Shown: piece by piece, positions 1 through 64,000 of the stretch | Layout: the number at the start of each line of letters is the position of its first letter | Numbering within the stretch: position 1 is the first letter of the stretch | Source of the DNA: Chloroflexota bacterium | GTDB taxonomy: Bacteria > Chloroflexota > UBA11872 | Assembly (NCBI GenBank): GCA_965208215.1 | Contig: CBDBOH010000003.1 | Coordinates: 1,470,880-1,534,879 of the forward strand | Length of the DNA stretch: 64,000 bases | Direction: 5' to 3' | Notes under the pieces: model-generated | The model's input: the letters and a program-made list of their open reading frames with translations, nothing else | Told to the model about the DNA's origin: nothing | Database searches by the model: none | Translations under genes and position numbers: made by a program

Positions 1-2386
1 TGCGTTCCCAGGACGCTCTCAGGTCGCCGTGGGGCGTGGGGACCACGCCGTTGGCCCAGTCCAGCACGCCGGGGTTCGGGTGAATCCGGCAGGTCTGGAA
101 GCCCGGACCGGTTGGGGTCACGCCCAGGAGGTCGGTCGTAAGCGCCACGCCGGCCCCCACCGCGCTCACATGGGTGAGGCTGCGCGGGGCGGCGTGACGC
201 ATCTGGTGGCGCGTGGCGACCTGTTCGTCCGAGGTGATGGGGTCGTGATGCGACAGGAAGGGGCCCCACGCTTCCCAGACCGTGGGGTTGTCCATGAGTT
301 CGAGCATGGGGCGGAAGCGCTCGCGGACTCCGTTCAGGGCCGGCGTCGACAGCCCGACTCGGAGTAGCGCGGTGAGCACGTCGCCGAAGTAGGCGGGAGT
401 TGCCGGCGTCAGCGACGGATCCCGGGCGCTCAGTTTGGCAGCGATCCGCTCGGCCTGTTCGGGCGTCGCTACGCCGTGGATCAGGGCCAGCGCGTTGCCG
501 TGTTCGCTGGCGAGTCCGGTGAGCTTCCCGCGGTGGTAGCTGTCTTCGTAGAGGCCGCGCTCGGGGTTCCAAAAGACGCGGCGGATCCGGGCCCGGACCG
601 ATTGCGTGATGCCGGTCCAGCGGCGCGCGTCCGCCTTGTGATCCAGCTGCTCGGCCAGCCAGGCGGCAGCCTCCAGGCCGATGGAGTAGAAGATGTTGGT
701 GGCCAGATTGGCGCCTCGCAGGTCCACGGGCGCCCAGTCCAGCCAGTTCCAGCCGGGCAGGTCACGCAGCAGGCCCAGGCTATCCCGGTACGGTTCGAAC
801 CAGTCGATCTGCCGCTGCACGCTGGGGTACAGGTCTTCCGCTACGTCGCGTCGCCCGGTAAAGAGGTAGTGCTCACGAACGTTCAGGCTCCAGGCCAGCA
901 GGTGCTGGGGGATGAAGATGCGTGGATCGAGCCGGGCCGGCGGGAAGGTGATCTCCAGCCTGCCGTCACCCCGATCCGTGGCGGGAAAGGATCGCAGCAG
1001 CCGGTCGGCCAGCGACAGGTCGCCGTAGGCGAGGTACATACCCGGGATTCCCTGACGCGGGTCGCCGCCGGCCCATTGCGCGCGTTCGCGCCAGGCGTCG
1101 CCGGTTAGCGTGTCCTCCATGTTCAGATAGACGGTGTCGGCGCAGGCCGTCCACAGTTTTGTGAGCAGCGGATCGGCGCAGGCGAAGGCGCCGCGCCGCT
1201 CGGCCGGGTACTCGTACGAGTTCAGCGAGATGCCGCGGATGCGGACCGGGGTCTCGGGGCTGCGGACAGTGAGATGCAGGTAGCGAAACTGGCGATAGGC
1301 CGCCACCTCCCAGACCTGCTCACCGGCGCGGGCCAGGTAGCGGTCCGCAACTGGGAGCCTGGACGGCACGCGGTTGTCGACTAGCAGCTGGTCGTAGGTC
1401 AGGTCCATCTTCGCGCCCGGCGGGGCGTCCAGCCGGATGCGTGGAAAGCCAAAGAGCTGGCGACCGAAGTCAAGCACCAGGAAGGGCTGGCGGATGCCGT
1501 GCCCGGCGACGAGGGCGCCCTGGAACAGGGCGGCGGTGTCGTCGCCGGTGAGGACCGCTTCCGGCCGCTCGGCACGCGTGTGTTCCAGGGGAAGCCGGAG
1601 CTCGGCGGCCAGGAGGCGCGCCACGTCGAGCCTTGACCGGCGCCGGCGTTTCGCGGGCGGGCCGTAGGCGAACGCGGGGGGTTCCTGGTCGATCACCTCG
1701 CCGACCGTCACCACCCGGGTTGGTCGAACCTCGCGCTCTCGCAGCAGCGGCGTCGAACGCGGCTCCAGCAGGAACCAGTCCAACTCGCGGGGCGGAATCT
1801 CCCAGGCCGGGGACCAGCCCGAGTCGTCGAATTCCAGCCGAATCCAGTCCGGCGGGTCGGCGCTGGCGTCGAAGACCTCAGGGCTGCCGAAGGTTCCCTC
1901 GAGCGGCGGCACGTCCCGGCTCCAGGCCGTGGCCGGTCGCAGCTTCCAGCGGGAATCAGTGCCAAACACCTCGGACGTGCCGTCCGGTCGTGAGATCTCC
2001 AGTTCCGCCCAGAGGCCGGCGCGTTCGCCCACGGTGTAGGGGTTGCCGCTCTGCGAGTGCCAGCCCTCTCCCTGGCTCGCCGCGCCGTAGTGATAGGCGC
2101 GGACCGCGATGACGTTTGCGCCGGAACGGAGCCTGGAGGCCACGTCGTACGTGTCGTAGCTCTTGCGCCTGGGATCGCTGCGCGCCGGGCCGCGGCCCAT
2201 GAGTGCCCCGTTGACGTACACGACGTAGCGATCCGATGCCGTGATGTGCAGGCGCGCCCGGCCGGGCTGCCGGGCAAGCGCAAATGAGCGGCGGACGTAC
2301 AGATAGCAGTGGTAGGGCCTGGGCTCGCCCCGGCACCAGATCCAGACGCCGGTCCGTTGACTCGATGGAGACACGCCGGCCGTCAT
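1..2386 (-). CDS. alpha-L-rhamnosidase, GH78 family (3'-partial, runs off left edge of window)
   Basis: Unterminated minus-strand ORF starting at ATG 2386; absent from ORF track because no stop lies in the window. Hand translation gives MTAGVSPSSQRTGVWIWCRGEPRPYHCYLYVRRSF...ITASDRYVVYVNG...YHYGAASQGEGWH... and a C-terminal region ...NPTVWEAWGPFLSHHDP...HVSAVGAGVALTTDLLGVTPTGPGFQTCRIHPNPG...PTPHGDLRASW. These motifs are typical of bacterial rhamnosidase N-terminal and catalytic/C-terminal domains. Frame checked at three points (2386, 1318, 7). No ORF of 60 aa or more is listed in this frame anywhere in 1-2400, consistent with one continuous ORF. Confidence 0.55.
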   Translation of the reverse strand, partial: MTAGVSPSSQRTGVWIWCRGEPRPYHCYLYVRRSFALARQPGRARLHITASDRYVVYVNGALMGRGPARSDPRRKSYDTYDVASRLRSGANVIAVRAYHYGAASQGEGWHSQSGNPYTVGERAGLWAELEISRPDGTSEVFGTDSRWKLRPATAWSRDVPPLEGTFGSPEVFDASADPPDWIRLEFDDSGWSPAWEIPPRELDWFLLEPRSTPLLREREVRPTRVVTVGEVIDQEPPAFAYGPPAKRRRRSRLDVARLLAAELRLPLEHTRAERPEAVLTGDDTAALFQGALVAGHGIRQPFLVLDFGRQLFGFPRIRLDAPPGAKMDLTYDQLLVDNRVPSRLPVADRYLARAGEQVWEVAAYRQFRYLHLTVRSPETPVRIRGISLNSYEYPAERRGAFACADPLLTKLWTACADTVYLNMEDTLTGDAWRERAQWAGGDPRQGIPGMYLAYGDLSLADRLLRSFPATDRGDGRLEITFPPARLDPRIFIPQHLLAWSLNVREHYLFTGRRDVAEDLYPSVQRQIDWFEPYRDSLGLLRDLPGWNWLDWAPVDLRGANLATNIFYSIGLEAAAWLAEQLDHKADARRWTGITQSVRARIRRVFWNPERGLYEDSYHRGKLTGLASEHGNALALIHGVATPEQAERIAAKLSARDPSLTPATPAYFGDVLTALLRVGLSTPALNGVRERFRPMLELMDNPTVWEAWGPFLSHHDPITSDEQVATRHQMRHAAPRSLTHVSAVGAGVALTTDLLGVTPTGPGFQTCRIHPNPGVLDWANGVVPTPHGDLRASWER

Positions 2387-2551
2387 CCGCAAGCCTCCAC
2401 GCCGCAGCGACGGCGGTCGGCGGCTCTAAACCATAGAGCACGGCGCCGATGTCCGCCCGGAGCGCAGGGTGTGACAAGCTGCGAAATGCAGGTGTCGGAC
2501 GACGACGGATGGCGCGTGTTCTGGAAGCGGCGGCGTGGGCGCGAGAAGTTG

Positions 2552-3169
2552 ATGGCCGAGATCCGGCGGGCCGGCATCGTGACGTCGGAGCCGGTGCTGG
2601 AGGCCATCGAGCGGGTCGAGCGCCGCCACTTTGTCAGGCCCGATGACGAGCGCGAGGCGTATGACAACGCGCCGCTGCCGATCGGGCGGGGGCAGACCAT
2701 TTCGCAGCCGCTGGTGGTGGCGCTGATGTCCGAGGCCCTGGCCATTGGGTCGTGCGACCGGGTGCTGGAGATCGGGACGGGGTCGGGCTACCAGGCGGCG
2801 GTGCTGGCGGAGATGGGCGCGCAGGTTTACAGCGTGGAGATCATCCCCGCACTCTCGGACTGGGCGGCGGCGAACCTGCGAAGCGCCGGGTATGGCGGCG
2901 TTGCGCTGCGCACCGACGATGGGTTCTTCGGCTGGGAGGAGCACGCGCCCTACGACGCCATCATCGTCACGGCAGCGGCCAGCAAGATTCCGCGGCCGCT
3001 GATCCCCCAGCTGCGGGTCGGTGGCCGGCTGGTCGTTCCGGTGGGTTCGAACGCCTGGGATCAGACGCTGTGGGTGGTGGAGCGGACCGAGGAGGGTGAG
3101 ACGTCAACCAACCTCGGCCCGGTGCGCTTCGTGCCGCTGACCGGCGACGGGCAAAGCGCCGCCGGCTGA
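2552..3169 (+). CDS. pcm: protein-L-isoaspartate O-methyltransferase
   Basis: GTISQPLVVALMSEAL, VLEIGTGSGYQAAVLAEMG and DAIIVTAAASKIP motifs. ATG 2552 is preceded by GAGAAG SD; alternative upstream ATG at 2486. Listed ORF 2309..3169 is longer because of an in-frame GTG. Confidence 0.8.
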   Translation: MAEIRRAGIVTSEPVLEAIERVERRHFVRPDDEREAYDNAPLPIGRGQTISQPLVVALMSEALAIGSCDRVLEIGTGSGYQAAVLAEMGAQVYSVEIIPALSDWAAANLRSAGYGGVALRTDDGFFGWEEHAPYDAIIVTAAASKIPRPLIPQLRVGGRLVVPVGSNAWDQTLWVVERTEEGETSTNLGPVRFVPLTGDGQSAAG

Positions 3170-3188
3170 GCGGCCGACCTGGCCCGGC

Positions 3189-4397
3189 TCAGACTCCCGG
3201 CTCGTCGCCGAAGCGATCGTGCTCCTGGGGCGGGCCGTCGAACTCCAGCGCGATGACCGTGTCGATGGGATCGGGGGCGTAGGCGGGCAGGCCGCGCAGC
3301 CAGACGCGGTGGCCTTGTTGCTCCACGGCGACCGGCGCATCCGATCCCAGCAGGCGCGCGCTGAGGATGCGTCCGCCCACGCCGCCCACCACGATCTCCT
3401 CGCCCGGCCAGCGCCAGCAGTGCAGGTAGAGCGTGTTGCCGATCTTGGTGTGGGTGCGACCCGCGCTGCTGATGCGCAGCCGGTCGGCGGTTGGCTCGCT
3501 GCCGTAGATCGACTCGCCGTACACATCCAGCCAGCGGCCCATGGCGCGCAGGCGCTCCACGGACTCGAAGGGAATGCGGCCGTCGGGATCGGGGCCCACG
3601 TTCAGCAGGTAGTTCCCGCCGCCGTTGGCCGCGGTGACCAGGTAGTGGATGAGCTGGCGGGGGGACTTCCACTCGCGGTCGATGGTGGAGTAGCCCCAGG
3701 TCGTATTCATGGTCATGCAGCTTTCCCAGAGCCGATCCGGGGAGGGCGTGACGTGCTGCTCGGGCGTGTCGAAGTCCTCGGGCTGCATGGAGCGGTTGTT
3801 GATGAGGATGTCCGGGTGCAGCCGCCGGACTTCGGCGTTGAGCGGGGTGGAGTTCCAGTCCTCGGGCGTGTAGGGCCAGCCGCCGTCGTACCAGAGCACC
3901 GAGAGGTCGCCGTACTCGGTGCATAGCTCCAGGACCTGGGCATGCACGTAATCCAGGAACTCGGCCCAGCCCTCCGGGTCGCGGGCCTTGCCGCGGAAGT
4001 AGGCCGGGTAGCGCCAGTCAAGCAGCGAGTAATAGAAGCCGTAGCGCATGCCACGCTTCTCGCAGGCGTTGACGAACTCGGCCAGCAGGTCGCGCTTCGC
4101 GGCCGTCCTGGGAGCCGTGAAGTCGGAGACCTGGGAGTCCCAGAGGCTGAAGCCCTCGTGGTGACGCGAGGTCAGGATCATGTAGCGCATGCCGGCGTCC
4201 TGGGCCAGCGCCACCCACTCGTCGGGGTTGTAGTGCTGGGGATCGAACCGATCGGCCAGGACCTTGTATTCCTCGGGAGGAATGCTCTCCTGGTACATCG
4301 TCCACTCGTGGCGGGCGAGGAGGGAGTACAAGCCCCAGTGGATGAACATGCCGAAGCGGGCGTCGTGCCACCAGGACAGCGCGGCGGGGGTTGGCAT
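3189..4397 (-). CDS. alpha-L-fucosidase, GH29 family
   Basis: 402-aa ORF: WWHDARFGMFIHWGLYS...MRYMILTSRHHEGFSLWDS...YGFYYSLLDW. Classic GH29 N-terminal catalytic region. Confidence 0.85.
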   Translation of the reverse strand: MPTPAALSWWHDARFGMFIHWGLYSLLARHEWTMYQESIPPEEYKVLADRFDPQHYNPDEWVALAQDAGMRYMILTSRHHEGFSLWDSQVSDFTAPRTAAKRDLLAEFVNACEKRGMRYGFYYSLLDWRYPAYFRGKARDPEGWAEFLDYVHAQVLELCTEYGDLSVLWYDGGWPYTPEDWNSTPLNAEVRRLHPDILINNRSMQPEDFDTPEQHVTPSPDRLWESCMTMNTTWGYSTIDREWKSPRQLIHYLVTAANGGGNYLLNVGPDPDGRIPFESVERLRAMGRWLDVYGESIYGSEPTADRLRISSAGRTHTKIGNTLYLHCWRWPGEEIVVGGVGGRILSARLLGSDAPVAVEQQGHRVWLRGLPAYAPDPIDTVIALEFDGPPQEHDRFGDEPGV

Positions 4398-4657
4398 TAG
4401 AGCTTCCTTCGGATGGGGAGTTGATCAGACGGCAGCATGCGCCCGTGCAGGGTAATCGGGCAATTGCGGGGCCCCGGGATGTGGGTCGTCGTAGCATCGG
4501 CGCGCGGTCAGGTCTACGTCAGGTGCGGGCGGACCCATGATCCATCTACCAGTGGGCAGGCGGGAATCCTCGATCCGATCTAAGGGTCAGCAGCAAAGTA
4601 ATCCCCGCGCGTCACGGGTGGTTATGCATTGATGATATGACGTTATGCTAGTGCATC

Positions 4658-4915
4658 ATGCGAACGACAATCTCGCTCGACGATCAGCTGGCCCGGCAAG
4701 TGCGTCGTGCGGCAGCAGCCCGCGACATGAGCGTGAGCGCCTTTATTTCCAAGACGCTGGACGACGCGCTGAAACGCCACGACCCGTCTGAGCCGCCGCC
4801 TTTCCGCCTGATAACCGTGCGTGGCGTTCGACCCCGTCCCGGAGTCGATCTGGACCGGCCGAGGGCGCTCGATGCTCGGGAGGACGAGGCCAGGTTCACG
4901 CGCGGGCGTGGGTGA
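4658..4915 (+). CDS. vapB: ribbon-helix-helix/VapB-type antitoxin
   Basis: 85-aa ORF, MRTTISLDDQLARQVRRAAAARDMSVSAFISKTLDDAL (RHH/CopG-like). Immediately precedes a PIN gene. AT-rich leader with GTTATGC direct repeats upstream. Confidence 0.6.
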   Translation: MRTTISLDDQLARQVRRAAAARDMSVSAFISKTLDDALKRHDPSEPPPFRLITVRGVRPRPGVDLDRPRALDAREDEARFTRGRG

Positions 4916-4921
4916 CGCCAG

Positions 4922-5365
4922 TTGCTGCTTCCCGACGTCAATGTCCTGATTTACGCGCACATCGAGGACTCGACTCCCGACCACGCTGAGTACGCGAGCT
5001 GGATCACCCGTCTGGCGACAGGGCCCGAACCGTTCGCCCTTTCCGTTCTGGTCTTGTCCGGATTCATTCGCGTCGTGACCAATCCCCGAGTCTTCAGCCC
5101 GTCGTCGACTCTCGATCAGTCATTCGGGTTCGTCACGGCACTCGTGGAACGCCCAACCGCGCGGATTGTGGGCCCGGGTCCAGATCATCTGGAAATCTTC
5201 GAACGACTGTGCCGTGCGTCCGGCGCCACCGGAAAGCTGGTCGCCGACGCTCAGCACGCGGCGGTTGCCGTGGAACATGGGTGCACTATGGTGACGACCG
5301 ATTCGGATTTCAGCCGATTCCCCGGACTGCGATGGAAGCATCCACTGGGCCCAGACGGGGTCTAG
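4922..5365 (+). CDS. vapC: PIN-domain ribonuclease toxin, VapC family
   Basis: MLLPDVNVLIYAH...TTDSDF motifs; TTG start 7 nt after vapB stop. Confidence 0.75.
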   Translation: MLLPDVNVLIYAHIEDSTPDHAEYASWITRLATGPEPFALSVLVLSGFIRVVTNPRVFSPSSTLDQSFGFVTALVERPTARIVGPGPDHLEIFERLCRASGATGKLVADAQHAAVAVEHGCTMVTTDSDFSRFPGLRWKHPLGPDGV

Positions 5366-5425
5366 ATCCCGTCTGCTCGAACTGTGCCTGACCGTCGATC
5401 ACGCCTGACGCGCCCGATCAATCCC

Positions 5426-5635
5426 ATGCCGGGTTCGGTCGAGAGCGCTCTCGAGGAGGCTGGCCTGATGGAGGCCTACCAGGCCCGCCCGCCGTACCAG
5501 CGGAACGACTACCTGGGCTGGATTGATCGGGCCAAGCGACCCGAGACGAAAGCCCGCCGGCTGCGACAGATGCTTGACGAACTGGAGCAGGGCGACGTGT
5601 ACATGAAGATGGCGTGGAGCGCAGGGAGGCGGTAG
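5426..5635 (+). CDS. YdeI/OmpD-associated family protein (short form)
   Basis: [30 protein letters not shown] resembles YdeI C-terminal region. Start taken at internal ATG 5426 of listed ORF 5384..5635. Confidence 0.4.
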
Positions 5636-5672
5636 CAGACGCGCCCGCATCGCCTACGATGTATTTGTGGTA

Positions 5673-5969
5673 ATGAAGAATCCTCCGCATCCGGGACGCA
5701 GCATCCAGTTGACGTGCCTTGAGCCGTTGGGCCTTAGCGTGACGGATGCTGCTAAGGGCCTGGGGGTGGCGCGGCACACGCTATCGCGCGTGTTAAACGG
5801 ACACGCGGGGATATCGGCTGAAATGGCGATTCGACTCGAGAAGGCCGGCTGGTCGAATGCCGAGTTCTGGCTGCGTCTCCAGGCCGCCTACGACCTGGCG
5901 CAAGCTCGCCGGCGGCAGGACCAGATCAGGGTGGAAGCTTCGTTGCTTGAGGCCCGGCCAGCGGGCTGA
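5673..5969 (+). CDS. higA: HigA-family addiction-module antidote (XRE HTH), apparently orphan
   Basis: [12 protein letters not shown]...[56 protein letters not shown] matches HigA antidote pattern. No RelE/HigB-like ORF found upstream. Confidence 0.7.
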
Positions 5970-6163
5970 CCGTCGACGACCGGAGATCGTCTCTAGCGGC
6001 TGACCAGCAGTGCCACAGCCAGTCCGGGGCGCGCCGGTGCTGACGGGCAGCCGACTGCGGAGGGCCACCGGACCGCCCGCGGCCGCGCGATCCTTGGAAT
6101 GAAGGAACGAATGGCGCCGTGCGTGCGTAATCTCTACAGACGGAACACTGCTTCCCAAACCGG

Positions 6164-9100
6164 ATGATGCGCACCCGTCTGCCAGTGCGTGCTCAATGGC
6201 GCAGCCTGCCGAGGGCGCTGGGGCCGTTGGTTGGGGCCGTGTGCCTTGGGCTGGTCGCGGTTCTGCAGCCCGTGGCGCAGGCGCAGGGGCCCAGTCCCGG
6301 TCCGGCGCTGCTTCCGACGGCGGCGGTCGAGCCTCCGAGGCCGGACCAGCGGTTCGTGACCGTGAGCAGCGGCAATTTCCATACGTGCGCCCTCCAGGCG
6401 AATGGCGAAGTCCTGTGTTGGGGGGCCGAGCCGCCTGGTGAGACGGCTGACGTCGGACCAGTTGGCTTCGGCCAGGCGTTGCCGCCAGCCGGCGAACGCT
6501 TCGTGGCCATCAGCAGCGGCGGCTTTCACACCTGCGGCCTGCGGGACGACGGAAGCGCGGCGTGCTGGGGCGCCGATCCGGGCGGCCAGTCCGAGGACCT
6601 GGGGCAGGTGGGCTTCGGCCAGACCTCGCCGCCGAATGGCGAGGCCTTTACCGCCATTAGCAGTGGCGGTACGCACACGTGCGGGCTGCGTGGGGATGGC
6701 TCGGTGGCCTGCTGGGGGAACGACGAGTCCGGCCAGGCCTCGCCGCCCGACGAGGAGCGGTTCACGGTGATCACCAGCGGCGCGAATCACTCCTGTGGCG
6801 TTCGCGAGGACGGAACCGTCGTCTGTTGGGGGCCGGAGCCGGGTCCTGGTCCGTTCGGAGGCTGGGAAGCTCCCCCGGAAGCCGCCTTCGGGTCGATCGA
6901 CGGGGCCCACGGCTATACGTGCGGCGTGCCGCTGGAAGGCCCGCCGTTCTGCTGGGGGAGCTATTCGGAGACTCCCAATCTCGCGAGGTATCCGCCGCCG
7001 GATCTTTGGCTCATCGCCGTTAGCGGCGGCGGGGGGCACGCCTGCGGGCTCCGGAAGGACGGAATGCCGGTGTGCTGGGGGGATCTGCCGGACAGCCCGC
7101 CGCCGGGGCAGCGCTTCGCGTCGCTCAGCAGCGGGATGGGGCACACCTGCGGGCTACGCGCCGACGACGGCACGGTGGCCTGCTGGGGCGACGATTCGTA
7201 TGGGCAGGCGTCCCCGCCCGAAGGTGCGCGGTACCTGGGTTCCGAGCCCGTCCCGCCCGATCCCTACGATCCTGGGGCGCCGCTGGTGGCGCTGAGCAGC
7301 GGCGGTGGACACGTCTGCGGTATCACCAATGAAGGCTTCGCCTGGTGCGCAGGCAACGACCATTACGGTCAGGCATCGCCGCCGCCCGGTGTGAAGTTCG
7401 CCTCCATCAGCAGCGGCTCGTTTCACACCTGCGGCATTCGCCTGGATGGCGTGGCCGTTTGCTGGGGGGATGACGAGGACGGTGAGTCCTCGCCGCCGGC
7501 AGGCGAGCGGTTCGTCTCAATCAGCAGCAGCGCCGGCCGTACCTGCGCCCTCCGGGAAGACGGTACGCCTGTCTGCTGGGGCCGCGAGAGCGCCGAAGAA
7601 ACGGCGGCGGTGGCGGCCGAGCAATTCAGCGCTATCAGTGCCGGCTGGGGCCACGCCTGTGCGTTGCGGGCGGACGGCACGGCCGTCTGCTGGGGGAGTA
7701 ACTGGGGAGGTCAGGCCACGCCGCCTGAGGATCAGAGGTTCACGGCCATCAGCACTGGCTGGGACCACACCTGCGCCTTGCGCGAGGACGGCGCAGCCGT
7801 CTGCTGGGGCCGCGATCAGTACGGCCAGGCGTCCCCGCCGGAGCACGAGCGCTTCGTGGATATCAGCACGAACACTTACCACACCTGCGCGCTGAGAGAA
7901 GACGGTACGCCCGTATGTTGGGGCGCAGCCGATCCCTGGGGGGACTACGGCCAGGCGTCCCCCCGTCCAGGGGATCGGTTTGTGTCGGTGAGCAGTGGCG
8001 ACAACTTCACCTGCGGCCTGCGGGCGGACGGCACCTACGGGTGCTGGCGCTTCGGCCCCGCGAATCTCGGGTTCGACCTCGACACCGTCGGCCGCGAGGG
8101 ATTCCGGGCGGTGCGCGATCAAGCGCTGACTGCCGTGAGCAGCGGCAACCGGCATACCTGCGCGATTGGTGCGGACGGCACGCTGCGGTGCTGGGGACTG
8201 AATGACTACGGTCAGGCCACGCCTCCCGCGGAGGGGACCTTCATCGCGGTCAGCAGCGGAGGGCGACATACGTGCGCCCTGCGCGACAACGGTGAGGCGA
8301 TCTGCTGGGGCGATGAGGCGGACGGCCGGACCCAGCCGCCGGCCGACGATCGGTTCGTCGCGATCAGCAGTGGATGGGCCCATACCTGTGCGCTGCGTGA
8401 GGACGGGTCGGCCGCTTGCTGGGGCAGGGACCATAACGGCCAGGCCGCACCGCCAGCGGACGAACGCTTCAGCGCCGTCAGTAGCGGGCTCACGCACACG
8501 TGCGCGCTGCGCCAGGATGGGTCGGCGGTGTGCTGGGGCCAAGACTACGACGGCCAAGCCTCGGCGCCGGAAGGCGCTCGGTTTGCCGCCATCAGCAGTG
8601 GCTCGGATTACACCTGCGCCCTGTACGAGGACGGCAGCCCGTTCTGCTGGGGCGATCCGGATGACGAGACGTCGACGCCGCCATATGTCGAGCGCTTCGT
8701 CGCGATCAGCACCGGCCCGGATCACGCGTGCGGACTGCGCGCCGACGGCACGCCGGTCTGCTGGGGCGAACGAAACGCGGTTGCTCCGCCCGACGTGCGC
8801 TTCGGTGCAATCAGCATCGGCGCGGTGCATACCTGCGCGCTGCGTACGGACGGCCGTCCCATCTGCTGGGGCACTGGCTTCCAGACACCGACCGAGTCGG
8901 CCAAGCGCTCGGAATTCGAGACGGTCAGCGTTCAGAGCTTCGTCGCCATCAGCAGTGGCTACGGGCACGTCTGCGCGCTGCGCGAGGACGGGTCGGTTGT
9001 CTGCTGGGGCTCGAGCGGAGCAGGGAAGACCGCGGCGCCGCAGGGCGAGACGTTCTCCTCGCTGACCAGCGGCGGCGATCACACGTGCGGGTTGCGTGCG

Positions 9101-12100
9101 GACGGCGTGGCCGTCTGCTGGGGCTACAACGAGCAGGGCCAGGCGTCGCCGCCGGAGGACGAGCGGTTTACGGCGCTCACCAGCGGCAGCTCTCACACCT
9201 GCGGGCTGCGTAGCGACGGCGCCGCGATCTGCTGGGGGAGCGACGACTACGGTCAGGCGTCGCCGCCCGAGGGCGTGCAGTTCACGGGGCTGAGCGCCGG
9301 CGAGCGCCACACCTGCGGCGTGCGCACCGATGGCCTGGCGATCTGCTGGGGAGACGACGAGCATGGCAAATCGACGCCATCCCAGGCCGAGAAATTTGTT
9401 GCCGTTAGTAGCGGCGAGGAGCACACCTGCGCGCTGCGCGCCGACGGCACCCCGGTCTGCTGGGGGATGGCCGGGAGCGTGACGTCACCGCCGCACGGCG
9501 TGGCGTTTACCGCGCTGAGCAGCGGCCACCAGCACACGTGTGGATTGCAGGCGGACGGGACGCCGGTCTGCTGGGGCTCAAACGCCGGCGGTTATGAAAC
9601 CCCTGGCGGGAGAGCCCTGGCGCCGCACGGCGAGCATCTCAGTGCGGTGAGCGGTGGCGGTGACTTCACGTGCGGCCTTCGCACTGACGGGACGCCGGTC
9701 TGCTGGGGCGGACGCTTCGAGTCCGGCGCGCCGCGCTATGCGCCTATCGCCGGCGGCCCGTTCGTTGCGGTCAGTAGCGGGGAGTTGCATACCTGCGCGC
9801 TGCGTGACGACGGGACGCCGGTCTGCTGGGGCGACGACACGCACGGTCAGGCGTCGCCCCCGGCGGACGCACGCTTCGTGGCCCTGAGCAGCGGCGAGCA
9901 ACACACCTGCGGGCTACTCGAGGATGGAGGGGCGGTGTGTTGGGGATCGAATCGAAACGGGCGGTCAACGCCGCCGGTCGATGAGCAGTTCGAGTTCCTT
10001 AGTAGCGGCTCAAGCCACAGTTGCGCGTTGAGGGCGGATGGATCCGCGGCGTGCTGGGGGCGCAACGACCAGGGGCAGGCCTCGCCACCAGAGGCCGAAT
10101 CGTTTGTGGCGATTGGCAGCGGCGGCGAGCATACTTGCGGCTTACGCGATGACGGATCCACCCTCTGCTGGGGCGCGGAAGACCGATCCAGCAGCTGGGG
10201 CAAGCTGTGGCCGCCTGAGCACGAGCGCTTTGTCGCCCTCAGTGTCGGGCCGGACCATACCTGTGCGCTGCGGGCGGACGGCACGCTCTGGTGCAGTACC
10301 GATTTCGATCAGTGGTCCGGGGTGTTCGAGGGCGAGCGGTTTGTGGCCATTAGCAGCGCCCGCGAGCGTTTGTGCGGCCTTCGGGACGACGGTTCGGTCG
10401 CCTGCTATGGCGACTTTCGTATCTACCTTCCGGTCAATCAGCCGTTCGTGTCGCTCAGCAGCGGGGCTCGGCACACCTGTGGGCTGCGCGAGGACGGCGC
10501 CATCCTGTGTTGGGGTCAGAACAACCGGGGCCAGGCGTCGCTCGAGAAGCCATACCGAACCGCTCTATCTGGTGAGCGATTCACATCCATCACAAGTGGA
10601 GGCCGCTACGCCTGCGCACTTCGCCAGGACGGGTCGCCCGTGTGCTGGGTGGCGCCCGACTCCAGGTGGTCCTCGCCCGACGACATTCCGGTGCCGCCGG
10701 ATGAGCAGCTGACGTCCATTAGCGGCGGGTCCGGGTACGTCTGTGGCCTCCGCCAGGACGGGTCGCCCGTGTGCTGGGGACGAGACTGGAACGGTCGAGC
10801 CGTGCCGCCGGAAGGCGAAGTGTTTGGGGCCACTAGTGCCGGCTCCGGGCATACCTGCGCGCTGCGTCCGGACGGCACGCCTGTGTGCTGGGGGAGAAAC
10901 GACGACGGTTCCGGTCGGCACGCCGGCGGGGCGTTGCCGCCGGCTGGCGAGCGCTTTACGACCATCAGCGTGGGCGCCTTCCACACCTGCGCCCTGCGCG
11001 AGGACGGAACCCCGGTGTGCTGGGGCAGTAACGAGGACGGGCGCGGGAATCCGGTTGGCCAGGCCTCGCCTCCGAGCGGCGAGCGATTTACGACCATCAC
11101 CAGTGCATCGCTTCACACGTGCGCCTTGCGCGAGGATGGGACGGCCGTCTGCTGGGGTGAGAACCACGACGGCCGGTCATCGCCACCGGACAACGAGTCG
11201 TTCATCGCGATCGACAGCGGCGCCGAACACACCTGCGGTATCCGCGCCGACGGTTCGGCCGTCTGCTGGGGGCAGGACTGGAACGGCCAGGCCTCGGCGC
11301 CCGCGGGCGAGACCTTTGCAGCCATCGGCAGTGGGCAGGATTTCAGCTGCGCCCTGCGCCAGAACGGAACCGCGACGTGCTGGGGCGAGGGATACCCCCG
11401 CCCGCCCGATGTGACACCGCCATACACCCCGCCAGCCCCGCCGCTGCCCAGCCCGCTGCCTGAATTCGTGGCCGTCACTTGCGGCAGCTTCCATACCTGT
11501 GCGCTCAGCGTGGACGGTCAGGCGATTTGCTGGGGCGGCTGGTCCGTAAATCGGCCGGTGTGGCCGCCGGAGGGTGAGCGGTTTATCGCGCTCAGTGGCG
11601 GGTGGAGTCACACGTGTGGGCTACGCGAGGACGGAACGGCCGTGTGCTGGGGTGTAGGCGTGGCCGTCGCCGAGTCGCCACCCACCGGCGAGAAGTTCAC
11701 CGCGCTGAGCAGCGGCTCGAGCCACACCTGCGGCTTGCGCGACGACGGGACCGCTGTGTGTTGGGGCTTCGACGACGACGGTCGAGCCGCGCCGCCGGCC
11801 GGCGAGCGGTTCACGATGCTCAGCAGTGGCGGCGCTCACACTTGCGGGCTACGCGCCGATGGGACCGCGGTCTGCTGGGGACGCGACGACGAAGGCCAGG
11901 CCTCGCCGCCCGCCGACGAGCGCTTTACGGCAATTGCCAGCGGCGGCGACCACACGTGCGGCTTGCGCGACGATGGGACCGTCCGCTGCTGGGGCGACAA
12001 GTCGGCCCCTCACGCGACGCCGCCGGTGGGCGAGACCTTTGTGGCCATCAGCAGCGACGACCACCGAACTTGTGGGCTGCGTAGCGACGGAACCGTGCTG

Positions 12101-12259
12101 TGCTGGGGATCCTTCCGACAGGGCGAAGACACGTCGCCCGACGACGTGCGGGTCACCACCATCAGCCTGGGTCGCGCACACACCTGTGGACTGGGCGCGG
12201 ACGGAACCGTCGCTTGCTGGGGGTCCGATGACGAGGGCCAGGTGTGGCCGCCGCGATGA
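6164..12259 (+). CDS. giant secreted RCC1-repeat (beta-propeller) protein, about 40 blades
   Basis: 2031-aa ORF with N-terminal signal peptide MMRTRLPVRAQWRSLPRALGPLVGAVCLGLVAVLQPVAQAQG. About 40 repeats of roughly 50 aa, F.AISSG..HTCGLR.DG.AVCWG....GQASPP.GERF. Two conserved Cys per repeat. Confidence 0.85.
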   Translation: MMRTRLPVRAQWRSLPRALGPLVGAVCLGLVAVLQPVAQAQGPSPGPALLPTAAVEPPRPDQRFVTVSSGNFHTCALQANGEVLCWGAEPPGETADVGPVGFGQALPPAGERFVAISSGGFHTCGLRDDGSAACWGADPGGQSEDLGQVGFGQTSPPNGEAFTAISSGGTHTCGLRGDGSVACWGNDESGQASPPDEERFTVITSGANHSCGVREDGTVVCWGPEPGPGPFGGWEAPPEAAFGSIDGAHGYTCGVPLEGPPFCWGSYSETPNLARYPPPDLWLIAVSGGGGHACGLRKDGMPVCWGDLPDSPPPGQRFASLSSGMGHTCGLRADDGTVACWGDDSYGQASPPEGARYLGSEPVPPDPYDPGAPLVALSSGGGHVCGITNEGFAWCAGNDHYGQASPPPGVKFASISSGSFHTCGIRLDGVAVCWGDDEDGESSPPAGERFVSISSSAGRTCALREDGTPVCWGRESAEETAAVAAEQFSAISAGWGHACALRADGTAVCWGSNWGGQATPPEDQRFTAISTGWDHTCALREDGAAVCWGRDQYGQASPPEHERFVDISTNTYHTCALREDGTPVCWGAADPWGDYGQASPRPGDRFVSVSSGDNFTCGLRADGTYGCWRFGPANLGFDLDTVGREGFRAVRDQALTAVSSGNRHTCAIGADGTLRCWGLNDYGQATPPAEGTFIAVSSGGRHTCALRDNGEAICWGDEADGRTQPPADDRFVAISSGWAHTCALREDGSAACWGRDHNGQAAPPADERFSAVSSGLTHTCALRQDGSAVCWGQDYDGQASAPEGARFAAISSGSDYTCALYEDGSPFCWGDPDDETSTPPYVERFVAISTGPDHACGLRADGTPVCWGERNAVAPPDVRFGAISIGAVHTCALRTDGRPICWGTGFQTPTESAKRSEFETVSVQSFVAISSGYGHVCALREDGSVVCWGSSGAGKTAAPQGETFSSLTSGGDHTCGLRADGVAVCWGYNEQGQASPPEDERFTALTSGSSHTCGLRSDGAAICWGSDDYGQASPPEGVQFTGLSAGERHTCGVRTDGLAICWGDDEHGKSTPSQAEKFVAVSSGEEHTCALRADGTPVCWGMAGSVTSPPHGVAFTALSSGHQHTCGLQADGTPVCWGSNAGGYETPGGRALAPHGEHLSAVSGGGDFTCGLRTDGTPVCWGGRFESGAPRYAPIAGGPFVAVSSGELHTCALRDDGTPVCWGDDTHGQASPPADARFVALSSGEQHTCGLLEDGGAVCWGSNRNGRSTPPVDEQFEFLSSGSSHSCALRADGSAACWGRNDQGQASPPEAESFVAIGSGGEHTCGLRDDGSTLCWGAEDRSSSWGKLWPPEHERFVALSVGPDHTCALRADGTLWCSTDFDQWSGVFEGERFVAISSARERLCGLRDDGSVACYGDFRIYLPVNQPFVSLSSGARHTCGLREDGAILCWGQNNRGQASLEKPYRTALSGERFTSITSGGRYACALRQDGSPVCWVAPDSRWSSPDDIPVPPDEQLTSISGGSGYVCGLRQDGSPVCWGRDWNGRAVPPEGEVFGATSAGSGHTCALRPDGTPVCWGRNDDGSGRHAGGALPPAGERFTTISVGAFHTCALREDGTPVCWGSNEDGRGNPVGQASPPSGERFTTITSASLHTCALREDGTAVCWGENHDGRSSPPDNESFIAIDSGAEHTCGIRADGSAVCWGQDWNGQASAPAGETFAAIGSGQDFSCALRQNGTATCWGEGYPRPPDVTPPYTPPAPPLPSPLPEFVAVTCGSFHTCALSVDGQAICWGGWSVNRPVWPPEGERFIALSGGWSHTCGLREDGTAVCWGVGVAVAESPPTGEKFTALSSGSSHTCGLRDDGTAVCWGFDDDGRAAPPAGERFTMLSSGGAHTCGLRADGTAVCWGRDDEGQASPPADERFTAIASGGDHTCGLRDDGTVRCWGDKSAPHATPPVGETFVAISSDDHRTCGLRSDGTVLCWGSFRQGEDTSPDDVRVTTISLGRAHTCGLGADGTVACWGSDDEGQVWPPR
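6330..12200 (+). repeat. nucleotide-level tandem repeats (about 150-nt period) encoding RCC1 blades
   Basis: Repeated codon blocks for HTCGLR/VCWG/GQASPP throughout the gene. They generate long GC-rich shadow ORFs on the opposite strand, e.g. 7517..9424 (-). Confidence 0.7.
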
Positions 12260-12450
12260 GATTGGAGAACGTACAGATGGTTGGCCGGACAGTCAGCCGC
12301 TTTGCCGCTCAGCGGGCGGGCCGGCGACTCTTGTCGTCTTGTTCGGCGCCAGCGACTCGACTGATTTCAGGCCTTCGTCGGTCGCGCGGCAGATCGAGGC
12401 CATTGCCCGGACGGCTGCAACCTGTCACCGCAAGACGTAGGTTCCAGGCT

Positions 12451-15400
12451 GTGGCGGCGCCATGGTTTTTCGTCGCGCTGGCCGCGCTGCTGGTGGCGCT
12501 CGGTGTGAGCCTCACGACCCGGCCGGTGCAGGCGCACAGCCGTACTCCGCCGTGCGAGAGTTTCGGTCTCCGCGGCGTTCACGTGATGAATGCCCGGAAC
12601 TCGGTGCAGTGGACGCCGGGCGGCTCCGAACTGCTTTTCATCCACCACGACCAGCTCTACCAGGCGACCGCAGACGGGACGCGCGTGCAAGGCACGTTTG
12701 AGGTTCCATACGAGGCCCACATCGAGTCGCGGTCGTATATCAAGGTCTACCTGTCCCACGCCGACGTCTCCCCTGACGGAAGCCGGGTGGCGTACTCGGT
12801 CTGCTGGGACTCCTTTACGTTCTGGGACAGCCCGCCAAGGGAACCGCCGGACGAGGAGTCTCGCGCGGTCGACGTTCCGATCACCACCGTGTTCTTCGAA
12901 GTCGCCGTCTGGGATGCGACCACCGACGAGGTGGACTACCTGGCCGTTGGCAGCGTGCCCGTGTGGTCGCCCGACGGCACCCGCATTGCGTTCTTGTCCG
13001 ACTACAACTACGCCGACCCGCCGGCCGACAGCCGGGCACGCGTCGAGGCCGACCCGGGGCTCTTCAGCATGGCCGCGGACGGCTCCGACATCCAACGCCT
13101 GGCGCCGGCGGACCATGGGGACGTCGGCCTTCCGCCCCGCTGGTCGCCGGACGGGCAACTCCTGGCCTTTGTGCGTGGCGTGGGTTCGGCGGAGCAGGCG
13201 GTGTACACGGTGGGCGCCGACGGCTCCAATCCCAGGCGGATCTCGGCGGCGGCCAGTCTTCCCTCCTGGTCCCCCGACGGCGAGCGGCTGGCGCTGGCGT
13301 TGCCGGACGGCGAAGAGGTGGCGTTGTACACCATCGCGGCGGACGGTTCGGACCCGCGGCGGCTGACGACGATCGATGGCTGGCAGAGCCAGGGGTGGAA
13401 TGAAGATTGGTACGCGGAAGATCCGTCGGTTGCCTGGATTGAGACGGTGGCCTGGTCGCCGGATGGATCGAAGATTCTTTTTACGTGTGGATGGGCGTCG
13501 GTCTGCGTGGTCGACGTGGATGGGAATCCCGTTGGAACATCGCCGGAGAACCTGGGGGAGCTACACGGACCTGTCTGGTCGCCCGACGGAGCGCGAATCG
13601 CGATTGGCATTGGCGCTGAAGTCGACCCCTATTCGCGGAGAGTGCCCGAGATTCTCTACACGATGAGGCCCGATGGCTCCGACCTACAGGTCCTTGTGAC
13701 CCTGGGCGTCGGGCTGGTGGCCGAGAGCGTCAGAGCGGCCGACCTTGCGACGCGGCGTGCGGCCTGCGACGGCGGCTACGTAGTCCCCGAGCCCGGTGCG
13801 AATCCCGGCCTGGTGGGCGACTGCCAGACGCTGATGAATCTGCGTGATTGGCTGTTCGGCGGCGTGGCCACGAACTGGAATGCCGGGACGCCGATCGACG
13901 AGTGGGTGGGGCTAACCGTCGAGGGCTCGCCGCGGCGGGTGACGGGGCTGAGGGTGGGAAGCGGCAGATACGGCGATGCCGTGACCGCGGGGATCATCCC
14001 GCCCGAAGTCGCCGACCTGCCCAAGCTGCGGACGCTCGAGCTTGCCGGCAACCAGATATCGGGGAACATCCCGCCGGAACTCGGTGAACTCGCCGAGTTG
14101 GAGACGCTGGATGTCGCCCACAACCAACTCTCGGGGTGGATTCCAGCAGAGCTCGGCGATCTGGGCTCGCTGCGGAGCCTGAACCTGGCCGGCAACCGGC
14201 TGTACGGGGAGATCCCACCGGAACTGGGCCAGCTGACGAGCCTTGAACTCCTGGATCTTGCCGGGAACGATCTGAGCGGCGAGATTCCAGCGGAGCTGGG
14301 CGACCTTGCCAGCCTGCAGCGGCTTCTCCTGCGGGAAAACGAGTTCGGCGGGAGAATTCCAGGGGCGTTGGGCCAACTTGCCGCCCTGGTGGCGCTGGAC
14401 CTCGCGGAGAGTGGCGTCACCGGAGGTATTCCCCCCGAGATCGGCGCTCTGGCCGGGCTGGAGACGCTGGATCTCTCCAACAATGAGCTGACGGGCGACA
14501 TTCCACCCGAACTGGGCGGGCTGCGAAACCTGACGGAGTTGAATCTCGGCCAGAACCACCTGACGGGCCTGATCCCCTGGGAACTGGGCTGGCTGACGAA
14601 GCTCACGAACCTGCAGTTCGGGGGCAACCAGCTCACCGGGCGAGTCCCAGTGGCCCTGGGGTCCATGTACGACCTGTGGTCGCTGGGGCTGTGGGGCAAT
14701 CAACTGGAGGAGTGTCTGCCGTTCCACTTGAACAGACGCGAGCCGCCGTACATCAACCCGCGCGAGTGGGCGACCTGCGAGCTGGGCTCGTACGCCTTCA
14801 ACATTCGGGACGACGCGTTGCTCGGCGCCAGCGTGGGCAGGGTGTATATCCCCGGCCGGCTGGCGGACACGCTCAGCTATGTGATCGCGGGAGGCAACGA
14901 GGGCGGGGCGTTTGCCATCGACGCCAGCAGCGGCCGGATTACCGTTGCCAGCGAACTGGATGCTTCAGCAGTCGATGCCTATGCGCTGACGGTCGCGGCG
15001 AGTGATGGAATCGGCGACCTGGTACACGTGGAGATCCGGGTCAATCCAGCGCCGTCGCCGCCGACCTGTGCCAGCGGAATCGCCGTGCCGAATCCGCAGG
15101 ACAATCCGGGGCTGGTGAACGACTGCCGGATCCTGCTCGAAGCGCGGGAAGTTCTGGTCGGCCGGACCTGGCTGAATTGGAGCGCCGAGGCGCCGATGGA
15201 GCAGTGGGAGGCGATCGAACTCGGCGGCACGCCGCGGCGCGTCCTGGCGCTGGAGATTCGAGGGCCCCACGGGGGCAGGCGCATCCCGCCCGAGCTTGGA
15301 GGCCTGAGCGCTCTGCAGCGACTGGTGCTCTTTAACAACCGATTGTGGGGCACCATACCGAGCGAGCTTGGCCAACTGAGCGAGTTGCGCGAACTCGATC

Positions 15401-15651
15401 TGTCGAATAACGCCTTCTCGGAAGCGATACCGCCGGAACTGGGTCAGCTTGCCAACCTGACGCACCTGAACCTCTTCGTCAATCGACTAACCGGGCAGGT
15501 TCCAGCGGAACTCGGACAGCTGACGAATCTGCGGGAATTGCACCTCGGCCTGAACCACTACCTGACCCAGTGCCTGCCGGCCGACCTGGCGGCGCGAGCG
15601 CGTGAGGGCGTCGTGTTGCCGGACTGGCCGACGTGTGACGAAGGTGGCTAG
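12451..15651 (+). CDS. secreted multidomain protein: PD40/TolB-like beta-propeller, LRR block (plant-type 24-aa LRRs), cadherin-like domain, second LRR block
   Basis: WSPDG repeats (VWSPDGTRIAF, RWSPDGQLLAF, SWSPDGERLAL, AWSPDGSKILF, VWSPDGARIAI). LRRs L..L..L.L..N.L.G.IP.ELG.L. Cadherin-like YVIAGGNEGGAFAIDASSGRITVASELDASAVDAYALTVAASDG. In-frame GTG 12451 gives signal peptide M-AAPWFFVALAALLVALGVSLTTRPVQAHS; start uncertain (listed ORF begins 12244). Confidence 0.75.
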   Translation: MAAPWFFVALAALLVALGVSLTTRPVQAHSRTPPCESFGLRGVHVMNARNSVQWTPGGSELLFIHHDQLYQATADGTRVQGTFEVPYEAHIESRSYIKVYLSHADVSPDGSRVAYSVCWDSFTFWDSPPREPPDEESRAVDVPITTVFFEVAVWDATTDEVDYLAVGSVPVWSPDGTRIAFLSDYNYADPPADSRARVEADPGLFSMAADGSDIQRLAPADHGDVGLPPRWSPDGQLLAFVRGVGSAEQAVYTVGADGSNPRRISAAASLPSWSPDGERLALALPDGEEVALYTIAADGSDPRRLTTIDGWQSQGWNEDWYAEDPSVAWIETVAWSPDGSKILFTCGWASVCVVDVDGNPVGTSPENLGELHGPVWSPDGARIAIGIGAEVDPYSRRVPEILYTMRPDGSDLQVLVTLGVGLVAESVRAADLATRRAACDGGYVVPEPGANPGLVGDCQTLMNLRDWLFGGVATNWNAGTPIDEWVGLTVEGSPRRVTGLRVGSGRYGDAVTAGIIPPEVADLPKLRTLELAGNQISGNIPPELGELAELETLDVAHNQLSGWIPAELGDLGSLRSLNLAGNRLYGEIPPELGQLTSLELLDLAGNDLSGEIPAELGDLASLQRLLLRENEFGGRIPGALGQLAALVALDLAESGVTGGIPPEIGALAGLETLDLSNNELTGDIPPELGGLRNLTELNLGQNHLTGLIPWELGWLTKLTNLQFGGNQLTGRVPVALGSMYDLWSLGLWGNQLEECLPFHLNRREPPYINPREWATCELGSYAFNIRDDALLGASVGRVYIPGRLADTLSYVIAGGNEGGAFAIDASSGRITVASELDASAVDAYALTVAASDGIGDLVHVEIRVNPAPSPPTCASGIAVPNPQDNPGLVNDCRILLEAREVLVGRTWLNWSAEAPMEQWEAIELGGTPRRVLALEIRGPHGGRRIPPELGGLSALQRLVLFNNRLWGTIPSELGQLSELRELDLSNNAFSEAIPPELGQLANLTHLNLFVNRLTGQVPAELGQLTNLRELHLGLNHYLTQCLPADLAARAREGVVLPDWPTCDEGG

Positions 15652-15806
15652 GCCGTGGACGCGCCGCCAAACTCAACAACGCTAAGCGACCTGCTGAGAG
15701 GGTCGGGCCAAGTATTGGTTGGGCATGGCTGCGCTTCGCCCAATGGCTCGCTGGGAGCGTCGTCGCTGGCGGACGGGCCGTGTCCGGCGGTCGCGGAAGG
15801 CCTGGC

Positions 15807-18800
15807 ATGGCCAGACTGATTGGGCTGGGCCTCGCGGTCGGACTCCTGGTGGCGGTCACCGTGCTGCCGGTGCGGGCGCTCGAGTGCGGTGCGGAGGTCG
15901 GCGTTCCGTTGGACGACGGCTGCGTGTTCACAATCACTGGCAGCGACACCCCGGACCCGGCCGATGGGTTTGCGGTATCCAATGCGGTTGACGTTCCGCT
16001 GTGGGATTTCGTTCGGGCGAGGGATCTGCAGGCGATCGGGTATCCCATCAGTCAGCGGTGGATCGAGGGTCCGTTCACGCTGCAGGCGTTCCAAAAGGTC
16101 ATCCTGCAATGGGACCCGGGTCGCCGGCAGATGAACTACTACAACACGCTGGATGCGCTGGCGAATCGGTATCCGCAGGTGGCGCTGCCGAACGTGCCGA
16201 TCCACGAGGTGCTGGCGGCGGACTTTGGAGCCGATTTCGCCACGGTCACGCAAAACCACCTGGCGATCCTGGATCGAAACTCGAAGATACGGGCGCGGTT
16301 TCTGGCCGAGCCTGACTGGCTGAATCTATACGGGCTCCCGATTCGGTACGAGGCTCGGGAGGTCGACGGGAATCCGGAGGGCCTGCAAATCCTGCGGACG
16401 CAACGGGCGGTATTTGTGATTTGGAACGTCCCGGCGCCTGGGACGACGGTCGGGCAGGTGCTGCTGCAGAACGTGCCGGACAAAGTGAAGCAACTGACCA
16501 ACGTGATCATTCCGGACGCGGCCAAGGCGCCGGTTCGACCCGAAGCCGTCGAAGACCTCCCACGCTTTACATTGACGGTGCAGCCGACGTCGCTGGCTAG
16601 CAACGGGCCGACGAATCTAGAGGCTTGTGCCGGCGGCGCCGTGGTCCCAAACCCTGGATTGCAGCCTGAATTGGTACGGGACTGCCTGATTCTCTTGCAG
16701 ATCCGCGATGCGTTGGTGGCGAGTGGGTCGCTGAACTGGGCTACAGATCGGCCGATCAACGAGTGGCAAGGGATCGTCCTGGGTGGCTCGCCGACTAGGG
16801 TCCGGACGTTATCGATAAACGGTGGTGAGCGCGGCGGGACGATCCCGGCCGAGATCGGCGGACTGACCGGGCTGCATACGCTTCAAATTCGAGGCAACGC
16901 ATCGATTGGGGCGATTCCACCCGAGCTTGGACATCTGTTGAGTCTGGGAGCACTCGATTTCTCGAACAACCAGCTCTCCGGGACGATACCCCCGCTGATC
17001 GGACGCCTGGCCAATCTGCAGCACCTCAACCTGGGTCACAACCGACTATCAGGGTCGATCCCGCAGGAGTTGGGACAACTGGGTTCCTTGCAGGTTCTGC
17101 ACCTTTACAACAACCAGCTTACGGGTGAGATTCCGATACAGCTGGGTCGGCTCGCTGCCCTGACATGGCTTGGGCTCGGCAGGAACGATCTGGCGGGCGG
17201 GATTCCGGCGGAGCTTGGGCAACTGAGCCGCCTGCAAACGCTCAAGCTCGATAGCAATCCTCTTGGCGGCACCATCCCGATCGCGCTTACTCGGCTGGCC
17301 GACCTGACGGAGCTCGATCTGAGAGGAACCAGGCTGACTGGTGGAATCCCGTCTGAGGTGGGCAAATTGGCAAGTCTTCGTACGCTTGACCTCGGCGAAA
17401 ATCAGTTGACCGGCCCGATTCCGGCGACCCTCGGCCAGCTGTCAAATCTGCAGATACTGCAACTTCAGTACAACCCACTGAATGCCGAGATTCCACGCGA
17501 GCTAGGCCGTCTGCGCAGGTTGGAGAAGCTGGTGTTTACCGGAAGCCAGCTGACCGGGCAGATTCCAGATGAACTGGGACAACTAGAGAATCTGAAAGAG
17601 CTCAGTCTCGGGGTCAACAAGCTAACGGGTGCGATTCCGACATCGCTCGGCGGCCTGACAGCGCTCGAGACACTTCGTGCCGGCAACAATCAGTTGTCGG
17701 GACCGATTCCTGTCGCGATCGGCGGACTACAGAATCTCAGGGAACTAGCGCTTGGCACCAATCGGCTTAGCGGCCCAATACCTTCTGGACTTGCAGGGCT
17801 CTCACAGTTACAGCAACTTGATCTCAGCGGAAACAGCCTCACCGGTTTGATTCCAACGGAGCTCAGCCGCCTGGCGGCGTTGACGGGTATTCACCTTGGC
17901 GGCAATGGGCTGACTGGTTCGATTCCGGCGTCGCTTGGCGAGCTGGCAAAGCTGCGAGAGCTGAGCCTGGGTGGTAATCAGCTTACGGGTTCGATTCCGC
18001 CAACGCTTGGTTATCTGGCGAGGCTCGAGTCGCTGGGTCTCGGAAGCAATGCACTGTCCGGCGCGATCCCGGGAGATCTAGGGCGACTTGCCAACTTGCG
18101 CGAATTAGACCTTACGTTCAACCAGTTGAGTGGCCCAATACCGGCGGCCCTTGGCCAGCTTTCGGGTCTTGAATGGCTAGGGCTCAGAGGCAATCGGTTG
18201 TCGGGCTGCCTGCCGGCGGACTTGGCTAGCGTGCGAACGCGAGATATTGGTCCTCCAGAGCATCCCTTCTGCCACGCCCAGGCAACGCCTGATACGGATC
18301 TTGGGCAAGGCCCGACGCTTCAACCCAGCGTAGATGCAGCCGACAATGGTGCTTGCACGAACGGTCGGGTCGTGCCGCAGCCGCAGGCGAATCCGGGCCT
18401 GGTTCGTGACTGCAAGATCTTGTTCGCGGCTCGCGACACGCTGGCCGGGGGCGCCGATCTGAACTGGGGTGCTGATCGCACCATTGCCAAGTGGGACGGC
18501 GTGGTTCTGGGCGGCTCGCCGCCACGGGTTCACGAGCTTGCGCTGTCAACCGTGGGACTTTCAGGCTCGATTCCAGTTGTCATTGGAGAACTCAGGGCAT
18601 TGACGCGGCTGGATCTGAGCCAGAACCGCATCACGGGTCCGATTCCGGCTCAGCTTGGACAGTTAGTGAGACTTACGGAACTCCACCTCAATTCCAACGA
18701 GCTATCCGGCCACATTCCGGTAGAACTGACAGGACTGTCCGAGCTTCAACTTCTGTACCTCTTCGGCAACTCGCTGACCGGTCGGATTCCAACTGAGTTG

Positions 18801-19574
18801 AGCCAACTGTCAAAATTGAAATTCATGTACTTGGGCTTCAACAGTCTAAGCGGTCCAATCCCCATGGAATTGGGCCATTTATCGAACCTGGTAGAACTCT
18901 CCTTGCGAGTCAACCCATTGGAAGGATCGATCCCGGCGTCGCTTGGCAATCTGCACAACCTTGAGGCTCTGCACCTGTCAGAAAGCGGGCTATCAGGTAC
19001 TATACCTGCCGAACTTGGTCAGCTTCATAAGCTTCGCGAGATGTGGCTAGGAGAAAACCATTTGTCTGGATCAATACCAGCTGAATTAGGACGTCTTGCC
19101 AGTCTATATCACCTGTATCTGGATGGGAATCAACTTGAAGGAACGATTCCTATGGAGTTGGGCAATCTCTCCAGCTTACGGGAACTGCATCTGCTCAGTA
19201 ATCATATCTCAGGCGAGATTCCGGCGGCACTTGGCCAACTCGCTAGCTTGGAGAGTCTCAATCTGGGCTCCAATCAGTTGACGGGATCCATTCCGGTGAG
19301 TCTCGGCCAGCTGTCAAACCTAGACAGCCTCCGCCTTCAGTACAACCGGTTGTCCGGGTCCATTCCAGTCTCGCTGGGACAATTGTCCAACCTCACGCTC
19401 CTCAACCTTGAGCACAACAACCTGTCGGGGACGATTCCTGGAGAAGTTGGACGCCTGAGTGGCCTGTGGATAGTTCACCTGGGTGGTAACCAGCTGTCCG
19501 GGTGCATTCCCGCCCATTGGCGAGACCTCCCGCACAATGATCTGCATACTCTCGGCCTGTCGTATTGCTCGTGA
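15807..19574 (+). CDS. giant secreted leucine-rich-repeat protein (about 56 plant-type LRRs in two capped blocks)
   Basis: Signal peptide MARLIGLGLAVGLLVAVTVLPVRA. N-terminal domain of about 250 aa, then two blocks of 24-aa LRRs (L..L..L.L..N.LSG.IP..LG.L..L). Each block is preceded by a Cys-containing cap C..G.VVPNP..NPGLV.DC..LL..RD.L.G...LNW....PI..W.GV.LGGSP.RV..L. Confidence 0.8.
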   Translation: MARLIGLGLAVGLLVAVTVLPVRALECGAEVGVPLDDGCVFTITGSDTPDPADGFAVSNAVDVPLWDFVRARDLQAIGYPISQRWIEGPFTLQAFQKVILQWDPGRRQMNYYNTLDALANRYPQVALPNVPIHEVLAADFGADFATVTQNHLAILDRNSKIRARFLAEPDWLNLYGLPIRYEAREVDGNPEGLQILRTQRAVFVIWNVPAPGTTVGQVLLQNVPDKVKQLTNVIIPDAAKAPVRPEAVEDLPRFTLTVQPTSLASNGPTNLEACAGGAVVPNPGLQPELVRDCLILLQIRDALVASGSLNWATDRPINEWQGIVLGGSPTRVRTLSINGGERGGTIPAEIGGLTGLHTLQIRGNASIGAIPPELGHLLSLGALDFSNNQLSGTIPPLIGRLANLQHLNLGHNRLSGSIPQELGQLGSLQVLHLYNNQLTGEIPIQLGRLAALTWLGLGRNDLAGGIPAELGQLSRLQTLKLDSNPLGGTIPIALTRLADLTELDLRGTRLTGGIPSEVGKLASLRTLDLGENQLTGPIPATLGQLSNLQILQLQYNPLNAEIPRELGRLRRLEKLVFTGSQLTGQIPDELGQLENLKELSLGVNKLTGAIPTSLGGLTALETLRAGNNQLSGPIPVAIGGLQNLRELALGTNRLSGPIPSGLAGLSQLQQLDLSGNSLTGLIPTELSRLAALTGIHLGGNGLTGSIPASLGELAKLRELSLGGNQLTGSIPPTLGYLARLESLGLGSNALSGAIPGDLGRLANLRELDLTFNQLSGPIPAALGQLSGLEWLGLRGNRLSGCLPADLASVRTRDIGPPEHPFCHAQATPDTDLGQGPTLQPSVDAADNGACTNGRVVPQPQANPGLVRDCKILFAARDTLAGGADLNWGADRTIAKWDGVVLGGSPPRVHELALSTVGLSGSIPVVIGELRALTRLDLSQNRITGPIPAQLGQLVRLTELHLNSNELSGHIPVELTGLSELQLLYLFGNSLTGRIPTELSQLSKLKFMYLGFNSLSGPIPMELGHLSNLVELSLRVNPLEGSIPASLGNLHNLEALHLSESGLSGTIPAELGQLHKLREMWLGENHLSGSIPAELGRLASLYHLYLDGNQLEGTIPMELGNLSSLRELHLLSNHISGEIPAALGQLASLESLNLGSNQLTGSIPVSLGQLSNLDSLRLQYNRLSGSIPVSLGQLSNLTLLNLEHNNLSGTIPGEVGRLSGLWIVHLGGNQLSGCIPAHWRDLPHNDLHTLGLSYCS

Positions 19575-19754
19575 CATTATTTGAGGACTTCTTTGCTGCA
19601 AACGTCAGGCGAAAGCTCTTCCGAATGCACCGATGGGCGCGCGACACTCGCCCTCACGAAGTGACTGACCACCGCTGTTTCAACCAGACTCGCCAGTCGG
19701 CTGGGCCGCTTAGCACGCATGAGGCAGCGGCCGACGCACGACGGCTAAAGCTTG

Positions 19755-20501
19755 CTAGACCATGAGTTCGCCGCCGGTGATGTCGAGGGCGGCGCCGGTG
19801 ATGTAGGCGGCGCGGTCGGAGGCGAGGAAGCAGACGAGTTCGGCGACCTCCGAAGGCGCGCCCATGCGGTTGAGGGGGATGGACGGGATGTATTCCTGGA
19901 TGCGCTCCTCGGACCAGGCGACGCGCAGCATGTCGGTGTCGATCATTCCCGGACAGACGGCGTTGACGGTGATGTCGTAGGCGGCCAGTTCCTTGGCGGC
20001 TGCCCGGGTGATGCCAAGCACGGCGGCCTTTGAGGTGGTGTAGGAGGCGCCGCCGACGGTGCTGACGTTCTTGCCGGCGGTGGACGAGAAATTCACGATG
20101 CGGCCGTAGCTGTTGGCCCGCATCGCCGGGATGACGGCCTGGGTGCAGAAGAAGACGCCGTTGACGTTGACGTCCAGGACCCGGCGCCACTCGGACTCCT
20201 CGATGGCCTCGAAGGCGGTGGGCGAGACGATGCCGGCGTTGTTGATGAGGATGTCCAGGCGGCCAAAATGCTCGGTGACGGCCGCGACCATGGCGTCAAC
20301 GGCCGACTTGTTGGCCACGTTGGCGGGGAAGGCCGCAGCATCGGCGCCGAGTTCGGACGCGACGGCTTCGATCTGATCGGCATTGACGTCGTTTACGGCA
20401 ACTTGTGCGCCGCCGGCCAGCAGGCGCTCGGCGGTGGCGCGGCCCATGCCGCGACCGGCTCCGGTTACCAATGCGACGCGACCCTGGAACTCAGCGGTCA
20501 T
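19755..20501 (-). CDS. SDR-family oxidoreductase (3-oxoacyl-ACP reductase-like)
   Basis: VALVTGAGRGMGRA...NNAG...YTTSKAAVLGITRAAAKE...ITVNAVCPG. Confidence 0.85.
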   Translation of the reverse strand: MTAEFQGRVALVTGAGRGMGRATAERLLAGGAQVAVNDVNADQIEAVASELGADAAAFPANVANKSAVDAMVAAVTEHFGRLDILINNAGIVSPTAFEAIEESEWRRVLDVNVNGVFFCTQAVIPAMRANSYGRIVNFSSTAGKNVSTVGGASYTTSKAAVLGITRAAAKELAAYDITVNAVCPGMIDTDMLRVAWSEERIQEYIPSIPLNRMGAPSEVAELVCFLASDRAAYITGAALDITGGELMV

Positions 20502-20564
20502 CTGGGCAATCTCCTCTGGTGATACGTCGGGGGTTTCTGAAACGTCATCCTGCCAGCAATTCAG

Positions 20565-21422
20565 TCATGCGGCCGCGACATCGAACCACAGGCCCCAGTG
20601 GTCGGAGGCGTACAGCGCGCCATCACGGTGGGTGGTTCCGAAGCGTCCTTCGGCGACAATCTTCAACGGAGAGTGGGCGCCCGCGCGGACCAACAAGTGG
20701 TCGATTCGAATTGGGGGCGCCTCAGGGTGCAACAAACCGGAAAGCCCAGCGTCCAGGATCTGGCGGTTATACATCGTGTTGCTGGTGGGCCAGGTCGGCG
20801 GCGCGTCCCGCAGCGAAGGCACGGACTTCAAGCCGACGGCTTGCGTGAGCGCGTAGAGCCTCGAGCTGAGAGGGGCGAGATTCAGGTCGCCGATCAGAAT
20901 CAGAAGGTCTGCGTCGTCGGACAACGCCGGAAGGACCTCAGCCAGTCGATCCACGGAAGCATTCTGCGCGTTCCGCAGACCCTGCATGGGCAGGTGCGTG
21001 CTTGCGACAACCAGGCGAGCTCCGTTGAGGTCCCAGCGAGCCGTTAGCAGCCAGGGCTCGTGAAACCCGAGGTTTGCAACCGAGCGTCGGTCGGCTAGCT
21101 GGTGTCGCGAGGTTTCAATGTGAGGCTCGCCGGCCAATAGCGCCGGACCCATGCGTGAGCCTGGATGCGTGGTGGGGGCGTCGATCCAGTCCACGACGAT
21201 CAGGCCCGAATCGGCCGCGACCTGCGCGGGCGTTGACTCGCCGTTTTCCCAGGGGCGACTGGCGGAGCGCGTCTCGTGAAGGAAGACAGCGTCCGGCTTA
21301 AGGCCGGCGAGCTCGGCCGCCACCAGCGGACGACGGCGCGGCCACTCCCAGGAGAAGCCCCAGATGTTCCAGCAGGCGATGCGGAGTCTGCCGGAAGCGC
21401 CGGGAGCGGAACGGGACGTCAC
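20565..21422 (-). CDS. endonuclease/exonuclease/phosphatase (EEP) family protein
   Basis: LRIACWNIWG...ASTHLPMQ...ILIGDLNL pattern. Confidence 0.65.
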   Translation of the reverse strand: MTSRSAPGASGRLRIACWNIWGFSWEWPRRRPLVAAELAGLKPDAVFLHETRSASRPWENGESTPAQVAADSGLIVVDWIDAPTTHPGSRMGPALLAGEPHIETSRHQLADRRSVANLGFHEPWLLTARWDLNGARLVVASTHLPMQGLRNAQNASVDRLAEVLPALSDDADLLILIGDLNLAPLSSRLYALTQAVGLKSVPSLRDAPPTWPTSNTMYNRQILDAGLSGLLHPEAPPIRIDHLLVRAGAHSPLKIVAEGRFGTTHRDGALYASDHWGLWFDVAAA

Positions 21423-21451
21423 GGCGCGCCGGCGCGAAGCAAGGGCTGAGG

Positions 21452-22132
21452 TCAGGCCTTAATCGCGGACAGGCGGCCTTCGAACAGAAACCGGTCGAAC
21501 AGGTCGTCCAGATTCATGCTCGAGACGTCCTGGAGCACGTCGTCGGCCGCGCGCGTACGCAAGCGGCCCTGGGTCAGCGGCAAGGCCTCCGAAATCCCGT
21601 CCGCCGCAAGCGTTTGCTGCAAGCCAACGACGGCGGCCAGTTCCAGTGCGCCCAGGGGCAGGAAGGTCAGGCCGGTGTGGTGGTAGCCGCCCTCGCCGTT
21701 GACGGCGCGAACCGCGAACTGGGTGACGCGACGCCGTTCCTCGTACTCCAGCTCGATCACGTCCACGACGCGGCCTTCGCCGGCGCCTTCGGCAACCACG
21801 AGCACGCAGTTGTTCGAACCCTGGGACGGCTGGAAGTCGGCGGTCGGCTGCAGCGGGTGTTCGGCTACGAGGATTTCGACTTCCTCAGTCCGAGGAATGG
21901 CCTGTAGCAGACCATGCACCTCACCGTGACCGGCGTTCCGGTCCTGGGTCTGCACGTCCGCCGCCTGGGGTACGGCGCCGGGGTCGGAGGTAATGACCGT
22001 GATGGCGTCCGCACCGATTTCGCGCAGTTGCTCGATGGTGGCGTCCAGCGGCGCGTTGCCGCCGTCCGGGGCGGCCGCCCCGTCCGCCGTGTGTCCGTTG
22101 TCGACAAAGATCACGCCCCGCAAGTCAGCCAT
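21452..22132 (-). CDS. hypothetical protein (possible nucleotidyltransferase-like fold)
   Basis: 226-aa ORF with coding-like composition; GVIFVDNGHTADG...ITVITSD. No confident family assignment. Confidence 0.35.
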   Translation of the reverse strand: MADLRGVIFVDNGHTADGAAAPDGGNAPLDATIEQLREIGADAITVITSDPGAVPQAADVQTQDRNAGHGEVHGLLQAIPRTEEVEILVAEHPLQPTADFQPSQGSNNCVLVVAEGAGEGRVVDVIELEYEERRRVTQFAVRAVNGEGGYHHTGLTFLPLGALELAAVVGLQQTLAADGISEALPLTQGRLRTRAADDVLQDVSSMNLDDLFDRFLFEGRLSAIKA

Positions 22133-22236
22133 AGCACCGCCGAGAATTGCCGCTCAACCGGCATACAGTACGGCATATCGGCGGCAGCGCCAGAGAAAAG
22201 GCGCGCGTAGTCTTCATTCGGGCGGCTCGCCGACGG

Positions 22237-23052
22237 CTAGCCGATTGTCGATCCGGCTGGAAGCAGGTGAGCGAGCCGCGGCCTCAGGTTGTCCGGCGCC
22301 TCGTCGTAAACCTCGCGCGGCAGGTCCTCGACGAACGAGTCGATCCCGTCGCCGACGATCACCTGGCGTTCCACGTGGCCGCGGCGGGTCGGGTTGAGGT
22401 TCAGCCACCAGGGGGCGAAGCGGACCACCACGGTGACGCGATCCTGATCGGTCGTGTTGGGCGAGACCGCATGCCAGAGGCGGCTGTCCACGATGGCCAC
22501 CGAGCCGGCCGTGCCCAGGAGGCGGGCTTCGTCGTCGCGCGGGGCCATCCAGTCGCCGAGCGGGCTGCCGGGACGCGGGTGGTCCTGCTGGCGGTGGCTG
22601 CCGGGCACCACGTACGTCGCGCCGTTCTCGGGCGTGAAATCGGTCAACATCCAGAACGTGGTGAGGTGCATGGGCACGTCCGGATAGGGCGCGGGGATAT
22701 GGGCCAGGTTGCGCTGGTTGTAGGGAAAGTCGGCGTGCCAGATGTCGCGGTCGGTTCCGGGGCCCGTGACGTAGCCGGTCACGTACGAGATGCGCCAGTG
22801 GGGTCCGAGGACGCCCTGGGTGACGGTGTCGACTTGCTCGTCGCCCAGGTGGGGCAGCAGGGCCTGATCGAAGCGCAGCAGGTTAGAGACCCCGTAGCGG
22901 GGGGCGGGGGAACGCGAGTTTTGGATGATGGACGTCGACACCTTCTCGCGAACGTCGCTGAGGGCCGGTTCCGAGATGATGTCCGGGATTACGCACCAGC
23001 CGCGTGTCCGCAGGTCGTCCACATGTGATTCAAGCCCGTTCGATGCGCTCAT
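22237..23052 (-). CDS. phytanoyl-CoA dioxygenase (PhyH) family Fe(II)/2-oxoglutarate oxygenase
   Basis: 271-aa ORF: RGWCVIPDIISEPALSDV...HADFPYNQ...GSVAIVDSRLWHAVSPN. Confidence 0.7.
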   Translation of the reverse strand: MSASNGLESHVDDLRTRGWCVIPDIISEPALSDVREKVSTSIIQNSRSPAPRYGVSNLLRFDQALLPHLGDEQVDTVTQGVLGPHWRISYVTGYVTGPGTDRDIWHADFPYNQRNLAHIPAPYPDVPMHLTTFWMLTDFTPENGATYVVPGSHRQQDHPRPGSPLGDWMAPRDDEARLLGTAGSVAIVDSRLWHAVSPNTTDQDRVTVVVRFAPWWLNLNPTRRGHVERQVIVGDGIDSFVEDLPREVYDEAPDNLRPRLAHLLPAGSTIG

Positions 23053-23225
23053 CGGCGTCTCCGCCGGCGGACCTGTCGGCCCGGCCGTTCGTGCGTTCGC
23101 CTGCTCCGGGCAGGCAACGACTGCAACTTACGGAATGCTAGCAACGCTGGCGGGTAGTGGTCTCCAGCGAATCGACGGACCGCGACCAAGCAGCGATGGG
23201 CGCCGCAGCCCTGACCTCGTCGGTG

Positions 23226-23411
23226 TCAACAGCCGTCGTTGCCGCAGTGGGCCTTGGGATCCTTGTAGGGGAAGGGGTCGTCGCGAGTTCCCGCGGTCGA
23301 ACCGTCGTCCCCGCAGGCCGCGCCAAGACCGACGGCCATGACCGCGAACGCGCCGAGCAGGGCTCCGCTAAACCGTCGGCGGCTAAGCGTCCGCCGGAAT
23401 CTCCTGTCCAC
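23226..23411 (-). CDS. small secreted Cys-containing peptide, paralog C (GTG start)
   Basis: VDRRFRRTLSRRRFSGALLGAFAVMAVGLGAACGDDGSTAGTRDDPFPYKDPKAHCGNDGC aligns residue for residue with paralogs A and B. SD AGGAGACGG 6 nt upstream; listed ORF 23226..23684 is an in-frame upstream extension. Confidence 0.5.
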   Translation of the reverse strand: MDRRFRRTLSRRRFSGALLGAFAVMAVGLGAACGDDGSTAGTRDDPFPYKDPKAHCGNDGC

Positions 23412-23442
23412 TGCGCCGTCTCCTGGTGCTTCGGCCGTAGCC

Positions 23443-23471
23443 ATTACAACTAGAGCGGACGGTCCTGGCAA
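23443..23471 (-). promoter_or_regulatory. sigma70-like promoter of peptide paralog C: TTGCCA-N17-TGTAAT
   Basis: -10 TGTAAT lies 31 nt upstream of the GTG; -35 TTGCCA has exact 17-bp spacing. The same architecture is conserved upstream of all three paralogs. Confidence 0.4.
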
Positions 23472-23577
23472 ACGGGGCGCCGCGAGGCCGCCAATGCAGA
23501 GTGATTCGTCCGCGCCCGAATCGGCAGCAGACGTTCCGGCCCCAGGCCTCGAGGTCTTTCCAGCGACGGGAGTCGCG

Positions 23578-23769
23578 TCAGCAGCTAGTTCCCAGGTTGC
23601 CGCAGCGGGATCTTGGGTCCTTGACGGGGAAGGGATCGTCGCGGGTACCCGCGGTCGAACCGTCGTCCCCGCAGGCCGCGCCAAGGCCGACGGCCGTGAG
23701 CGTCAGCGCGCCGAACAGTACTCCAGCAAAGCGTCGACGGGTGAGCGGTCGTCGGGACCGATAGTCCAT
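23578..23769 (-). CDS. small secreted Cys-containing peptide, paralog B
   Basis: MDYRSRRPLTRRRFAGVLFGALTLTAVGLGAACGDDGSTAGTRDDPFPVKDPRSRCGNLGTSC; SD AGGAGTCGG. Confidence 0.5.
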   Translation of the reverse strand: MDYRSRRPLTRRRFAGVLFGALTLTAVGLGAACGDDGSTAGTRDDPFPVKDPRSRCGNLGTSC

Positions 23770-23801
23770 TGCGCCGACTCCTGACTCTTCGGGCCGTAAC
23801 C

Positions 23802-23830
23802 ATTACAACGCGTGCGGATGGCTGTGGCAA
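23802..23830 (-). promoter_or_regulatory. sigma70-like promoter of peptide paralog B: TTGCCA-N17-TGTAAT
   Basis: Same spacing and sequence as the paralog C promoter. Confidence 0.4.
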
Positions 23831-23879
23831 ACAGGGCGGCGCCACACGCTCGACTTTCAGGAGCCCGTTGGGCTCGGAA

Positions 23880-24068
23880 TTAGCAGCGCACGTTGCCGCA
23901 GCGGGCCTTGGGGTCCTTGTAGGGGAACGGGTCGTCGCGGGTGCCGGCGGGCCGACCGGAGTCATCGCCGCAAGCCGGGCCAAGTCCCACGGCCACAACT
24001 GTGAGCGCGCCGAGCAACGCGCTGCCAAATCGTCGCCTGGTGAAAGGCCGCCGGGGCTTTCCGTCCAT
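23880..24068 (-). CDS. small secreted Cys-containing peptide, paralog A
   Basis: MDGKPRRPFTRRRFGSALLGALTVVAVGLGPACGDDSGRPAGTRDDPFPYKDPKARCGNVRC; SD GGGAGACGG. Confidence 0.5.
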   Translation of the reverse strand: MDGKPRRPFTRRRFGSALLGALTVVAVGLGPACGDDSGRPAGTRDDPFPYKDPKARCGNVRC

Positions 24069-24100
24069 CGTGCCGTCTCCCGATATTTCGGGCAGCGATC

Positions 24101-24129
24101 ATTAGAACGACTGTTCCGGAATTAGGCAA
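24101..24129 (-). promoter_or_regulatory. sigma70-like promoter of peptide paralog A: TTGCCT-N17-TCTAAT
   Basis: Same architecture as the other two, with a conserved leader element GCCCGAA before the SD. Confidence 0.35.
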
Positions 24130-24197
24130 GCACGCGGGCCTCACGGGATCGCGGCCAAACGGTTTGCAGGGACTCTCAGCTGGCGCTCAGTCGCGGC

Positions 24198-25178
24198 TCA
24201 CCACTGGAACACCGTGCCCATGAGCTGCGACGAGTCATCCCGCAACGTGGCGTAGATGCGGGGCGCGTCGTTCGCCGGGACGACGTCCTGGATCAGCGGC
24301 GCGATCTGGACCAAGCCCCGGCCCACGAGACGGCACAGGTTCCGCAGGTCATCCCGGTCGAAGTGGCTGTTCTGCTTGATGGTGATCTCCTGGGCCTGGC
24401 CGGTCCTGAAGGTGTAGTTCACTTCCCAGCGACCCGCGACCAGGATCACGCGGCCCTGCAGGCGGACGCACGTGATCAGCTTGTCCTCCGTGCCCGGGAC
24501 GCCCGCAAAGTCGATCACGGCGTCAAAGGCGCCCTCGCCGATATGCCGATCCCAGCCATCGCCGGAGACGTCCACCACCGACTCGGCGGCGCCGATCGAG
24601 CGGGCTAGCTCCAGCCGACGTCCGGCGACGTCGCCGATGGTGACGCGCGCGCCCATGACCGTGGCGATCTGCGCCGCCATCTGCCCGATGCAGCCGGCCC
24701 CGCCGACGATCAGCACTCGCTCGCCCATCCTCAACTCGGCATTGCGGCAACTGCGCATCGCCACCCCGCCCATGCCGAACAAGGCGGCGTGCAGAGGATC
24801 GATCTCCGAGGGCAGCTTGAGGACCAGGTCGTCCTCCGCGATGGTGACGAACTCCACGTGACCGGCCGGGCTCCGCCGCGTTCCACTGTGGGCGCCGATG
24901 AACACCAGGTCGCCAAGGCTCAGGTCCTCGACCTCGGGTCCGACGGCGACTACCTCGCCGACGCTCTGGTAGCCCTCGTTCGAGGGCAGCTCGTGGTCCG
25001 GGCGCGAGTAGTTGCCGCCCAGCATGTTGTTGCGCTCGGTGCCGTTGGTGATTCCGCTGTAGATGTTCCGGGCCTTGATCTCGTTGGCCCGTGGCTCGTC
25101 CGTGTACTCGGGCCAGTCATGCACCAGCCGCTTGCCCCGGCGTCCGTCGGCTTCGAGCACGGTTACCAGCGCACGCAT
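24198..25178 (-). CDS. zinc-dependent alcohol dehydrogenase / MDR-family oxidoreductase
   Basis: MRALVTV...GGAGCIGQMAAQIA...; internal ATG 25178 with GGAGGG SD (listed ORF extends to 25316). Confidence 0.75.
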   Translation of the reverse strand: MRALVTVLEADGRRGKRLVHDWPEYTDEPRANEIKARNIYSGITNGTERNNMLGGNYSRPDHELPSNEGYQSVGEVVAVGPEVEDLSLGDLVFIGAHSGTRRSPAGHVEFVTIAEDDLVLKLPSEIDPLHAALFGMGGVAMRSCRNAELRMGERVLIVGGAGCIGQMAAQIATVMGARVTIGDVAGRRLELARSIGAAESVVDVSGDGWDRHIGEGAFDAVIDFAGVPGTEDKLITCVRLQGRVILVAGRWEVNYTFRTGQAQEITIKQNSHFDRDDLRNLCRLVGRGLVQIAPLIQDVVPANDAPRIYATLRDDSSQLMGTVFQW

Positions 25179-25200
25179 GACAGTCCCTCCTCGGCCTCGG

Positions 25201-25878
25201 CTAGAGCTTTCCGGCAGCCCAGCGGATGCCGCGATGCAGCACCGTGCGGAAGCCGGGGTTGGCGTAGGCGGCGTTGTCGTGGCCGGACTGAAAGCAGAAC
25301 ACGCGAGACTTCCCAAACTGCCGCGTCCAGGCCAGGGTTCGCATGCTCAGCTCGTGGTCGGTGGTCAGCAGGACGCGGCTGCCTTCATCGGCGCTGCCCA
25401 TCGTGTAGGTCTCGTCGGGCAATTCCCAGTCGGCCAGTCCGGTGGTGATGGGATGGTCCGGATCGGACACGTGCACCGGCACCCGCTGGTTCATGTGGTA
25501 GCCGAAGGTCCGCTCGTCGATGCCGCAAATTTGCGACCAGCGCGGCCATTCGGGGAAGGCCAGGATGGCGTGATGCAGGACCACAATGCCCTGCGAGGTC
25601 TCGCCCAGCGACTCCAGCGCCGCCGCCGTCCGCTCGTCCGGCGCCGGCCGGTGAAAGTTGTAAAAGACCAGCACGTCGTACGCGTCGCGCACGCCGCCGC
25701 GATCGGCCACGAAGTTCTCCAGCGACTGCGGGTAGGCGTCGACGTCCGCCATGCTGCGGAACGCCGCCTGGAACCCGGGCACGTCAAACAGGTGCTCGCC
25801 GGTGATGACCGCAGCCGTGATCGTGTCGACGTTATTTGCAAGGCGTCCCACGCGAGACCTCTCAGACAGTTCCAGCAC
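25201..25878 (-). CDS. ThuA-family (trehalose utilization, class-I glutamine amidotransferase-like) protein
   Basis: YDVLVFYNFH...GIVVLHHAILAFPEWP...CFQSGHD. Confidence 0.65.
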   Translation of the reverse strand: MLELSERSRVGRLANNVDTITAAVITGEHLFDVPGFQAAFRSMADVDAYPQSLENFVADRGGVRDAYDVLVFYNFHRPAPDERTAAALESLGETSQGIVVLHHAILAFPEWPRWSQICGIDERTFGYHMNQRVPVHVSDPDHPITTGLADWELPDETYTMGSADEGSRVLLTTDHELSMRTLAWTRQFGKSRVFCFQSGHDNAAYANPGFRTVLHRGIRWAAGKL

Positions 25879-25897
25879 GGCCGGCTGCCGCCGGCAG

Positions 25898-26728
25898 CTA
25901 ACCCTTCGCCGCCTTCAGCGCCTCGACCTGCTCGCGGATGCCGACTTCGGTGGGCAGGCGTTCGATGCTCGAGGCGCCAAAGAACCCGGCCACGCCTTCG
26001 GTGTTCGCCAGGACATGGCGCACGTCGCCGGGATCCGCGATCGGCCCGCCATGGCACAGCACTACCGAGTCCGGTTTCTCGGCCACGGCGGCGTCGTGAA
26101 TCGCCTGCACGCTCGCCACCGCGTCGTCCAGCGTCAGCGCCGTCGTGGCCCCGATCGACCCCTTGGTCGTCAGCCCCATGTGCGGCACCAACACGTCCGC
26201 GCCCGCCCGGCTCATCGCCACCGCCTGGTCGGGATCGAACACGTAGGGACAGGTCAGCATGTCCAGCTCATTGGCCTGGCGGATCAGGTCCACCTCCAGG
26301 CCGAAGCCCATGTTGGTCTCTTCCAGGCCCTGGCGAAAGATGCCGTCGATCAGGCCCACCGTCGGGAAATTCTGCACGCCGTCGAAGCCCATGGCCTTCA
26401 GCTGCTTCAGAAACGTGGGCATCAGCCGGAACGGGTCGGTCCCGCACACTCCCGCCAGCACCGGCGTGTCCTGCACCACCGGCAGCACCTCGGATGCCAT
26501 GTCCACCACGATGGCGTTGGCGTCGCCGAAGGGCATCATCCCCGAAAGCGACCCGCGGCCCGCCATCCGGAAGCGGCCCGAGTTGTAAATGATGATCAGG
26601 TCCGCACCGCCCTGTTCGGCGAACTTGGCCGTGATGCCGGTGCCGGCGCCGCAGCCGATGATCGGCTCACCGGCGTCCAGCGTGGCCCGCAAGCGCCGCA
26701 GCGCCTCAGCGCGTGGGATGTACGGCAT
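25898..26728 (-). CDS. TIM-barrel PEP-hydrolase-like protein (homolog of Tm-1 C-terminal domain)
   Basis: [35 protein letters not shown]...VLCHGGPI. Confidence 0.65.
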
Positions 26729-26788
26729 GCGCGTGGTCCTTTCGTTCGGTTGAGGAGTCGCTCAGCAGCACGGCGTGTCGCCGCATCG

Positions 26789-27994
26789 TCAGCCCAGATA
26801 CTCCAGCAGCTTGTCCGTCACGGCGTCGGCAAAGGCCTCGTCGTTGACGGCGTGGTCCAGCTCATACACGGGAATGTCGTCGCGCACGTGTTGCTTGATG
26901 GCGTCGAACAACGCCTGGTCGGCCTCCGGCCAGTGGAACTCTTCGCCCGGCGCGCCCAGCAGCGACAGGCCCTGCAACGGCAGGAAGATCGCCGTTGGCG
27001 CCGACGACCCATTGGCCTTCTCGGCCAGGATGCGTCCCAACTCGGCGTTTTCCTCGGGGTTCGTGCGCATCAGGCTCACGTTGGGATTCCAGTAGTGGAA
27101 GCGGCGGCCCTCGAACTTGTCCGGAATCGTCTCCGGCCCCCAGAAATTCACCATGTCCAGGCAGCCCGGCGCGATCACCTGTGGGACTCCCTGCGCCGCC
27201 GCGGCCTCCAGCCGGTTGGGACCGGCCCCCATCACGCCGCCCACCAGTTCGTCGGCCCACTCGGTGGTCGTCACGTCCAGCACGCCGCTCGCGAACCCGC
27301 CGGCCACCACGTCTTCCATCGTTCGACCGCCCGTGCCGGTGGCGTGAAACACCAGCACCTCGTACCCCAGCGCGTCCAGCCGCTCGCGGCAGCGCTCCAC
27401 CGCCGGCGTCGTGTTGCCGAACATCGAGGCCGCGATCAGCGGCTTGTCCTCGATCTCGGGCGCGGCCGTCTCCGCCATCCCCACCACCGCGCCCACCGCG
27501 TTGGCGTAGATTCGCGCGCTGATCCGGTTCACCCCCGCCACGTCCACGATCGAGGGCACCATCACCACGTCCTTGGTGTCCACGTAGCCGCTGGTGTCGC
27601 CGGAGGCCACCGTGCTCACCATCACCTTGGGCACCCCGACGGGCAGGGCGCGCATGGCCGCGGTGCCCACCGCCGTTCCGGCGCTGCCGCCCATGCCCAG
27701 CACGCCGTCGATCCGGCCTTCGGCATGCAGCCGGCCCACGATCTCGGCCCCGCCCGTGGCCATGACGCCGATGGCCGTCCCGCGGTCGCCCTGCGCCCGC
27801 AGCTCGTCCAGGCCGGTTCCACCGGCTTCTGCGACCTGCGACGCCGGGATATCGGGTTCGAAGCCCGGCTCGCTGATCACGCCGCTATCGATCACCAGCG
27901 CCCGGTGACCCCGCCGCTCGATTTCGCGGCGCACGAAGGCGAACTCGCCGCCCTTCGTATCCAGCGCGCCGATCACGGCAATCGTTTTCGCCAT
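26789..27994 (-). CDS. UPF0261-family protein (homolog of Tm-1 N-terminal domain)
   Basis: MAKTIAVIGALDTKGGEFAFVRREIERRGH...; adjacent to its usual TIM-barrel partner. Confidence 0.65.
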   Translation of the reverse strand: MAKTIAVIGALDTKGGEFAFVRREIERRGHRALVIDSGVISEPGFEPDIPASQVAEAGGTGLDELRAQGDRGTAIGVMATGGAEIVGRLHAEGRIDGVLGMGGSAGTAVGTAAMRALPVGVPKVMVSTVASGDTSGYVDTKDVVMVPSIVDVAGVNRISARIYANAVGAVVGMAETAAPEIEDKPLIAASMFGNTTPAVERCRERLDALGYEVLVFHATGTGGRTMEDVVAGGFASGVLDVTTTEWADELVGGVMGAGPNRLEAAAAQGVPQVIAPGCLDMVNFWGPETIPDKFEGRRFHYWNPNVSLMRTNPEENAELGRILAEKANGSSAPTAIFLPLQGLSLLGAPGEEFHWPEADQALFDAIKQHVRDDIPVYELDHAVNDEAFADAVTDKLLEYLG

Positions 27995-28079
27995 CCCGCC
28001 ACTCCTCCGCGCCCTGCCGACGCGCCCCCGCCAGATACGCCGCTACTTTAGCCGGCCGAGGATTCTCCGGCCCGGCATC

Positions 28080-28706
28080 TCACGGATTGGGCGCCAGGTC
28101 GTCCACCACCAGCCGCGCCGCATTGAGTGCCACGGCGGTCAGCATGTCGTTGCGCAGGGGCCAGTCGGGAGGCAGCTCGGCGAACACGGCGTATGTTCCC
28201 GGCCTGGCCGGCTGCACGATCAACGCGTGGCCAAGCCAGACTGCTGGGACTGGATGCCACGCATTCCGTTCAAGCCGAAAGACGCTGGCACCCCCGGCGT
28301 CCGGCTGGACAAACGTCAGTCGAGCGGCGGGCGAGAGCTCAATGTCGCGACCGCCGCCGTCGCGTGCCGTGACGGTGAACGCTGGCGAGATACGCAGCAG
28401 GTTCGGTCCAGCGCCCGGCAGCGCCACATAGGTGGGTTGAGCCAGCAGCGTGACGTCGGCGCCCTCCGCCAGCACACGGGAATCTTCTTCAAGCGTTGCG
28501 TTCGAGAGTCGCAGCGCCAGCGGCGCCGGAGCCTCGCTGGACTTGGCGGCTGAGTCTGCACGGGGTGACTTCGACTCCGCTTCACGCAGCCGAACGTCCG
28601 GGGCCGTTTGAGCCCTCGCGGGCGCGGGGCGCGAGGACCAGGTGGCCGCAGCCGCCAGCAACACGATCAGTGCTGCCGCCATGCCTGCGATCAGCCAGCG
28701 GCTCAT
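28080..28706 (-). CDS. hypothetical membrane-anchored/secreted protein
   Basis: N-terminal TM/signal MSRWLIAGMAAALIVLLAAAATW; stop overlaps the next gene's start. Confidence 0.4.
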   Translation of the reverse strand: MSRWLIAGMAAALIVLLAAAATWSSRPAPARAQTAPDVRLREAESKSPRADSAAKSSEAPAPLALRLSNATLEEDSRVLAEGADVTLLAQPTYVALPGAGPNLLRISPAFTVTARDGGGRDIELSPAARLTFVQPDAGGASVFRLERNAWHPVPAVWLGHALIVQPARPGTYAVFAELPPDWPLRNDMLTAVALNAARLVVDDLAPNP

Positions 28707-30244
28707 GGCGGACTAAGTGTCCGAACGGTTGCCAGCACGTCGGCCGACCCGTCGCCCGTCACGTCGATGTCCACGGCCCACAGCGGCCGATCCGGCGGCC
28801 AAAACCCGGTGGCCAGCAAGGTGCTGGGCGACGCCTCCGTCGGAATCCCGGCCTGCCGACGCAGCGTCTCTCGGTACCAGGCGAACTGCCAGAGCCGGCG
28901 GTCGACAATCGTTACGTCGGTCCGTCCGCCCGGTGCATAGCGCGCATGCCAGAGGGGGAACGTCGCCCGGTCGTCCTCGGTCAGGAGCACGCTGTTGGGG
29001 TCGGCCTGGGCCAGCAGCGCGTGCGCGAACGCCCCGGCGTGGGTGGCGTCGCGCATGGAGACTGCGGGGGCCAGGTCGATTCCGCGGATCAGGGCCGTGG
29101 TCACCAGGACTGCCGCGAGCGTCCCGGCGACGAGGCGTCGAGCGCCGCCTCCTGCCAGCGATGCCAGTCGTCCGATCTCGCTGACGCTGAGCGCGGACCA
29201 GAGTGCCACCACGGCGAGGGCCGGCAGGATAAGAACCTCGTCGTCCCGCGAGGTATATAGGACGCCGACGATTAGGGCGCTAATCGCGATCCATCCCGTC
29301 GCCAGCGCGGCACACCCGTGCCGCCGGGTCAGGGACTCGCCGCCAAGCGCCAGCAGCGGCAGGAGCACCCACGTCAGCTGGCGCACGGGCTCGCCCAGCA
29401 GCCAGGCCGCCTTGGATGCCGCTGCGCCTATGTGTCCCGCTCCCAGGCGGGACTGGTAGATCTCGCCGCTCACGACCGACCAGAACCGCTCGGGTGTCGA
29501 CGGCGCGCCCCAATTGATCGGCGGATCCAGCGCCGCCGCGATGGGCAGATACGTGTAAACCATGCAGCCCACCGCGAAGCTTCCGGCGACCAGGCCGCCC
29601 CGGCGGACTGCCGCACGCCTCGTGCCGCCCTCGGACAGGAGAATCGCTGCCAGTGCCGGCAGGGCCAGCGCCACCGTCAGGTGGGCGCCCACCCCGATCC
29701 CCAGCAACATTCCCGACGCGGACGCCCAACGCCATCCGTCGCGACCTGCGTCCAGGCAGCCCCGCGCGCGAACCCCCGCGTACAGCGCGCTCCACAGGAA
29801 CAGGCTGGCCAGCGCGTAAACCTCCGTCACGATCGCGTTCGACCAGACCAGCGGCGCCAGCCCATACAGAGCCAGCACGGCCGATCCGCCAGCCGCCTCC
29901 GGCAGCGGCATCGCCGCGCCCGCGCTCGGACGTAATCGGGCGGCCAGCAGGCCCAGAGGTATCAGCGACCCGGCCGCCGCCAGCGCGGTCAGGACATTCA
30001 GCCGCAGCGCCAGGTCGCCCAGCGGGATTGCCCGCACCGCCAATCCCAGCAGCATCAGCGTCGGGTAGCCGGTGGGGTGCGGCACGCCGCCCACCGCCAC
30101 GGCGGCGGCCAGGTCGCCGCTGTCGATGCCCGTGCCCGACCACACGACCCCCGGCGCCAGCGTCAGCAGATAGGCAACCAGCACGCCCCCGGCCGCGCTC
30201 AGGCCAACCACGGCGCCTGCGAACCGATCGGCGATACCCGGCAT
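28703..30244 (-). CDS. DUF2723 (TMEM260-like) polytopic membrane protein, putative glycosyltransferase
   Basis: GVVWSGTGIDSGDLAAAVAVGGVPHPTGYPTLMLLG matches the DUF2723 N-terminal signature; many TM segments. Confidence 0.55.
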   Translation of the reverse strand: MPGIADRFAGAVVGLSAAGGVLVAYLLTLAPGVVWSGTGIDSGDLAAAVAVGGVPHPTGYPTLMLLGLAVRAIPLGDLALRLNVLTALAAAGSLIPLGLLAARLRPSAGAAMPLPEAAGGSAVLALYGLAPLVWSNAIVTEVYALASLFLWSALYAGVRARGCLDAGRDGWRWASASGMLLGIGVGAHLTVALALPALAAILLSEGGTRRAAVRRGGLVAGSFAVGCMVYTYLPIAAALDPPINWGAPSTPERFWSVVSGEIYQSRLGAGHIGAAASKAAWLLGEPVRQLTWVLLPLLALGGESLTRRHGCAALATGWIAISALIVGVLYTSRDDEVLILPALAVVALWSALSVSEIGRLASLAGGGARRLVAGTLAAVLVTTALIRGIDLAPAVSMRDATHAGAFAHALLAQADPNSVLLTEDDRATFPLWHARYAPGGRTDVTIVDRRLWQFAWYRETLRRQAGIPTEASPSTLLATGFWPPDRPLWAVDIDVTGDGSADVLATVRTLSPP

Positions 30245-30251
30245 CCGGCGA

Positions 30252-32015
30252 CTACGTCAGCGCCCGCCGGCGCAAGATCCGGCCCAGGCGGGTCAGGTCC
30301 GAACGGGCGTCCGGCGCCTCAAGCAACGAAATCCCGGCAAACGCGGTGAAGATCGGGTCGGGGATTCCGTGGTCGGCGAAGACGAACCAGCGCTCGACGC
30401 CCAGTTGTCGGCCGCGCGTCTCCAGCCAGTCCAGCGCCTCGCCCAGAAAGGCCTCGATGAGATCGGTTCGAAATCGCCCCGCGGGCGCGACCAGCAGCTC
30501 GCCGTCCGGTCCCGCCTCCACCCGCCAGTCGTCGTAACCCCAGATGATCGCGAACTCGGTCAGCCAGATGGGACGCCCCCGGTGCGCGGGGATTGCGTCC
30601 AGGTAGCCCCGCAGGCCCTCCAGCTGCGCCTGCAACACCGATACGTCCGTCATCGGCGGATCAATCCAGTCAATCTCGTAGGCGTGGATGCCCCAGATGT
30701 CGATCGGCGGCTCCGTGCCGCGCAGCTCGCGGTAGGCCGCGCGAAACCCGTCGATCCACGCGCGACCCGTCGGGTCGTCGCCCGCGCAGCCCCGGCAGCG
30801 GAAGTCGAAGTTCAGCGTGTTCGGCGCCACGATGCGGGCCGACGGATCGCCGGCCCGGATGGCCGTCACCACCCGGTCGAAGAACGCCGCGTAGGCACCG
30901 GGGCTTAAGTTGTCCTGGAGTCCCGTATTGGGCTCGTTGCCAATAGCCCAGGCTGCCCCGGGATGCCGCGCCGCCTGCGCCCGCAGTTCGGCGGCCGACG
31001 GTTCGTTGCTCGGCCGAACGACGGCTAGCTTCTCTGTCCCCGGCGGCGCGTCGTCCAGCCTGGCGGTGTAGTCCAGGTAGCTGCGCACGCCGGTCCGCGC
31101 CAGCGCGTTGCGCACGCCGCCGGGTACGTGCCCATGCAGGGCAATCACGCCGTAGCGCGGGTCGCCCGCGGGCGGCCAGGGTGTTGACTCGGTCCAGGGT
31201 CGGAACGCGTGCGTCAGGTCGGTGCCGGGGATCGATCCGGGATCGCGCGTGTCCAGCGGCAGGCCGGGCGCGTACTGTCGGTGCAGTGGGTTCGCGGCCG
31301 CGGCCAGGCTGGCGCTTAGCCGATCGCCGGTAATCAGCGACTTGAGGTGGTCACCCAACAACAGCCCGCCGGTGGCGCCGGTGGAAGCGTCGAAATGCAT
31401 GACCCCCCGCTGAAATCGCTGATAGATGAAGCTGGCATTGGCCGGATCGGGTTGCGGCCGGCTGAGCGGGAGGCCCCAGATTTCAAGCGCCGCCAGTTCC
31501 CGCAGGTGCTCGGGAGTCGCATCTGGCGCCGCCGCCAGAAACTCGCGCAGAAAGCCGACGTCCCGGGCCTGCCAGTGATCGCGGACGTACGCCCGAATGA
31601 ACGCACGGACAGCGTCCGCATATCCCGCTGCCCCAACCTGCGGGGCCGACGAGGCCAGACCATGGTCGATTGCCGGGATCGTGAGCCCGCCGAAGCGCCG
31701 ATAGTCCAGGTACGGCGCCTGCAGGATGTTCAGCCCGCGCGGCGAGCCGTTGGATCCGATCTGAACGACTTGCCGCTGAAAGAACTGAACGTCGAACCCG
31801 TAGAGCGAGAAGACGTTGCTGATCGGGAACCCGAACGTGTCCACGCCGCCGCGAGACTCGAAATAGGCGCGGATCTCGGGATTCCAGACGCCGAAGCCGG
31901 TTTCCGGAAAAAACGAGCCGTCGTGCTCGTCAGCGTGCGCCGAGCCCCCCGTTGCGGCCGTCAGCAGGGCAGCAAAGGCGGCGAGTATTGCCCACGTGCG
32001 CAGACTCCGCCCCAT
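30252..32015 (-). CDS. secreted glycoside-hydrolase-like protein (clan GH-A-like C-terminal domain) with LGFP-like N-terminal repeats
   Basis: Signal peptide MGRSLRTWAILAAFAALLTAATGGSAHA. FPETGFGVWNPEIRAYFESRGGVDTFGFPIS repeat. C-terminal ...IWGIHAYE...GRPIWLTEFAI (TEF catalytic-Glu-like motif). Confidence 0.45.
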   Translation of the reverse strand: MGRSLRTWAILAAFAALLTAATGGSAHADEHDGSFFPETGFGVWNPEIRAYFESRGGVDTFGFPISNVFSLYGFDVQFFQRQVVQIGSNGSPRGLNILQAPYLDYRRFGGLTIPAIDHGLASSAPQVGAAGYADAVRAFIRAYVRDHWQARDVGFLREFLAAAPDATPEHLRELAALEIWGLPLSRPQPDPANASFIYQRFQRGVMHFDASTGATGGLLLGDHLKSLITGDRLSASLAAAANPLHRQYAPGLPLDTRDPGSIPGTDLTHAFRPWTESTPWPPAGDPRYGVIALHGHVPGGVRNALARTGVRSYLDYTARLDDAPPGTEKLAVVRPSNEPSAAELRAQAARHPGAAWAIGNEPNTGLQDNLSPGAYAAFFDRVVTAIRAGDPSARIVAPNTLNFDFRCRGCAGDDPTGRAWIDGFRAAYRELRGTEPPIDIWGIHAYEIDWIDPPMTDVSVLQAQLEGLRGYLDAIPAHRGRPIWLTEFAIIWGYDDWRVEAGPDGELLVAPAGRFRTDLIEAFLGEALDWLETRGRQLGVERWFVFADHGIPDPIFTAFAGISLLEAPDARSDLTRLGRILRRRALT

Positions 32016-32053
32016 AATTCGGCGCCCCCGCGTCGGGGCAGGACAACTGCTAT

Positions 32054-33223
32054 TTACGGCGATTCCGCAGTTTCGCGGCGGTTGGCCGCCAGCATGGCCA
32101 TGAACTCACGTCCGATCGGGCGGATGGTCACTTCGCCGGTGGCGTCGTTCAGCCGGAGTTTCAGGTGCTGGAAGTACTGATCGGTGAAGCCGGGCGCCGC
32201 CGGTTGGGCTTCGGTGATCGGATACCCCAGCACGTCGGCCCCGCCCAGGGCCAGGAATCTGGTAAGCAACGGGCCGTCCACGTTGTGCCCCGTCTGCGGG
32301 AAATAGCGTCCCTCGCCGGTGTTCGTGACTGGCGGATCGGGACCGACGAAGGTCCCGCTCTCACCGCGAACCCAGTGCGAAACGAGCACCGGCTGAATCT
32401 CGTATCCGGTGCCAAGCAGTTCGGGGTGGTATCCCAACACGCCGTTGGCACAGATCTGTAGGTACACGCCGGACCCGGTTGAAGCCTCGACAATCCTTCC
32501 GGCCGGTCCCACGGCGGCGAAGAATCCGTGGGTGAGGCACGGCCCCCAGGTGAGCGCGCCCCCGGTCGATGCGTAGAACGCGCCAAACTCCGGAAGAACC
32601 GGCTTCGTTACGGTCCCCACCACGAATGTGCCCGGCTCCGAGAACACGAACTCCACGCAAACCGCCCCACGGTCCAGCTGTGCACCCACAAGACGACCGG
32701 GACTGACGACCAGCGACTCGAGGTCCACTCCGGGCGGCTTCGCGGATTCCGGGAAGCAGATCCTGGCCAGCTGCGCGCGCGTCAGCGACTCCGGCAGCGT
32801 GCCCCGTCCGGTGGCGCCGATGCTGATTTGGACACCGATCAGGGGCTGCCCACCGCGTGTCGCGTCGATGAACCGATCGGCAGCCGAGGGGGTGGCCACT
32901 GGCATTCGCCGGTGGCCGGGGATGGACTCCCGCGCGAGTACATCAAGAAGCCGTACGTCCGATCGCGACTGATCGTACGTCTGCGCGCCGCGCGTAAACG
33001 GGCCTACAAAGACCTTGAGCTTCTCCGGGGGTGGCTCTGGGGTTGGCACGTGTGGCGTGAGCGCAGGACCCGTTTGGCCAATCGCTGGTTCGGGGCGGGA
33101 GGTAATGGCGATCGCGGCGATGCCCAGCGACACGGCGACGATGATCCATCCGGCAAGCGCGCGGCTGGCTCTAGCAGGAGGCGTGGCCCGCGGTGAAACA
33201 CCGTCCGTCGACCTATGGCCCAT
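32054..33223 (-). CDS. hypothetical secreted protein with LGFP-like repeat
   Basis: N-terminal TM, then ...GEGRYFPQTGHNVDGPLLTRFLALGGADVLGYPITEA (same repeat type as the neighbour). Confidence 0.4.
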   Translation of the reverse strand: MGHRSTDGVSPRATPPARASRALAGWIIVAVSLGIAAIAITSRPEPAIGQTGPALTPHVPTPEPPPEKLKVFVGPFTRGAQTYDQSRSDVRLLDVLARESIPGHRRMPVATPSAADRFIDATRGGQPLIGVQISIGATGRGTLPESLTRAQLARICFPESAKPPGVDLESLVVSPGRLVGAQLDRGAVCVEFVFSEPGTFVVGTVTKPVLPEFGAFYASTGGALTWGPCLTHGFFAAVGPAGRIVEASTGSGVYLQICANGVLGYHPELLGTGYEIQPVLVSHWVRGESGTFVGPDPPVTNTGEGRYFPQTGHNVDGPLLTRFLALGGADVLGYPITEAQPAAPGFTDQYFQHLKLRLNDATGEVTIRPIGREFMAMLAANRRETAESP

Positions 33224-34085
33224 GCGTCGCTGCCTGTGCGCCTGCGGTCCGCGACAGCCGCTGGATCAGGGATCGGCCCCAGCCATCCGTGACCTGGCTG
33301 CCCCAGACCAGGACGACGGTAAGCACGGTCCGCGCACGCACGGCAGTCCATTGCTCTATTTCGGTCGGCACGCGACTTCCATCCAAGGCTGCGAACCATC
33401 CGGCTTGCAGCGTGCGGGTTGCCGTGAAGTCCGGAGCGATTTCGTGGGTGGACAGGTGGGATTGCCTCAATTCAGCGGCAAGACCAAGCCACTTCGCCGA
33501 TCCATCGGTCGCCGCGACGTCAGGTCCATTGGCCGTACCGCTGGCTGCCGCGAATCGAAACGCGGACGCGCTGCTGGAGTGCCGGGAAACTCGGATAACA
33601 GCCGCCAATGGACCATCCCGCTCGACCCGTTCGTCGGGCAGCTTGGCGCGCTCGCTGTATCCGAAGGCGACCAGGGCAACGTTGCTCTGGCCCAGTCCGC
33701 CAGCGCTGGTCGTCGAGTCAAATCTTTCGGCGAAGAGTTCGAAATAATTCAGACCCAGATCTTCGGCGGTCGGCAAACGCAGCGGCGCTGGGATCAGAGG
33801 GTCCGACTCGGACTTGGGCGAGGCATCGCGCGACACATCCACGCTGGGCTGAGATTGCGCCGGCGGACTGGATTCGACTGGCGCCAACGCGCGCGATTCG
33901 TCGACACGACGCCATGTGGCCACGGACGTCCCCGGAGCCGACGGTCCTCGGGTCGGCTTGGCGGGCAACTGGACTACGGATGTCGGCGTGACATGCGGCC
34001 CGGCCTCAGCCAAAGCACAGGCCGCTAGCACTGTAGCTGCGCCCAGAGTCACCAGGCACCGCACCCCCAGCCTCGGCAGGGTCAA
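33213..34085 (-). CDS. hypothetical lipoprotein/secreted protein
   Basis: MTLPRLGVRCLVTLGAATVLAACALAEAG signal/lipobox-like N-terminus. Confidence 0.35.
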   Translation of the reverse strand: MTLPRLGVRCLVTLGAATVLAACALAEAGPHVTPTSVVQLPAKPTRGPSAPGTSVATWRRVDESRALAPVESSPPAQSQPSVDVSRDASPKSESDPLIPAPLRLPTAEDLGLNYFELFAERFDSTTSAGGLGQSNVALVAFGYSERAKLPDERVERDGPLAAVIRVSRHSSSASAFRFAAASGTANGPDVAATDGSAKWLGLAAELRQSHLSTHEIAPDFTATRTLQAGWFAALDGSRVPTEIEQWTAVRARTVLTVVLVWGSQVTDGWGRSLIQRLSRTAGAQAATHGP

Positions 34086-35905
34086 GTTCTCGGACTCCGA
34101 AGCGACAGATCGGTCGACAGCCGCCCTTCAAATAGTCGTTGCTGCGGCGTCTCAACTACTAGCCGATGGCCGTCAGTTCCGGGCTGTTTGGGGATGTGAA
34201 TGGCGTAGCCGCTGGCGCTCCAACGGGTCGGCAAATGAGGGGGCAACCAGTAGCGAAACTGCACCCTTTGACGTGTGCCGGCGGCCAGGTCCAGAAAGCC
34301 GGCGAACTCAGTGAGCCCATCCACCAGGCGGGCTGACTGAGGGTCGGTCAGCCCCGAGACTGAAGTGAGCCGTGTCCCGGCCGGGACGTAGACCCGCAGA
34401 TAATTCGCCAGCTGGCCGTTGGGGTCCGCCGGCGGGTTTCCGTTGACGTACTCGAGCGTCAGCGTTGCGCGTCCGGTCCTGGGATTCGCGTGGTAGTGCA
34501 CGGCCTGTTCGATCGATCGGAATGGCGCGCCGTGATCGATCTGTGCGTCGACTACGTACACCAGGTCGTCACGTACAGCGGGCAGACGTCCACCCGCACC
34601 GACGCTATCCACCAGGTGCTGTGCAGCGATGTCCTCAAACGCGGCCATGAGGTGCTTTTCGGCCACCATCGCCTGGACGGCACCAATGACCGCCTGCGGA
34701 TTGGTTCGAAGGCGGTCGGTGGTCGCCTCTGTCAGGGCGGCGGTCAGCGCGGCATAGAACGGTCGCGAACTGAACCAGGCACGCCGTTCGCCGGTTGAGT
34801 GGGCAAAGTGTTCCAGCACCGTGTAGGCGTTGTCGGTGGTCACGTGCACGTTGTGGCCCGGCACTTCCACCGGACCAATGGCGGCCAGCAGGATGCCCAG
34901 CGCCTGCTGGTCGAAGGCGAGCACGCCGTCCACCGGTTCAACGCCGTTAAGCGCCAGAAATCGCTGGATCTCGTCGGCCGACACTCGAAAGTCGGGATGC
35001 CAGTTGGCATCGCGCAGGTTCCAGTCGCGCATGCCCTGGTAGCGGCGGAAGGGTGGCGGCGGAGGAACGCGCGGTCGGGTCGGGTCCTCGATCAGGTAGC
35101 TGCGCAGGTAGGTGAGGTCGCGCAGTTCGCCTTCCTCGAACGTTACGAACGCGACATTTCCAATGAAGCCACCAGTCGGCCGCAGTTCGTCACTCTTCTG
35201 CGCCAACAGCAGGTAGCGACGTGGCGTCGGAGAGCCCAACGCCTGGGGTGCCAGCAAGGCGGCCTGGAGCGCGGCGCGCAAGTTCTCGATCGTGTGCCGT
35301 AGCGCGGCCGTGCGCCGCTCGTCGATGACGCTTCGCGTCGACTTGGGCATGGCGTCCAGCTGTTGGCTGGCTCGTTCGACGCCGGCGAGCTGCGCGCGAA
35401 TTGTGTCGCGCTCGTCGTTCAGAGCGGTAATGAGCGCCGGCAGCGGCTCGACTGGCGAGTCATCGCTCGTCAGGCGATCAGTCAGCTTTGCCGCGAGGTC
35501 CAACGACGAGGCGCCTGCCGAACTGAGGTCCATGTGAACAGCCAGCAACGTCTGGGCTGCCTCGACTCGGCTCCCAAGCAGCGGGATAGCGGAGGCGGCG
35601 GTCAGGACTGGTCGATAGCGCTCCGCTTGGCGGTCGATGGCGACCAGTCGCGCCGTCGCGGACTTGAGCGCGTCGCTGCTGGCTCGCAGGTCGGCAGCGC
35701 CGGCAATGCCGCCGTCGACTTGCCAGCGGACATTGCTGATCGAATCAACAGCGGCCCCGGCGTCCGCGGCGAGGCGGGTGAGGTCAAACGCAGCCAGCGC
35801 GAGAAGCACCAGCACCGCGGCAACTGCCAGTAGCGTCGGTCGCCGCCGTGGCCGCGAAGGCGTGGCGACTGCGTCGTGTTCGAGCACGTTTCTAGGCAGC
35901 GCCAC
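34082..35905 (-). CDS. DUF4012 domain-containing membrane protein (polysaccharide-cluster associated)
   Basis: N-terminal TM; KSDELRPTGGFIGNVAFV matches DUF4012 E.RP.GGFIG signature. Confidence 0.65.
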   Translation of the reverse strand: MALPRNVLEHDAVATPSRPRRRPTLLAVAAVLVLLALAAFDLTRLAADAGAAVDSISNVRWQVDGGIAGAADLRASSDALKSATARLVAIDRQAERYRPVLTAASAIPLLGSRVEAAQTLLAVHMDLSSAGASSLDLAAKLTDRLTSDDSPVEPLPALITALNDERDTIRAQLAGVERASQQLDAMPKSTRSVIDERRTAALRHTIENLRAALQAALLAPQALGSPTPRRYLLLAQKSDELRPTGGFIGNVAFVTFEEGELRDLTYLRSYLIEDPTRPRVPPPPPFRRYQGMRDWNLRDANWHPDFRVSADEIQRFLALNGVEPVDGVLAFDQQALGILLAAIGPVEVPGHNVHVTTDNAYTVLEHFAHSTGERRAWFSSRPFYAALTAALTEATTDRLRTNPQAVIGAVQAMVAEKHLMAAFEDIAAQHLVDSVGAGGRLPAVRDDLVYVVDAQIDHGAPFRSIEQAVHYHANPRTGRATLTLEYVNGNPPADPNGQLANYLRVYVPAGTRLTSVSGLTDPQSARLVDGLTEFAGFLDLAAGTRQRVQFRYWLPPHLPTRWSASGYAIHIPKQPGTDGHRLVVETPQQRLFEGRLSTDLSLRSPRT

Positions 35906-36500
35906 GGCGAGAGAGGACGGCCGGGACGGTGCGTAGCAGGATCGTCAGGTCGAGCGTGAGCGATCGACGCCGGATGTAAAGCAGATCGGTCGCGACCAGC
36001 CGGCAAAACGGCGCTTGTCCACGAGAGGTGACCTGCTGCAGGCCGGTGAGACCGGGCCGTACGGTCAGGCGACGCCTGGCTCGGGCGTTGTAGTGCCTGA
36101 ATTCGTACGTCAGGGGCGGACGTGGTCCCACAAGGCTCATTTCGCCCCGCAGCACGTTCAGCAGCTGCGGAGTTTCGTCGAGACTCCAGATTCGCAGCAG
36201 ACGTCCCACGCGAGTTAGTCGCGGATCATCCGTCAGCTTTCCCGAGTTGTGCGTCCCCCGGATGTACTGGAAGGCGAAGGATTCATGCGGCGCGGTCGGC
36301 GCTCCGGCCCGCATACTTCGGAACTTGTAGTAGCGGAATGGCCGGCAGCCACGCCCAAGGACAGTCGCGCTGTAGAGCACTGGGCCCGGCGAGTCGAGCT
36401 TGATTAGGCCCGCGATCAGCAGCCACACCGGCAGGCCGACAACGAGCAGGAACAGGGCAAAAGCGACATCGAGAGCGCGTTTGACGAATTCGTACAGCAC
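35892..36500 (-). CDS. bacterial sugar transferase (polyprenyl-phosphate glycosyl-1-phosphate transferase, WbaP C-terminal-domain type)
   Basis: RALDVAFALFLLVVGLPVWLLIAGLIKLDSPGPVLYSATVLGRGCRPFRYYKFRSM...SLVGPRP. Confidence 0.8.
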   Translation of the reverse strand: MLYEFVKRALDVAFALFLLVVGLPVWLLIAGLIKLDSPGPVLYSATVLGRGCRPFRYYKFRSMRAGAPTAPHESFAFQYIRGTHNSGKLTDDPRLTRVGRLLRIWSLDETPQLLNVLRGEMSLVGPRPPLTYEFRHYNARARRRLTVRPGLTGLQQVTSRGQAPFCRLVATDLLYIRRRSLTLDLTILLRTVPAVLSRRGAA

Positions 36501-36620
36501 GTTCGGGCGGCCTGCGGCGACGGTGACTGTCCACCTCGCGCCGCGCGGGGTGCGGGTTCGGCCGCCCGAACATCCGGGGTCGGATGTTGCCCTGAACCGG
36601 TCGGGTTCGCCGCTAGTCTG

Positions 36621-37799
36621 TCACATTCCGCGGCAGCGAGTGGCAGCGGTCTGGCCGAGGGGTTCCAGTGATACCTGCCAGCGGGCCGGCGACCACGCAT
36701 CAACTGGTCGACGCGCGATGAATCGAACGAGACCCGCCAGTGCCCCAAGGTTGGCCAGCAGGGCGTAACGGGCCAGCAGCCATACATGCCTGAGTTGGCC
36801 AGTCGTCTGGAGGCTCAGGAGCGTTGATCCGATGATGAGACTTACCACTGTGGCCCAGATCGGCGGTCGCGCAAGCCGTACTGGGCTAACCAACGCGACA
36901 GTTCCCGCCAGTATCGCCGGCGGCGTTGCAATGCGAAGCAGCTTGTGACCCGCTAGCTTCCACCACAGGTCGCCTCGCCTGGGGTGGAGAAGTTCGGGCA
37001 AACCTTGAAGCGCGAACAGTGCCCCTGAGATCGTCCGAGCCCGTGTCGTTAGGGTCAGCACGGCCGCCGGGGCGCTGGCTTCCACCGTTCGGGCAGCTGG
37101 CGCCAAGACAATGCGCCTCGCCATCCTGGCGGCGCGAAGAGAGATCAGCAGATCGTCCGCCGCGCCCGCGCAGGGCGACGCGTCTATGGCCGTAGCACGT
37201 ACGGCGTAGAGCGCGCCGTCCGCACCGGCGATCGATCCGCTGGCGGACTCCAGGGCGCGAATCCAGCGCTCGTATCGCCAATAGAGCGATTCAGGCCCGT
37301 CGAAGACGTGCTTGGCGCCGGAGACGACGGCTACGGCGGGATCGGCGAACGGAGCTACCAGGTGACGCAAGGCGGCTCGATCAAGCTTCGCGTTGGCGTC
37401 CGAGAGAGCGACTATCTCGCCGCGAGCGTGCGGGAGTGCGGCGCGAATGGCCGCCAGCTTGCCCCGCTGGCACGGCAACTCGATGACTTGCAGTCGGGAA
37501 TCGATGGCCGCGCGTGCGGCGTTGGCCGTGTCGTCGGTGCAGCCGTCGCAGACCACAATGCAGGTGACTCGATCATGGGGGTAGTCCAATTCGAAGACGT
37601 TGCGAATTTTCGCGCCGATCAGCGCGCCCTCGTTGAACGCGGCAATCACGAAGGTGACCGGAGGTCGAATCGTTGGGTCAGCTACAACACGCCGTGGCCG
37701 CAGGATCGACGCGGCCCAAACGAGGGCCGGGTAGCCCGCATAGGCGGCCAGGGGAACGCCAGTCAGCGTTGCCAGACCAAGCCGGCGTCTGGCCTTCAC
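36621..37799 (-). CDS. family-2 glycosyltransferase (membrane-bound)
   Basis: VTFVIAAFNEGALIGAKIRNV...VVCDGCTDDTANAA...ALSDANAK. Confidence 0.7.
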   Translation of the reverse strand: MKARRRLGLATLTGVPLAAYAGYPALVWAASILRPRRVVADPTIRPPVTFVIAAFNEGALIGAKIRNVFELDYPHDRVTCIVVCDGCTDDTANAARAAIDSRLQVIELPCQRGKLAAIRAALPHARGEIVALSDANAKLDRAALRHLVAPFADPAVAVVSGAKHVFDGPESLYWRYERWIRALESASGSIAGADGALYAVRATAIDASPCAGAADDLLISLRAARMARRIVLAPAARTVEASAPAAVLTLTTRARTISGALFALQGLPELLHPRRGDLWWKLAGHKLLRIATPPAILAGTVALVSPVRLARPPIWATVVSLIIGSTLLSLQTTGQLRHVWLLARYALLANLGALAGLVRFIARRPVDAWSPARWQVSLEPLGQTAATRCRGM

Positions 37800-39049
37800 G
37801 CTCGGTTAGGGCGCCGGGACCTGTGCCTGCCGCAGGAAAGAGACAGGCCAAGGACCAACCAGAACGGCAGGTTTCCGCGCGCGCCGGGCGCGATCGTGTC
37901 GGTCAGGCCGTACACGAAATAGGCCAGCAAGGAGCCCAGCAGGCCGACCGCAAGTAGCTGGAACCAGTGGTGGCTGGCCTGTCGCGCCGTTGAAACTATT
38001 CCGTGCACGGCGATCCCCACCACTGCGCTGAGCAGGGCGAATCCAGGGAGGCCGAGGTCAAGCAGCGCCTGCAGGGTGAAGTTGTGGGCGTGTGGGACGT
38101 GCGGCGCGACTGAGGCGCCAAGTTCAGGGAAGATGGCCTTGAGGGCCAGCGGAAAATGACCGGGACCGATGCCTGTATAGAGGTGGCCCCCGATCAACAC
38201 AAGGCCGGCCGACCAAATGTGGAGTCTTCCCGCGAGGGTGTCAGTCGTGGAGTCGATCGGCGCCAGCCAGGTCAACACCGCGGCAGCCGGTACGAGCACG
38301 ATTACGAGCGCAGCCGATGCGTTGAGCGCGACGCGCCGCGCACGTGTGCTTCTGATCCACGCGCACTTTCGCAGCCACCACCAGCCAACCAAGGTCAGAC
38401 CAGCTAGCGCCCCAACCATGGCGCTGCGCGACTGCACAAGCAGGAGCACCAGCAGCGTGAAAATCAGCAGGAGGGCCGCGACCGATCGGACGATTAGTCT
38501 GGACTTGGCGCGGTCCAGCGACAGCGCCAGGCTGAGCGGGGCCAGTAGGGCAAGCAGGCCGCCGATCTGGTTGGGACCGATCCCGCCTGTTCGGCCGCCG
38601 TGGTCGACGATTCGCGGCCCGGCCGGCAGCGCGGTGTATAGGCCATCGAGCGGTAGCAACTTTCCCTTCGGCCACTCAGTGAGGAATAGCGCCGCGACGG
38701 CGATCAGGCATGGCAGTCCAATGGCCAGTCCTAACCAGAGGACGCGGAGCCGCGCTACTAATGGCGGGTCGGCGCTGAGAAGATAGACCAGGGACAGGCC
38801 CAGCAGGACGCCGAAGAGCTTTGGCGCCGCGGCCTGCCAGCTGCTGATGGCCAGGGCGGTTACGCAGGCCCATGAGGCGCAGGCGGCCAGCAGCTTGTCG
38901 GTGGTTCGGATCACCAGGGGAAGTCCGGCGACGCGTCGGGCCAGCAGAATCAGCGGAAACGGCGCGAGGGCGAAGCCGCCGAGGGGTCCGCCGAACCAGA
39001 TCGCGGGCGCGGCGGCGAGGAGGACGAGCGGTCCGGCGATCGGAATCAA
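37796..39049 (-). CDS. O-antigen ligase/polymerase (Wzy/WaaL-like) family membrane protein
   Basis: About 10 predicted TM helices with a central periplasmic loop; ...IGGHLYTGIGPGHF...HAHNFTLQALLDLGLPGF. Confidence 0.55.
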   Translation of the reverse strand: MIPIAGPLVLLAAAPAIWFGGPLGGFALAPFPLILLARRVAGLPLVIRTTDKLLAACASWACVTALAISSWQAAAPKLFGVLLGLSLVYLLSADPPLVARLRVLWLGLAIGLPCLIAVAALFLTEWPKGKLLPLDGLYTALPAGPRIVDHGGRTGGIGPNQIGGLLALLAPLSLALSLDRAKSRLIVRSVAALLLIFTLLVLLLVQSRSAMVGALAGLTLVGWWWLRKCAWIRSTRARRVALNASAALVIVLVPAAAVLTWLAPIDSTTDTLAGRLHIWSAGLVLIGGHLYTGIGPGHFPLALKAIFPELGASVAPHVPHAHNFTLQALLDLGLPGFALLSAVVGIAVHGIVSTARQASHHWFQLLAVGLLGSLLAYFVYGLTDTIAPGARGNLPFWLVLGLSLSCGRHRSRRPNRA

Positions 39050-39111
39050 CAGCGAGGACCGCGCTCCGGATGCACCGTCGGCGGCCTCGCGGGCTTCGTT
39101 GTCCTGCGTGG

Positions 39112-40164
39112 CTAACGATCCGTGAGGACGCGCGGGAGCCGAGCCGCAACCTCGACTCGTTGATGATTGCGGGAATACCAGTCAGTCGTGGTGCGTAGAC
39201 CGTCGGCAAAACGGATGCCCGGCGTCCAGGCCAGGAGGCTCTCGGCCAGGGAGGGATCGGCTACCCGGTTCATGGGACCGGTGGGCATGTCCTGGCGAAG
39301 TCGAATCTTGGGATCGTGACCTGTGAGGAGTAGTACCTGTTGCACAGCGTCGCTGACGTGGATGCGTTCGCGTGTCCCGAGGTTGACGGCGCGGGCGTCG
39401 TCGATGCGGGTGGCGGCCAGGAGCGTGCCGTCCACGATGTCGCTCACGTAGGTCCAGTTGCGCACCTGGCGGCCGGAGCCCCAGACCTCGAACGGGTCTT
39501 GTCGGATGAAGGCTCGCGCGATCATGGCCATGACCGCGTGGTTCTCGTGGCCGCGGGGTCCGTAGACGGTGAAGTAGCGGCAGCTCACGGACTTCAGGCC
39601 GTGCTCCCGGTACAGGGCGCGGAGACTCAGCTCGCCCATCAGCTTGGCCCAGCCGTACATGTTGTCGGCGTCGTAGGGCGGGCCGACCTGGTCTTCGGTG
39701 AGAAACAGCCGTTCTGTTGGGTCGGTCTGCAGATGGTTCGGGTAGACGCAGCCGGACGAGGCGTAAACGACCCTTTGGACGCCGGCCAGGTGGCATGCCC
39801 GGAAGACGGTGCCATCGAGGAGGAGATTCGTTGCGCAGTCGCTCTGGTGGAGATCGACGTAGCCGCGTCCGCCGTGATTGGCGGCGAGGTGAATGACGGT
39901 GTGTATGCCGGCGACGGCTGCCGCTGCGACACGAGGGTCCAGGAGATCGGCCTGTTCGAACTCGATGGCGCCGGAGTCGACGTGGCGGCTGATGTTGGCG
40001 AGCTTGCCGCTGCTGAGATCGTCAACGACACGGACCCGGGCGTTCATGGCCACCAACGCGTCGACCAGGTGGGAGCCGATGAACGAGGCGCCGCCGGTAA
40101 TCAGGACGGGGCGGCCGACAAATGCCTGAGCTACCTCAGCGGAACGGTCGTCTTGATCGTTCAC
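39112..40164 (-). CDS. NAD-dependent epimerase/dehydratase (extended SDR; UDP-sugar modifying)
   Basis: GTG start 40164 with GAAGGG SD: M-NDQDDRSAEVAQAFVGRPVLITGGASFIGSHLVDAL...YASSGCVYP (listed ORF extends to 40281). Confidence 0.75.
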   Translation of the reverse strand: MNDQDDRSAEVAQAFVGRPVLITGGASFIGSHLVDALVAMNARVRVVDDLSSGKLANISRHVDSGAIEFEQADLLDPRVAAAAVAGIHTVIHLAANHGGRGYVDLHQSDCATNLLLDGTVFRACHLAGVQRVVYASSGCVYPNHLQTDPTERLFLTEDQVGPPYDADNMYGWAKLMGELSLRALYREHGLKSVSCRYFTVYGPRGHENHAVMAMIARAFIRQDPFEVWGSGRQVRNWTYVSDIVDGTLLAATRIDDARAVNLGTRERIHVSDAVQQVLLLTGHDPKIRLRQDMPTGPMNRVADPSLAESLLAWTPGIRFADGLRTTTDWYSRNHQRVEVAARLPRVLTDR

Positions 40165-40174
40165 GGACTGCCCT

Positions 40175-41401
40175 TCATCGCCCGGGCACTCCGGGGAGCG
40201 ACTCGAGAATTGCCGCTTGCCTGGCAACGACTCTGGAACGGTCGAATTCGTTTTCGGCGAACGCGCGTCCCGCGGCGCCAAGCTGGCGGCGGCGATCCGG
40301 GTCGGCCAGCAATTCGGCTATCGCATCGCGAAGCAAGCCGGGTGTTTCCGGTTCGACGACGAGACCGCACTTGGCTCTTCGAATCAGCCGCGCCGCCTCG
40401 CTGTCGGCGTGCACGGAGGCGACGACGGGAAGGCCTGCGGCCATGTAGGTGACGAGCTTTGAAGGGACGACCGCATCGATTACGTGGCGGCGCTGGGTCA
40501 GAAGCGCTACGTCCGACGCGGCCAGAATGTCAGCCAGGTCCGGCCGTGAGAGGAACGGTAGTACGCGCATGCGACCGGCGGGCGCCGAGCGCTCGATAGC
40601 GAGCCGCTCGGGTCCATCGCCCACGAGGACCCAGCAGGCCTCCGTCTGATCTTCGCCGGCCGCTTGAACAGCGACCTGCAAACCCTGCTTACGGCCGATG
40701 CCGCCGATGTGCGTGACGAGCGGTTGACCCGGGTCCAGACCGTGACGCCGGCGGATTTCGGCGCGCGTTCTAGTGGGCCGGAAGCTGTCCAGATCCTCGG
40801 AATCGGGCACGACATGAAGTTTTCGACCGCGCATGCCATGCCGGGTCAGTTCCTCGGCGAAACCCTCACTGAGGACGACAACGGCGTCAGCGTGCCTATA
40901 GGCCGCGTACTCCACGGCTCGCAGGAGGCGGACCAGGACGGGGTGCCGGATGATTCCTACGGAAGCTCCGGCGTTCACGGCAAGGTCGGCAACTTTGGCG
41001 ACCCAGGGGCGACGCCGAATCCAAGCAACGAGTGCCGTGGCCGCCGCGACGGCGGGCTGGGCGCCGACGTAGAGATTGACGTCCGCGCGCGGAAGCAGCA
41101 GGGCCGTAAGGCCAGCGATCAGGGCAAACGACCCGTCGTAGAGCAGGCGAGGGATGAGCGCTCCGGGATGCGCCGGGATGTAGGACGGCACACGGATGAC
41201 TCGCACTCCGTCGAGCGTTTGGCACAAGAAACCGGACTGCCGGTACTCGGGATAGACGCGCCAAGCCGGGTAATGGGGCTTGGCGGTGACCACACACACG
41301 TCGTCGCCGCCGGCGGCCAAATGGCGACAGAGGGCGGCGGTGTGGGGCGCAATGCCAGCCACCTCGGGCGGGTAGTTGATGCCGATGACGACCACGCGCA
41401 T
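40175..41401 (-). CDS. family-4 glycosyltransferase (WbuB-like)
   Basis: MRVVVIGINYPPEVAGIAPHTAAL... N-terminal signature; internal ATG 41401 of listed ORF 40175..41542. Confidence 0.7.
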   Translation of the reverse strand: MRVVVIGINYPPEVAGIAPHTAALCRHLAAGGDDVCVVTAKPHYPAWRVYPEYRQSGFLCQTLDGVRVIRVPSYIPAHPGALIPRLLYDGSFALIAGLTALLLPRADVNLYVGAQPAVAAATALVAWIRRRPWVAKVADLAVNAGASVGIIRHPVLVRLLRAVEYAAYRHADAVVVLSEGFAEELTRHGMRGRKLHVVPDSEDLDSFRPTRTRAEIRRRHGLDPGQPLVTHIGGIGRKQGLQVAVQAAGEDQTEACWVLVGDGPERLAIERSAPAGRMRVLPFLSRPDLADILAASDVALLTQRRHVIDAVVPSKLVTYMAAGLPVVASVHADSEAARLIRRAKCGLVVEPETPGLLRDAIAELLADPDRRRQLGAAGRAFAENEFDRSRVVARQAAILESLPGVPGR

Positions 41402-41412
41402 GGTTGGAGCGG

Positions 41413-42276
41413 CTAGCGCCGGGCCACGACTTTCAACGAATTGCCCCAGCGGCCAAATGCGAGGTTCAGCAGGCGGTACGCCTGGACAGAGACCGCGAAC
41501 AACGGAAAACCGTCGGCCATTCGGTAGATCGCGAAGGTCCATGGCTGGTAGTAGACGAAGTCACGGGCTGCGCGGACGTGCCGCCAGCCGCAAGCCGCGA
41601 TTCGCGCCCGTACTCTGGCGGCGTTGAGTCGCCGCACCGCGTTTCCGGCAGGTTCTACGTCGGCAGCCAGGCCCACCGCCACAGCAAGCCGGGTGAGGGC
41701 CGCGCAGGCTGGTTCCATGACAACCAGCTCGTGCCTTGCCACGCGTGCCATCTCGTCCACGGCGCAATAGGGATCGTCCAGGTGGTGTAGCCCGTCGTGG
41801 ACGAGTGCCATGCCGAAACACCGGTTGCGGAACGGAAGCCGGGTGGCGTCTCCGCGCACGAGCGAGATCTTGAACCCATGCCGCTGTGCGCGGATGCGGG
41901 CTCGCGCCAGCGCTTCAGGCGAAATATCGAGGATCGTTGGCCGGATATCCAGGCGTGCGAGCCACTCGGCGTCCATGCCCGATCCGCCGCAGACGCAGAG
42001 GACGCTGGTCGACGTTATGTGCCCGAGTAGCCGGAGCGCACGATGAAACTTGCTCTCGATGAGCAAGCGGACCGGCCGCGGATAGTGGTGGGGCCGTTCG
42101 ATCTCGCTCTCGGCGTCCTGCGACGCATAGAACTTGATTTGGCGGGCGCGCGATTGCAATGCGGTCTCCAGGGCGTCCAATTGGCCGCTGCGTTTGCGCC
42201 CCGCCCTGGCAGCCGCGCACGGCTGGCAGGCGTACATCCTACGAGGCTGGGGGACCTTGCGGAAACACCCAGGCAA
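41413..42276 (-). CDS. class I SAM-dependent methyltransferase
   Basis: VLCVCGGSGMDAEWLA...ILDISPEALARAR...VHDGLHHLDDP. Confidence 0.65.
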   Translation of the reverse strand: MPGCFRKVPQPRRMYACQPCAAARAGRKRSGQLDALETALQSRARQIKFYASQDAESEIERPHHYPRPVRLLIESKFHRALRLLGHITSTSVLCVCGGSGMDAEWLARLDIRPTILDISPEALARARIRAQRHGFKISLVRGDATRLPFRNRCFGMALVHDGLHHLDDPYCAVDEMARVARHELVVMEPACAALTRLAVAVGLAADVEPAGNAVRRLNAARVRARIAACGWRHVRAARDFVYYQPWTFAIYRMADGFPLFAVSVQAYRLLNLAFGRWGNSLKVVARR

Positions 42277-42296
42277 TCGGGCGCGCTACTCCAGAT

Positions 42297-43127
42297 CTAT
42301 GCGTGAAGTCCGACCAGGCCGCGCTGAACGGCAATGCGCTCGCAGAGGGCGTAGGCCCAGGCTCCGGCTGCCACGCTTGCGAGGGCTATGGCGGCGACGA
42401 GCAGGAATTCAATCTCGATCGGAAAGATCGAGGGCGTTCCGATGGTCGTTGCGCGGAGAAGGTCGACGATGTAGGTGTAGGGGTTGACGTAGGTGATCCA
42501 GCGGAGGCTCCAGGGCAGGATGGCGATTGGGTAGGTGGCGCCGGCCATGACCATGGCGAGCCCGCTGAGGAGTTCGGGCAAGCGAGCGCGGCGGGCCACC
42601 AGGCCGACGCCGGCGAGCGCGAGGCCGATCCCCCAGAATGCGACCAGGGCAAGAAGGAGCGCCACGATCGCAGCCAGCGTGACGGCGAACGTCTCGCCGC
42701 CAAACAGCATGCTGGCAATCAGCAGGATGAGGAGGCCGCGGAGAGCCGAGAAGCTGACATTGACCATCGTGGCGCCAGCCAGCGCCGTCCAGCGCGGCGC
42801 CTCGGTAGCCCAGAGGTGCGCGAGCGTCCCAAGCCGGTTGGATTTCTCCAGGAACTGGAAACCGCCCCACAGTGCGTCAGCGGCGACATTGAGAGCGACG
42901 AAACCAGCAGCGGCAAAGGCCAGGAAACTGCGGCCACCCCCACTGGCCTCGAAGCCAGCATCGCCAAAGGCCATGCCGCTCAGGGCGAGTGGAACGAAGA
43001 AGAGAAACGCCCAGCCAGCCTGGTAAACCCATAGAGACTTGAAACGCGCGGTCTCCAGCCACTGCACACGCGCATTGGCGAGGATTGCCCGCGCTGACCA
43101 CGCCAACTCAGAACCTAGAGAAACCAC
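42297..43127 (-). CDS. ABC-2 type transporter permease (Wzm-like polysaccharide exporter)
   Basis: 6 TM segments; ABC-2 permease-like layout. Confidence 0.6.
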   Translation of the reverse strand: MVSLGSELAWSARAILANARVQWLETARFKSLWVYQAGWAFLFFVPLALSGMAFGDAGFEASGGGRSFLAFAAAGFVALNVAADALWGGFQFLEKSNRLGTLAHLWATEAPRWTALAGATMVNVSFSALRGLLILLIASMLFGGETFAVTLAAIVALLLALVAFWGIGLALAGVGLVARRARLPELLSGLAMVMAGATYPIAILPWSLRWITYVNPYTYIVDLLRATTIGTPSIFPIEIEFLLVAAIALASVAAGAWAYALCERIAVQRGLVGLHA

Positions 43128-44093
43128 TTACATCCACTCCAGCTCGCCCTTGGATCGGGCCGCGGCATCCATCACCCTCAGCAGGACGAGTCCGGCCGCC
43201 CCGTAGACCAGGGCCATTACGACCAGCACGCCGCACGAACGCATGGCGTCTGTCACGTCACCAAAGACGAGAGCCTCACGCAAACCATGGAGCAGCCAGG
43301 TGGGCGGGAGGAGCCTGGAAGCCCACTGGGCCCAGTCCGGAAGCACGGCTATGGGGTAGGCGATTCCGGCAAGAATTCCTGTTGTCATCAGGAACAAGGA
43401 CACGAGGTAGTGAGCCTCGCGGTAGCGAACGGTGAATGCGGCCAGTGGGAGGGCGAGCCCGACCATCGCCAGCGCGCCGCACACCAGAACAGCCAGGGCA
43501 GGTCCGACGTTGGCCTCCAGTGGAAACCTAAAGAGCGCCCAGGCACCACCGAATGCCGCTACCGCCATAACCGCCGGCGCCAGCGCGTGCCCCAGTGCGC
43601 CGCCACAGGTCAAAACCACACGCGATACGGCCGAAGTCCAAAGGGTCGGCAGTGTGCCGAGGTTCCGGTTGAGACGCAGATCGAAGGAAAGCGCCGAGAG
43701 CATCCAGCCCGCATAGAGAAACGCGATGGCACCTATCACCGAGTAGGCGATGTACGCGTCTGTTCCGGCGAGGTCCGCAAAGCGCCGAAGGCCCTCTTCA
43801 TTTGGGCCCGCCAAGGCGATCGTGGCCAGCACGATGGGCAGCACCCACTGCATCGTTCCGAGCAGGCCCGACGTCAGAAAGTACGGCTGCCGGCGATCGA
43901 TCCTCCAGCCCTTGCGAGCAAGCGCGAGCAAGGCGCGAAGCTCTCCGTGAACCTGCGACGCGCTAGCGTTCAATGAAGGGCCGCTCGATGCGTGAGCCGG
44001 TGATGGCGATGTAGGCGTCTTCCAGGTCGGGTTCGCGGAGGCGGGCTTGTTCGACCGCAATGCCGCGCGCGACGAGTTCGGTGGTGAGAGCAT
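43128..44093 (-). CDS. second ABC-2 type transporter permease (start uncertain)
   Basis: Multi-TM ORF; the real start is probably internal, e.g. TTG near 43940, overlapping the ATPase stop. Confidence 0.45.
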   Translation of the reverse strand: MLSPPNSSRAALRSNKPASANPTWKTPTSPSPAHASSGPSLNASASQVHGELRALLALARKGWRIDRRQPYFLTSGLLGTMQWVLPIVLATIALAGPNEEGLRRFADLAGTDAYIAYSVIGAIAFLYAGWMLSALSFDLRLNRNLGTLPTLWTSAVSRVVLTCGGALGHALAPAVMAVAAFGGAWALFRFPLEANVGPALAVLVCGALAMVGLALPLAAFTVRYREAHYLVSLFLMTTGILAGIAYPIAVLPDWAQWASRLLPPTWLLHGLREALVFGDVTDAMRSCGVLVVMALVYGAAGLVLLRVMDAAARSKGELEWM

Positions 44094-45000
44094 CGCTGCT
44101 GCGCCAGCCCTCCTGAGCGCGAACGGCTACCGCAAACTCGCGGTCCCGGTTGACGTCGCCCCACCACAGGCCGTCCGCTCCGATAACCGCTTTGGCGACA
44201 GCCAGGTCGCCGCGCAGGAGCAGGTCGAGGCGGGGCATTTCGCCGGCCTGGCGGATGAGATCGGCCGGGCGGCCGTGGGCGACCAGCGAGCCGCTCTGGA
44301 TGATTCCGACGCGATCGCAGATCTGTTCGGCCTCGTAGAGGTTGTGGGTGGTGAGCAGGATGGCCGTGCCCGACTCGGCGATCTGGCGGATGAGGTGGCG
44401 GGCCTCGCGGGCAGCGACGGGGTCCAGAGCGGCGGTGGGTTCGTCGAGCAGCAGCACCGGCGGGTCGTGAAGCGTGGCGCGTGCGAGGTTGAGGCGTTGT
44501 TTCATGCCGGTGCTGTAGGTCTCGACGAGGTCATCCATTCGATCTTCAAGGCCGAAGCGGAGGGCGGCTGCCTCGATGCTTTCGCGGAGGCGCTCGCCGG
44601 GCATGAAGGACAGGGTGCCGAAGAGTTCGAGGTTTTCGCGGCCGGACAGCCGCCAGTACATGCCGCGCTCGCCGGCGAAGAGGACGCCGATGTTGCGGCG
44701 GACCTGGCGCGGCGAGCGGGTTACGTCGAAACCAGCCACAGAGGCGCTGCCGGAGGTGGGTTCCAGCAGGGTGGCGAGCATCTTGACGGTGGTGGTTTTG
44801 CCCGCGCCGTTGGGACCCAGGAGGCCGAAGCAGTGGCCTGGGGAAATCTCCAAGTCCAAGTCGTTGACGGCGACGATGCGCTTGGGTTCGGCGGGTTCGG
44901 CCCGGAATCGCGGAAGGAGACCGCGCAGGCCGCGGCGTACCCGTGGCTCGAAGACACGGGTCAGCGACCGTACCGACACGGCGGGCGGCTGCGAGCTCAT
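43963..45000 (-). CDS. ABC transporter ATP-binding protein
   Basis: Walker A LLGPNGAGKTT, signature YSTGMKQRLNLA, Walker B LLLDEPTAALD. Confidence 0.85.
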   Translation of the reverse strand: MSSQPPAVSVRSLTRVFEPRVRRGLRGLLPRFRAEPAEPKRIVAVNDLDLEISPGHCFGLLGPNGAGKTTTVKMLATLLEPTSGSASVAGFDVTRSPRQVRRNIGVLFAGERGMYWRLSGRENLELFGTLSFMPGERLRESIEAAALRFGLEDRMDDLVETYSTGMKQRLNLARATLHDPPVLLLDEPTAALDPVAAREARHLIRQIAESGTAILLTTHNLYEAEQICDRVGIIQSGSLVAHGRPADLIRQAGEMPRLDLLLRGDLAVAKAVIGADGLWWGDVNRDREFAVAVRAQEGWRSSDALTTELVARGIAVEQARLREPDLEDAYIAITGSRIERPFIER

Positions 45001-45043
45001 GTGCGGTAAATCGCTTCTCGCCCGCGATTCGTTGCGCGGCCGG

Positions 45044-46456
45044 TCAGCCGCCTCCGCCGCCGCCGGCGCGCACGCCGGGCTCGGTCATGGGCGCGGGGTC
45101 CAGGGCCTCGGCCAATTCCGTTGCGGGCAGATCGGTCATGCGAGCAGCCACGACGGGGATAGTCTCGCCGGTGGCGACCGCCTGCTTGGCGATCTCGGCG
45201 GCGGCAGCGTAGCCGATCTTGGGGGCCAGGGCGGTGGCGAGCATGGTGTTGCGCTCCAGCCAGTAGCGCAGCATCTCGTCGTCGGTCTCCAGGCCGTCGA
45301 CGCCCTTGCGCGCAAATGCCAACGCGCCCGTGCCGAGGATTTCGATGGACTGGCAGAGGTTGTGCGCGATCAGGGGCATCATCACGTTCAGTTCCAGTTG
45401 GCCGGCGGTGACCGCCGAGGCGATGGCGAGGTCGTTGCCCTGGACCTGGAAGCAGATCATGTTGAGGCACTCGGCCATGACGGGGTTGATCTTGCCGGGC
45501 ATGATCGAGGAGCCGGGCTGCACCGGCGGCATGCGCAGTTCGGAGATACCGGTGCGCGGTCCCGATCCCAGCAGCCGAAAGTCGTTGGCGATCCGGTTCA
45601 GGTCCAGCGCCAGGGTGCGAAGGGCGCCGGAGAGCTGGGCGAAGCGGGCCATGCTCTGCATGGCGTAGAAATAGTCGGTTGACTGCCGAACCTCGAAGCC
45701 GGTCAGGTCGGCGATGACTTCGACTACCCGGGACTGATAGGCCGGTTCGGCGTTGAGGCCGCTGCCGACGGCGGTGCCGCCCAGGCTCAGTTCGAGGCTG
45801 GCGTCAGCGGCTTCACGGATGGCGTCAGCGTTGCGCCTAATGGCTTCGGCGTAGGCGCCGAACTCCTGGCCGAGACGCACCGGCGTGGCGTCTTGCAGGT
45901 GGGTGCGGCCCGACTTGACGATGCCGTCCCAGGCGACCGCCTTGGCTTGCAGGCTCTCGGCCAGGATGTCGAGCGAGTCGTGAAGGTCCGGCAGCAGCTT
46001 CAGCGCGGCCAGGGCGATGGCGGTGGGGATCAGGTCGTTGGTGGACTGCGCCATGTTGACGTGGTCGTTGGGGTGGATGGGGTCGTAGCTGCCGCGCGGC
46101 CGGCCCAGGAGTTCATTGGCGCGATTGGCCAGCAGCTCGTTGGCGTTCATGTTGTGTGACGTGCCGGCGCCGGCCTGGAAGACGTCGACCACGAACTGGT
46201 CGGCATGCCGGCCGTCCAGCACCTCGTCCGCGGCGCGGACGATGACGTCGGCCAGGTCGCCGTCCAGGCGGCCGGTCTGCTTATGCGCGACGGCGGCGGC
46301 TTTCTTGATCAGGACGGTGGCCCAGACGAACGCGTGGTGCGGTGCCAGTCCGCTGATTGGGAAGTTCTCGACGGCTCGTTGGGTCTGCACGCCGTAAAGC
46401 GCGGATTCCGGGACTTCCAGTGCGCCTAGTGGATCGCTTTCGGTTCGTGTCTGCAT
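45044..46456 (-). CDS. aspartate ammonia-lyase / class II fumarate hydratase family lyase
   Basis: GVQTQRAVENFPISG...GSSIMPGKINPVMAE. Confidence 0.75.
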   Translation of the reverse strand: MQTRTESDPLGALEVPESALYGVQTQRAVENFPISGLAPHHAFVWATVLIKKAAAVAHKQTGRLDGDLADVIVRAADEVLDGRHADQFVVDVFQAGAGTSHNMNANELLANRANELLGRPRGSYDPIHPNDHVNMAQSTNDLIPTAIALAALKLLPDLHDSLDILAESLQAKAVAWDGIVKSGRTHLQDATPVRLGQEFGAYAEAIRRNADAIREAADASLELSLGGTAVGSGLNAEPAYQSRVVEVIADLTGFEVRQSTDYFYAMQSMARFAQLSGALRTLALDLNRIANDFRLLGSGPRTGISELRMPPVQPGSSIMPGKINPVMAECLNMICFQVQGNDLAIASAVTAGQLELNVMMPLIAHNLCQSIEILGTGALAFARKGVDGLETDDEMLRYWLERNTMLATALAPKIGYAAAAEIAKQAVATGETIPVVAARMTDLPATELAEALDPAPMTEPGVRAGGGGGG

Positions 46457-46489
46457 CGAGTCCTGCTCCTTCGTAGCTGCGTGTGGCGG

Positions 46490-47587
46490 TTAGGCGGTGT
46501 GGGCGTCCAGGCCGCGAATCAGGTCCAGATCAACGCCCTTGCCCTGCGTCAAAACCTGGAAGCGTCCGAGGTCGGTGGGTGAGACCAACTGGAATACAGC
46601 TTCGCGCTCCGCCCGGTAGGTTTCCAGCGTGGCGTCCGGTCGCTCCTGGAAGCGCACGAGGTGATCGCCGACACCCAGGGCCGCCAGGAAGTCCGCTTGC
46701 TGGCCCATTCGGGCGCTCTCGAATCCCTGGGACCGGCCTTCGTCAATCAATTGCGTGAAGTTTACGTGGGCGGTCAGATCGGCCTGGCCAGGGTTGGCGA
46801 GGACGTCGTCGGATGCCCGATGGCGTCGATACGCGAGCAACGTTCCCGCGGCCAGCCGTTGGGAGTGAACCGTCGCGCTGCCGCCTCCGTAGTCGATGCT
46901 CGTCATCACGATCTTCGAACCAAGCCTGGCGGCGTGACGATAGATCGTTTCGACACCCTGGCGGACTTCGATGCGGCCGCCCTCAGGCGTGGCGCCCGCG
47001 TAGCGATCCGTGTAGGTGCGTAGCTCGGCAGCTGCGGGCCGGTCTGTGAAGAAGGCCTTGCCTCTTTGGAAAGCCACACATTCCTCGACCCAGCCGGTGG
47101 GTGTGCGACGGGCCAGGCGCACGGGGAGGGCGTCGAAGAACTCGTTCGACAGAATTGCCGTGGCGTCGGATGCGGGAATCTCTTCGATCGAACGGTAGAG
47201 AACGTCGAGCGAGTCAGCGGCGTGGGACGCCGGCGCGCGCTCGACTCCCGCGTACGTGAGCGAACCGCCCCAAGGGAATCGGCCGGCCGCGTGGCGTATC
47301 TGGCGTGCGAGGCGGCCGTCGGCCGCGCCAAGCTCGACGATGCGGAACGGATCGGGCTGTCCGAGCGTTCGCCAGACGTCTTGCAGGTGATCCGCCAGTA
47401 TCCGGCCGAACAGCGTCGGATGCACGCTGACGCTGGTGAAGTAGTCCGCATAGGGCGCATCGTCCCGGCTATAGAAGCCGTCGGATGGATCGTAGAGGGC
47501 CTGTTCCATGTACAGGCTGAACGGCAAGGGGCCGCGGGCGTCGGCCTGGTCATGGAGGCGCTGGGCTAGAGCGTTGGCGGCCGTCAT
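46490..47587 (-). CDS. SAM-dependent methyltransferase, MidA/NDUFAF7-like (DUF185)
   Basis: FSLYMEQALYDPSDGFYS...YFTSVSVHPTLFGRILADHL...IVELGAADGRLARQI. Confidence 0.55.
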   Translation of the reverse strand: MTAANALAQRLHDQADARGPLPFSLYMEQALYDPSDGFYSRDDAPYADYFTSVSVHPTLFGRILADHLQDVWRTLGQPDPFRIVELGAADGRLARQIRHAAGRFPWGGSLTYAGVERAPASHAADSLDVLYRSIEEIPASDATAILSNEFFDALPVRLARRTPTGWVEECVAFQRGKAFFTDRPAAAELRTYTDRYAGATPEGGRIEVRQGVETIYRHAARLGSKIVMTSIDYGGGSATVHSQRLAAGTLLAYRRHRASDDVLANPGQADLTAHVNFTQLIDEGRSQGFESARMGQQADFLAALGVGDHLVRFQERPDATLETYRAEREAVFQLVSPTDLGRFQVLTQGKGVDLDLIRGLDAHTA

Positions 47588-47659
47588 AAGGCGTCGATCG
47601 GCAGCCGTGAACGTCGAGGTTTCGGCTTGCCTGGGCGGGCGCGCCCGGCGGGCCTGGCG

Positions 47660-48004
47660 CTATTGCAGCGCGGACATCGCGTAGACGAACGCCACGAAAA
47701 GGAAGATGACCAGACCCCAAACAATGACCGGGATACCGAGGAAGCTCCCGCTGGAACCGGGCGAGGCCTGGGTCGGCCGCTGCTGCGCGCGTTCCCGCTC
47801 GGTTCGGTCACGCAGCCGGCGCAGGTTTTCGCTGATCTGGGGTGCGAAGCGACTGGGCTCGTCGCTTTCGGCCGCCGATCCGGCTTGTTGCCCCGACGTC
47901 TCCGCAGCCTGTTCCTGATCCTCCGGCCTCGGCAACTTCGCCCCGCAGTTGATGCAGAGCCAGGCACCCTCGGTGTTCTGGTGGTCGCACTCTTGACAGC
48001 GCAT
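47660..48004 (-). CDS. zinc-ribbon domain protein with C-terminal TM anchor
   Basis: MRCQECDHQNTEGAWLCINCGAKL ... GIPVIVWGLVIFLFVAFVYAMSALQ. Confidence 0.55.
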   Translation of the reverse strand: MRCQECDHQNTEGAWLCINCGAKLPRPEDQEQAAETSGQQAGSAAESDEPSRFAPQISENLRRLRDRTERERAQQRPTQASPGSSGSFLGIPVIVWGLVIFLFVAFVYAMSALQ

Positions 48005-48105
48005 GGCGCTCCGGTTCGGCCCGTGAGTTGCTGGTGGTGATTCATGCTAGCACCAGGCCGGGCGGGTGGCCGGAGGCGGAAATTGGCGGGGGGGGTGAAG
48101 GGGGG

Positions 48106-48158
48106 AACTGTCTCTCGCCAGCCCGCCCCCAGAGGGGGCGGGCTGGCGAGAGACAGTT
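48106..48158. repeat. perfect 25-bp inverted repeat with 3-nt loop (AACTGTCTCTCGCCAGCCCGCCCCC aga GGGGGCGGGCTGGCGAGAGACAGTT), flanked by G-runs
   Basis: Read directly from the sequence; no mismatches in the stem; no U-tract on either strand. Confidence 0.8.
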
Positions 48159-48532
48159 TGGGCGGATCTCTTGGGGGGTCGGCGACGAAAGTCGGGGCTG
48201 AGAGGGGGCGGCAGAACGGTTCCGGGGACGCCGGGTGCGCGGGCGCGCCGAGGGGGTGGGGCGGAAGCGTCTCAACCGGAAGTAGCCGGCATGAAACCGG
48301 CTCTTACGCAAGGTCAGGAACGAGCGGCGACGCTCGGTGACGGAAGGAGCGAGCAGGCGGAGGAGGCGGGCGAGCACGATGGTTCCGGGGGATGGACTGG
48401 GATAGGATGCCTCTAGTGTACACGATATGGTTACGAAGAGCAAGGGTGATGGGAGGAGGCGTGCGAGGAGCCGGGGAGGAGAGGACGCGAGGATGGCGAG
48501 GCCAGGAAGAAGCGGGGTGAGCGCGGCCTGGG

Positions 48533-48660
48533 ATGTGTTCAGTCGATTGGGGCGATGTGTTCAGTTTTTGGCCGAATGTGTTCAGTTTCCGGCCCGATGT
48601 GTTCACATTTCGGCCGGATGTGTTCACTTCTGAGGGTCAGGTGTTCAGTTTCGGGCGAGG
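48533..48660. repeat. array of 6 direct repeats with 21-bp period (consensus ATGTGTTCAGTTTYSGGCCGR)
   Basis: Units start at 48534, 48555, 48576, 48597, 48618 and 48639. Confidence 0.8.
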
Positions 48661-48741
48661 CGCGTCCCCCCTCACGGCCCCTTCGACAAGCTCAGGGCAG
48701 GCTCTTCGGCACGCTCAGGACAGGTCTCCGGGGACGCCGGG

Positions 48742-48868
48742 ATGTGTCCACTCTGTCGGGCCGATGTGTCCAGTTTTTGGCCGGATGTGTCCACTTTTCG
48801 GCCGAATGTGTCCAGTTTCGGGGGCAATGTGTCCACTTTGGCGGGGGAGGTGTCCAGTTCTCGGCGGC
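48742..48868. repeat. second array of 6 direct repeats with 21-bp period (consensus ATGTGTCCASTTTYSGGCCGR)
   Basis: Units start at 48743, 48764, 48785, 48806, 48827 and 48848. Begins 209 bp after array 1, and a similar ~130-bp tail follows each array. Confidence 0.8.
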
Positions 48869-49060
48869 GGGCGTGCCCTCGGTTCAGGGGCGACGGGATG
48901 GGACGGCCGCGGCCGGGGATCGGGCGCGGAAGGAAGTCGAGCCCCCCATTCGACAGACTCAGGGCTGGCTCTCGGCGGCCCCCGGGATGACAGAGAGGGC
49001 GGTTGCGGGGTTGAACAAGGATGGGCGGTGGTACTTGCCAAGGAGATTACGGTGGATTTG

Positions 49061-49083
49061 GCCCAATAAGGGCTATATTGGGC
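49061..49083. promoter_or_regulatory. palindromic operator-like site GCCCAATA-agggcta-TATTGGGC upstream of the antitoxin gene
   Basis: Perfect 8-bp inverted repeat with 7-bp spacer, 25 nt upstream of ATG 49108. Confidence 0.5.
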
Positions 49084-49107
49084 TGGATGAGTTCGAAAGG
49101 ACTTCGT

Positions 49108-49440
49108 ATGCGTGGGCGTGAGGCGGTGACGGAGCGGGTGGCGGCGTCGCAGGCGAAGCGGGATTGGAGCAAGGTGATTAACCGCGCCTTCAGCGGCGAG
49201 GTCCGGTTTGTGGTGGAGAAGCATGGGACGCCGGTGGCGGGGATCGTTTCGGCCGACGACATTGAACGGCTGGCCGCGCTGGATGCGCGATGGGCCGAGG
49301 GACACGAAATCCTGAAGCGGTTCGGTCGGGCGTTTCGTGACCAGACAGCGGAAGAGATCGAGGAAGCCGTAGCTCAAGCGGTCGCCGAAGTGCGAGCCGA
49401 GAATCGAAGCGGGGCGGAGCTTCAACCTGTGCCTGAGTGA
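49108..49440 (+). CDS. Phd/YefM-like type II antitoxin
   Basis: MRGREAVTERVAASQAKRDWSKVINRAFSGEVRFVVEKHGTPVAGIVSADDIERL. SD AAAGGA upstream; stop overlaps the PIN gene start. Confidence 0.6.
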   Translation: MRGREAVTERVAASQAKRDWSKVINRAFSGEVRFVVEKHGTPVAGIVSADDIERLAALDARWAEGHEILKRFGRAFRDQTAEEIEEAVAQAVAEVRAENRSGAELQPVPE

Positions 49441-49883
49441 TTCGCGTCGTCGCGGACACAAATGTCCTGGCGTCGGGGCTGGCCGGATATGACGCTTTGG
49501 ATGGTCCGGCTGCGTATCTCCTGCGGGCGTGGCAGCAACGGCGCTTTGATCTCGTAGCGTCCGGCCCAATCTTCGAAGAACTCGAACGGACGCTTGCGAA
49601 GCCGTACTTCACGCAGCGCCTCGGGCCAACGGGCGCTTGGCGAGCGTTGGATTTTGTTCGCGAGGGCGCCCTATTGGTGATCGAGTTGGCCGACGTCCGG
49701 GGCGTGGCCACGACGCCGGCTGACGACTTGATCCTGGCTACCGCAGTCGCGGGAAGGGCGAGTCATCTCGTCACGGGCGATCGTCAGCTTCGCAACCTGG
49801 GCGAGTACCAGGGCGTGAGGGTTGTTGGACCGCGTGCGTTTGTGGACTGGCTGGATGCGGGGATGCCTGGGGATGTGGGGTGA
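49437..49883 (+). CDS. PIN-domain toxin (VapC-like)
   Basis: MIRVVADTNVLASG...DLILATAVAGRASHLVTGD. Confidence 0.7.
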   Translation: MIRVVADTNVLASGLAGYDALDGPAAYLLRAWQQRRFDLVASGPIFEELERTLAKPYFTQRLGPTGAWRALDFVREGALLVIELADVRGVATTPADDLILATAVAGRASHLVTGDRQLRNLGEYQGVRVVGPRAFVDWLDAGMPGDVG

Positions 49884-50117
49884 ACTGGCGGCGGGGATAG
49901 GGGCGGTGGCAGTGACCGCAGTGCAAGCAATTCGATCAGTGCCTGCGTTGATGGCAGTGCGGGCAAAGCTGGAAGCGACGACGCTGGTAGCGAGGCACCG
50001 GCGGATAAGGACAAGTCATGGGCATAGGCCCGAAGGCGGAGATGGATCGACGGCTGGGACGCATTACCGCTGCTGCCAAGGCCCAGGCTGCGCGCAGCCT
50101 GGGCCACCGGGCGGGCG

Positions 50118-50501
50118 TTATGTGGGCGGGTATGTCGGGGTATCGTCAGACACGACCACGGAGCCGGTCCGTCCGTCATAGACCATCTGGGCGCTCAGGA
50201 GAAAGTCGCGCCCGAGCAAGACGCCAAAGTCGTAGCCCAACTCGGCTAGCCGCGTGCCTCCAAACCGACCATGCTTGCCGAGATTCAAGGCGGGCACCGT
50301 CAAGTTCGCCAAGTACTCCGGCGTCTCGTACGCGCCGGCTGCCGATCCGTAGGAACGTATATCCACGATTTGAAGTCTCGCGTCGAACGCGAGCTTGACG
50401 TCGATCGCGCTTTCGCGAGCGCCGGTGTCAATCAGGGCCAGCGAGGAATGGGAGCGCTCCGTGTCCGCGGGACGTCCGATCGCGACCCGAATGATCGGAC
50501 C
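50118..50501 (-). CDS. retropepsin-like (clan AA) aspartic protease; stop-to-stop ORF with no canonical start codon before the DTGA active site
   Basis: GPIIRVAIGRPADTERSHSSLALIDTGARESAIDVKLAFDARLQIVDIRSYGSAAGAYETPEYLANLTVPALNLGKHGRFGGTRLAELGYDFGVLLGRDFLLSAQMVYDGRTGSVVV. TAA lies immediately upstream. The only ATG/GTG (50366) lies after the catalytic DTGA. Confidence 0.4.
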   Translation of the reverse strand, partial: GPIIRVAIGRPADTERSHSSLALIDTGARESAIDVKLAFDARLQIVDIRSYGSAAGAYETPEYLANLTVPALNLGKHGRFGGTRLAELGYDFGVLLGRDFLLSAQMVYDGRTGSVVVSDDTPTYPPT

Positions 50502-50554
50502 TTACGCCCACAGACCCGACGGGGACCCGGAGATACCACACTCGACGGACGGCA

Positions 50555-50881
50555 CTAGAGCAACCCGAACGCCAGCGCTGGCGGCAGCTGGCGAACGCGC
50601 TCATCTCCCACCTCTCGAATGTGGTACGGCCCGCCGCCAAACCTGTCAATTGCGGCCTCCGCTGCGTCTTCGAAGGTTTCGTAGATGTCCACCAGCTCCC
50701 GGTTGCGCACGATCACCCACTTGCCCAGATGTTCCGCCTCGAGTTCGGCCCGCATTTCGTCATACGCCGCAATCTCGCGCCGAATGGCGTCCATTGCCGC
50801 CTGGTCAACGTACTTCTCGTGTTCCACCGGGCTGCCGGGATCCATGGCCACCCTTTCAGCGCGCTCGTGTCCCAGGTACAC
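50555..50881 (-). CDS. small hypothetical protein (DUF5678-like C-terminal region) upstream of the protease
   Basis: ...HLGKWVIVRNRELVDIYETFEDAAEAAIDRFGGGPYHIREVG; possible internal start at M13. Confidence 0.4.
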   Translation of the reverse strand: MYLGHERAERVAMDPGSPVEHEKYVDQAAMDAIRREIAAYDEMRAELEAEHLGKWVIVRNRELVDIYETFEDAAEAAIDRFGGGPYHIREVGDERVRQLPPALAFGLL

Positions 50882-51136
50882 AAGAACCTACGGTGCCAAG
50901 AGCGTCCTGACAAAGTTGGGCATCACGACCGATTCACTGAACGCCGGAGGGCCATGGATGTCATCGGACGCGTGGTCGAGGCAGGTGAGGAGCACGGTGA
51001 TCGACGCGGCGACACGGCGGAAGGATCGGCGCAACTCGGAGTGGGGCACTACCGCGGCGTAGGTCTCCGTATACTCGAGTCCGGCGCCCATCGATTCAGT
51101 TGGCGCCGATCCCTTATCGCCGGGAGAAGTGGACTC

Positions 51137-51490
51137 TTGCCGACCTACGAATACGAGTGTTCGGACTGTGGCAATCGGGTTGAGGTTTTTCAGAGCTTCA
51201 GCGACGCGCCGCTGACGAGTTGCGAGGCATGCGGGGGCAAGCTGAAGAAGGTATTTCACCCGGCCGGGATCATCTTCAAGGGCAGCGGCTGGTACGCGAC
51301 CGACAGCCGATCCGCGTCGGAACGGAAGAAGTTCAAGGACGACGGCAAGCCGCCGGAGAAGTCCGACGCCAAGCCGGTCAAGTCCGACGGGGCCAAGAGC
51401 AACGGGAGCGCGACCGACGGCGGGGCCAAGGCCGGGGCGTCGGCGGGCGGGTCCGACAAGGCCTCAGGCTCCGGCGGCAGTTCCAACTAG
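51137..51490 (+). CDS. FmdB-family zinc-ribbon protein
   Basis: TTG start with GGGAGAAG SD: M/LPTYEYECSDCGNRVEVFQSFSDAPLTSCEACGGKLKKVF...; Gly/Ser/Lys-rich tail. Confidence 0.65.
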   Translation: MPTYEYECSDCGNRVEVFQSFSDAPLTSCEACGGKLKKVFHPAGIIFKGSGWYATDSRSASERKKFKDDGKPPEKSDAKPVKSDGAKSNGSATDGGAKAGASAGGSDKASGSGGSSN

Positions 51491-51523
51491 CCGGTCCTCC
51501 GGTCGCATTCTGGAGCTTCGGTA

Positions 51524-51991
51524 ATGCGAGCGGTCGTCCAGCGCGTCACGAAGGCCTCGGTTCAGATCGACGGTTGCGAGCACGCCTCGATCGGTCCCGG
51601 ACTCGTGGTGCTGGCCGGGGTGGCTCGCGGCGACGAGGATGCGGACGTGACCTACCTGGCCGACAAAGTCGCGAACCTGCGCGTGCTGGCCGACGATGCG
51701 GGGCGGATGAACCTGTCGGTTCTGGACACCGGCGGCGAGGTATTGCTGGTGTCGCAGTTCACATTGATCGCCGACACACGGAAGGGGCGGCGTCCGAGCT
51801 TTATTGGCGCGGAGGCGCCCGATCGGGCCGCCAAGCTTATCGACGACCTGGGAGAGGCACTGACGGCTCGCGGCGTACCGGTTCGGAGCGGCGTATTCCA
51901 GGCCGAGATGGAGGTGGCGCTGGTGAACGCCGGACCGGTGACGATCATCGTCGACAGCCACGACCGACGCACGCCGCGCCGGCAGGCGTAG
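51524..51991 (+). CDS. dtd: D-aminoacyl-tRNA deacylase
   Basis: MRAVVQRVTKASVQIDG...SQFTLIADTRKGRRPSF...NAGPVTI. Confidence 0.85.
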   Translation: MRAVVQRVTKASVQIDGCEHASIGPGLVVLAGVARGDEDADVTYLADKVANLRVLADDAGRMNLSVLDTGGEVLLVSQFTLIADTRKGRRPSFIGAEAPDRAAKLIDDLGEALTARGVPVRSGVFQAEMEVALVNAGPVTIIVDSHDRRTPRRQA

Positions 51992-51994
51992 ACC

Positions 51995-53344
51995 TTGTCG
52001 ATGTCCGGCTCAGCGGTTCAGTCGAGCGAGCGCGGCGTGCGGATCGTGCGCGGGGCCGAGCAGGTGCGGCGGACGCTGCTGGCGCGGTCGCCCGAACTGG
52101 TGACGATCGACGAGTCCGCGGTTGCGGCGGCATCGAGCGTGTTCGGCGAGACGCTCACGCCTCAGGCGTTCGTGGAGCGCGTCATTCGCGAGGTTCGGGA
52201 CGAGGGCGATGACGCCGTGCGGCGGATTGCCGCGGCGCTGGGCGACCACGTCGGGACGACCTTCGAGATCGGGCCAGCGGAGCTTGCCGACGCGAGCCGC
52301 CGGATCGATCCGGAGCTGCGAGGGGACATCGAGCTGGCGGCGGAGCGGATTCGCGACTACCACGAGCGCGAGATGCCAGCCGGGTTCGACCTTCCAGCGT
52401 TGGGCGCCGGCCAGCAGTGGATCCCGGTGGACCGCGCGGGTCTGCACGTGCCAGGACAGGCGGCGCCGCTGGTTTCGAGCCTGCTGATGGCCGCCGTGCC
52501 GGCCCGCGTGGCGGGCGTGGGCGAGACCGTGGTCACGACGCCGGTGCGGGCGGAGGGCATTGCCCCGGCACTTGCGGCGGCGGCCGAAGTGGCGGGGGTG
52601 GACCGGGTGTTTGGTCTGGGCGGCGCCCAGGCAATCGCGGCGCTGGCGCTGGGTACGGCGAGCGTGCCGCGTTGCGATGTGATCGTGGCTCCAGGCAACG
52701 CGTGGGTGATGCTGGCGACGCGGGCGCTCTACGGGGTGGTGGGCGTGGACCTGTTGCCCGGCCCGACCGAGACGCTGGTCATTGCCGATGCCGCGGCCGA
52801 CGCCGCGGAAGTGGCCGCCGACCTGATTGCGCAGGCGGAGCACGGAGGGCCGGCCAGTCCAATTGCCCTGACATCCGACCCAGGCATCGCAGCCGAGGTG
52901 GCGCGCGAGGTCGAGATACAGCTCGCCACGCTCCCGCGTGCGGACGTGGCCTGGGACAGTTTCGAGCAGCGCGGCGGCGTTGGTGTCGTGGAGGACCTGG
53001 CCCAGGCGGTCGAACTATCCAATGAGTACGGGCCGGAGCACCTGTGCCTGCTGGTGGAGGATCCGGAGGCGCTGCTGCCGCTGGTGCGGCATGCCGGCGG
53101 GGTGTTCCTGGGCAGCGCCTCGCCCGAGGTGCTGGGCGATTACGTGGCGGGGCCAAGCCACATCATGCCGACCGGCGGTACGGCCCGTTTCGCCTCGCCG
53201 GTTGGCGTGCGGTCGTTCCTGAAGACGGTGTCGGTCGTGCGCCTTTCGGCGGACCGAGCGGCGGCATTGGCCCCGGCGGCGGCGCGCCTGGCGCGGGCCG
53301 AGGGTCTGGAGGGCCACGCCAGGGCCGCCGAACGCCGGGCTTAG
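51995..53344 (+). CDS. hisD: histidinol dehydrogenase
   Basis: ...LHVPGQAAPLVSSLLMAAVPARVAGV...AQAEHG... Confidence 0.85.
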   Translation: MSMSGSAVQSSERGVRIVRGAEQVRRTLLARSPELVTIDESAVAAASSVFGETLTPQAFVERVIREVRDEGDDAVRRIAAALGDHVGTTFEIGPAELADASRRIDPELRGDIELAAERIRDYHEREMPAGFDLPALGAGQQWIPVDRAGLHVPGQAAPLVSSLLMAAVPARVAGVGETVVTTPVRAEGIAPALAAAAEVAGVDRVFGLGGAQAIAALALGTASVPRCDVIVAPGNAWVMLATRALYGVVGVDLLPGPTETLVIADAAADAAEVAADLIAQAEHGGPASPIALTSDPGIAAEVAREVEIQLATLPRADVAWDSFEQRGGVGVVEDLAQAVELSNEYGPEHLCLLVEDPEALLPLVRHAGGVFLGSASPEVLGDYVAGPSHIMPTGGTARFASPVGVRSFLKTVSVVRLSADRAAALAPAAARLARAEGLEGHARAAERRA

Positions 53345-53386
53345 ACGTGACTACAATGCCGCGATCCCTAGCGAGGCGAGATTTGC

Positions 53387-53986
53387 ATGGCTGAACGCCG
53401 CGCCAGCGTTGCGCGCGCCACGTCCGAGACCAAGGTTGAGGCGACCGTCGCCATTGACGGCGCCGGCGACTTCGGCGGCGGCACCGGCGTTGGATTCCTG
53501 GATCACATGCTGGCGCAGCTGGCTCGCCACGGCCTGTTCGACATCGAGGTGAACGCGGTGGGCGACCTTCACATCGACGCACACCACACCGCCGAAGACG
53601 TTGCGATCGTGCTTGGCCGGGCGTTCAGCGACGCACTGGGCGACCGTCAGGGCATCCAGCGCATGGGAGATGCCACGGTGCCGATGGACGAGGCGCTGGC
53701 GCAGGTGGCGGTCGACTTGGCCGGACGCGATTACGCCGCCTTCGACGGCGAGTTCAAGCAGGATCGCATCGGGGACCTGGAAACCAGCCTGCTGCCGCAC
53801 ATCGTCGGGTCCCTGGCGCGGCACATGGGCGCGGCGATTCACGTGCGCGTGCTGGCCGGCGACGACGATCACCACAAGGCCGAAGCCGTGTTCAAGGCGC
53901 TTGCGAGGGCCCTGGACCAAGCCACGGCGCTCGATCCGCGCCGGGCCGGCGCGGTGCCCAGCACCAAGGGCACGCTTACCGACTGA
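53387..53986 (+). CDS. hisB: imidazoleglycerol-phosphate dehydratase
   Basis: ARATSETKVEATVAIDG...GFLDHMLAQLARHGLFDIEVNAVGDLHIDAHHTAEDVAIVLG. Confidence 0.9.
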   Translation: MAERRASVARATSETKVEATVAIDGAGDFGGGTGVGFLDHMLAQLARHGLFDIEVNAVGDLHIDAHHTAEDVAIVLGRAFSDALGDRQGIQRMGDATVPMDEALAQVAVDLAGRDYAAFDGEFKQDRIGDLETSLLPHIVGSLARHMGAAIHVRVLAGDDDHHKAEAVFKALARALDQATALDPRRAGAVPSTKGTLTD

Positions 53987-53987
53987 C

Positions 53988-54755
53988 GTGGGCGATCAGG
54001 CCGCTGGTCGCCGCCTGCGTCTCGACCACCTGCTGGTGCGCCGCGGCCTGGCGCGGAGCCGTAGCTCAGCCCGGCAACTGGTCAGGGATGGCGAGGTGCT
54101 CCTGGCCGGCCACGTTGAGGAGCGGCCGGGGCGGCGCGTCAGCGTCGACGCGCAGGTCGTGCTGAGGGGGCAAGCACCTGAGTACGTGAGCCGGGGCGGA
54201 CGAAAGCTGGCCGCGGCCCTCGCGCACTTCGGGCTTGGAGTGGACGGGAGCATCGCCCTGGACGTGGGGGCATCGACCGGAGGGTTTACGGACTGCCTTC
54301 TGCAAGCGGGCGCGCGGCGTGTCACGGCGGTGGACGTGGGTCGTGATCAACTCGCGCCGAGTTTGCGGGGCGACGCCAGGGTCCGGGTGCTGGAGTCCAC
54401 CGACGCGCGTGACCTTCCGCCGCTCGATCCGTCGCCCGACGTCGTGGTGGTCGACGTTTCCTTTGTTCGACTCCGCGATGTCTTGCCGGCGGTGCTGGCC
54501 GCGACGCCGGACGCTCGCTGGGCCCTGGTTCTGCTCAAGCCGCAGTTCGAGCTGCCGGGACGCCGCGTGCCGCGGGACGGAGTCATCAAGGAGCCGAGCG
54601 ATCGGAATGCGGTGCTGCTCGACTTCATTGCCTGGGCGGCGCGACGGGGAATATGCGTGGCCGCTTCCGAGGCCAGCGCGCTTTCCGGGGGCGAGGGCAA
54701 CCAGGAGACCTTCGTGCTGCTGCGGGGACCGGTGGTGGGTCACTTTGAGCTTTGA
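53988..54755 (+). CDS. tlyA: TlyA-family 16S/23S rRNA (cytidine-2'-O)-methyltransferase / hemolysin
   Basis: GTG start 1 nt after hisB stop. RLDHLLVRRGLARSRSSARQLVRDGEVL (S4 domain) ...LDVGASTGGFTDCLLQAGA (FtsJ-like MTase). Confidence 0.8.
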   Translation: MGDQAAGRRLRLDHLLVRRGLARSRSSARQLVRDGEVLLAGHVEERPGRRVSVDAQVVLRGQAPEYVSRGGRKLAAALAHFGLGVDGSIALDVGASTGGFTDCLLQAGARRVTAVDVGRDQLAPSLRGDARVRVLESTDARDLPPLDPSPDVVVVDVSFVRLRDVLPAVLAATPDARWALVLLKPQFELPGRRVPRDGVIKEPSDRNAVLLDFIAWAARRGICVAASEASALSGGEGNQETFVLLRGPVVGHFEL

Positions 54756-54780
54756 GTGCCCGGAAGACCCCTCACCCCAA

Positions 54781-54800
54781 CCCTCTCCCCCAGGAGAGGG
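54781..54800 (+). terminator. GC-rich hairpin CCCTCTCC-ccca-GGAGAGGG downstream of tlyA (no U-tract)
   Basis: 8-bp perfect stem 25 nt after the tlyA stop; a second run cccctcacccc precedes it. Confidence 0.35.
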
Positions 54801-54929
54801 AGAAAGACGGCGGCCCGCTCCAGAGTGAAGGGAACGTCCAAAGTGTCCCGCTACCCGGGGGCCGTGGCCGAATCAGCGGGGCAGAGGCAGCGACTATGAT
54901 GGATGCGACGGCGATGACGTGAGTGGCTG

Positions 54930-55793
54930 ATGCGGGTTGCCCTGCTGTTTCAGCCGCGCATTGCCGCATCCGTCGCCCACGCGCAACGCACCCAGCACCG
55001 GCTCCAATGTCTAGGCCTGGACGCGTGGTGCGTATCGTCGTGGGAGATCACCGAGCGGCCCGGCGATCTGGCGGGCGCCCAATTGGTCGTCACATTTGGG
55101 GGCGACGGCACGCTGCTGCGGGCGGCGCGCGCCGCGGCTCCACATCGAGCTATCTGCCTGGGCGTCAACTACGGACGACTGGGATTCCTGACCGAGTTCT
55201 CACCGGACGAATTCGATGAACGTCTCGACGACGTGCTCGACGGCGGCTACTGGATCGAAGAACGCGTCCTGATCGACTGGACGCACCACGATGTCAACGG
55301 CGTGGTTGCCTCGGGTCTTGCCGCGGGCGACGTGGTGGTCGGTCGAGGGCGGATGGCGCGCGTCGTCGAGATCGAGGTGCGTATCAACGGCGTCGTGCTG
55401 ACGACGTACACCTCGGACGGCGTGATCGTGGCTACCCCGACGGGTACGACGGGGTATGTGCAGGCGGCCGGCGGACCGGTGTTGCATCCGAAAGTGCGGG
55501 ACCTGGTGATGACGCCGCTGGTTCCGTTCCTGACGCCCGCGAACTCGATCGTGGTGGGCCACGACGAGCGCGTGGAACTGACGACCTTCACCACGCACGA
55601 GGCGACACTCTCGATTGACGGTCAGACCGATCAATTGCTGGCCTCCGGCGATCGGGTGGTGTGCGAGGCGTCCGAGCACCTGGCGCGCTTCGCGCGGTTG
55701 CGCGAGAGCGACTACTTCTACGCCACGCTGGCCGAAAAGATGCGCTGGCGCGTTCCGCGGGAGATGCCGCGACCTGTTCACGGATCCGGCTAA
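54930..55793 (+). CDS. nadK: NAD(+) kinase
   Basis: VVTFGGDGTLL...GVNYGRLGFLTEF... Confidence 0.85.
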   Translation: MRVALLFQPRIAASVAHAQRTQHRLQCLGLDAWCVSSWEITERPGDLAGAQLVVTFGGDGTLLRAARAAAPHRAICLGVNYGRLGFLTEFSPDEFDERLDDVLDGGYWIEERVLIDWTHHDVNGVVASGLAAGDVVVGRGRMARVVEIEVRINGVVLTTYTSDGVIVATPTGTTGYVQAAGGPVLHPKVRDLVMTPLVPFLTPANSIVVGHDERVELTTFTTHEATLSIDGQTDQLLASGDRVVCEASEHLARFARLRESDYFYATLAEKMRWRVPREMPRPVHGSG

Positions 55794-55799
55794 ACGCGC

Positions 55800-57515
55800 G
55801 TGCTGAGGCACGTCAGCGTTCGCGACTTTGCGCTGATCGATGCCGTTGATCTTGAACTGGAACCCGGGCTGAACGTTCTTACCGGGGAGACGGGCGCGGG
55901 AAAGTCGATCCTGATCGACGCCATGGCGCTGGTGCTGGGGCGCCGGGCGCATCCCGCGGATATTCGCCCGGGAGCGCGGCATGCCTATGTCGAGGCCGTG
56001 TTTGACGCCACGCCGGGTCAGGCCGTGGCCGTCCTGGATTCATACGGCGCGGAGGTCGACGAGTCGCTGACCCTGTCGCGCGAAGTCCGCGCGGCCGGAC
56101 GTTCGACCGCGCGCATCAACGGGCGCGCCGTCCCGGTCCGCGCGCTGGCGGAGGTGGGACGAACGCTGGTTGACATGCACGGGCCGAGCGAGCACCAGTC
56201 GCTCTTTCGCCGCTCACAGCAGCTCGAATACCTGGACCGTTTCGCCGGATTGATTCCGGAGCGCGAAGCGGCGGCCGACCTGGTACGCGAACTACGGGCG
56301 ACGTGTCGCGAAGCGGACGAGCTTCAGCGCAATGCAAGGGAAACCGCGCGCGAGATCGATCTGCTGACGTTCCAGGTCGAGGAAATTGCAGCGGCAGGCC
56401 TCACGGCGGGTGAGGATGAGCGGCTGCGGGCGGATCGGCTGGTGCTGGCCAATGCGGAGCGGTTGCGAGGCCTGGCCAGCCAAGCCGCGGCTCAGCTGCA
56501 GGGCGAGACGCTGGATCCGGCGCCCGACATATTCGGATCGACCCGTGCAGCGGCCGAGGAAATGGCGGCGCTGGATCCGGGCGTGCGATCAGTGGCCGAG
56601 CAGGCCGCGCAACTACAGGAGCTGGCGACCGACCTGGCTCTGACGTTTCAGTCGTATGCGGAGAACGTGGTGGCCGATCCGGCGCGTCTGGGACAGATCG
56701 ACGAGCGACTGAACCAGATCGAATCGCTTATTCGCAAGTACGGGGACACGGCGGCTGACGTCATTGCCTACGGCGCGTCGGCGCGCGAGCGGCTGGATGA
56801 GCTGGATCGCGGGGACGCCCGGGTCGAAGCTCTGCGCGAGCAGGCCGCCGGGCTTAGGGCCCGCCTGATTCCGGCCGTCGCGGCACTTTCGGCGGAGCGC
56901 GTGCGGGCGGCCGGGGAACTGGCGGGCGCGATCGCCGTCCAGCTGGCCGACCTGAACATGGCGTCCGCCGAGTTCGAGGTCAGGTTGCGGCGGCAGGCCG
57001 ACGCGGACGGCCTGCCGGTGGAGGGTGAGCCGGGACCAGTTGCGTTTGATGAGTCCGGCATCGATCACGTGGACTTTCTCCTGAGCGTGAACAGCGGCCA
57101 GCCGCGACGGCCACTGGCCGACGTGGCGTCGGAAGGCGAACGGTCCCGAATCCTGCTGGGACTCAAGGTCGTGCTGGCGCGGGTTGATGAGACGCCTACG
57201 CTGGTCTTTGACGAGATCGACGTCGGCGTTGGCCCGAGGGCCGGTGACATTGTTGGACAGAAGCTGGCGGCGCTGGCCGAGTGGCGCCAAGTGCTCTGCA
57301 TCACGCACCTGGCGCCGGTGGCAGCGTTCGGCGATGCGCATTTCGTTGTGGCGAAATCGGACGCCGATGGCCACACGAGGACCGATGTCTCGCGGGTTGA
57401 CGGCCAGCGGGTCGTCGAGGAGATCGCGGCCATGAGCGGAGCAACCACAACGGCGGGTCGGCGGGTGGCGCGAGACTTGATGGCGGCGGCCCGATCATGG
57501 AAAGACGACGCGTGA
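55800..57515 (+). CDS. recN: DNA repair protein RecN
   Basis: MLRHVSVRDFALIDAVDLELEPGLNVLTGETGAGKSILIDAMALVLG... Confidence 0.9.
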   Translation: MLRHVSVRDFALIDAVDLELEPGLNVLTGETGAGKSILIDAMALVLGRRAHPADIRPGARHAYVEAVFDATPGQAVAVLDSYGAEVDESLTLSREVRAAGRSTARINGRAVPVRALAEVGRTLVDMHGPSEHQSLFRRSQQLEYLDRFAGLIPEREAAADLVRELRATCREADELQRNARETAREIDLLTFQVEEIAAAGLTAGEDERLRADRLVLANAERLRGLASQAAAQLQGETLDPAPDIFGSTRAAAEEMAALDPGVRSVAEQAAQLQELATDLALTFQSYAENVVADPARLGQIDERLNQIESLIRKYGDTAADVIAYGASARERLDELDRGDARVEALREQAAGLRARLIPAVAALSAERVRAAGELAGAIAVQLADLNMASAEFEVRLRRQADADGLPVEGEPGPVAFDESGIDHVDFLLSVNSGQPRRPLADVASEGERSRILLGLKVVLARVDETPTLVFDEIDVGVGPRAGDIVGQKLAALAEWRQVLCITHLAPVAAFGDAHFVVAKSDADGHTRTDVSRVDGQRVVEEIAAMSGATTTAGRRVARDLMAAARSWKDDA

Positions 57516-57597
57516 TGAGCCGAATGAACCACGGGGAGTCCCGACTCTCGTTGCTCATTGCGACCCCTCAGCGGTCCGGCGACGGGACTCCGGGGCT

Positions 57598-59207
57598 TTG
57601 GAACCGGCGAACTGCGTCCGGCATGCGTATTGCCAGGAAGCTCAGCGGGGCCGCGTAGGCCCGCCGTGCGGTCTGATGCGACTTGAGCTTGCGCCCCTGA
57701 ATCCCCGCGGCGGATCGTGGCCGGCCTTTCGGGCGACGGCGTACGGTCCCGACGCGTTCGGGCAGCGCCTGATTCCCCTGGCCCGGCGCTGGCAGCGCTA
57801 CCGAACGCTGAAATCGGCGCCGCGCGTCCTGACGATCAGCTTTGGCCTCGCGCTGCTCCTGGTTCTGGGCGCCGCCGCATTGGGACTGCCTCGCTTCGTC
57901 ATCATCTTGGTCCTGGGCGTGGCCATGATTCCGGTGGTTGCGTTGGTGGCGCGGGCCCTGGTGGCGCCGCCGCCGCTGGCCGCGGCGCTGGCCTACGACC
58001 GACGATTGGCCATGTTCGAGCGCCTTTCCACGGTAGTAGCGGGCTCGCGAGCCGACGAGCGCATGCGTGAATTGCAGCGCCGTGATGCGATTCAAGCCCT
58101 GGAAGCCGTCAATCCTTCACTTGCGTTTCCATATCGAGTGCCCCGCGCCGACCTGGGAGTCGTGGCCGTCGCCGCCGCGGCTCTGGCTCTTGGCATGCTG
58201 GCCGCGACCACAGACGTACTGCCTCGCCTGGGTGAACCAGCGCCGCATTCGGCGCTGGCGGAGAGCCTGGGTACGGCGGGCGACGGCGCGGCGCCCGCGC
58301 TCGCGGATCCGGCCGTGCTGGCACAGATCGACCAGATTCGAGCGGCGATGGCCGAACTGGAACGCCAGCGGGATCCCGAGGCCGCGCCCGCGGCGCTGGC
58401 CGCCGAGGCGGCCGGTGAGGCGATGCGACGGACAGCCGAGGGGCGGCGTCTCGGCCGAGCTCTGGACAGCGGCGATTTCCAGGCCGCCGCGGGCGAAGCG
58501 CGCGAACTGGGCGAGCAAATCTCCGGCATGAACAGCACGCGCATGGATGAGCTGGCGGACGGATTGAGGGAAGCGTCGGAACGCGCCGAGGGCCTGGACG
58601 AGGGACTGGCGAACCAGTTGCGGGCGGCGGCCGACGCGCTGGAAGCCGGGCAACTGGCCGACGCCCGCAGCGCACTCTCGCAACTGGCCCAGGAGATCGA
58701 AACCGTTGGGGCCACGGTCCAGGCCGACAGAGGACTCGAAGCGCAACTCGATCAGTTGGCGCGACAACTCGCCGAGGCCGAGGCGTTGGGCGGGGACGGC
58801 CTACCTGGAGCCGAGGGGGATTCGCTCGGGGACGCGGCGGCCGCCGCGGCAGCGGCGGCGGCGGATGCGAGTGCGGATGCGAGTGCGGATGCGAGTGCGG
58901 AGGGCAACGCCGGATCGCTGGGCGGCGGAGACTCCGTAGCGAGCGGACAGGCGCTGGAGGGCACGCTGGAAACCCTGGCACCGGAACAGCGGCTCAATGT
59001 GGACGGCAAACTCGAGGTCGTTGAAATCAAGCCGACCGAGGAGGGCGCTGAGGTGGTCGAGCGTCCGGTTCTGGAACTTGGACCCGGCGGATCGTCAGGA
59101 TTCGAGGCCTCGGCCGGCGACCGCGGATTCGCGGTTGGGCGGCCGGACGTGGCCCGGAATGTTCCACTCGATATGCTGCCAATGCTGGATCGTTACTTCA
59201 GCGAGCC

Positions 59208-59211
<4 letters not shown>
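57598..59211 (+). CDS. hypothetical Ala-rich membrane protein (first gene of the MoxR operon; start uncertain)
   Basis: TM helices (LTISFGLALLLVLGAAALGL, FVIILVLGVAMIPVVALVARALV), then an Ala/Glu-rich coiled-coil-like region; stop overlaps the MoxR start. Confidence 0.4.
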
Positions 59212-60213
<1,002 letters not shown>

Positions 60214-60221
<8 letters not shown>

Positions 60222-61119
60222 GCGCAGCGCCGGCGCCGCGCTGCCGGCGTTTGCGCCCGACGCGGCGCTGCGGGCCAAGCTGGCCAACCTCTCGCTGGTT
60301 TCCCAGCGTCCGCACGGGCACCTGCACACGGGAGGGCGGCGCAGCCGGGCGACCGGCTCATCACTGGAATTCGCCGATCACCGGTCCTACAGCCCGGGCG
60401 ACGACTACCGCCAGATCGACTGGAACATCTACGCCCGTACCGACGAGTTGTTCGTCAAGGTCCGGGAGTCGGAAGAGACGCTGGTGGTGCACCTGCTGCT
60501 GGACGTCAGCGGATCGATGGCGTCCGGCGCGCCGGCGAAACTGGAAGCCGCGCAGGCCGTGCTGGCCGCGCTGGGGTGGACGGCCCTGGCCAGCCTCGAC
60601 GTCGTTGCGGGGGCGGCGCTGGGGAACGACCTGGGCGAGACGTTCGCTCCGCGGCAAGGAGAGGCCTACGTCGCCCGCTTGTTCGAGTTCCTGGATCGAC
60701 AGCGACCGTCAGGTGAGACGGGGCTTTCGCGTGCGGTTACCGCGTATAACGCCCGGGCTCTCCCGCACGGAGTTGCGGTGCTGGCTTCCGATCTCCTGGC
60801 TCCCGACGCTCCGCGGGCAATAGGGTCGCTTGCCCAGCGGGGTCACGAGGTGACGGTGATCCACGTGCTTGACGACGAATTCGTCAATCCGGTTTTTGAC
60901 GATGAGGTGGAACTCGTCGACGCCGAGCGCGGCGACGCGCTGGAAGTGCTTGGCGACGGGGATCTGCTGCGCGCGTACCGCCAGGCGATCGGCGACTGGA
61001 CCAGCGACTTGCAGCGCTTCTGTCATCGCCGGCACGTGCGCTATGTGCCGATCCGGTCGAACTGGCCGGTGGAGGACATCGTGCTGCGGCGGCTGCGCGA
61101 GCACGGAACGCTGGCGTGA
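60214..61119 (+). CDS. DUF58 domain protein (MoxR partner, VWA-like fold)
   Basis: ...EFADHRSYSPGDDYRQIDWNIYARTDELFVK... Confidence 0.75.
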
Positions 61120-62954
61120 CCTGGGCGGCGCCGCTGGCCTTCGCCTGGGCGGGGCTGACCCTGGCGGTGCTGGCGTTTTTCCTGCTGCGTCCGCGCCGTG
61201 AGCGCATCGTGGTGGCCTCGCTGTTCGTCTGGCGGCGAACGATTCGCGCTCGGGCCGACGACACCTGGCTGGCCTGGCTGCGCCGGCACTCCGTGCTTCT
61301 GCTCCAGTTGCTGGCTGTGGTGGTGTTTGCGCTGGCGCTGGCGCGGCCCGAGCGCCTGGCAACGGTCGAACTGGGTCCTCCGGTCGCGATCGTTATGGAC
61401 GTTTCGGCGTCGATGGCCATGGCCGACGGAGCCGGGACACCGCGAATCGAGCAGGCCCGCGACGAGGCCACCGCGTTTGTGAATTCGCTCGACGACGACC
61501 GGCGCCTGTCGCTGATAACGGCCGGCGCTGTTCCGCGAACGCTTGCGGCGCAGACCAGCGATCGCGCCGAAGTGACCCGATTGCTCAGTGGGATACAAGC
61601 CGAAGCTTCGCACGGACGGCTGGACGCGGCGCTGGACATGGCGCGCTCGCTGGCGAGTCCGGCGGCGGGGGGCATCGTGGCGCTCTTTACGGATCGGGCG
61701 CCGGCCGAGGCCTCGAATCCCGTGTATGCCGGGGTCCGGACGGTCGTGGTGGGTGAGCCCGCGCCGAACGTCGCGCTGGCGTCATTCCAGGTTAGGCGAC
61801 GCCTCGATACGCCAGATGCCGTGCAGGGCGTGGTCGCGGTCCGAAACGACGGAATCACAGACGCCGTGGCCGAGGTGCTGGTAGCGGCGGGTCGCGGCTC
61901 ACCGACGAGCAGGGCGATCGACTTGGCCGCCGGGGCGCGCGAGATCCTGGTGTTCGACAACCTGCCGGCGGCGCCGGGCTACCAGGCCGAAGTTCGCGCG
62001 CCCGATGACGGTCTGCCGGCCGACGACCTGGCGTTTGCCTCGCTGGCCGAGCCGTCAGAGCTGTCGGTTGTGGTGGTCGGCAACGAACCCTGGCCAATCG
62101 TCCGGGCGCTGCAAGCCGTGCCCGCGGTGACGGCGCAGGCCATTGCCGTGGATTCGTTCGACCAGGCGAACTCGTCCGCGGACTTCTACGTGTTCCAGGG
62201 GTTCACGCCCGAGTTTCTGCCGTCCGCCTCCGCCGTTTTCGTCCAGCCTCGGGCCATGCCGGCCCTTGGCCTGGATTCGCCGATCAATGCCGACACGCGT
62301 CCATTGGCGGTAGCAGACAGCCCGCTCCTGAAATCGATCGACGTTGGCGACCTGGTGTCCGACTCGGACGTGACATATTCGGTGCCTCCGTGGGCGCAGG
62401 TGGACCTGAGCGTGGGCGACCGCGCTTTGCTCGCGCACGGGGTTGCTTATGGTCGCCGCACCGCCGTGGTCGGATTCGACGTGGCCGGCCCCGGGGTAAC
62501 GCAAGCGCCCTGGTTTCCGGTGTTCTGGTCCAATGTGGTGCGTTGGGCCGATCCATTTGCGCCATTGCCGGACGGGGCGGACCTGGAACCGGGGCGACCG
62601 GCCCGGCTCGTCCCGCATCCAAGGGCCGATCGAGTCGCCGTGACGAATCCGGGCGGGGACTCGACTGAGTTTATGGTGCCGGAGCCTGCGGTCCTTGAAG
62701 TGACGGTTCCTGGGGTCTATACGGTTCGCCAGTTCGTGGGTCAGGAACTGATGGCCCAGACCTCGGTCGAGTTTGCCCCCGGGCTAGCGACTCGTACGGT
62801 GCGAGGCGGGGCTTCGGCGGGGCCGAGCGCAACAGTCGACTCGGCCCAGCGGATCCAGGACCAGCTTGAACTGTGGCCGTGGGTGGCCGTTCTGGCGCTG
62901 ATGCTGGTGTTGGTCGAGTGGTGGATTTTCCATCGCGTCCGGGGAGTTCGCTGA
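61116..62954 (+). CDS. BatA-like membrane protein with von Willebrand factor A domain
   Basis: N-terminal TMs, VAIVMDVSASM (MIDAS DxSxS), C-terminal TM WPWVAVLALMLVLVEWWIF. Confidence 0.7.
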   Translation: MTWAAPLAFAWAGLTLAVLAFFLLRPRRERIVVASLFVWRRTIRARADDTWLAWLRRHSVLLLQLLAVVVFALALARPERLATVELGPPVAIVMDVSASMAMADGAGTPRIEQARDEATAFVNSLDDDRRLSLITAGAVPRTLAAQTSDRAEVTRLLSGIQAEASHGRLDAALDMARSLASPAAGGIVALFTDRAPAEASNPVYAGVRTVVVGEPAPNVALASFQVRRRLDTPDAVQGVVAVRNDGITDAVAEVLVAAGRGSPTSRAIDLAAGAREILVFDNLPAAPGYQAEVRAPDDGLPADDLAFASLAEPSELSVVVVGNEPWPIVRALQAVPAVTAQAIAVDSFDQANSSADFYVFQGFTPEFLPSASAVFVQPRAMPALGLDSPINADTRPLAVADSPLLKSIDVGDLVSDSDVTYSVPPWAQVDLSVGDRALLAHGVAYGRRTAVVGFDVAGPGVTQAPWFPVFWSNVVRWADPFAPLPDGADLEPGRPARLVPHPRADRVAVTNPGGDSTEFMVPEPAVLEVTVPGVYTVRQFVGQELMAQTSVEFAPGLATRTVRGGASAGPSATVDSAQRIQDQLELWPWVAVLALMLVLVEWWIFHRVRGVR

Positions 62955-62957
62955 CCC

Positions 62958-64000
62958 GTGGTCCTGGAACGTCCATGGTTGCTCATTCTGCTGGCGGCGC
63001 TGCCCGTCGCCATCTGGGTGACGTCGCGCAGCGTCACGCGTCTCTCCCGGATCCGGCTGGGACTGGCGACCTTGCTGAGGCTGATTGGCCTGACCGCAAT
63101 GGTTCTGGCCCTGGCCGGTTTTGCTATCGGACGCGATACCCGCCCTGCCACGGTCTTTGTGGTGGATACGTCCGATAGCATGCTCCTGGCCGAGCGCGCG
63201 AATGCCCACGGAGTCATTGACGCCTTCGTTCATGCGTTTGGGGCGGACGCGCCGGTGGGGGCCGTGCAGTTTGGCGCCAGCACCGCGGTGCTGGCCGCGC
63301 CGCAGCGCCTGGAGGAGGCCCCGCCCTTGCGCTCCGACCTGCCGGGACGCGACAGCAACTACGAGGCGGGGATTCTGACCGCGCTGGGCCTGCTCGACCC
63401 CGTCGCGGGCGGCCAACTGGTGCTGATTTCCGACGGTGCGGGCGCCGGACCGGGATTCGAGTCGGCTGTTCAGACGGCCGCCGCGCGGGGCGTGCCGATG
63501 TCGGTCATCCCGGCCGCGGCCACTCGCGGCGCCGATCTCGTGGTTCAGGCGGTTGAAGTCCCGGACATCGTCCACAGCGGCACGGCCCTCCAGGCGCGCG
63601 TACGCATTGCCTCGCAGCGGCGTACCACGGCGCGCCTGCGCCTCTGGGACAGTGAACGCCTGATCAGCGACGGTCCCATCGTCGTCGCCACAGGGACGCG
63701 CACCTACGGGGTGGAGTTGGGAGGACTTGCTCCCGGGTTTCACCGACTGCGGGCCGAGCTTCTTGAGGACGCTGACCCGAGGCTGGCCAATAACGTGGCC
63801 GAGGCGTTCATACGCGTGGCCGAGCCCGGTCGAGTGCTGACGATTGGCGAGACGTCCCAGGTCCGGGCGGCGCTACGGGCCGCAGACTTTGAGGTGCGGG
63901 ATGTCGCCCCCAGTGCGCTTGGCAGTGTCGATCTCACGCAGTTCGAGGCTGTTGTGGTGTCCAATGTGCCGGCCGAAGCGTTCGAGCCCGACGCGCTTGA
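62958..64000 (+). CDS. BatB-like VWA-domain membrane protein (3'-partial, runs off right edge)
   Basis: Unterminated ORF not in the track. GTG 62958 gives VVLERPWLLILLAALPVAIWV (TM) ...ATVFVVDTSDSMLLAE (MIDAS). Confidence 0.55.
   Translation, partial: MVLERPWLLILLAALPVAIWVTSRSVTRLSRIRLGLATLLRLIGLTAMVLALAGFAIGRDTRPATVFVVDTSDSMLLAERANAHGVIDAFVHAFGADAPVGAVQFGASTAVLAAPQRLEEAPPLRSDLPGRDSNYEAGILTALGLLDPVAGGQLVLISDGAGAGPGFESAVQTAAARGVPMSVIPAAATRGADLVVQAVEVPDIVHSGTALQARVRIASQRRTTARLRLWDSERLISDGPIVVATGTRTYGVELGGLAPGFHRLRAELLEDADPRLANNVAEAFIRVAEPGRVLTIGETSQVRAALRAADFEVRDVAPSALGSVDLTQFEAVVVSNVPAEAFEPDAL

What the first reader, a model, noticed from the sequence alone, without database searches (positions are those of the whole stretch)
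6164..19574. Three consecutive giant secreted repeat proteins (RCC1 propellers, then PD40 propeller + LRR + cadherin-like, then LRR)
Three co-directional genes with short gaps (192 bp and 155 bp) encode roughly 2031, 1070 and 1255 aa proteins:
- All have N-terminal signal peptides.
- Together they carry about 40 RCC1 blades (five to six propellers), a TolB-like propeller, about 70 LRRs and a cadherin-like domain.
- The RCC1 blades carry two conserved Cys (HTCGL / VCWG), consistent with extracytoplasmic disulfides.

The dedication of about 13 kb, the secretion signals and the adhesion-type domain mix suggest a cell-surface binding or recognition apparatus, for adhesion, S-layer-like scaffolding or ligand capture. 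The ensemble may be an operon.
Basis: partly seen in the sequence, partly recalled or inferred. Interest (0 to 1): 0.68.

Follow-up and report, generated by a model that had tools for sequence, protein, structure and literature searches.

The report
Secreted repeat-protein genes, sponge symbiont
Three neighbouring genes of a sponge-dwelling Chloroflexota bacterium encode very large exported binding proteins built from propeller and leucine-rich repeats, a kind of "eukaryote-like" protein already known to be common in sponge symbionts; the one fresh detail is an unannotated domain that probably ties the third protein to the cell wall.

Summary
The three genes are real, intact and under purifying selection (dN/dS about 0.2-0.3).

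- **P1 (6164-12259)** has exactly 49 blades of about 38 aa, arranged as seven 7-bladed propellers. They are of the BLIP-II/CRINKLY4 type, and every blade carries a C-x11-C-W-G cysteine pair.
- **P2 (12451-15651)** consists of a TolB-like PD40 propeller, 11 LRRs, a cadherin-like domain and 5 more LRRs.
- **P3 (15807-19574)** has a signal peptide, an unannotated 220-aa domain, and then 20 + 14 plant-type LRRs.
- The total is about 50 LRRs, not about 70. Pfam LRRNT_2 is not detected.

The locus belongs to sponge-associated Chloroflexota (GTDB class UBA2235, order UBA11872). P1-P2 lie in the same place in at least 12 related genomes. P3 is found in only three genomes, counting the window's own, and its LRR part has foreign-looking codon usage. 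The trio is therefore not a conserved unit.

P3's N-terminal domain folds with high confidence (pLDDT 96). It resembles only the LGFP cell-wall-binding repeats of Corynebacterium MytA. In relatives it carries many different C-terminal modules.

Best reading: these are Sec-exported, disulfide-stabilised binding proteins, with P3 anchored to the wall, probably used in host or matrix interaction. That places them in the known class of eukaryote-like repeat proteins.

The parts
6164..12259 (+). P1: 2031-aa exported protein. It has a signal peptide (aa 1-40), a short Pro-rich linker, then 49 blades forming seven 7-bladed BLIP-II/CRINKLY4-type (RCC1_2) propellers.
   Evidence: Pfam RCC1_2 E=0 and WD40_RLD 7.5e-208. 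Blade parsing gives 49 of 49 blades with both cysteines. PDB sequence search gives BLIP-II 1e-31 and CR4 1e-25. dN/dS is 0.17-0.25.
6347..7276 (+). P1 propeller 1 (aa 62-371)
   Evidence: Blade and linker parsing
7277..8119 (+). P1 propeller 2 (aa 372-652)
8120..8932 (+). P1 propeller 3 (aa 653-923)
   Evidence: closest solved structures are BLIP-II, then CRINKLY4 ectodomains
8933..9754 (+). P1 propeller 4 (aa 924-1197)
9755..10573 (+). P1 propeller 5 (aa 1198-1470)
10574..11458 (+). P1 propeller 6 (aa 1471-1765)
11459..12256 (+). P1 propeller 7 (aa 1766-2031)
12260..12450 (+). P1-P2 spacer. It is about 85% conserved in DNA among relatives but shows no coding signature. Four genomes carry a 72-nt deletion here.
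   Evidence: Alignment. GC by codon position is 0.62/0.66/0.62, and substitutions are not concentrated at third positions.
12451..15651 (+). P2: 1066-aa exported protein with a probable GTG start. The ORF stays open upstream to 12244.
   Evidence: dN/dS is 0.22-0.32.
12538..13758 (+). P2 PD40 (TolB-like) beta-propeller, with seven W-[ST]-P-[DG]-G motifs
   Evidence: Pfam PD40 2e-18 and DPPIV_N 6e-8. PDB: acyl-peptide hydrolase 3e-11, TolB 3e-9.
13765..14778 (+). P2 LRR module 1: two-Cys N-cap, 11 LRRs of 24 aa, two-Cys C-cap
   Evidence: Variation among orthologs concentrates at the x positions of LxxLxLxxN.
14779..15066 (+). P2 cadherin-like domain. It is a single copy, and the C-terminal DxNDN calcium motif reads RVNPAP instead.
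   Evidence: Pfam Cadherin 4.7e-9, 37 bits against a cut-off of 28.8. The motif was read directly.
15067..15648 (+). P2 LRR module 2: N-cap, 5 LRRs, C-cap
15807..19574 (+). P3: 1255-aa exported protein. It is an accessory gene, found in only two of the related loci besides the window.
   Evidence: dN/dS is 0.20-0.23.
15879..16544 (+). P3 N-terminal domain (aa 25-246). It has no Pfam annotation and is LGFP-like, so it is a putative cell-wall-binding anchor.
16626..18296 (+). P3 LRR module 1: N-cap, 20 plant-type LRRs, C-cap
   Evidence: Closest solved structures are plant LRR receptor-kinase ectodomains (GSO1 2e-146).
18354..19571 (+). P3 LRR module 2: N-cap, 14 LRRs, C-cap. GC3 falls as low as 0.56 here.

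Best explanation
The genes encode Sec-exported, disulfide-stabilised, non-enzymatic binding proteins of a sponge-associated Chloroflexota bacterium (class UBA2235, order UBA11872). They belong to the 'eukaryote-like repeat protein' class.

**What each protein is**
- P1 strings together seven distinct 7-bladed propellers of the BLIP-II/CRINKLY4 type. This fold is known to bind proteins on its face. P1 would therefore be a long multivalent binder.
- P2 combines a TolB-like propeller with two LRR solenoids, separated by a cadherin-like spacer.
- P3 is held on the bacterium's own cell wall by an LGFP-like N-terminal domain and displays two plant-type LRR solenoids outwards.

**Inferred function**
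- The proteins bind host (sponge) matrix or surface molecules, or other cells, for attachment, recognition or evasion of uptake.

**Shown versus inferred**
- Shown: gene integrity, domain architecture, purifying selection, synteny, the sponge-symbiont lineage, and the fold of the P3 N-terminal domain.
- Inferred: export, disulfide bonds, wall anchoring and the ligands.
For: **Architecture**
- Each protein has one N-terminal hydrophobic segment with an A-x-A-like site and no other membrane segment.

**Disulfides and fold relatives**
- The Cys pair in every blade aligns with the CRINKLY4 cysteines, which form one disulfide per blade in crystal structures (bioRxiv 10.1101/2020.08.10.245050).
- Every LRR module has paired cysteines in both caps.
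- The closest solved relative of the P1 propellers is BLIP-II, a secreted protein-binding propeller.
- P3's LRRs are closest to plant receptor ectodomains.

**P3 N-terminal domain**
- The model has pLDDT 95.9.
- Weak Pfam LGFP hits occur in 3 of 41 relatives.
- Relatives are fused to Amidase_2, GH5, GH113 and M1 peptidase.

**Selection and lineage**
- dN/dS is 0.17-0.32, against 0.03-0.15 for the flanking fucosidase, SDR and PhyH genes.
- LRR concave-face positions vary most among orthologs.
- All 16 related loci are Chloroflexota MAGs. Two of them are documented sponge MAGs of UBA2235/UBA11872.
- LRR and cadherin proteins are enriched in sponge symbionts (PMC8163846).
Against: - There is no expression, localisation or ligand data.
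- No signal-peptide predictor was run.
- P1 and P2 have no recognisable anchor, so their location after export is unknown.
- Only two of the related MAGs were checked against a publication as sponge-derived.
- P3 is dispensable in most relatives.
- In one relative (L012) the P1 ortholog is split into two ORFs.
Confidence: 0.6

Rival explanations
1. P1 acts as a secreted multivalent enzyme inhibitor. Like BLIP-II, each propeller would block a target enzyme such as a beta-lactamase, a penicillin-binding-protein-like enzyme or a host hydrolase, rather than serving as an adhesin.
For: BLIP-II is the closest solved relative of the P1 propellers (E 1e-31). The seven propellers are only 41-51% identical to each other, so they could have seven different targets.
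Against: The similarity lies in the repeat framework. BLIP-II lacks the blade cysteines, and the conservation of its contact residues was not examined. No target gene is nearby. The conserved partner gene P2 is an LRR/cadherin protein, which fits binding or adhesion better.
Confidence: 0.12
2. The proteins are effectors delivered into host cells that mimic eukaryotic RCC1 or LRR proteins, for example by manipulating Ran GTPase as described for Legionella RCC1-repeat effectors.
For: The repeats are eukaryote-like. The concept is established for intracellular pathogens (PMC7542358, listed, not read in detail).
Against: They have Sec-type signal peptides and about 60 predicted disulfides, which would not survive in host cytosol. 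The blades are short BLIP-II-type units, not canonical 50-60-aa RCC1 blades. No secretion-system genes appeared among the window ORFs scanned. Few sponge symbiont lineages encode such systems (PMC8163846).
Confidence: 0.05
3. They are general envelope or structural proteins (an S-layer-like coat, biofilm matrix or phage shield) unrelated to the host.
For: The proteins are large, acidic, exported and repetitive. P3 has a wall-binding-like anchor. Distant relatives of that domain occur on ordinary exo-enzymes.
Against: P3 is absent from most relatives, and the locus content varies, which is unlike an essential coat. Amino-acid change is 3-5 times faster than in the flanking enzymes. No self-assembly motif was found.
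Confidence: 0.15
4. The genes are decaying or mis-assembled repeat DNA with no function.
For: In L012 the P1 ortholog is split into two ORFs. Many database relatives of the P3 domain look truncated or frameshifted.
Against: The reading frames are intact and keep the same length in many independent assemblies, including complete chromosomes. dN/dS is about 0.2. The repeats are diverged at the DNA level.
Confidence: 0.02

Closest known systems
Eukaryote-like repeat proteins (ELRs/ELPs) of sponge symbionts (Robbins et al. 2021, PMC8163846)
   Same: The lineage is sponge-associated. The proteins carry LRR and cadherin domains, the gene content is variable, and part of P3 has foreign-looking composition suggestive of lateral transfer. 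The presumed role is host association.
   Different: RCC1-type propellers are not among the ELR classes discussed in that paper (no occurrence of 'RCC1'). Here the proteins carry Sec signals, disulfide motifs and, for P3, a putative wall anchor, which gives a concrete export and display route.
BLIP-II (Streptomyces exfoliatus beta-lactamase inhibitory protein II; PDB 1jtd, 3qhy)
   Same: It is a secreted bacterial 7-bladed propeller with short blades, about 40 aa by my reading of the alignment. It is the closest solved structure by sequence (E 1e-31).
   Different: BLIP-II is a single propeller without blade cysteines. P1 has seven propellers in tandem with one Cys pair in each blade. Inhibitor function was not tested.
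CRINKLY4 receptor-kinase ectodomain ('crinkly repeats'; PDB 7a0j, 7a0k)
   Same: The repeats are about 39 aa with a C-x(~10)-CWG motif, seven blades per propeller and one disulfide per blade. The cysteines align with those of P1 (PMC4617170; bioRxiv 10.1101/2020.08.10.245050).
   Different: CRINKLY4 is a plant membrane receptor with a TNFR-like cysteine-rich domain, a transmembrane helix and a kinase. P1 has none of these and is bacterial.
Plant LRR receptor-kinase ectodomains (GSO1, FLS2 and others)
   Same: The 24-residue LxxLxLxxNxL(S/T)GxIPxxLGxLxx repeats are of the same type, the top PDB hits are plant ectodomains (2e-146), and the caps contain cysteines.
   Different: There is no kinase or transmembrane segment. 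The N-cap does not match Pfam LRRNT_2 and has its own motif, C-x4-VP-x-P-x2-(N/Q)P(G/E)LV-x-DC...LNW...W-x-G.
Wall-anchored LRR surface proteins such as Listeria internalins (from general knowledge, not tested here)
   Same: The logic is the same: a signal peptide, an LRR solenoid displayed outwards and a cell-wall attachment module.
   Different: The anchor in P3 is N-terminal and LGFP-like rather than an LPXTG or GW module. The LRRs are of the plant type. No sequence relation was examined.
LGFP-repeat cell-wall-binding domain of C. glutamicum mycoloyltransferase A (PDB 6swz, 6sx4)
   Same: It is the only structural match to the P3 N-terminal domain. Both have units of a helix plus a small antiparallel sheet with a G-(Y/F/L)-P motif. 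Both occur on exported wall-associated enzymes.
   Different: P3 itself gives no Pfam LGFP hit. The relation shows only as weak hits in 3 of 41 relatives. P3 has two units plus extra helices rather than five repeats. The overall superposition is poor (TM 0.29).

Membership tests
RCC1_2 / RCC1-like propeller (Pfam PF13540, PF25390) | Significant match to the family profile, repeated in tandem | tested here: met
   RCC1_2 E=0 with 41 stretches; WD40_RLD 7.5e-208
RCC1_2 / RCC1-like propeller (Pfam PF13540, PF25390) | Seven blades per closed propeller | tested here: inconclusive
   There are 49 blades with longer linkers at every seventh blade, which fits 7x7. No structure of a P1 propeller was predicted.
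CRINKLY4-type 'crinkly repeat' propeller | Repeat of about 39 aa with a C-x(~10)-CWG motif in every blade | tested here: met
   49 of 49 blades have C-x9/10-C-(W)-(G), with a modal period of 38 aa. The cysteines are in register with 7a0k and 7a0j.
CRINKLY4-type 'crinkly repeat' propeller | One disulfide bond per blade | not testable with these tools
   This is inferred from the CR4 crystal structures (bioRxiv 10.1101/2020.08.10.245050). It needs a structure or thiol chemistry.
CRINKLY4 receptor kinase family | TNFR-like cysteine-rich domain, transmembrane helix and kinase domain | tested here: not met
   There are no such Pfam hits and no second hydrophobic segment. P1 is not a CR4 family member.
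BLIP-II | Single secreted propeller that inhibits class A beta-lactamases | not tested
   Only sequence similarity was found (1e-31). The architecture differs (seven propellers, Cys pairs).
PD40 / TolB-like beta-propeller | Match to the PD40 repeat profile and to TolB-type propellers | tested here: met
   PD40 2e-18; TolB and acyl-peptide hydrolase propellers 3e-11 to 1e-8
Plant-specific-type LRR | 24-residue repeat LxxLxLxxNxL(S/T)GxIPxxLGxLxx | tested here: met
   About 50 units are in exact 24-aa register. The best PDB matches are plant LRR-RK ectodomains.
Plant-specific-type LRR | LRRNT_2 N-terminal cap | tested here: not met
   No Pfam hit for the cap segment at E<=10
Cadherin domain (PF00028) | Profile match above the gathering score | tested here: met
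   37 bits against 28.8
Cadherin domain (PF00028) | Calcium-binding motifs between tandem domains (such as DxNDN) | tested here: not met
   There is a single domain, and its C-terminal motif reads RVNPAP (read).
LGFP repeat (PF08310) cell-wall-binding domain | Sequence match to the LGFP profile | tested here: not met
   No hit for P3. Only 3 of 41 relatives match weakly, best E 0.013.
LGFP repeat (PF08310) cell-wall-binding domain | Fold similarity to the solved LGFP domain | tested here: inconclusive
LGFP repeat (PF08310) cell-wall-binding domain | Binding to cell-wall polymers | not testable with these tools
   Needs a pull-down with purified sacculi.
Operon (three-gene unit) | Conserved co-occurrence and order of all three genes | tested here: not met
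   P1-P2 are conserved in at least 12 loci. P3 is present in only L008 and L009. L017 carries only a P3-like gene.
Operon (three-gene unit) | Co-transcription | not testable with these tools
   No convincing terminator or promoter was found. This needs RNA data.

The most novel reading that the evidence does not exclude
The P3 N-terminal domain may define an undescribed, lineage-expanded surface-display system. In this reading a conserved LGFP-like wall anchor (65-85% identical among more than 100 database proteins) serves as a constant 'handle'. Onto it sponge-symbiont Chloroflexota repeatedly graft laterally acquired cargo modules: plant-type LRRs, crinkly-type propellers, acidic DGFDTT repeats and M1-peptidase-like domains. 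The fucosidase-SDR gap would be an insertion hot spot. Together with the 49-blade P1, this would be a polymorphic host-interaction repertoire comparable in logic to variable surface-protein families of pathogens.
Probability: 0.3. Interest if true: 0.65.

Novelty: new member of a known kind. Interest (0 to 1): 0.38.

Why it matters
Sponge symbionts are known to be rich in eukaryote-like repeat proteins. How these proteins reach and stay at the host interface is unclear, because most lineages lack dedicated secretion systems (PMC8163846).

This locus gives a concrete, testable route: Sec export, disulfide stabilisation and, for P3, a putative wall anchor.

It also shows that the disulfide-stapled 'crinkly' blade, described as a unique feature of plant CRINKLY4 ectodomains, occurs 49 times in one bacterial protein.

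The unannotated anchor-like domain has 909 cluster representatives and is a candidate for a new domain family.

Tried and rejected
- **Exact-sequence look-ups.** Look-ups of P1 and P3 in the assembly index found nothing.
- **First structure prediction.** The first prediction of the P3 N-terminal domain used a shallow alignment of close paralogues. It gave pLDDT 45 and was discarded. A diverse alignment solved this.
- **afdb50 fold library.** It was unavailable.
- **Upstream start for P2.** I considered a start at ATG 12256, which overlaps the P1 stop as ATGA. I rejected it because 12259-12450 lacks a coding signature. My first attempt to translate this region in the orthologs used the wrong anchor and is not used.
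- **Other negative searches.**
  - PDB sequence searches with profiles of the P3 domain gave only chance-level hits.
  - Rfam found nothing in the window.
  - The promoter/terminator scan was uninformative.
  - No further copies of these domains occur elsewhere in the window.
- **Literature.** A search for RCC1 in sponge symbionts returned nothing relevant.
- **Searches not run.** I ran no further search on P1 or P2, because the top hits would again be orthologs without taxonomy.


Full report

Yes, with corrections. Three co-directional ORFs occupy 6164-12259, 12244-15651 and 15780-19574. Their translations are unbroken repeat proteins.

Pfam gives these matches:
- P1: RCC1_2 (E=0, 41 stretches) and WD40_RLD.
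- P2: PD40, several LRR families and Cadherin (37 bits alone, cut-off 28.8).
- P3: LRR families only.

The likely starts are ATG 6164, GTG 12451 and ATG 15807. These give products of 2031, 1066 and 1255 aa and gaps of 191 and 155 nt.

The stretch 12259-12450 is open in frame and about 85% conserved among relatives. It nevertheless has no coding signature. GC by codon position is 0.62/0.66/0.62, against a GC3 of about 0.8 in the genes. Substitutions are not concentrated at third positions, and four genomes have a 72-nt deletion there.

Each protein has one hydrophobic segment, at its N-terminus, followed by AQA|Q, VQA|H or VRA|L. None has another membrane segment.

**2. Anatomy of P1**

- P1 has exactly 49 blades with consensus ERFVAISSGxxHTC(G/A)LRxDGTAVCWGxDDDGQASPPxG and a modal period of 38 aa.
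- Both cysteines are present in all 49 blades.
- Longer linkers precede blades 8, 15, 22, 29, 36 and 43. The protein is therefore seven 7-bladed propellers, not five to six.
- The propellers are 41-51% identical to one another. The best DNA-level tandem repeats are 73-74% identical. The array is therefore old and not prone to assembly collapse.

By sequence, the closest solved structure is the secreted Streptomyces propeller BLIP-II (1e-31). The next are the ectodomains of the plant receptor kinases PpCR4 and ACR4 (1e-25).

In those alignments P1's HTC...CWG cysteines are in register with the CR4 cysteines, and BLIP-II lacks them. The CR4 crystal structures show one disulfide per blade. The authors interpreted this as an adaptation to the extracellular environment and called it unique to CRINKLY4 (bioRxiv 10.1101/2020.08.10.245050). 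The C(X~10)CWG 'crinkly repeat' of about 39 aa is described in PMC4617170.

**3. Anatomy of P2 and P3**

P2 has these parts in order:
- A PD40 propeller with seven W-(S/T)-P-(D/G)-G motifs. TolB and acyl-peptide hydrolase propellers are its nearest solved relatives.
- An LRR module of 11 units.
- A single cadherin-like domain, whose usual DxNDN calcium motif reads RVNPAP.
- An LRR module of 5 units.

P3 has, after its N-terminal domain, LRR modules of 20 and 14 units.

- All four LRR modules use a strict 24-residue plant-type repeat.
- Each module starts with its own cap (C-x4-VP-x-P-...-LV-x-DC-...-LNW-...-W-x-G-...-RV-x-L-x-L) and ends with a two-Cys cap.
- The total is about 50 LRRs, not about 70.
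- Pfam LRRNT_2 does not match the cap even at E<=10.
- The nearest solved structures to P3's LRRs are plant receptor ectodomains (GSO1 2e-146, FLS2 8e-129). These score far above the best-scoring bacterial entries in that list, the LIC (Leptospira) LRR proteins.
- Among P2 orthologs the structural positions are nearly invariant. The x positions of LxxLxLxxN, which form the concave face, vary most.

**4. The overlooked domain in P3**

Residues 25-246 of P3 match no Pfam family and no solved structure by sequence.

- A homology search found 126 proteins that are 65-85% identical over this domain but have different C-terminal parts. These parts include LRRs, RCC1_2 blades, acidic DGFDTT repeats, or nothing recognisable.
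- An exhaustive profile search found 909 cluster representatives.
- In the more distant ones the domain sits at either end of the protein. It occurs alongside GH113, GH5, Amidase_2, M1 peptidase, SdrD-B or fn3.

With a diverse alignment AlphaFold2 gave pLDDT 95.9 and pTM 0.90. The structural comparisons were:
- Foldseek independently ranked the same domain first (E 6.5e-3, probability 0.92, but TM only 0.29).
- Three of 41 family members give weak Pfam LGFP hits, best E 0.013. LGFP was the only family matched by more than one member.

The MytA LGFP domains bind the peptidoglycan-arabinogalactan wall, as summarised in PMC11299179.

I therefore read the P3 N-terminal domain as a divergent LGFP-like wall-binding module. 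This is an inference of moderate strength.

**5. Where it comes from and how it evolves**

A scan of species-representative genomes with P2 returned 16 loci, all Chloroflexota MAGs. Two of them, COS2_bin_4 and RHO2_bin_72, are listed in the supplement of Robbins et al. 2021. There they are recorded as MAGs from the sponges Coscinoderma matthewsi and Rhopaloeides odorabile, GTDB c__UBA2235; o__UBA11872.

Synteny shows the following.
- The order fucosidase, small toxin-antitoxin-like genes, P1, P2, SDR is conserved in at least 12 genomes.
- P3 lies between P2 and SDR only in L008 and L009.
- In most genomes P2 abuts SDR directly.
- In L001 and L004 that slot holds a fucosidase fragment plus a higA-like gene. 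L013 has the higA-like gene there.
- One metagenome contig (L017, low coverage) has only a P3-like gene between higA and SDR and no P1-P2.

The three genes are therefore not one conserved unit, and the site is a hot spot for rearrangement.

Pairwise dN/dS against the orthologs:

| Gene | dN/dS |
|---|---|
| P1 | 0.17-0.25 |
| P2 | 0.22-0.32 |
| P3 | 0.20-0.23 |
| Fucosidase | 0.03-0.07 |
| SDR | 0.05-0.15 |
| PhyH | 0.03-0.12 |

The genes are thus under purifying selection but change 3-5 times faster in protein sequence than the neighbouring enzymes.

- P1 aligns over 2031 aa without gaps in six genomes, including complete chromosomes. This rules out mis-assembly.
- In the more distant L012 the P1 ortholog is split into two ORFs.
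- The LRR-coding part of P3 has GC3 0.56-0.71, while its N-terminal domain has 0.80, the value typical of this locus. The pattern recurs in L008 and L009. This suggests a foreign LRR cargo fused to a resident anchor.

**6. Mechanism**

- *Shown:* intact genes under constraint, the domain architectures, the lineage, the variable presence of P3 and the fold of its N-terminal domain.
- *Inferred from sequence and from named precedents:* Sec export, one disulfide per blade and per LRR cap, and wall anchoring of P3.
- *Inferred from context only:* that the ligands are sponge matrix or cell-surface molecules, and that the role is attachment, recognition or avoidance of uptake. This is the role generally proposed for eukaryote-like repeat proteins, which are enriched in sponge symbionts together with cadherin-domain proteins (PMC8163846).

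That paper notes that few sponge symbiont lineages have specialised secretion systems. Signal peptides plus a wall anchor give a simple alternative route.

The rivals are a BLIP-II-like inhibitor, an intracellular effector, a structural coat, and decay. They are weighed in the rival section of this report, and none is favoured.

**7. Comparison and novelty**

All repeat families here are known, and the general class is known. I file the locus as a new member of a known kind.

The features not found in the papers I consulted are:
- the 7x7 architecture of disulfide-motif 'crinkly' blades in a bacterium;
- the unannotated LGFP-like domain used as a constant N-terminal handle for varied cargo in this lineage.

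The second deserves follow-up as a candidate domain family and display system.

**8. Verdict**

Interest is moderate to low (0.38).

Noticed in passing
window 4659-5969: A string of small genes lies just upstream of P1. By direct reading they are a VapB-like antitoxin, a PIN/VapC-like toxin, a YdeI/OmdA-like gene and a HigA-like antitoxin. The vapBC pair is found in only one relative (L008), and ydeI and higA vary between genomes.
   Followed up: partly
window 16400-19574; L008 and L009 P3 orthologs: The LRR-coding part of P3 has GC3 0.56-0.71, against 0.80 for its N-terminal domain and for P1 and P2. The same drop occurs in both orthologs, which suggests laterally acquired LRR cargo.
   Followed up: partly
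L001 and L004 about 13260-14180; L013 about 2185-2470: In L001 and L004 the slot between P2 and SDR holds a fragment of the fucosidase gene (aa 293-337) plus a higA-like gene. These are copies of genes that normally sit upstream of P1, which hints at recombination between duplicated flanks. L013 shows the higA-like gene there.
   Followed up: no
L017 4418-6750: A low-coverage metagenome contig has only a shorter, apparently frameshifted P3-like gene between higA and SDR. P1 and P2 are absent.
   Followed up: partly
L012 3562-9788: In a more distant complete chromosome the P1 ortholog is split into two overlapping ORFs of 1519 and 660 aa. This is either a frameshift pseudogene or a sequencing error.
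   Followed up: no
window 12260-12450: The P1-P2 spacer is about 85% conserved across genomes without a coding signature, and the P1 stop overlaps an ATG (ATGA) in all orthologs. Four genomes delete 72 nt of it. Its function, if any, is unknown, and there is no Rfam match.
   Followed up: partly
proteins P0016, P0025, P0034, P0049 (relatives of the P3 N-terminal domain): Some family members carry long acidic tandem repeats such as DGFDTT(A/G)NTD(R/H/N) after the conserved N-terminal domain. These might bind calcium. There is no Pfam match.
   Followed up: no
window about 28700-45000, minus strand: This stretch looks like a cell-envelope glycan cluster. It contains a TMEM260-like O-mannosyltransferase, a glycosyl hydrolase, DUF4012, a GT2, a Wzy_C O-antigen ligase-like protein, an epimerase, a GT4 and an ABC ATPase.
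   Followed up: no
window 3189-4397 (-): A GH29 alpha-L-fucosidase is 95-98% identical across all relatives (dN/dS 0.03-0.07). This enzyme family is reported as enriched in sponge symbionts (PMC8163846).
   Followed up: no

Follow-up and report, generated by a model that had tools for sequence, protein, structure and literature searches.

What do three adjacent genes for related peptides of about 60 residues do in a Chloroflexota bacterium, and do they belong to any known family? The genes lie within a stretch of 64,000 nucleotides that was analysed as a whole, hereafter the window. A preliminary description drawn from its letters alone had read them as paralogous genes for exported peptides, recognizing no named family and pointing to a likeness with bacteriocin or RiPP precursors. 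Proteins of this size are either passed over by gene callers and annotation pipelines or end up labelled "hypothetical". The peptides form a lineage-restricted family without a described relative, and its status as a new family is well supported.

Three tandem genes and their expression signals

The three minus-strand ORFs, designated copies A, B and C, were confirmed in position and strand (Table 1). Their products align residue for residue, as had been described, the other two copies being 74% and 72% identical to copy A (72-74% protein identity across the three paralogues). M-D, RRRF, AVGLG.AC-GDD, AGTRDDPFP.KDP and CGN..C are unchanging in all three. At the DNA level the three copies repeat one another directly, with 72-79% identity across 131-197 nt and spacings of 358 and 299 nt. 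The GC content of the window was measured at 67.2%, against the figure of about 70% originally given for the genome. The predicted mature product had been put at about 29 residues, three of them conserved Cys, around a DPFP core; the Cys and the core stand, while the exact lengths are 29, 31 and 30 residues for copies A, B and C.

Table 1. Features of the peptide array and its flanking genes, in positions of the window.
Feature	Position	Strand	Remarks
Copy C, precursor gene	23880..24068	-	62 aa, ATG start; labelled first transcribed; MDGKPRRPFTRRRF...GLGPAC, then GDDSGRPAGTRDDPFPYKDPKARCGNVRC
Copy C, predicted signal part	23973-24068	-	
Copy C, predicted mature part	23883-23972	-	30 aa
Copy B, precursor gene	23578..23769	-	63 aa, ATG start
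Copy B, predicted mature part	23581-23673	-	31 aa, CGDDGSTAGTRDDPFPVKDPRSRCGNLGTSC
Copy A, precursor gene	23226..23411	-	61 aa, GTG start
Copy A, predicted mature part	23229-23315	-	29 aa, CGDDGSTAGTRDDPFPYKDPKAHCGNDGC
Copy C, promoter-like box	24101..24129	-	TTGCCT-N17-TCTAAT; motif search and upstream alignment
Copy B, promoter-like box	23802..23830	-	TTGCCA-N17-TGTAAT; motif search and upstream alignment
Copy A, promoter-like box	23443..23471	-	TTGCCA-N17-TGTAAT; motif search and upstream alignment
Copy C, Shine-Dalgarno	24077..24081	-	GGGAG, 8 nt ahead of ATG
Copy B, Shine-Dalgarno	23778..23782	-	AGGAG, 8 nt ahead of ATG
Copy A, Shine-Dalgarno	23420..23424	-	AGGAG, 8 nt ahead of GTG
Upstream neighbour	24198..25178	-	BchC-like medium-chain dehydrogenase (ADH); no signal peptide
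Downstream neighbour	22237..23052	-	PhyH-family Fe/2OG dioxygenase; syntenic in close relatives only

Among orthologues, the mature parts gave dN/dS values of 0.11 (type A), 0.009 (type B) and 0.25 (type C), and those of two other subfamilies gave 0.07 (subfamily II) and 0.008 (subfamily III). The signal part gave 0.26-0.51 among the orthologues of the three genes (0.51 in type B) and 0.26-0.66 overall, so that the mature core is far more constrained than the leader. Indels separating the paralogues are in-frame, the GC3 of the ORFs is 0.73-0.81, and an alignment of upstream regions showed conservation of the start codon and the Shine-Dalgarno sequence. Because selection acts on the protein sequence, the three ORFs are almost certainly real, translated genes, and the view that they are true paralogues is borne out by this protein-level purifying selection. 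Judged by a mature dN/dS of about 0.01, few sequences in these genomes are as strongly constrained as this family.

The pattern TTGCCW-N17-TSTAAT was observed three times in the 64-kb window, against 0.09 occurrences expected from shuffles, and every occurrence lies 5' of one of the three ORFs. When 38 distinct upstream regions of orthologues and paralogues were aligned, conservation peaked at TTGC and T[CG]TA[AG]TGG, so the proposal of a separate promoter-like box for every copy was upheld. Each hexamer matches the sigma-70 consensus at five of six positions. The spacer is exactly 17 nt, as had been noted, but position 2 of the "-10" is G or C instead of the canonical A, which makes the term "near-consensus" generous and is the reason why a generic sigma-70 scan called none of the three boxes. 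The promoter and terminator scan found no intrinsic terminator after the three genes. Two details of the leaders needed correction: the AGGAG Shine-Dalgarno sequence attributed to every copy is present in copies A and B, copy C having GGGAG, and the GCCCGAA attributed to every leader reads GCCGAA in copy A.

Distribution of the family

The three peptides, together with three relatives, were searched against Pfam and NCBIfam at default settings and at E up to 10, and nothing rose above any cut-off. None of the NHLP, SCIFF and mycofactocin models of NCBIfam, for which an HMMER check had been recommended, matched up to E = 10. Rfam matched nothing in the region or in the whole window, where no tRNA was found either, and a literature search with the motif, the term "lipo-invert" and the names of the MAG bins found nothing relevant. 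The absence of a named family thus held against Pfam, NCBIfam, Rfam and the literature.

When 1.84 billion representatives were searched exhaustively with a profile, 11 proteins were recovered, all of 53-108 aa, and a word-index search gave 48 matches, all of 42-93 aa; no longer protein starting a domain with the motif was found among the 1.84 billion representatives. Existing database annotation of the members is "hypothetical" only. The 39 genome loci detected, several per genome, are every one in Chloroflexota MAGs, many of which appear to be sponge bins. Each complete genome carries a subfamily I array of one to three copies plus three further subfamilies, with the single-Cys subfamilies at separate loci. 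Orthologues were traced in related genomes, in which arrays of one to three copies are kept and type-specific tails are retained, and a protein identical to copy B occurs on two other contigs. As far as these sequence searches reach, the unnamed family does not extend beyond a clade of marine Chloroflexota, most of it sponge-associated. The producing bacteria, which are uncultivated, appear to be dominant sponge symbionts, and a conserved surface epitope would therefore be a concrete candidate for a role in envelope organization or host interaction. Occasional copies are decayed, namely locus L012, with CGNDGR, and locus L041, which appears decayed and in which the lipobox Cys is replaced by Arg, the sole exception at this position.

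Signal region, lipobox and mature peptide

Each precursor has an n-region with [ST]RRRF, then 16-17 uncharged residues that form the h-region, and then an unvarying A-C-G lipobox, in which the Cys occupies position 33 of every copy. In the mature part that follows, the G-T-R-D-D-P-F-P core is unvarying and a C-x4/6-C pair stands at the C-terminal end. The twin-arginine-like signal closing in a lipobox that had been suggested for these peptides is supported by this layout, as both [ST]RRRF and A-C-G are read in every copy. T/S-R-R-R-F is present in 3/3 window copies; among the 58 family members, 33 have [ST]RRxF and 44 have RRx[FLVIM], and A-C-G, G, R and D-D-P-F-P do not vary in 36 diverse members. 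Two lipobox patterns, one of the PS00013 type and one of the Gram-positive G+LPP type, were applied to the copies. Copies A and B match both, and copy C matches the Gram-positive pattern only, because it has Pro at -2, a residue that goes against the classic PROSITE-type pattern and is shared by many orthologues. Position -3 is Gly instead of Leu, Val or Ile. In subfamilies II and III the lipobox Cys is the single Cys, and the three Cys of subfamily I can therefore be divided into one anchoring Cys and a pair.

The Tat models PF10518 (TAT_signal) and TIGR01409 did not match the three copies even at E up to 10, the best score being 14.8 bits against a 22.7-bit cut-off and belonging to a relative, P0040, and not to the window copies; as models this short are insensitive, the lack of a match counts only weakly against a Tat signal. 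RR plus LAAC lipoboxes occur in larger exported proteins encoded by these genomes, which suggests that the pathway is in use. Taken together, these sequence features make it probable that the precursors are exported, cut at the A-C junction and lipidated. A weak similarity to NF058595, the "lipo-invert putative C-terminal anchoring domain" (15.7-16.5 bits and E about 0.01, against a 37-bit cut-off), was detected for copies A and B and for subfamilies III and IV. It covers the Arg-rich, hydrophobic and lipobox stretch, 35 of the 113 profile positions, and probably reflects generic signal and lipobox composition.

Several known systems share part of this design. Tat-dependent lipoproteins of Actinobacteria and haloarchaea likewise have a twin-arginine n-region, a lipobox and a Gly/Asp/Ser-rich linker after the Cys. 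The known ones, substrate-binding proteins and enzymes for example, are folded and of full size, whereas the whole mature part is here 29-31 aa and without a fold, so that the usual rationale for Tat, a folded or cofactor-bearing cargo, is missing. Entericidins EcnA/EcnB (PF08085) are also tandem paralogous tiny lipoproteins with their own expression signals per gene; they are about 20-30 aa when mature and are amphipathic helical, membrane-active toxin and antidote peptides of diderm bacteria. The peptides described here differ: they are charged, rich in Pro and Gly and, by prediction, disordered, and a twin-arginine n-region precedes them. Braun's lipoprotein Lpp and LptM are comparable as tiny lipid-anchored polypeptides that contact another envelope component, a contact that is proposed here, but they belong to the diderm outer membrane and show no homology. 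Neither PF08085 nor Lpp PF04728 matched in Pfam at E up to 10, and the NCBIfam model of LptM gave 10 bits, on a relative only. If the 29-31-aa peptides are lipid-anchored, few known lipoproteins would be as small, and they would be a rare instance of a Tat-type signal on a cargo without a fold.

Neighbouring genes and candidate functions

The array is surrounded by genes for SDR, endonuclease/exonuclease/phosphatase-family, hypothetical, PhyH, ADH, ThuA, PEP_hydrolase, UPF0261, TMEM260-like and glycosyl hydrolase proteins. In the window, PhyH is separated from the array by 164 nt and ADH by 256 nt, and across the approximately 0.9 Mb of sequence compared both families occur almost only beside the peptides. 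In OY282448, a distant genome, both family members have an adjoining ADH and a PhyH within about 3 kb. BchC-like dehydrogenases adjoin family members in three synteny types, two of which involve 56%-identical paralogues; this hints at a cytoplasmic link for which the micro-lipoprotein model set out below does not account, and makes the dehydrogenase a possible functional partner. PhyH linkage as a general feature was rejected, the three PhyH proteins being only 24-28% identical to one another and no PhyH gene lying near subfamily II of the window clade or near any distant member; with synteny limited to close relatives, such linkage is unlikely. A TMEM260-like glycosyltransferase gene lies 4.7 kb from subfamily I, adjoins subfamilies III/IV and is found nowhere else. 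No ADH, PhyH or TMEM260 gene was found beside the distant family members.

The explanation that we favour, which we consider evenly poised between right and wrong, is a new family of Tat/Sec-exported micro-lipoproteins that would show a short linear motif at the cell surface. The conserved boxes suggest that each gene is driven by its own sigma-70-like promoter, and the canonical Shine-Dalgarno sequence and start codon would direct translation of each copy into a 61-63-aa precursor with the signal and lipobox read from its sequence. Export would then follow, probably by Tat, with lipidation of Cys33 by Lgt and cleavage before Cys33 by signal peptidase II. The expected product is a lipid-tethered, intrinsically disordered peptide of 29-31 aa with an acidic N-terminal and a basic C-terminal end, in which the G-T-R-D-D-P-F-P-[YV] motif would be exposed on the outer face of the membrane and the C-terminal Cys pair (C-x4-C or C-x6-C) may close a small, paralogue-specific disulfide loop. 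The membrane-tethered motif could dock a conserved extracytoplasmic partner, with the subfamily-specific tails setting specificity. Such a tethered-ligand or adaptor function is a tentative assignment, and more doubtful than the micro-lipoprotein family itself.

A more specific role, that of symbiosis factors whose RDDPFPY epitope is read by, or interferes with, receptors of the sponge host, as a "symbiont badge" or by mimicry of a host short linear motif, is unlikely, although several observations fit it. The innate immune receptors of animals classically recognize bacterial lipopeptides, and the family is multiplied in a MAG clade with apparent sponge bins. In addition, the window encodes, about 3.7 kb from the array, three giant eukaryote-like repeat proteins: an RCC1-repeat protein and two LRR-repeat proteins, of which one also has a cadherin domain. 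In a variant of this symbiosis role, the adjoining BchC-like dehydrogenase would modify the peptides in the cytoplasm, hence the export by Tat. When the eukaryotic motif look-alikes PPxY, PxxP, RGD and DP[FW] were looked for by eye, DPF alone was present; an AP-2-type cytosolic target for it was dropped as topologically implausible.

Equally unlikely is that the peptides are exported, freed by proteolysis and released as quorum-sensing-like signals, one per paralogue. Precedents exist in the Phr peptides of Bacillus and in the enterococcal pheromones derived from lipoprotein precursors, and the mature parts here are small, exported and disordered, with several paralogues that have distinct conserved tails and a promoter-like box each. 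However, no RRNPP regulator, histidine kinase or oligopeptide permease gene adjoins any subfamily, the mature parts are near-invariant between species (dN/dS about 0.01) and not diversified into pherotypes, and the unvarying Cys argues for retention at the membrane.

The likeness to RiPP or bacteriocin precursors, in which an N-terminal leader would direct modification of the core by PhyH and/or the BchC-like dehydrogenase before export, was not borne out, and we regard it as improbable. As in the RiPP arrays of the NHLP, SCIFF, mycofactocin MftA and lanthipeptide types, short tandem Cys-containing ORFs occur close to oxidoreductase genes, with PhyH and ADH near the array in the window and near the members in OY282448, and hardly elsewhere in the sequence compared; moreover, Tat is able to export substrates that were modified or folded beforehand in the cytoplasm. 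No RiPP-precursor model of NCBIfam or Pfam matches, though, and no RiPP maturase, peptidase-exporter or immunity gene was found within about 10 kb of the array, nor any radical-SAM, YcaO, lanthipeptide synthetase or C39 peptidase/ABC exporter gene nearby. The leader is built here as a signal peptide with a lipobox, and the unvarying Cys right after an A-x-A-like site suits a lipobox better than leader cleavage. The conservation pattern is inverted, with core values of dN/dS (0.009-0.25) below those of the leader (0.26-0.66), the opposite of typical RiPP families. The divergence of the three PhyH proteins, the lack of PhyH near subfamily II and the distant members that stand apart from ADH, PhyH and TMEM260 genes also speak against it.

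No better placed is the view that the peptides are uncleaved bitopic micro-membrane proteins, permanently anchored with the N-terminus in and the C-terminus out, whose 29-aa tail serves a membrane complex as accessory subunit. In the AlphaFold2 model residues 3-30 form a single helix and the mature part has no structure, the lipobox of copy C is atypical with Pro at -2 and Gly at -3, and the signal part keeps some constraint (dN/dS about 0.26-0.5). Against a permanent anchor, A-C-G is unvarying where the hydrophobic stretch ends in every subfamily, no further Cys occurs in subfamilies II and III, and the hydrophobic sequence itself is free to vary. Least of all are the ORFs spurious, the decayed N-terminal remains of larger lipoproteins, or a repeat or RNA element that does not code for protein: they are very short in a 67% GC window rich in long chance ORFs, are "hypothetical" at most in databases and have some decayed relatives (L012 and L041), but with no Rfam match, no longer protein sharing the motif among the representatives searched, conserved start codons and Shine-Dalgarno sequences and in-frame differences between copies, this notion is effectively refuted by the dN/dS values, which indicate strong purifying selection on the protein.

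Coding status of the three tandem mini-genes

The preliminary description had proposed three minus-strand ORFs, and inspection of the reverse-strand sequence of positions 23100-24300 together with the ORF list recovered them as listed in the table (copies A, B and C, with C transcribed first). Their claimed residue-for-residue alignment was unambiguous, with 38 invariant columns; copies B and C share 74% and 72% identity with copy A, and their lengths differ by in-frame changes. At the DNA level the array is a three-fold direct repeat, 72-79% identical across 131-197 nt, with spacings of 358 and 299 nt between repeat copies. The window measures 67.2% GC rather than the ~70% first quoted, and the GC3 of the three copies is 0.73-0.81.

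Orthologues were gathered from 60 related loci, and dN/dS was computed by the Nei-Gojobori method, with the 22 codons preceding the lipobox Cys treated separately from the mature part. The values for mature part and signal were, respectively, 0.11 and 0.26 for type A, 0.009 and 0.51 for type B, 0.25 and 0.27 for type C, 0.07 and 0.30 for subfamily II, and 0.008 and 0.66 for subfamily III, and therefore selection targets the amino-acid sequence, most strongly that of the short C-terminal peptide. On these comparative grounds we consider the three mini-genes real, translated and under selection. The long ORFs that overlap them on both strands are the usual high-GC artefacts.

Positions of the mini-genes, related loci and neighbouring features (L numbers denote related genome loci; other positions refer to the window)
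Feature	Position	Strand	Remarks
Copy A	23226-23411	-	GTG start, 61 aa
Copy B	23578-23769	-	ATG start, 63 aa
Copy C	23880-24068	-	ATG start, 62 aa
Array C'-B-C	L023:9357-10189		
Single-copy arrays	L026 and L028, ~10001-10189		
Decayed type A copy	L012:~10001-10189		ends CGNDGR, last Cys lost
Decayed subfamily III copy	L041:~9935-10159		Arg in place of lipobox Cys
Subfamily IV	L006:7758-7922; L043:9683-9847	+	54 aa, directly upstream of III
Tat-like/lipobox mini-ORFs	L049:2049-2270, 2343-2561; L051:5596-5832, 8267-8530		near distant members
BchC-like dehydrogenase (window type)	24198-25178	-	
BchC-like dehydrogenase	L005:6866-7933	-	
BchC-like dehydrogenase	L004:6456-7460	+	
UPF0261/PEP_hydrolase-like pair, then ThuA	25898-27994	-	upstream of window-type dehydrogenase
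TMEM260-like	28703-30244	-	4.7 kb from array
TMEM260-like	L007:5722-7251	-	
TMEM260-like	L030, L035, L047		
Three giant repeat proteins	6164-19574	+	~3.7 kb from array

Precursor architecture and upstream signals

Every precursor carries a basic N-terminal region with [ST]-R-R-R-F, then an uncharged stretch of 16-17 residues followed by G-L-G-[AP]-A-C, and a mature part that begins at Cys33 and reads C-G-D-D-(3-4 Gly/Ser/Thr/Arg/Pro residues)-A-G-T-R-D-D-P-F-P-[YV]-K-D-P-[KR]-[AS]-[HR]-C-G-N-x(2-4)-C. Among 36 diverse relatives the sole invariant residues were M1, the A-C-G ending the hydrophobic stretch, and G..R-D-D-P-F-P; we read the precursors as having a signal plus lipobox architecture and an invariant mature core. 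Because the lipobox Cys is invariant, is the single Cys in two subfamilies and is accompanied by exactly one pair in subfamily I, a lipobox, with a lipidated Cys and a disulfide-bonded pair, fits better than a plain signal-peptidase-I site. Of two lipobox patterns applied, one PROSITE-type and one Gram-positive, copies A and B matched both, and copy C, with Pro at -2, matched the Gram-positive pattern only.

The earlier proposal of a twin-arginine or Sec signal with a lipobox is supported by the lipobox patterns and by good conservation of the Tat-like motif (33 of 58 members have [ST]RRxF), but Pfam and NCBIfam scans of the family peptides returned no Tat-signal HMM above threshold. RR plus LAAC lipoboxes are also present on larger exported proteins of the same genomes. 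AlphaFold2, run on the family alignment, gave a helix at residues 3-30 and a mature part without structure (mean pLDDT 61), a model that fits a disordered tethered peptide. Copies A and B, the related protein P0041 and L006:7758-7919 gave weak, sub-threshold matches (~16 bits, where the cut-off is 37) to the 'lipo-invert putative C-terminal anchoring domain' of NCBIfam NF058595; these matches span the Arg-rich, hydrophobic and lipobox stretch.

Each copy had been credited with its own near-consensus promoter. The 64-kb window holds three occurrences of the motif TTGCCW-N17-TSTAAT (0.09 expected from shuffles), one upstream of each start codon at a distance of 38-39 nt. A generic sigma-70 scan calls no promoter here, because the '-10' hexamer has G or C at its second position, which is normally invariant. 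A Shine-Dalgarno lies 8 nt ahead of each start, and is the claimed AGGAG in copies A and B but GGGAG in copy C; likewise, the GCCCGAA attributed to every leader reads GCCGAA in copy A. When 38 distinct regions upstream of subfamily I genes were aligned, conservation peaked sharply at [TC]TTGC[CG], 17 nt on at CGTT[CG]TA[AG]TGG, and at GAA, with further peaks at GGAG and GGCGC ahead of the start codon and a variable spacer between the promoter-like boxes. This is the footprint expected of -35/-10 boxes and a ribosome-binding site, and supports one putative promoter per copy. No intrinsic terminators were detected in the generic promoter/terminator scan.

Subfamilies and distribution

As first noted, the peptides belong to no named family: Pfam, NCBIfam and Rfam held no match, and a literature search with the motif found nothing relevant. 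A word-indexed search of 5.8 billion proteins yielded 48 relatives, all of 42-93 aa and all unnamed or 'hypothetical'. Among 1.84 billion cluster representatives, an exhaustive search with a family profile gave no more than 11 proteins (E <= 0.001), all of 53-108 aa, and therefore the motif does not open a larger domain. All 39 loci from a species-genome scan (39/39) lay in Chloroflexota MAGs, and across these searches the family appears only as small proteins of one lineage. It is a genuine, previously undescribed family of probable bacterial lipoproteins. Many of the MAG isolate names (RHO, COS, SB06..) resemble bin names from sponge metagenomes such as those that PMC8163846 describes, a tentative link. 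In the sponge-type clade, the complete chromosomes of 3.4-3.6 Mb that yielded more than one locus (OY764080.1, OZ242271.1, OZ244802.1) carry up to three each.

Subfamily I comprises window-type arrays of one to three copies, whose tails, ..AHCGNDGC (A), ..VKDPRSRCGNLGTSC (B) and ..ARCGNV[RTS]C (C), are retained type by type across genomes. Subfamilies II and III are single genes with tails ..YQDPRSRNTRL and ..YEKSRSGFGWG. Subfamily IV, a lipobox mini-ORF with mature part CGGDDSRYGGEKSGSFQPRSGISWGN, precedes every subfamily III gene examined; it is without RDDPFP and has only the tail SRSG.[SG]WG in common with III. Distant members, from other marine metagenomes, have basic tails, SKDRVDRLRTRM for example, after G-T-R-[DE]-[DN]-P-[FY]-P-Y. 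The number and types of copies in an array differ between genomes (C-B-A in the window, C'-B-C or a single copy elsewhere, two copies in many), which indicates ongoing copy gain and loss; occasional decayed copies are listed in the table. Unrelated-looking Tat-like/lipobox mini-ORFs of 72-87 aa, some with a TPY[AT]FP motif, cluster near distant members, and there may be a wider micro-lipoprotein repertoire in marine Chloroflexota.

Proposed function and genomic neighbourhood

The suggested resemblance to a RiPP or bacteriocin system fails every defining feature that could be tested. Among known systems we found no relative by sequence; the closest by architecture include the entericidin ecnAB pair, where tandem genes encode tiny lipoproteins, and the Tat-dependent lipoproteins of Actinobacteria and haloarchaea. 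The precursor would be exported by Tat (or Sec) and processed by Lgt and LspA, the two C-terminal cysteines would form a disulfide loop, and the mature peptide would be displayed on the cell surface. Our best guess is that it may serve as a membrane-tethered short linear motif docking an extracytoplasmic partner that is itself conserved, and that the tails of the subfamilies would give specificity. Our only reasons are that a disordered peptide is so extremely conserved, that each paralogue has its own tail and that maturation and receptor genes are lacking.

The array always lies between a BchC-like medium-chain dehydrogenase (ADH) and a PhyH dioxygenase, in a block syntenic in all close relatives. 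Conserved gene order over such short evolutionary distances carries little functional information. In the direction of peptide transcription the order is Glyco_hydro_cc glycosyl hydrolase, TMEM260-like glycosyltransferase, hypothetical, UPF0261, PEP_hydrolase, ThuA, ADH, peptide array, PhyH, hypothetical, endonuclease/exonuclease/phosphatase-family protein and SDR. Subfamily II is always divergent from a different BchC-like dehydrogenase, the distant genome OY282448 included, where the dehydrogenase preceding a subfamily-I-like gene is a 56%-identical paralogue of the subfamily II-linked enzyme. BchC-like dehydrogenases thus adjoin family members in three distinct arrangements. The L004 and L005 dehydrogenases are 56% identical paralogues from the same genome, and the window-type ADH shares only 23-26% identity with the other two types. 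Home-made HMMs run over all the sequence analysed (~0.9 Mb, redundant) found these enzyme families almost only beside peptide genes, so the dehydrogenase adjacency is unlikely to be pure chance, and we regard it as an unexplained hint. The PhyH link is probably coincidental: the PhyH proteins are mutually only 24-28% identical, and in the window clade none lies near subfamily II. ADH, PhyH and TMEM260-like enzymes do not accompany distant family members.

Subfamilies III/IV adjoin one or two genes for TMEM260-like (protein O-mannosyltransferase-like) glycosyltransferases, and the Ser/Thr-rich linker might conceivably be O-glycosylated. Such genes are sometimes duplicated or in pseudogene-like fragments (L006, L009, L047). 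The UPF0261 (Tm-1-like) and PEP_hydrolase-like pair is 90-99% identical across relatives, above the rest of the block. No tRNA genes, or Rfam families at gathering threshold, were found anywhere in the 64-kb window. About 3.7 kb from the array lie three giant eukaryote-like repeat proteins, of 2031 aa (36 RCC1 repeats), 1135 aa (PD40, LRR and cadherin) and 1264 aa (almost wholly LRR), a kind of protein typical of sponge symbionts (PMC8163846).

Follow-up and report, generated by a model that had tools for sequence, protein, structure and literature searches.

The window, that is, the whole stretch of 64,000 nucleotides that was analysed, is chromosomal. The region considered here lies between two groups of genes: on its left, the minus strand encodes a zinc-ribbon protein (47660-48004), a MidA-type methyltransferase, a fumarase and an ABC transporter, and on its right the plus strand encodes a Phd/PIN toxin-antitoxin pair (49108-49883), a Zn_ribbon_8 protein, a D-Tyr-tRNA deacylase and a histidinol dehydrogenase. 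Close homologues of the methyltransferase come from MAGs of Chloroflexi/Chloroflexota bacteria sampled from marine sources and sponges. The intergenic region contains the following features, in which the letters A to E refer to the modules and spacers described below:

48043..48051, minus strand: extended -10-like motif of the zinc-ribbon gene, TGcTAGCAT, between the hairpin and the gene (a reading of the motif only)
48088..48105, plus strand: 5' flank of module A, G8-TGAA-G6, with columns at least 90% conserved in an alignment of 50 copies (A1)
48106..48158, no strand: perfect palindrome of 53 nt (25-nt arm, AGA, 25-nt arm)
48159..48178, plus strand: 3' flank of module A, TGGGCGGATCTCTTGGGGGG, with the T-run degenerated in the window copy
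48179..48372, plus strand: spacer B, not conserved in sequence among paralogues but always richer in G than in C and purine-rich on this strand
48373..48448, minus strand: module C, carrying a sigma-70-like promoter motif and present in 47 of 52 cassettes
48449..48530, plus strand: spacer D, purine-rich (here GC skew +0.57, purine fraction 0.79)
48531..48650, plus strand: iteron array 1, six units of 21-22 bp with the core ATGTGTTCA(G/C), the last unit being degenerate
48678..48728, plus strand: accessory motif TTCGACAAGCTCAGGGCAGGCTC, present twice between the arrays and once more at 48945-48972
48740..48865, plus strand: iteron array 2, six units of 21-22 bp with the core ATGTGTCCA(C/G)

The two arms of the hairpin (48106-48130, AACTGTCTCTCGCCAGCCCGCCCCC, and 48134-48158) are exact reverse complements separated by the 3-nt loop AGA, as the original prediction had described them. 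Folded as single-stranded DNA, the 86-nt hairpin region reaches -36.7 kcal/mol, compared with -15.2 +/- 2.3 kcal/mol for 200 shuffled sequences (z = -9.5), none of which folded as well. It is also the only perfect inverted repeat of its kind of at least 14 nt in the 64 kb, the next-best candidates, 71-93% complementary or a 14-nt palindrome, being far from its equal. The G-runs announced in front of the hairpin are present (G8 at 48088-48095 and G6 at 48100-48105), and the purine bias announced over about 350 nt behind it extends over the 373 nt that separate the hairpin from the first iteron (68% purine, GC skew +0.40). The hairpin does lie away from gene ends, its nearest gene being the zinc-ribbon ORF on the minus strand, which points away from it.

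Two other statements of the original prediction fared less well. The suggested G-quadruplex potential was not borne out: no canonical motif (four tracts of three or more G, loops of 1 to 7) occurs on either strand between 47900 and 49100, and a quadruplex at this place would require the hairpin as a 55-nt loop and a third G-tract that is not conserved in the family. The absence of a T-tract is correct for the window copy, where the stem is followed by TTTGGGCGGATCTCTT (tails TTTGGGCGGATCTC on the plus strand and CCCCCCTTCA on the minus strand), but not for the family consensus, which has a run of T5-6 on the plus strand, 8-9 nt past the stem, within DNA of 67% GC. The consensus of the 5' flank is G5-(A)TGA(A)-G5-6 and that of the 3' flank TTnGGCGGA-T5-6-GGGG (alternatively written TTGGCGGA-T5-6-G4). 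The nhmmer match of the module A profile in the window (48091-48172) covers the 5' flank. Finally, the search for a known structured RNA gave 0 families at the gathering threshold of Rfam 15 over the window, the sub-threshold matches being generic hairpin models that scored less than half their thresholds.

The hairpin is the terminal module of a conserved, composite non-coding cassette of about 0.7-1.2 kb, which recurs in intergenic DNA all over the chromosomes of a clade of Chloroflexota from marine habitats and sponges. Its elements follow each other in the order (A) hairpin module, (B) G-rich spacer, (C) promoter-like module, (D) G-rich spacer and (E) iterons. When non-orthologous copies of one genome were compared by BLAST, the modules aligned and the spacers did not. 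Spacer B has a median length of 195 nt, a mean GC skew of +0.38 and a purine fraction of 0.67 (47 copies); spacer D, which often includes a TTCGACAAGCTCAGGGCAGG motif, has a median length of 156 nt and a mean GC skew of +0.34. Module E consists of one or two arrays of 21-bp iterons (ATGTGTYCAS), all of them direct repeats, which belong to two sequence types placed mostly in separate blocks. The logo of 609 units reads R-A-T-G-T-G-T-Y-C-A-S-T, with spacings of 21 bp (345 cases), 22 bp (68) and 23 bp (28), and the number of iterons per locus varies from 2 to 12. In the window, the exact core ATGTGT(T/C)CA(C/G) occurs 10 times when 0.25 occurrences are expected. K-mers related to the accessory motif were found in about 18 of the 52 loci. 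Frames without stop codons run across the cassette and make up the largest "protein clusters" among the neighbours. We consider these long frames as artefacts of the strand-asymmetric composition and rejected a coding cassette: no frame survives the iteron periods, which are 21, 22 and 23 bp, and the first base of the NTG in module C varies.

A scan of one genome per species that required two adjacent iteron cores collected at least 105 loci, most of them in about 20 Chloroflexota MAGs that are mostly sponge-derived. The analysed set comprises the 87 loci with three or more iterons, all from about 20 Chloroflexota MAGs, with at least 5-9 loci per genome. A blind search for perfect stems found, at most loci, one palindrome of 22-30 bp located 270-1800 nt upstream of the arrays (in the orientation of the iterons), the median distance from hairpin to array being 461 nt. 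The module A profile identified 55 full copies in the 87 loci and 9 copies cut within the hairpin by a contig end or a gap; 18 loci have too little upstream sequence and 5 are truly devoid of module A. Module A is thus found upstream and in the same orientation in 64 of the 69 informative loci (93%). In the reverse test, a hairpin-only pattern searched against metagenomes returned two contigs, one of which (L116) carries iterons about 320 nt downstream of the hairpin while the other stops at the hairpin. These results support a probable functional link between the hairpin and the downstream repeat arrays. The original prediction had asked whether dispersed identical copies would reveal an ordinary repetitive extragenic palindrome: copies are indeed numerous, but they are not identical and the unit is far larger than a REP. 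No plasmid, phage or viral contig carrying the cassette region was found in the collections searched.

Cassettes lie beside the same genes in several species. At the locus of the window, the relatives L003 (92% amino acid identity) and L001 (90%) have the same intergenic region of about 1.1 kb, with the hairpin in the same place; in L004 (77%), only 204 bp separate the two genes and the cassette features are absent; in L118 (83%), other repeat modules are present and an AT-rich perfect palindrome replaces the hairpin; and in L119 (80%), the sequence breaks off in a poly-G artefact at the very position of the hairpin. When the window is compared with L003, iterons and hairpin flanks are conserved like coding DNA (93-97% identity for array 1), whereas the spacers show 57-82% identity. 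The TGcTAGCAT motif of the zinc-ribbon gene is conserved in the window, in L001, L003, L118 and L119 and in the cassette-free L004; this gene has its own conserved promoter motif and therefore does not need the cassette.

At other loci, the neighbouring genes are unrelated to each other and are overall metabolic and housekeeping genes: an AMP-binding enzyme (acyl/acetyl-CoA synthetase-type), sulfite/nitrite reductase, SecD, M3 peptidase, oxidoreductases, sulfatase, S15 peptidase, nitroreductase and MoeA. Among them, no gene family travelling with the cassette (transposase, Rep or regulator) was found. In about 41 of 51 loci, and in about 20 of 27 independent loci when orthologous loci were grouped manually, the minus strand encodes the gene adjacent to the hairpin, with a predicted start 43-180 nt away; the neighbour on the array side shows no orientation preference. 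The flanking DNA has the same sign of G over C as the cassette in 68 of 82 loci. With few loci per complete chromosome, cassette orientation followed no consistent two-replichore pattern.

Stem length across the family ranges from 22 to 30 bp, with a mode of 25-27. In alignment A1, 98.7% of the cells are paired, compared with 86.3% in shuffled alignments and 28-46% in slid registers, so that the stem exceeds both controls for a base-pairing constraint. Double changes affect 13 of the 20 stem pairs (103 cells), a value reached by none of 500 shuffles, and 6 of the 20 pairs are invariant. One-sided changes of the G-U type are absent from the 1000 cells, the frequent swaps being GC<->CG and UA<->AU. 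As A1 had been picked for perfect stems, we also checked the set defined by the nhmmer profile: in 53 of its 58 full-length copies, the stem is an uninterrupted Watson-Crick helix of 22 bp or more, and the exceptions contain mismatches or bulges and no wobbles. Among the orthologues, the stems of the window, L003 and L001 differ by paired changes only and their flanks are conserved. L003 has a C11->G change and one inserted A, both mirrored in the opposite arm; in L001, where an assembly gap (N10) takes the place of the loop, each of the five or more differences has its mirror image. Paired changes that occur without G-U intermediates point to copying from arm to arm at the DNA level, in which a change in one arm would be passed as its complement to the other by template switching or by hairpin-templated correction. 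Stepwise compensatory evolution through G-U intermediates does not fit the changes in the stem. Template switching has been described as a maintainer of perfect hairpins (PMC8794818, PMC7202029). The covariation is the mark of a DNA-level homogenising process, which is compatible with a selected function in DNA as well as in RNA and does not by itself decide between them.

Module C spans about 75 nt (aGCATGGaGnTCCGGGG...A(G/T)TGTACAC-N4-TGATTACGA-NN-GGCAAG) and always lies on one strand, between the hairpin and the arrays. Read on the minus strand, it gives TTGCCn-N17-TACA(C/A)T, pointing at the hairpin. In 60 aligned copies, the TTG of the -35 element and the positions T-12, A-11 and T-7 are at least 90% conserved and the spacing of 17 nt is fixed. 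The window copy has a -35 element TTGCTC (48443..48438), a 17-nt spacer and a -10 element TACACT (48420..48415); it agrees with the sigma-70 consensus (hexamers resembling TTGACA and TATAAT, 16-18 nt apart) at 7 of 12 positions and remains below the cut-off of a strict sigma-70 scan, which called no promoter between 47600 and 49300. No consensus RNA structure was predicted in module C by RNAalifold. From these features we infer that module C is an active promoter and that its RNA exists, with a predicted start near 48408 in the direction of the hairpin. The corresponding minus-strand RNA from 48408 to 48159 (the left part of module C and spacer B) would contain 119 C and 55 G in 250 nt. With C outnumbering G about 2.2-fold, the stretch that links module C to the hairpin is rut-like and unstructured in character; in the predicted fold of the RNA the hairpin is the dominant structure, the remainder being weakly structured. 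The bias of G over C on the plus strand is also present in spacer D (+0.34, versus +0.38 in spacer B), and this composition is therefore not specific to the proposed transcript.

These comparisons establish how the cassette is built and conserved, which rules of orientation it follows, how its stems covary and that it carries a promoter motif. We propose, with a probability of roughly one in three, that the hairpin acts as an RNA processing or barrier element on a minus-strand cassette transcript initiated at module C. According to this proposal, a putative DNA-binding regulator would attach to the iteron arrays, which lie upstream of the promoter, and the promoter would fire leftward to produce about 250 nt of untranslated, C-rich and G-poor RNA that runs into the hairpin. 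The perfect dsRNA helix of 25-28 bp would then be an RNase III substrate, a strong pause or an exonuclease block; being long enough for each of these, it would cut or halt the RNA from the cassette ahead of the promoter and coding sequence that belong to the neighbouring gene. Exact palindromy would be preserved at the DNA level, either through template switching within a strand or through correction of one arm by the other. The simplest reading that uses every module is an insulated transcription unit of this type, small in size. We infer the participation of RNase III or of Rho, and proteins may bind the iterons. Stems of 22-30 bp are longer than terminators need and of a length that would suit RNase III substrates (about 20 bp or more of uninterrupted dsRNA); Rho, for its part, loads on C-rich untranslated RNA. 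The bias toward a co-directional neighbour suggests that the hairpin might govern the share of this transcript that reaches the gene.

Several observations are in favour of such an RNA barrier: the fixed order from module A to the arrays, module C in 47 of 52 cassettes, the C-rich leader, the strand bias of the neighbour, perfect stems held at 22-30 bp, and modules conserved like coding DNA when the spacers are not. Others are against it. No U-tract follows the hairpin on the minus strand and the conserved T-run is on the opposite strand; wobble-free stems with GC<->CG and AU<->UA swaps fit a DNA constraint at least equally well; about one quarter of the independent loci have a convergent gene or no gene beside the hairpin; the zinc-ribbon gene has its own promoter motif and the neighbours are functionally unrelated; and the promoter is a motif only, uncalled by the strict sigma-70 scan, with the bias of G over C extending upstream of it.

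Two known systems resemble the proposed unit. Correia elements (NEMIS) of Neisseria are the closest precedent for the mechanism: these intergenic repeats carry promoter elements, and their long hairpin is co-transcribed with the neighbouring gene and cut by RNase III. However, they are MITEs of 100-155 bp that have an IHF site and target-site duplications and whose hairpin arises from terminal inverted repeats, whereas the cassette has one internal palindrome, iteron arrays and no terminal inverted repeats. Rho-dependent terminators, in which a pause hairpin comes after a C-rich rut region, recall the predicted untranslated RNA of the cassette (about 250 nt on the minus strand, C/G about 2) with its strong hairpin; in the cassette, the bias of G over C also reaches upstream of the proposed promoter.

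A rather unlikely alternative is a DNA-level element: a cruciform, or a single-stranded hairpin formed during replication, would be read by a structure- and sequence-specific protein (a nucleoid protein, a recombinase, an HUH-type enzyme or a topoisomerase), and one chromosomal device would unite it with the protein on the iterons and with the G-rich, strand-asymmetric DNA. The lack of any wobble in 1000 cells together with many transversion swaps fits this view well, as such exact symmetry indicates that the arms template each other in DNA, and the six invariant pairs of the 20 indicate a sequence-specific constraint in addition. The asymmetric conserved flanks, including T5-6 in DNA of 67% GC, the asymmetry of G over C on both sides of module C and throughout the cassette, and the common sign of skew in the flanks (68 of 82 loci) are also consistent with it. 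Nevertheless, template switching would keep any long palindrome perfect, with or without a function, GC-rich stems of 25 bp with 3-nt loops extrude slowly as cruciforms, no gene for a candidate protein is linked to the cassette, and the local skew shows no clean replichore pattern on complete chromosomes.

It is also unlikely that the cassette is an intergenic mosaic comparable to BIME or BOX elements, for the most part neutral or selfish, whose modules would spread by duplication and recombination and whose hairpin would affect neighbouring transcripts incidentally. Reusable modules and a variable tandem copy number, which are characteristic of such mosaics, are present: an AT-rich palindrome and an upstream module are shuffled and occur with or without module A, the number of iterons goes from 2 to 12, the neighbour genes are unrelated, and the MidA/zinc-ribbon locus itself varies between no cassette (L004), other modules (L118) and the full cassette (L001, L003 and the window). 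A neutral origin accounts poorly for cassettes that several species share at orthologous positions, their spacers drifting and their modules as conserved as coding DNA, and for an order, strand and spacing that are strict in 93% of the loci. In addition, no terminal inverted repeats and no transposase were found, nor a target-site duplication, although of the relatives compared at this locus L004 is too diverged to reveal one and L118 carries other modules. A MITE or an IS200/IS605-derived PATE was rejected as well: there is one hairpin, the iterons are direct repeats, and paralogues share the modules only (70-90% identity).

Compared with the known families of this kind, the cassette resembles the REP/BIME of enterobacteria in being dispersed, intergenic, multi-copy and non-coding, with a palindrome and short motifs in mosaic order; REP/BIME can stabilise or terminate transcripts and bind proteins. 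REPs are imperfect palindromes of about 20-40 nt that usually occur in clusters of alternating orientation and in hundreds of copies, whereas each cassette has a single perfect palindrome (53 nt in the window) with asymmetric conserved flanks, always accompanied by a promoter-like module and, at a distance of several hundred bp, by arrays of 21-bp direct repeats. A REP or REPIN was rejected, the 53-nt palindrome having one copy in 64 kb and one per locus, tied to modules; no RAYT-type gene was seen among the cassette neighbours. The BOX elements of Streptococcus pneumoniae (boxA-boxB(n)-boxC) are likewise modular, with a tandem middle module of variable number, lie beside unrelated genes and are able to influence their expression. 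They measure 100-600 bp, have a repeat unit of 45 bp instead of 21 bp and no sequence relationship with the cassette, and lack the long perfect palindrome and the conserved promoter motif that it possesses. Dispersed mosaic intergenic repeats around a palindrome (REP/BIME, BOX, Correia) are thus already known as a kind. For the combination and size seen here, we found no counterpart in Rfam, in the plasmid and phage collections or in the literature that we searched: an asymmetrically flanked, perfect palindrome of 53 nt is associated with a G-rich tract, a motif for a promoter and arrays phased at 21 bp, and the whole is retained at orthologous sites in different species.

An improbable variant reverses the direction of transcription: the cassette would give a rightward G-rich non-coding RNA, in which the hairpin would serve as a stabilising stem-loop at the 5' end or, together with the T-run, as an attenuator. 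In 68 of 82 loci, cassette and flanks are G-rich on the same strand, a result that co-directional transcription would lead one to expect; this and the T5-6 run after the hairpin on the plus strand would fit such an RNA. Yet no conserved promoter motif lies upstream of module A, where conserved sequence starts no earlier than 15-40 nt ahead of the stem, the T-run stands 8-9 nt off the stem with no terminator-like site called, and Rfam gave no match.

The chances are slimmer still that the hairpin is an ordinary, possibly bidirectional, intrinsic terminator for the flanking genes. About 10 of 51 loci do have a plus-strand gene whose end lies 26-164 nt ahead of the hairpin, and some high-GC bacteria use GC-rich "I-shaped" terminator hairpins. 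In the window and at most loci, however, no gene ends at the hairpin, its stem of 25-28 bp is far beyond the need of a terminator, a U-tract is adjacent to it on neither strand, and its tie to module C and to the iterons would be left unexplained. The scan from 47600 to 49300 returned 0 terminator-like sites, in agreement with the original prediction that this is not a canonical terminator; the intrinsic-terminator assignment was thus rejected for want of such a site, of a U-tract within 0-2 nt of the stem and of a gene end.

A replication origin or a single-strand initiation site with iterons, proposed for the hairpin before the other copies were known, is very improbable: the hairpin with its tandem 21-bp direct repeats recalls plasmid origins and the locus is at a switch of gene orientation, but an element that recurs at many chromosomal sites (at least 7-9 loci per genome) is not a one-off origin, and it has no Rep gene, no DnaA box, no AT-rich unwinding element, no inflection of the cumulative GC skew at 48 kb and no plasmid or phage relatives, the whole cassette being absent from the same locus in the 77%-identity relative L004. 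Specifically, no DnaA box within one mismatch and no AT-rich stretch were found near the region, and the cumulative skew climbs steadily through 48 kb; a plasmid-type iteron origin or an oriC was accordingly rejected for this multi-copy element without initiator gene. When the iterons are read as DnaA boxes in the best orientation, one type matches at no more than 7 of 9 positions and the other type at fewer still. The cassette does resemble iteron plasmid origins and clusters of DnaA boxes (datA, DARS) in its helically phased, non-coding tandem direct repeats of 21-22 bp, and differs from the former by the missing initiator gene and AT-rich region and by its many copies per chromosome, and from DnaA boxes at two or more of the nine positions.

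We tentatively regard it as possible that the cassette represents a previously undescribed chromosomal class in which palindrome, G-rich tract, promoter and iterons form an insulated regulatory or chromosome-organising unit; the same joint reading comprises a self-homogenising palindrome, at least ten sites per genome, a putative iteron-binding protein and uncultured sponge-symbiont Chloroflexota as hosts. A functional cassette would provide an uncultured, ecologically important lineage of symbionts with a portable unit of regulation or structure, whose anatomy would be unusually clear for testing (promoter motif, processing hairpin and arrays of binding sites). Independently of function, the more than 50 hairpin copies spread over several species constitute a natural data set on perfect palindromy, which bears on the debate between template switching and stepwise compensatory mutation in the upkeep of long hairpins. 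In practical terms, these palindromes break short-read assemblies of the MAGs that carry them and seed spurious ORF calls.

The iterons of the window (48531-48865) and of the 87 related loci are of two types, TGTTCA and TGTCCA, which are mostly found in separate blocks, and the order of these blocks differs from locus to locus. Both in the window and in L003, which carries the same cassette at the same locus, each iteron block is closed by a degenerate unit, AGGTGTYCAG/AAGTGTYCAG. An accessory motif is located beside the arrays of the window, and k-mers related to it are present in about 18 of 52 cassettes:
Window 48678-48705: accessory motif TTCGACAAGCTCAGGGCAGGCTC
Window 48701-48728: same motif
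Window 48945-48972: same motif

The hairpin of module A is not the only perfect palindrome associated with these cassettes. A second one, AT-rich and composed of AAGAGTTTTTT-CC-AAAAAACTCTT, stands, at the MidA/zinc-ribbon locus of L118, where the G+C-rich hairpin would be, and is also found upstream of module A in four other loci (L027, L066, L068 and L096). The AT-rich palindrome is another reusable module:
L118:3310-3340, minus strand: AT-rich palindrome

A Phd/YefM-PIN toxin-antitoxin pair directly follows the iteron arrays of the window (49108-49883). The same arrangement was found in L016, at the corresponding locus (Phd identity 99%), and in L043, from another MAG (identity 83%). This pair is a recent insertion adjoining the arrays, since L001, L003 and L112 lack it at this locus.

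Contigs of short-read MAGs often terminate, hold N-gaps or enter poly-G artefacts exactly inside the G+C-rich palindrome. The assemblies of these genomes are fragmented by the hairpins, as in the following cases:
L001:9296-9305: N10 gap in the hairpin loop
L119:1-110: contig running into a poly-G artefact at the palindrome
Contig starts of L021, L045, L053 and L115: assembly break at the palindrome

In addition, a 6.8-kb contig with a typical cassette (L094, JAJDZN010000236.1) was binned as Bryobacterales and is probably a mis-binned Chloroflexota contig.

Considering strand composition, the DNA flanking the cassette on either side shares its G>C sign at 68 of the 82 loci, with a mean skew of +0.07. 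The positions of cassettes on complete chromosomes, available for few loci, did not resolve into two replichores. Within the window, all genes between 24 and 48 kb are carried by the minus strand, but the GC skew is negative in 23-31 kb only and turns positive across 31-48 kb. The C-rich strand therefore encodes genes over about 17 kb.
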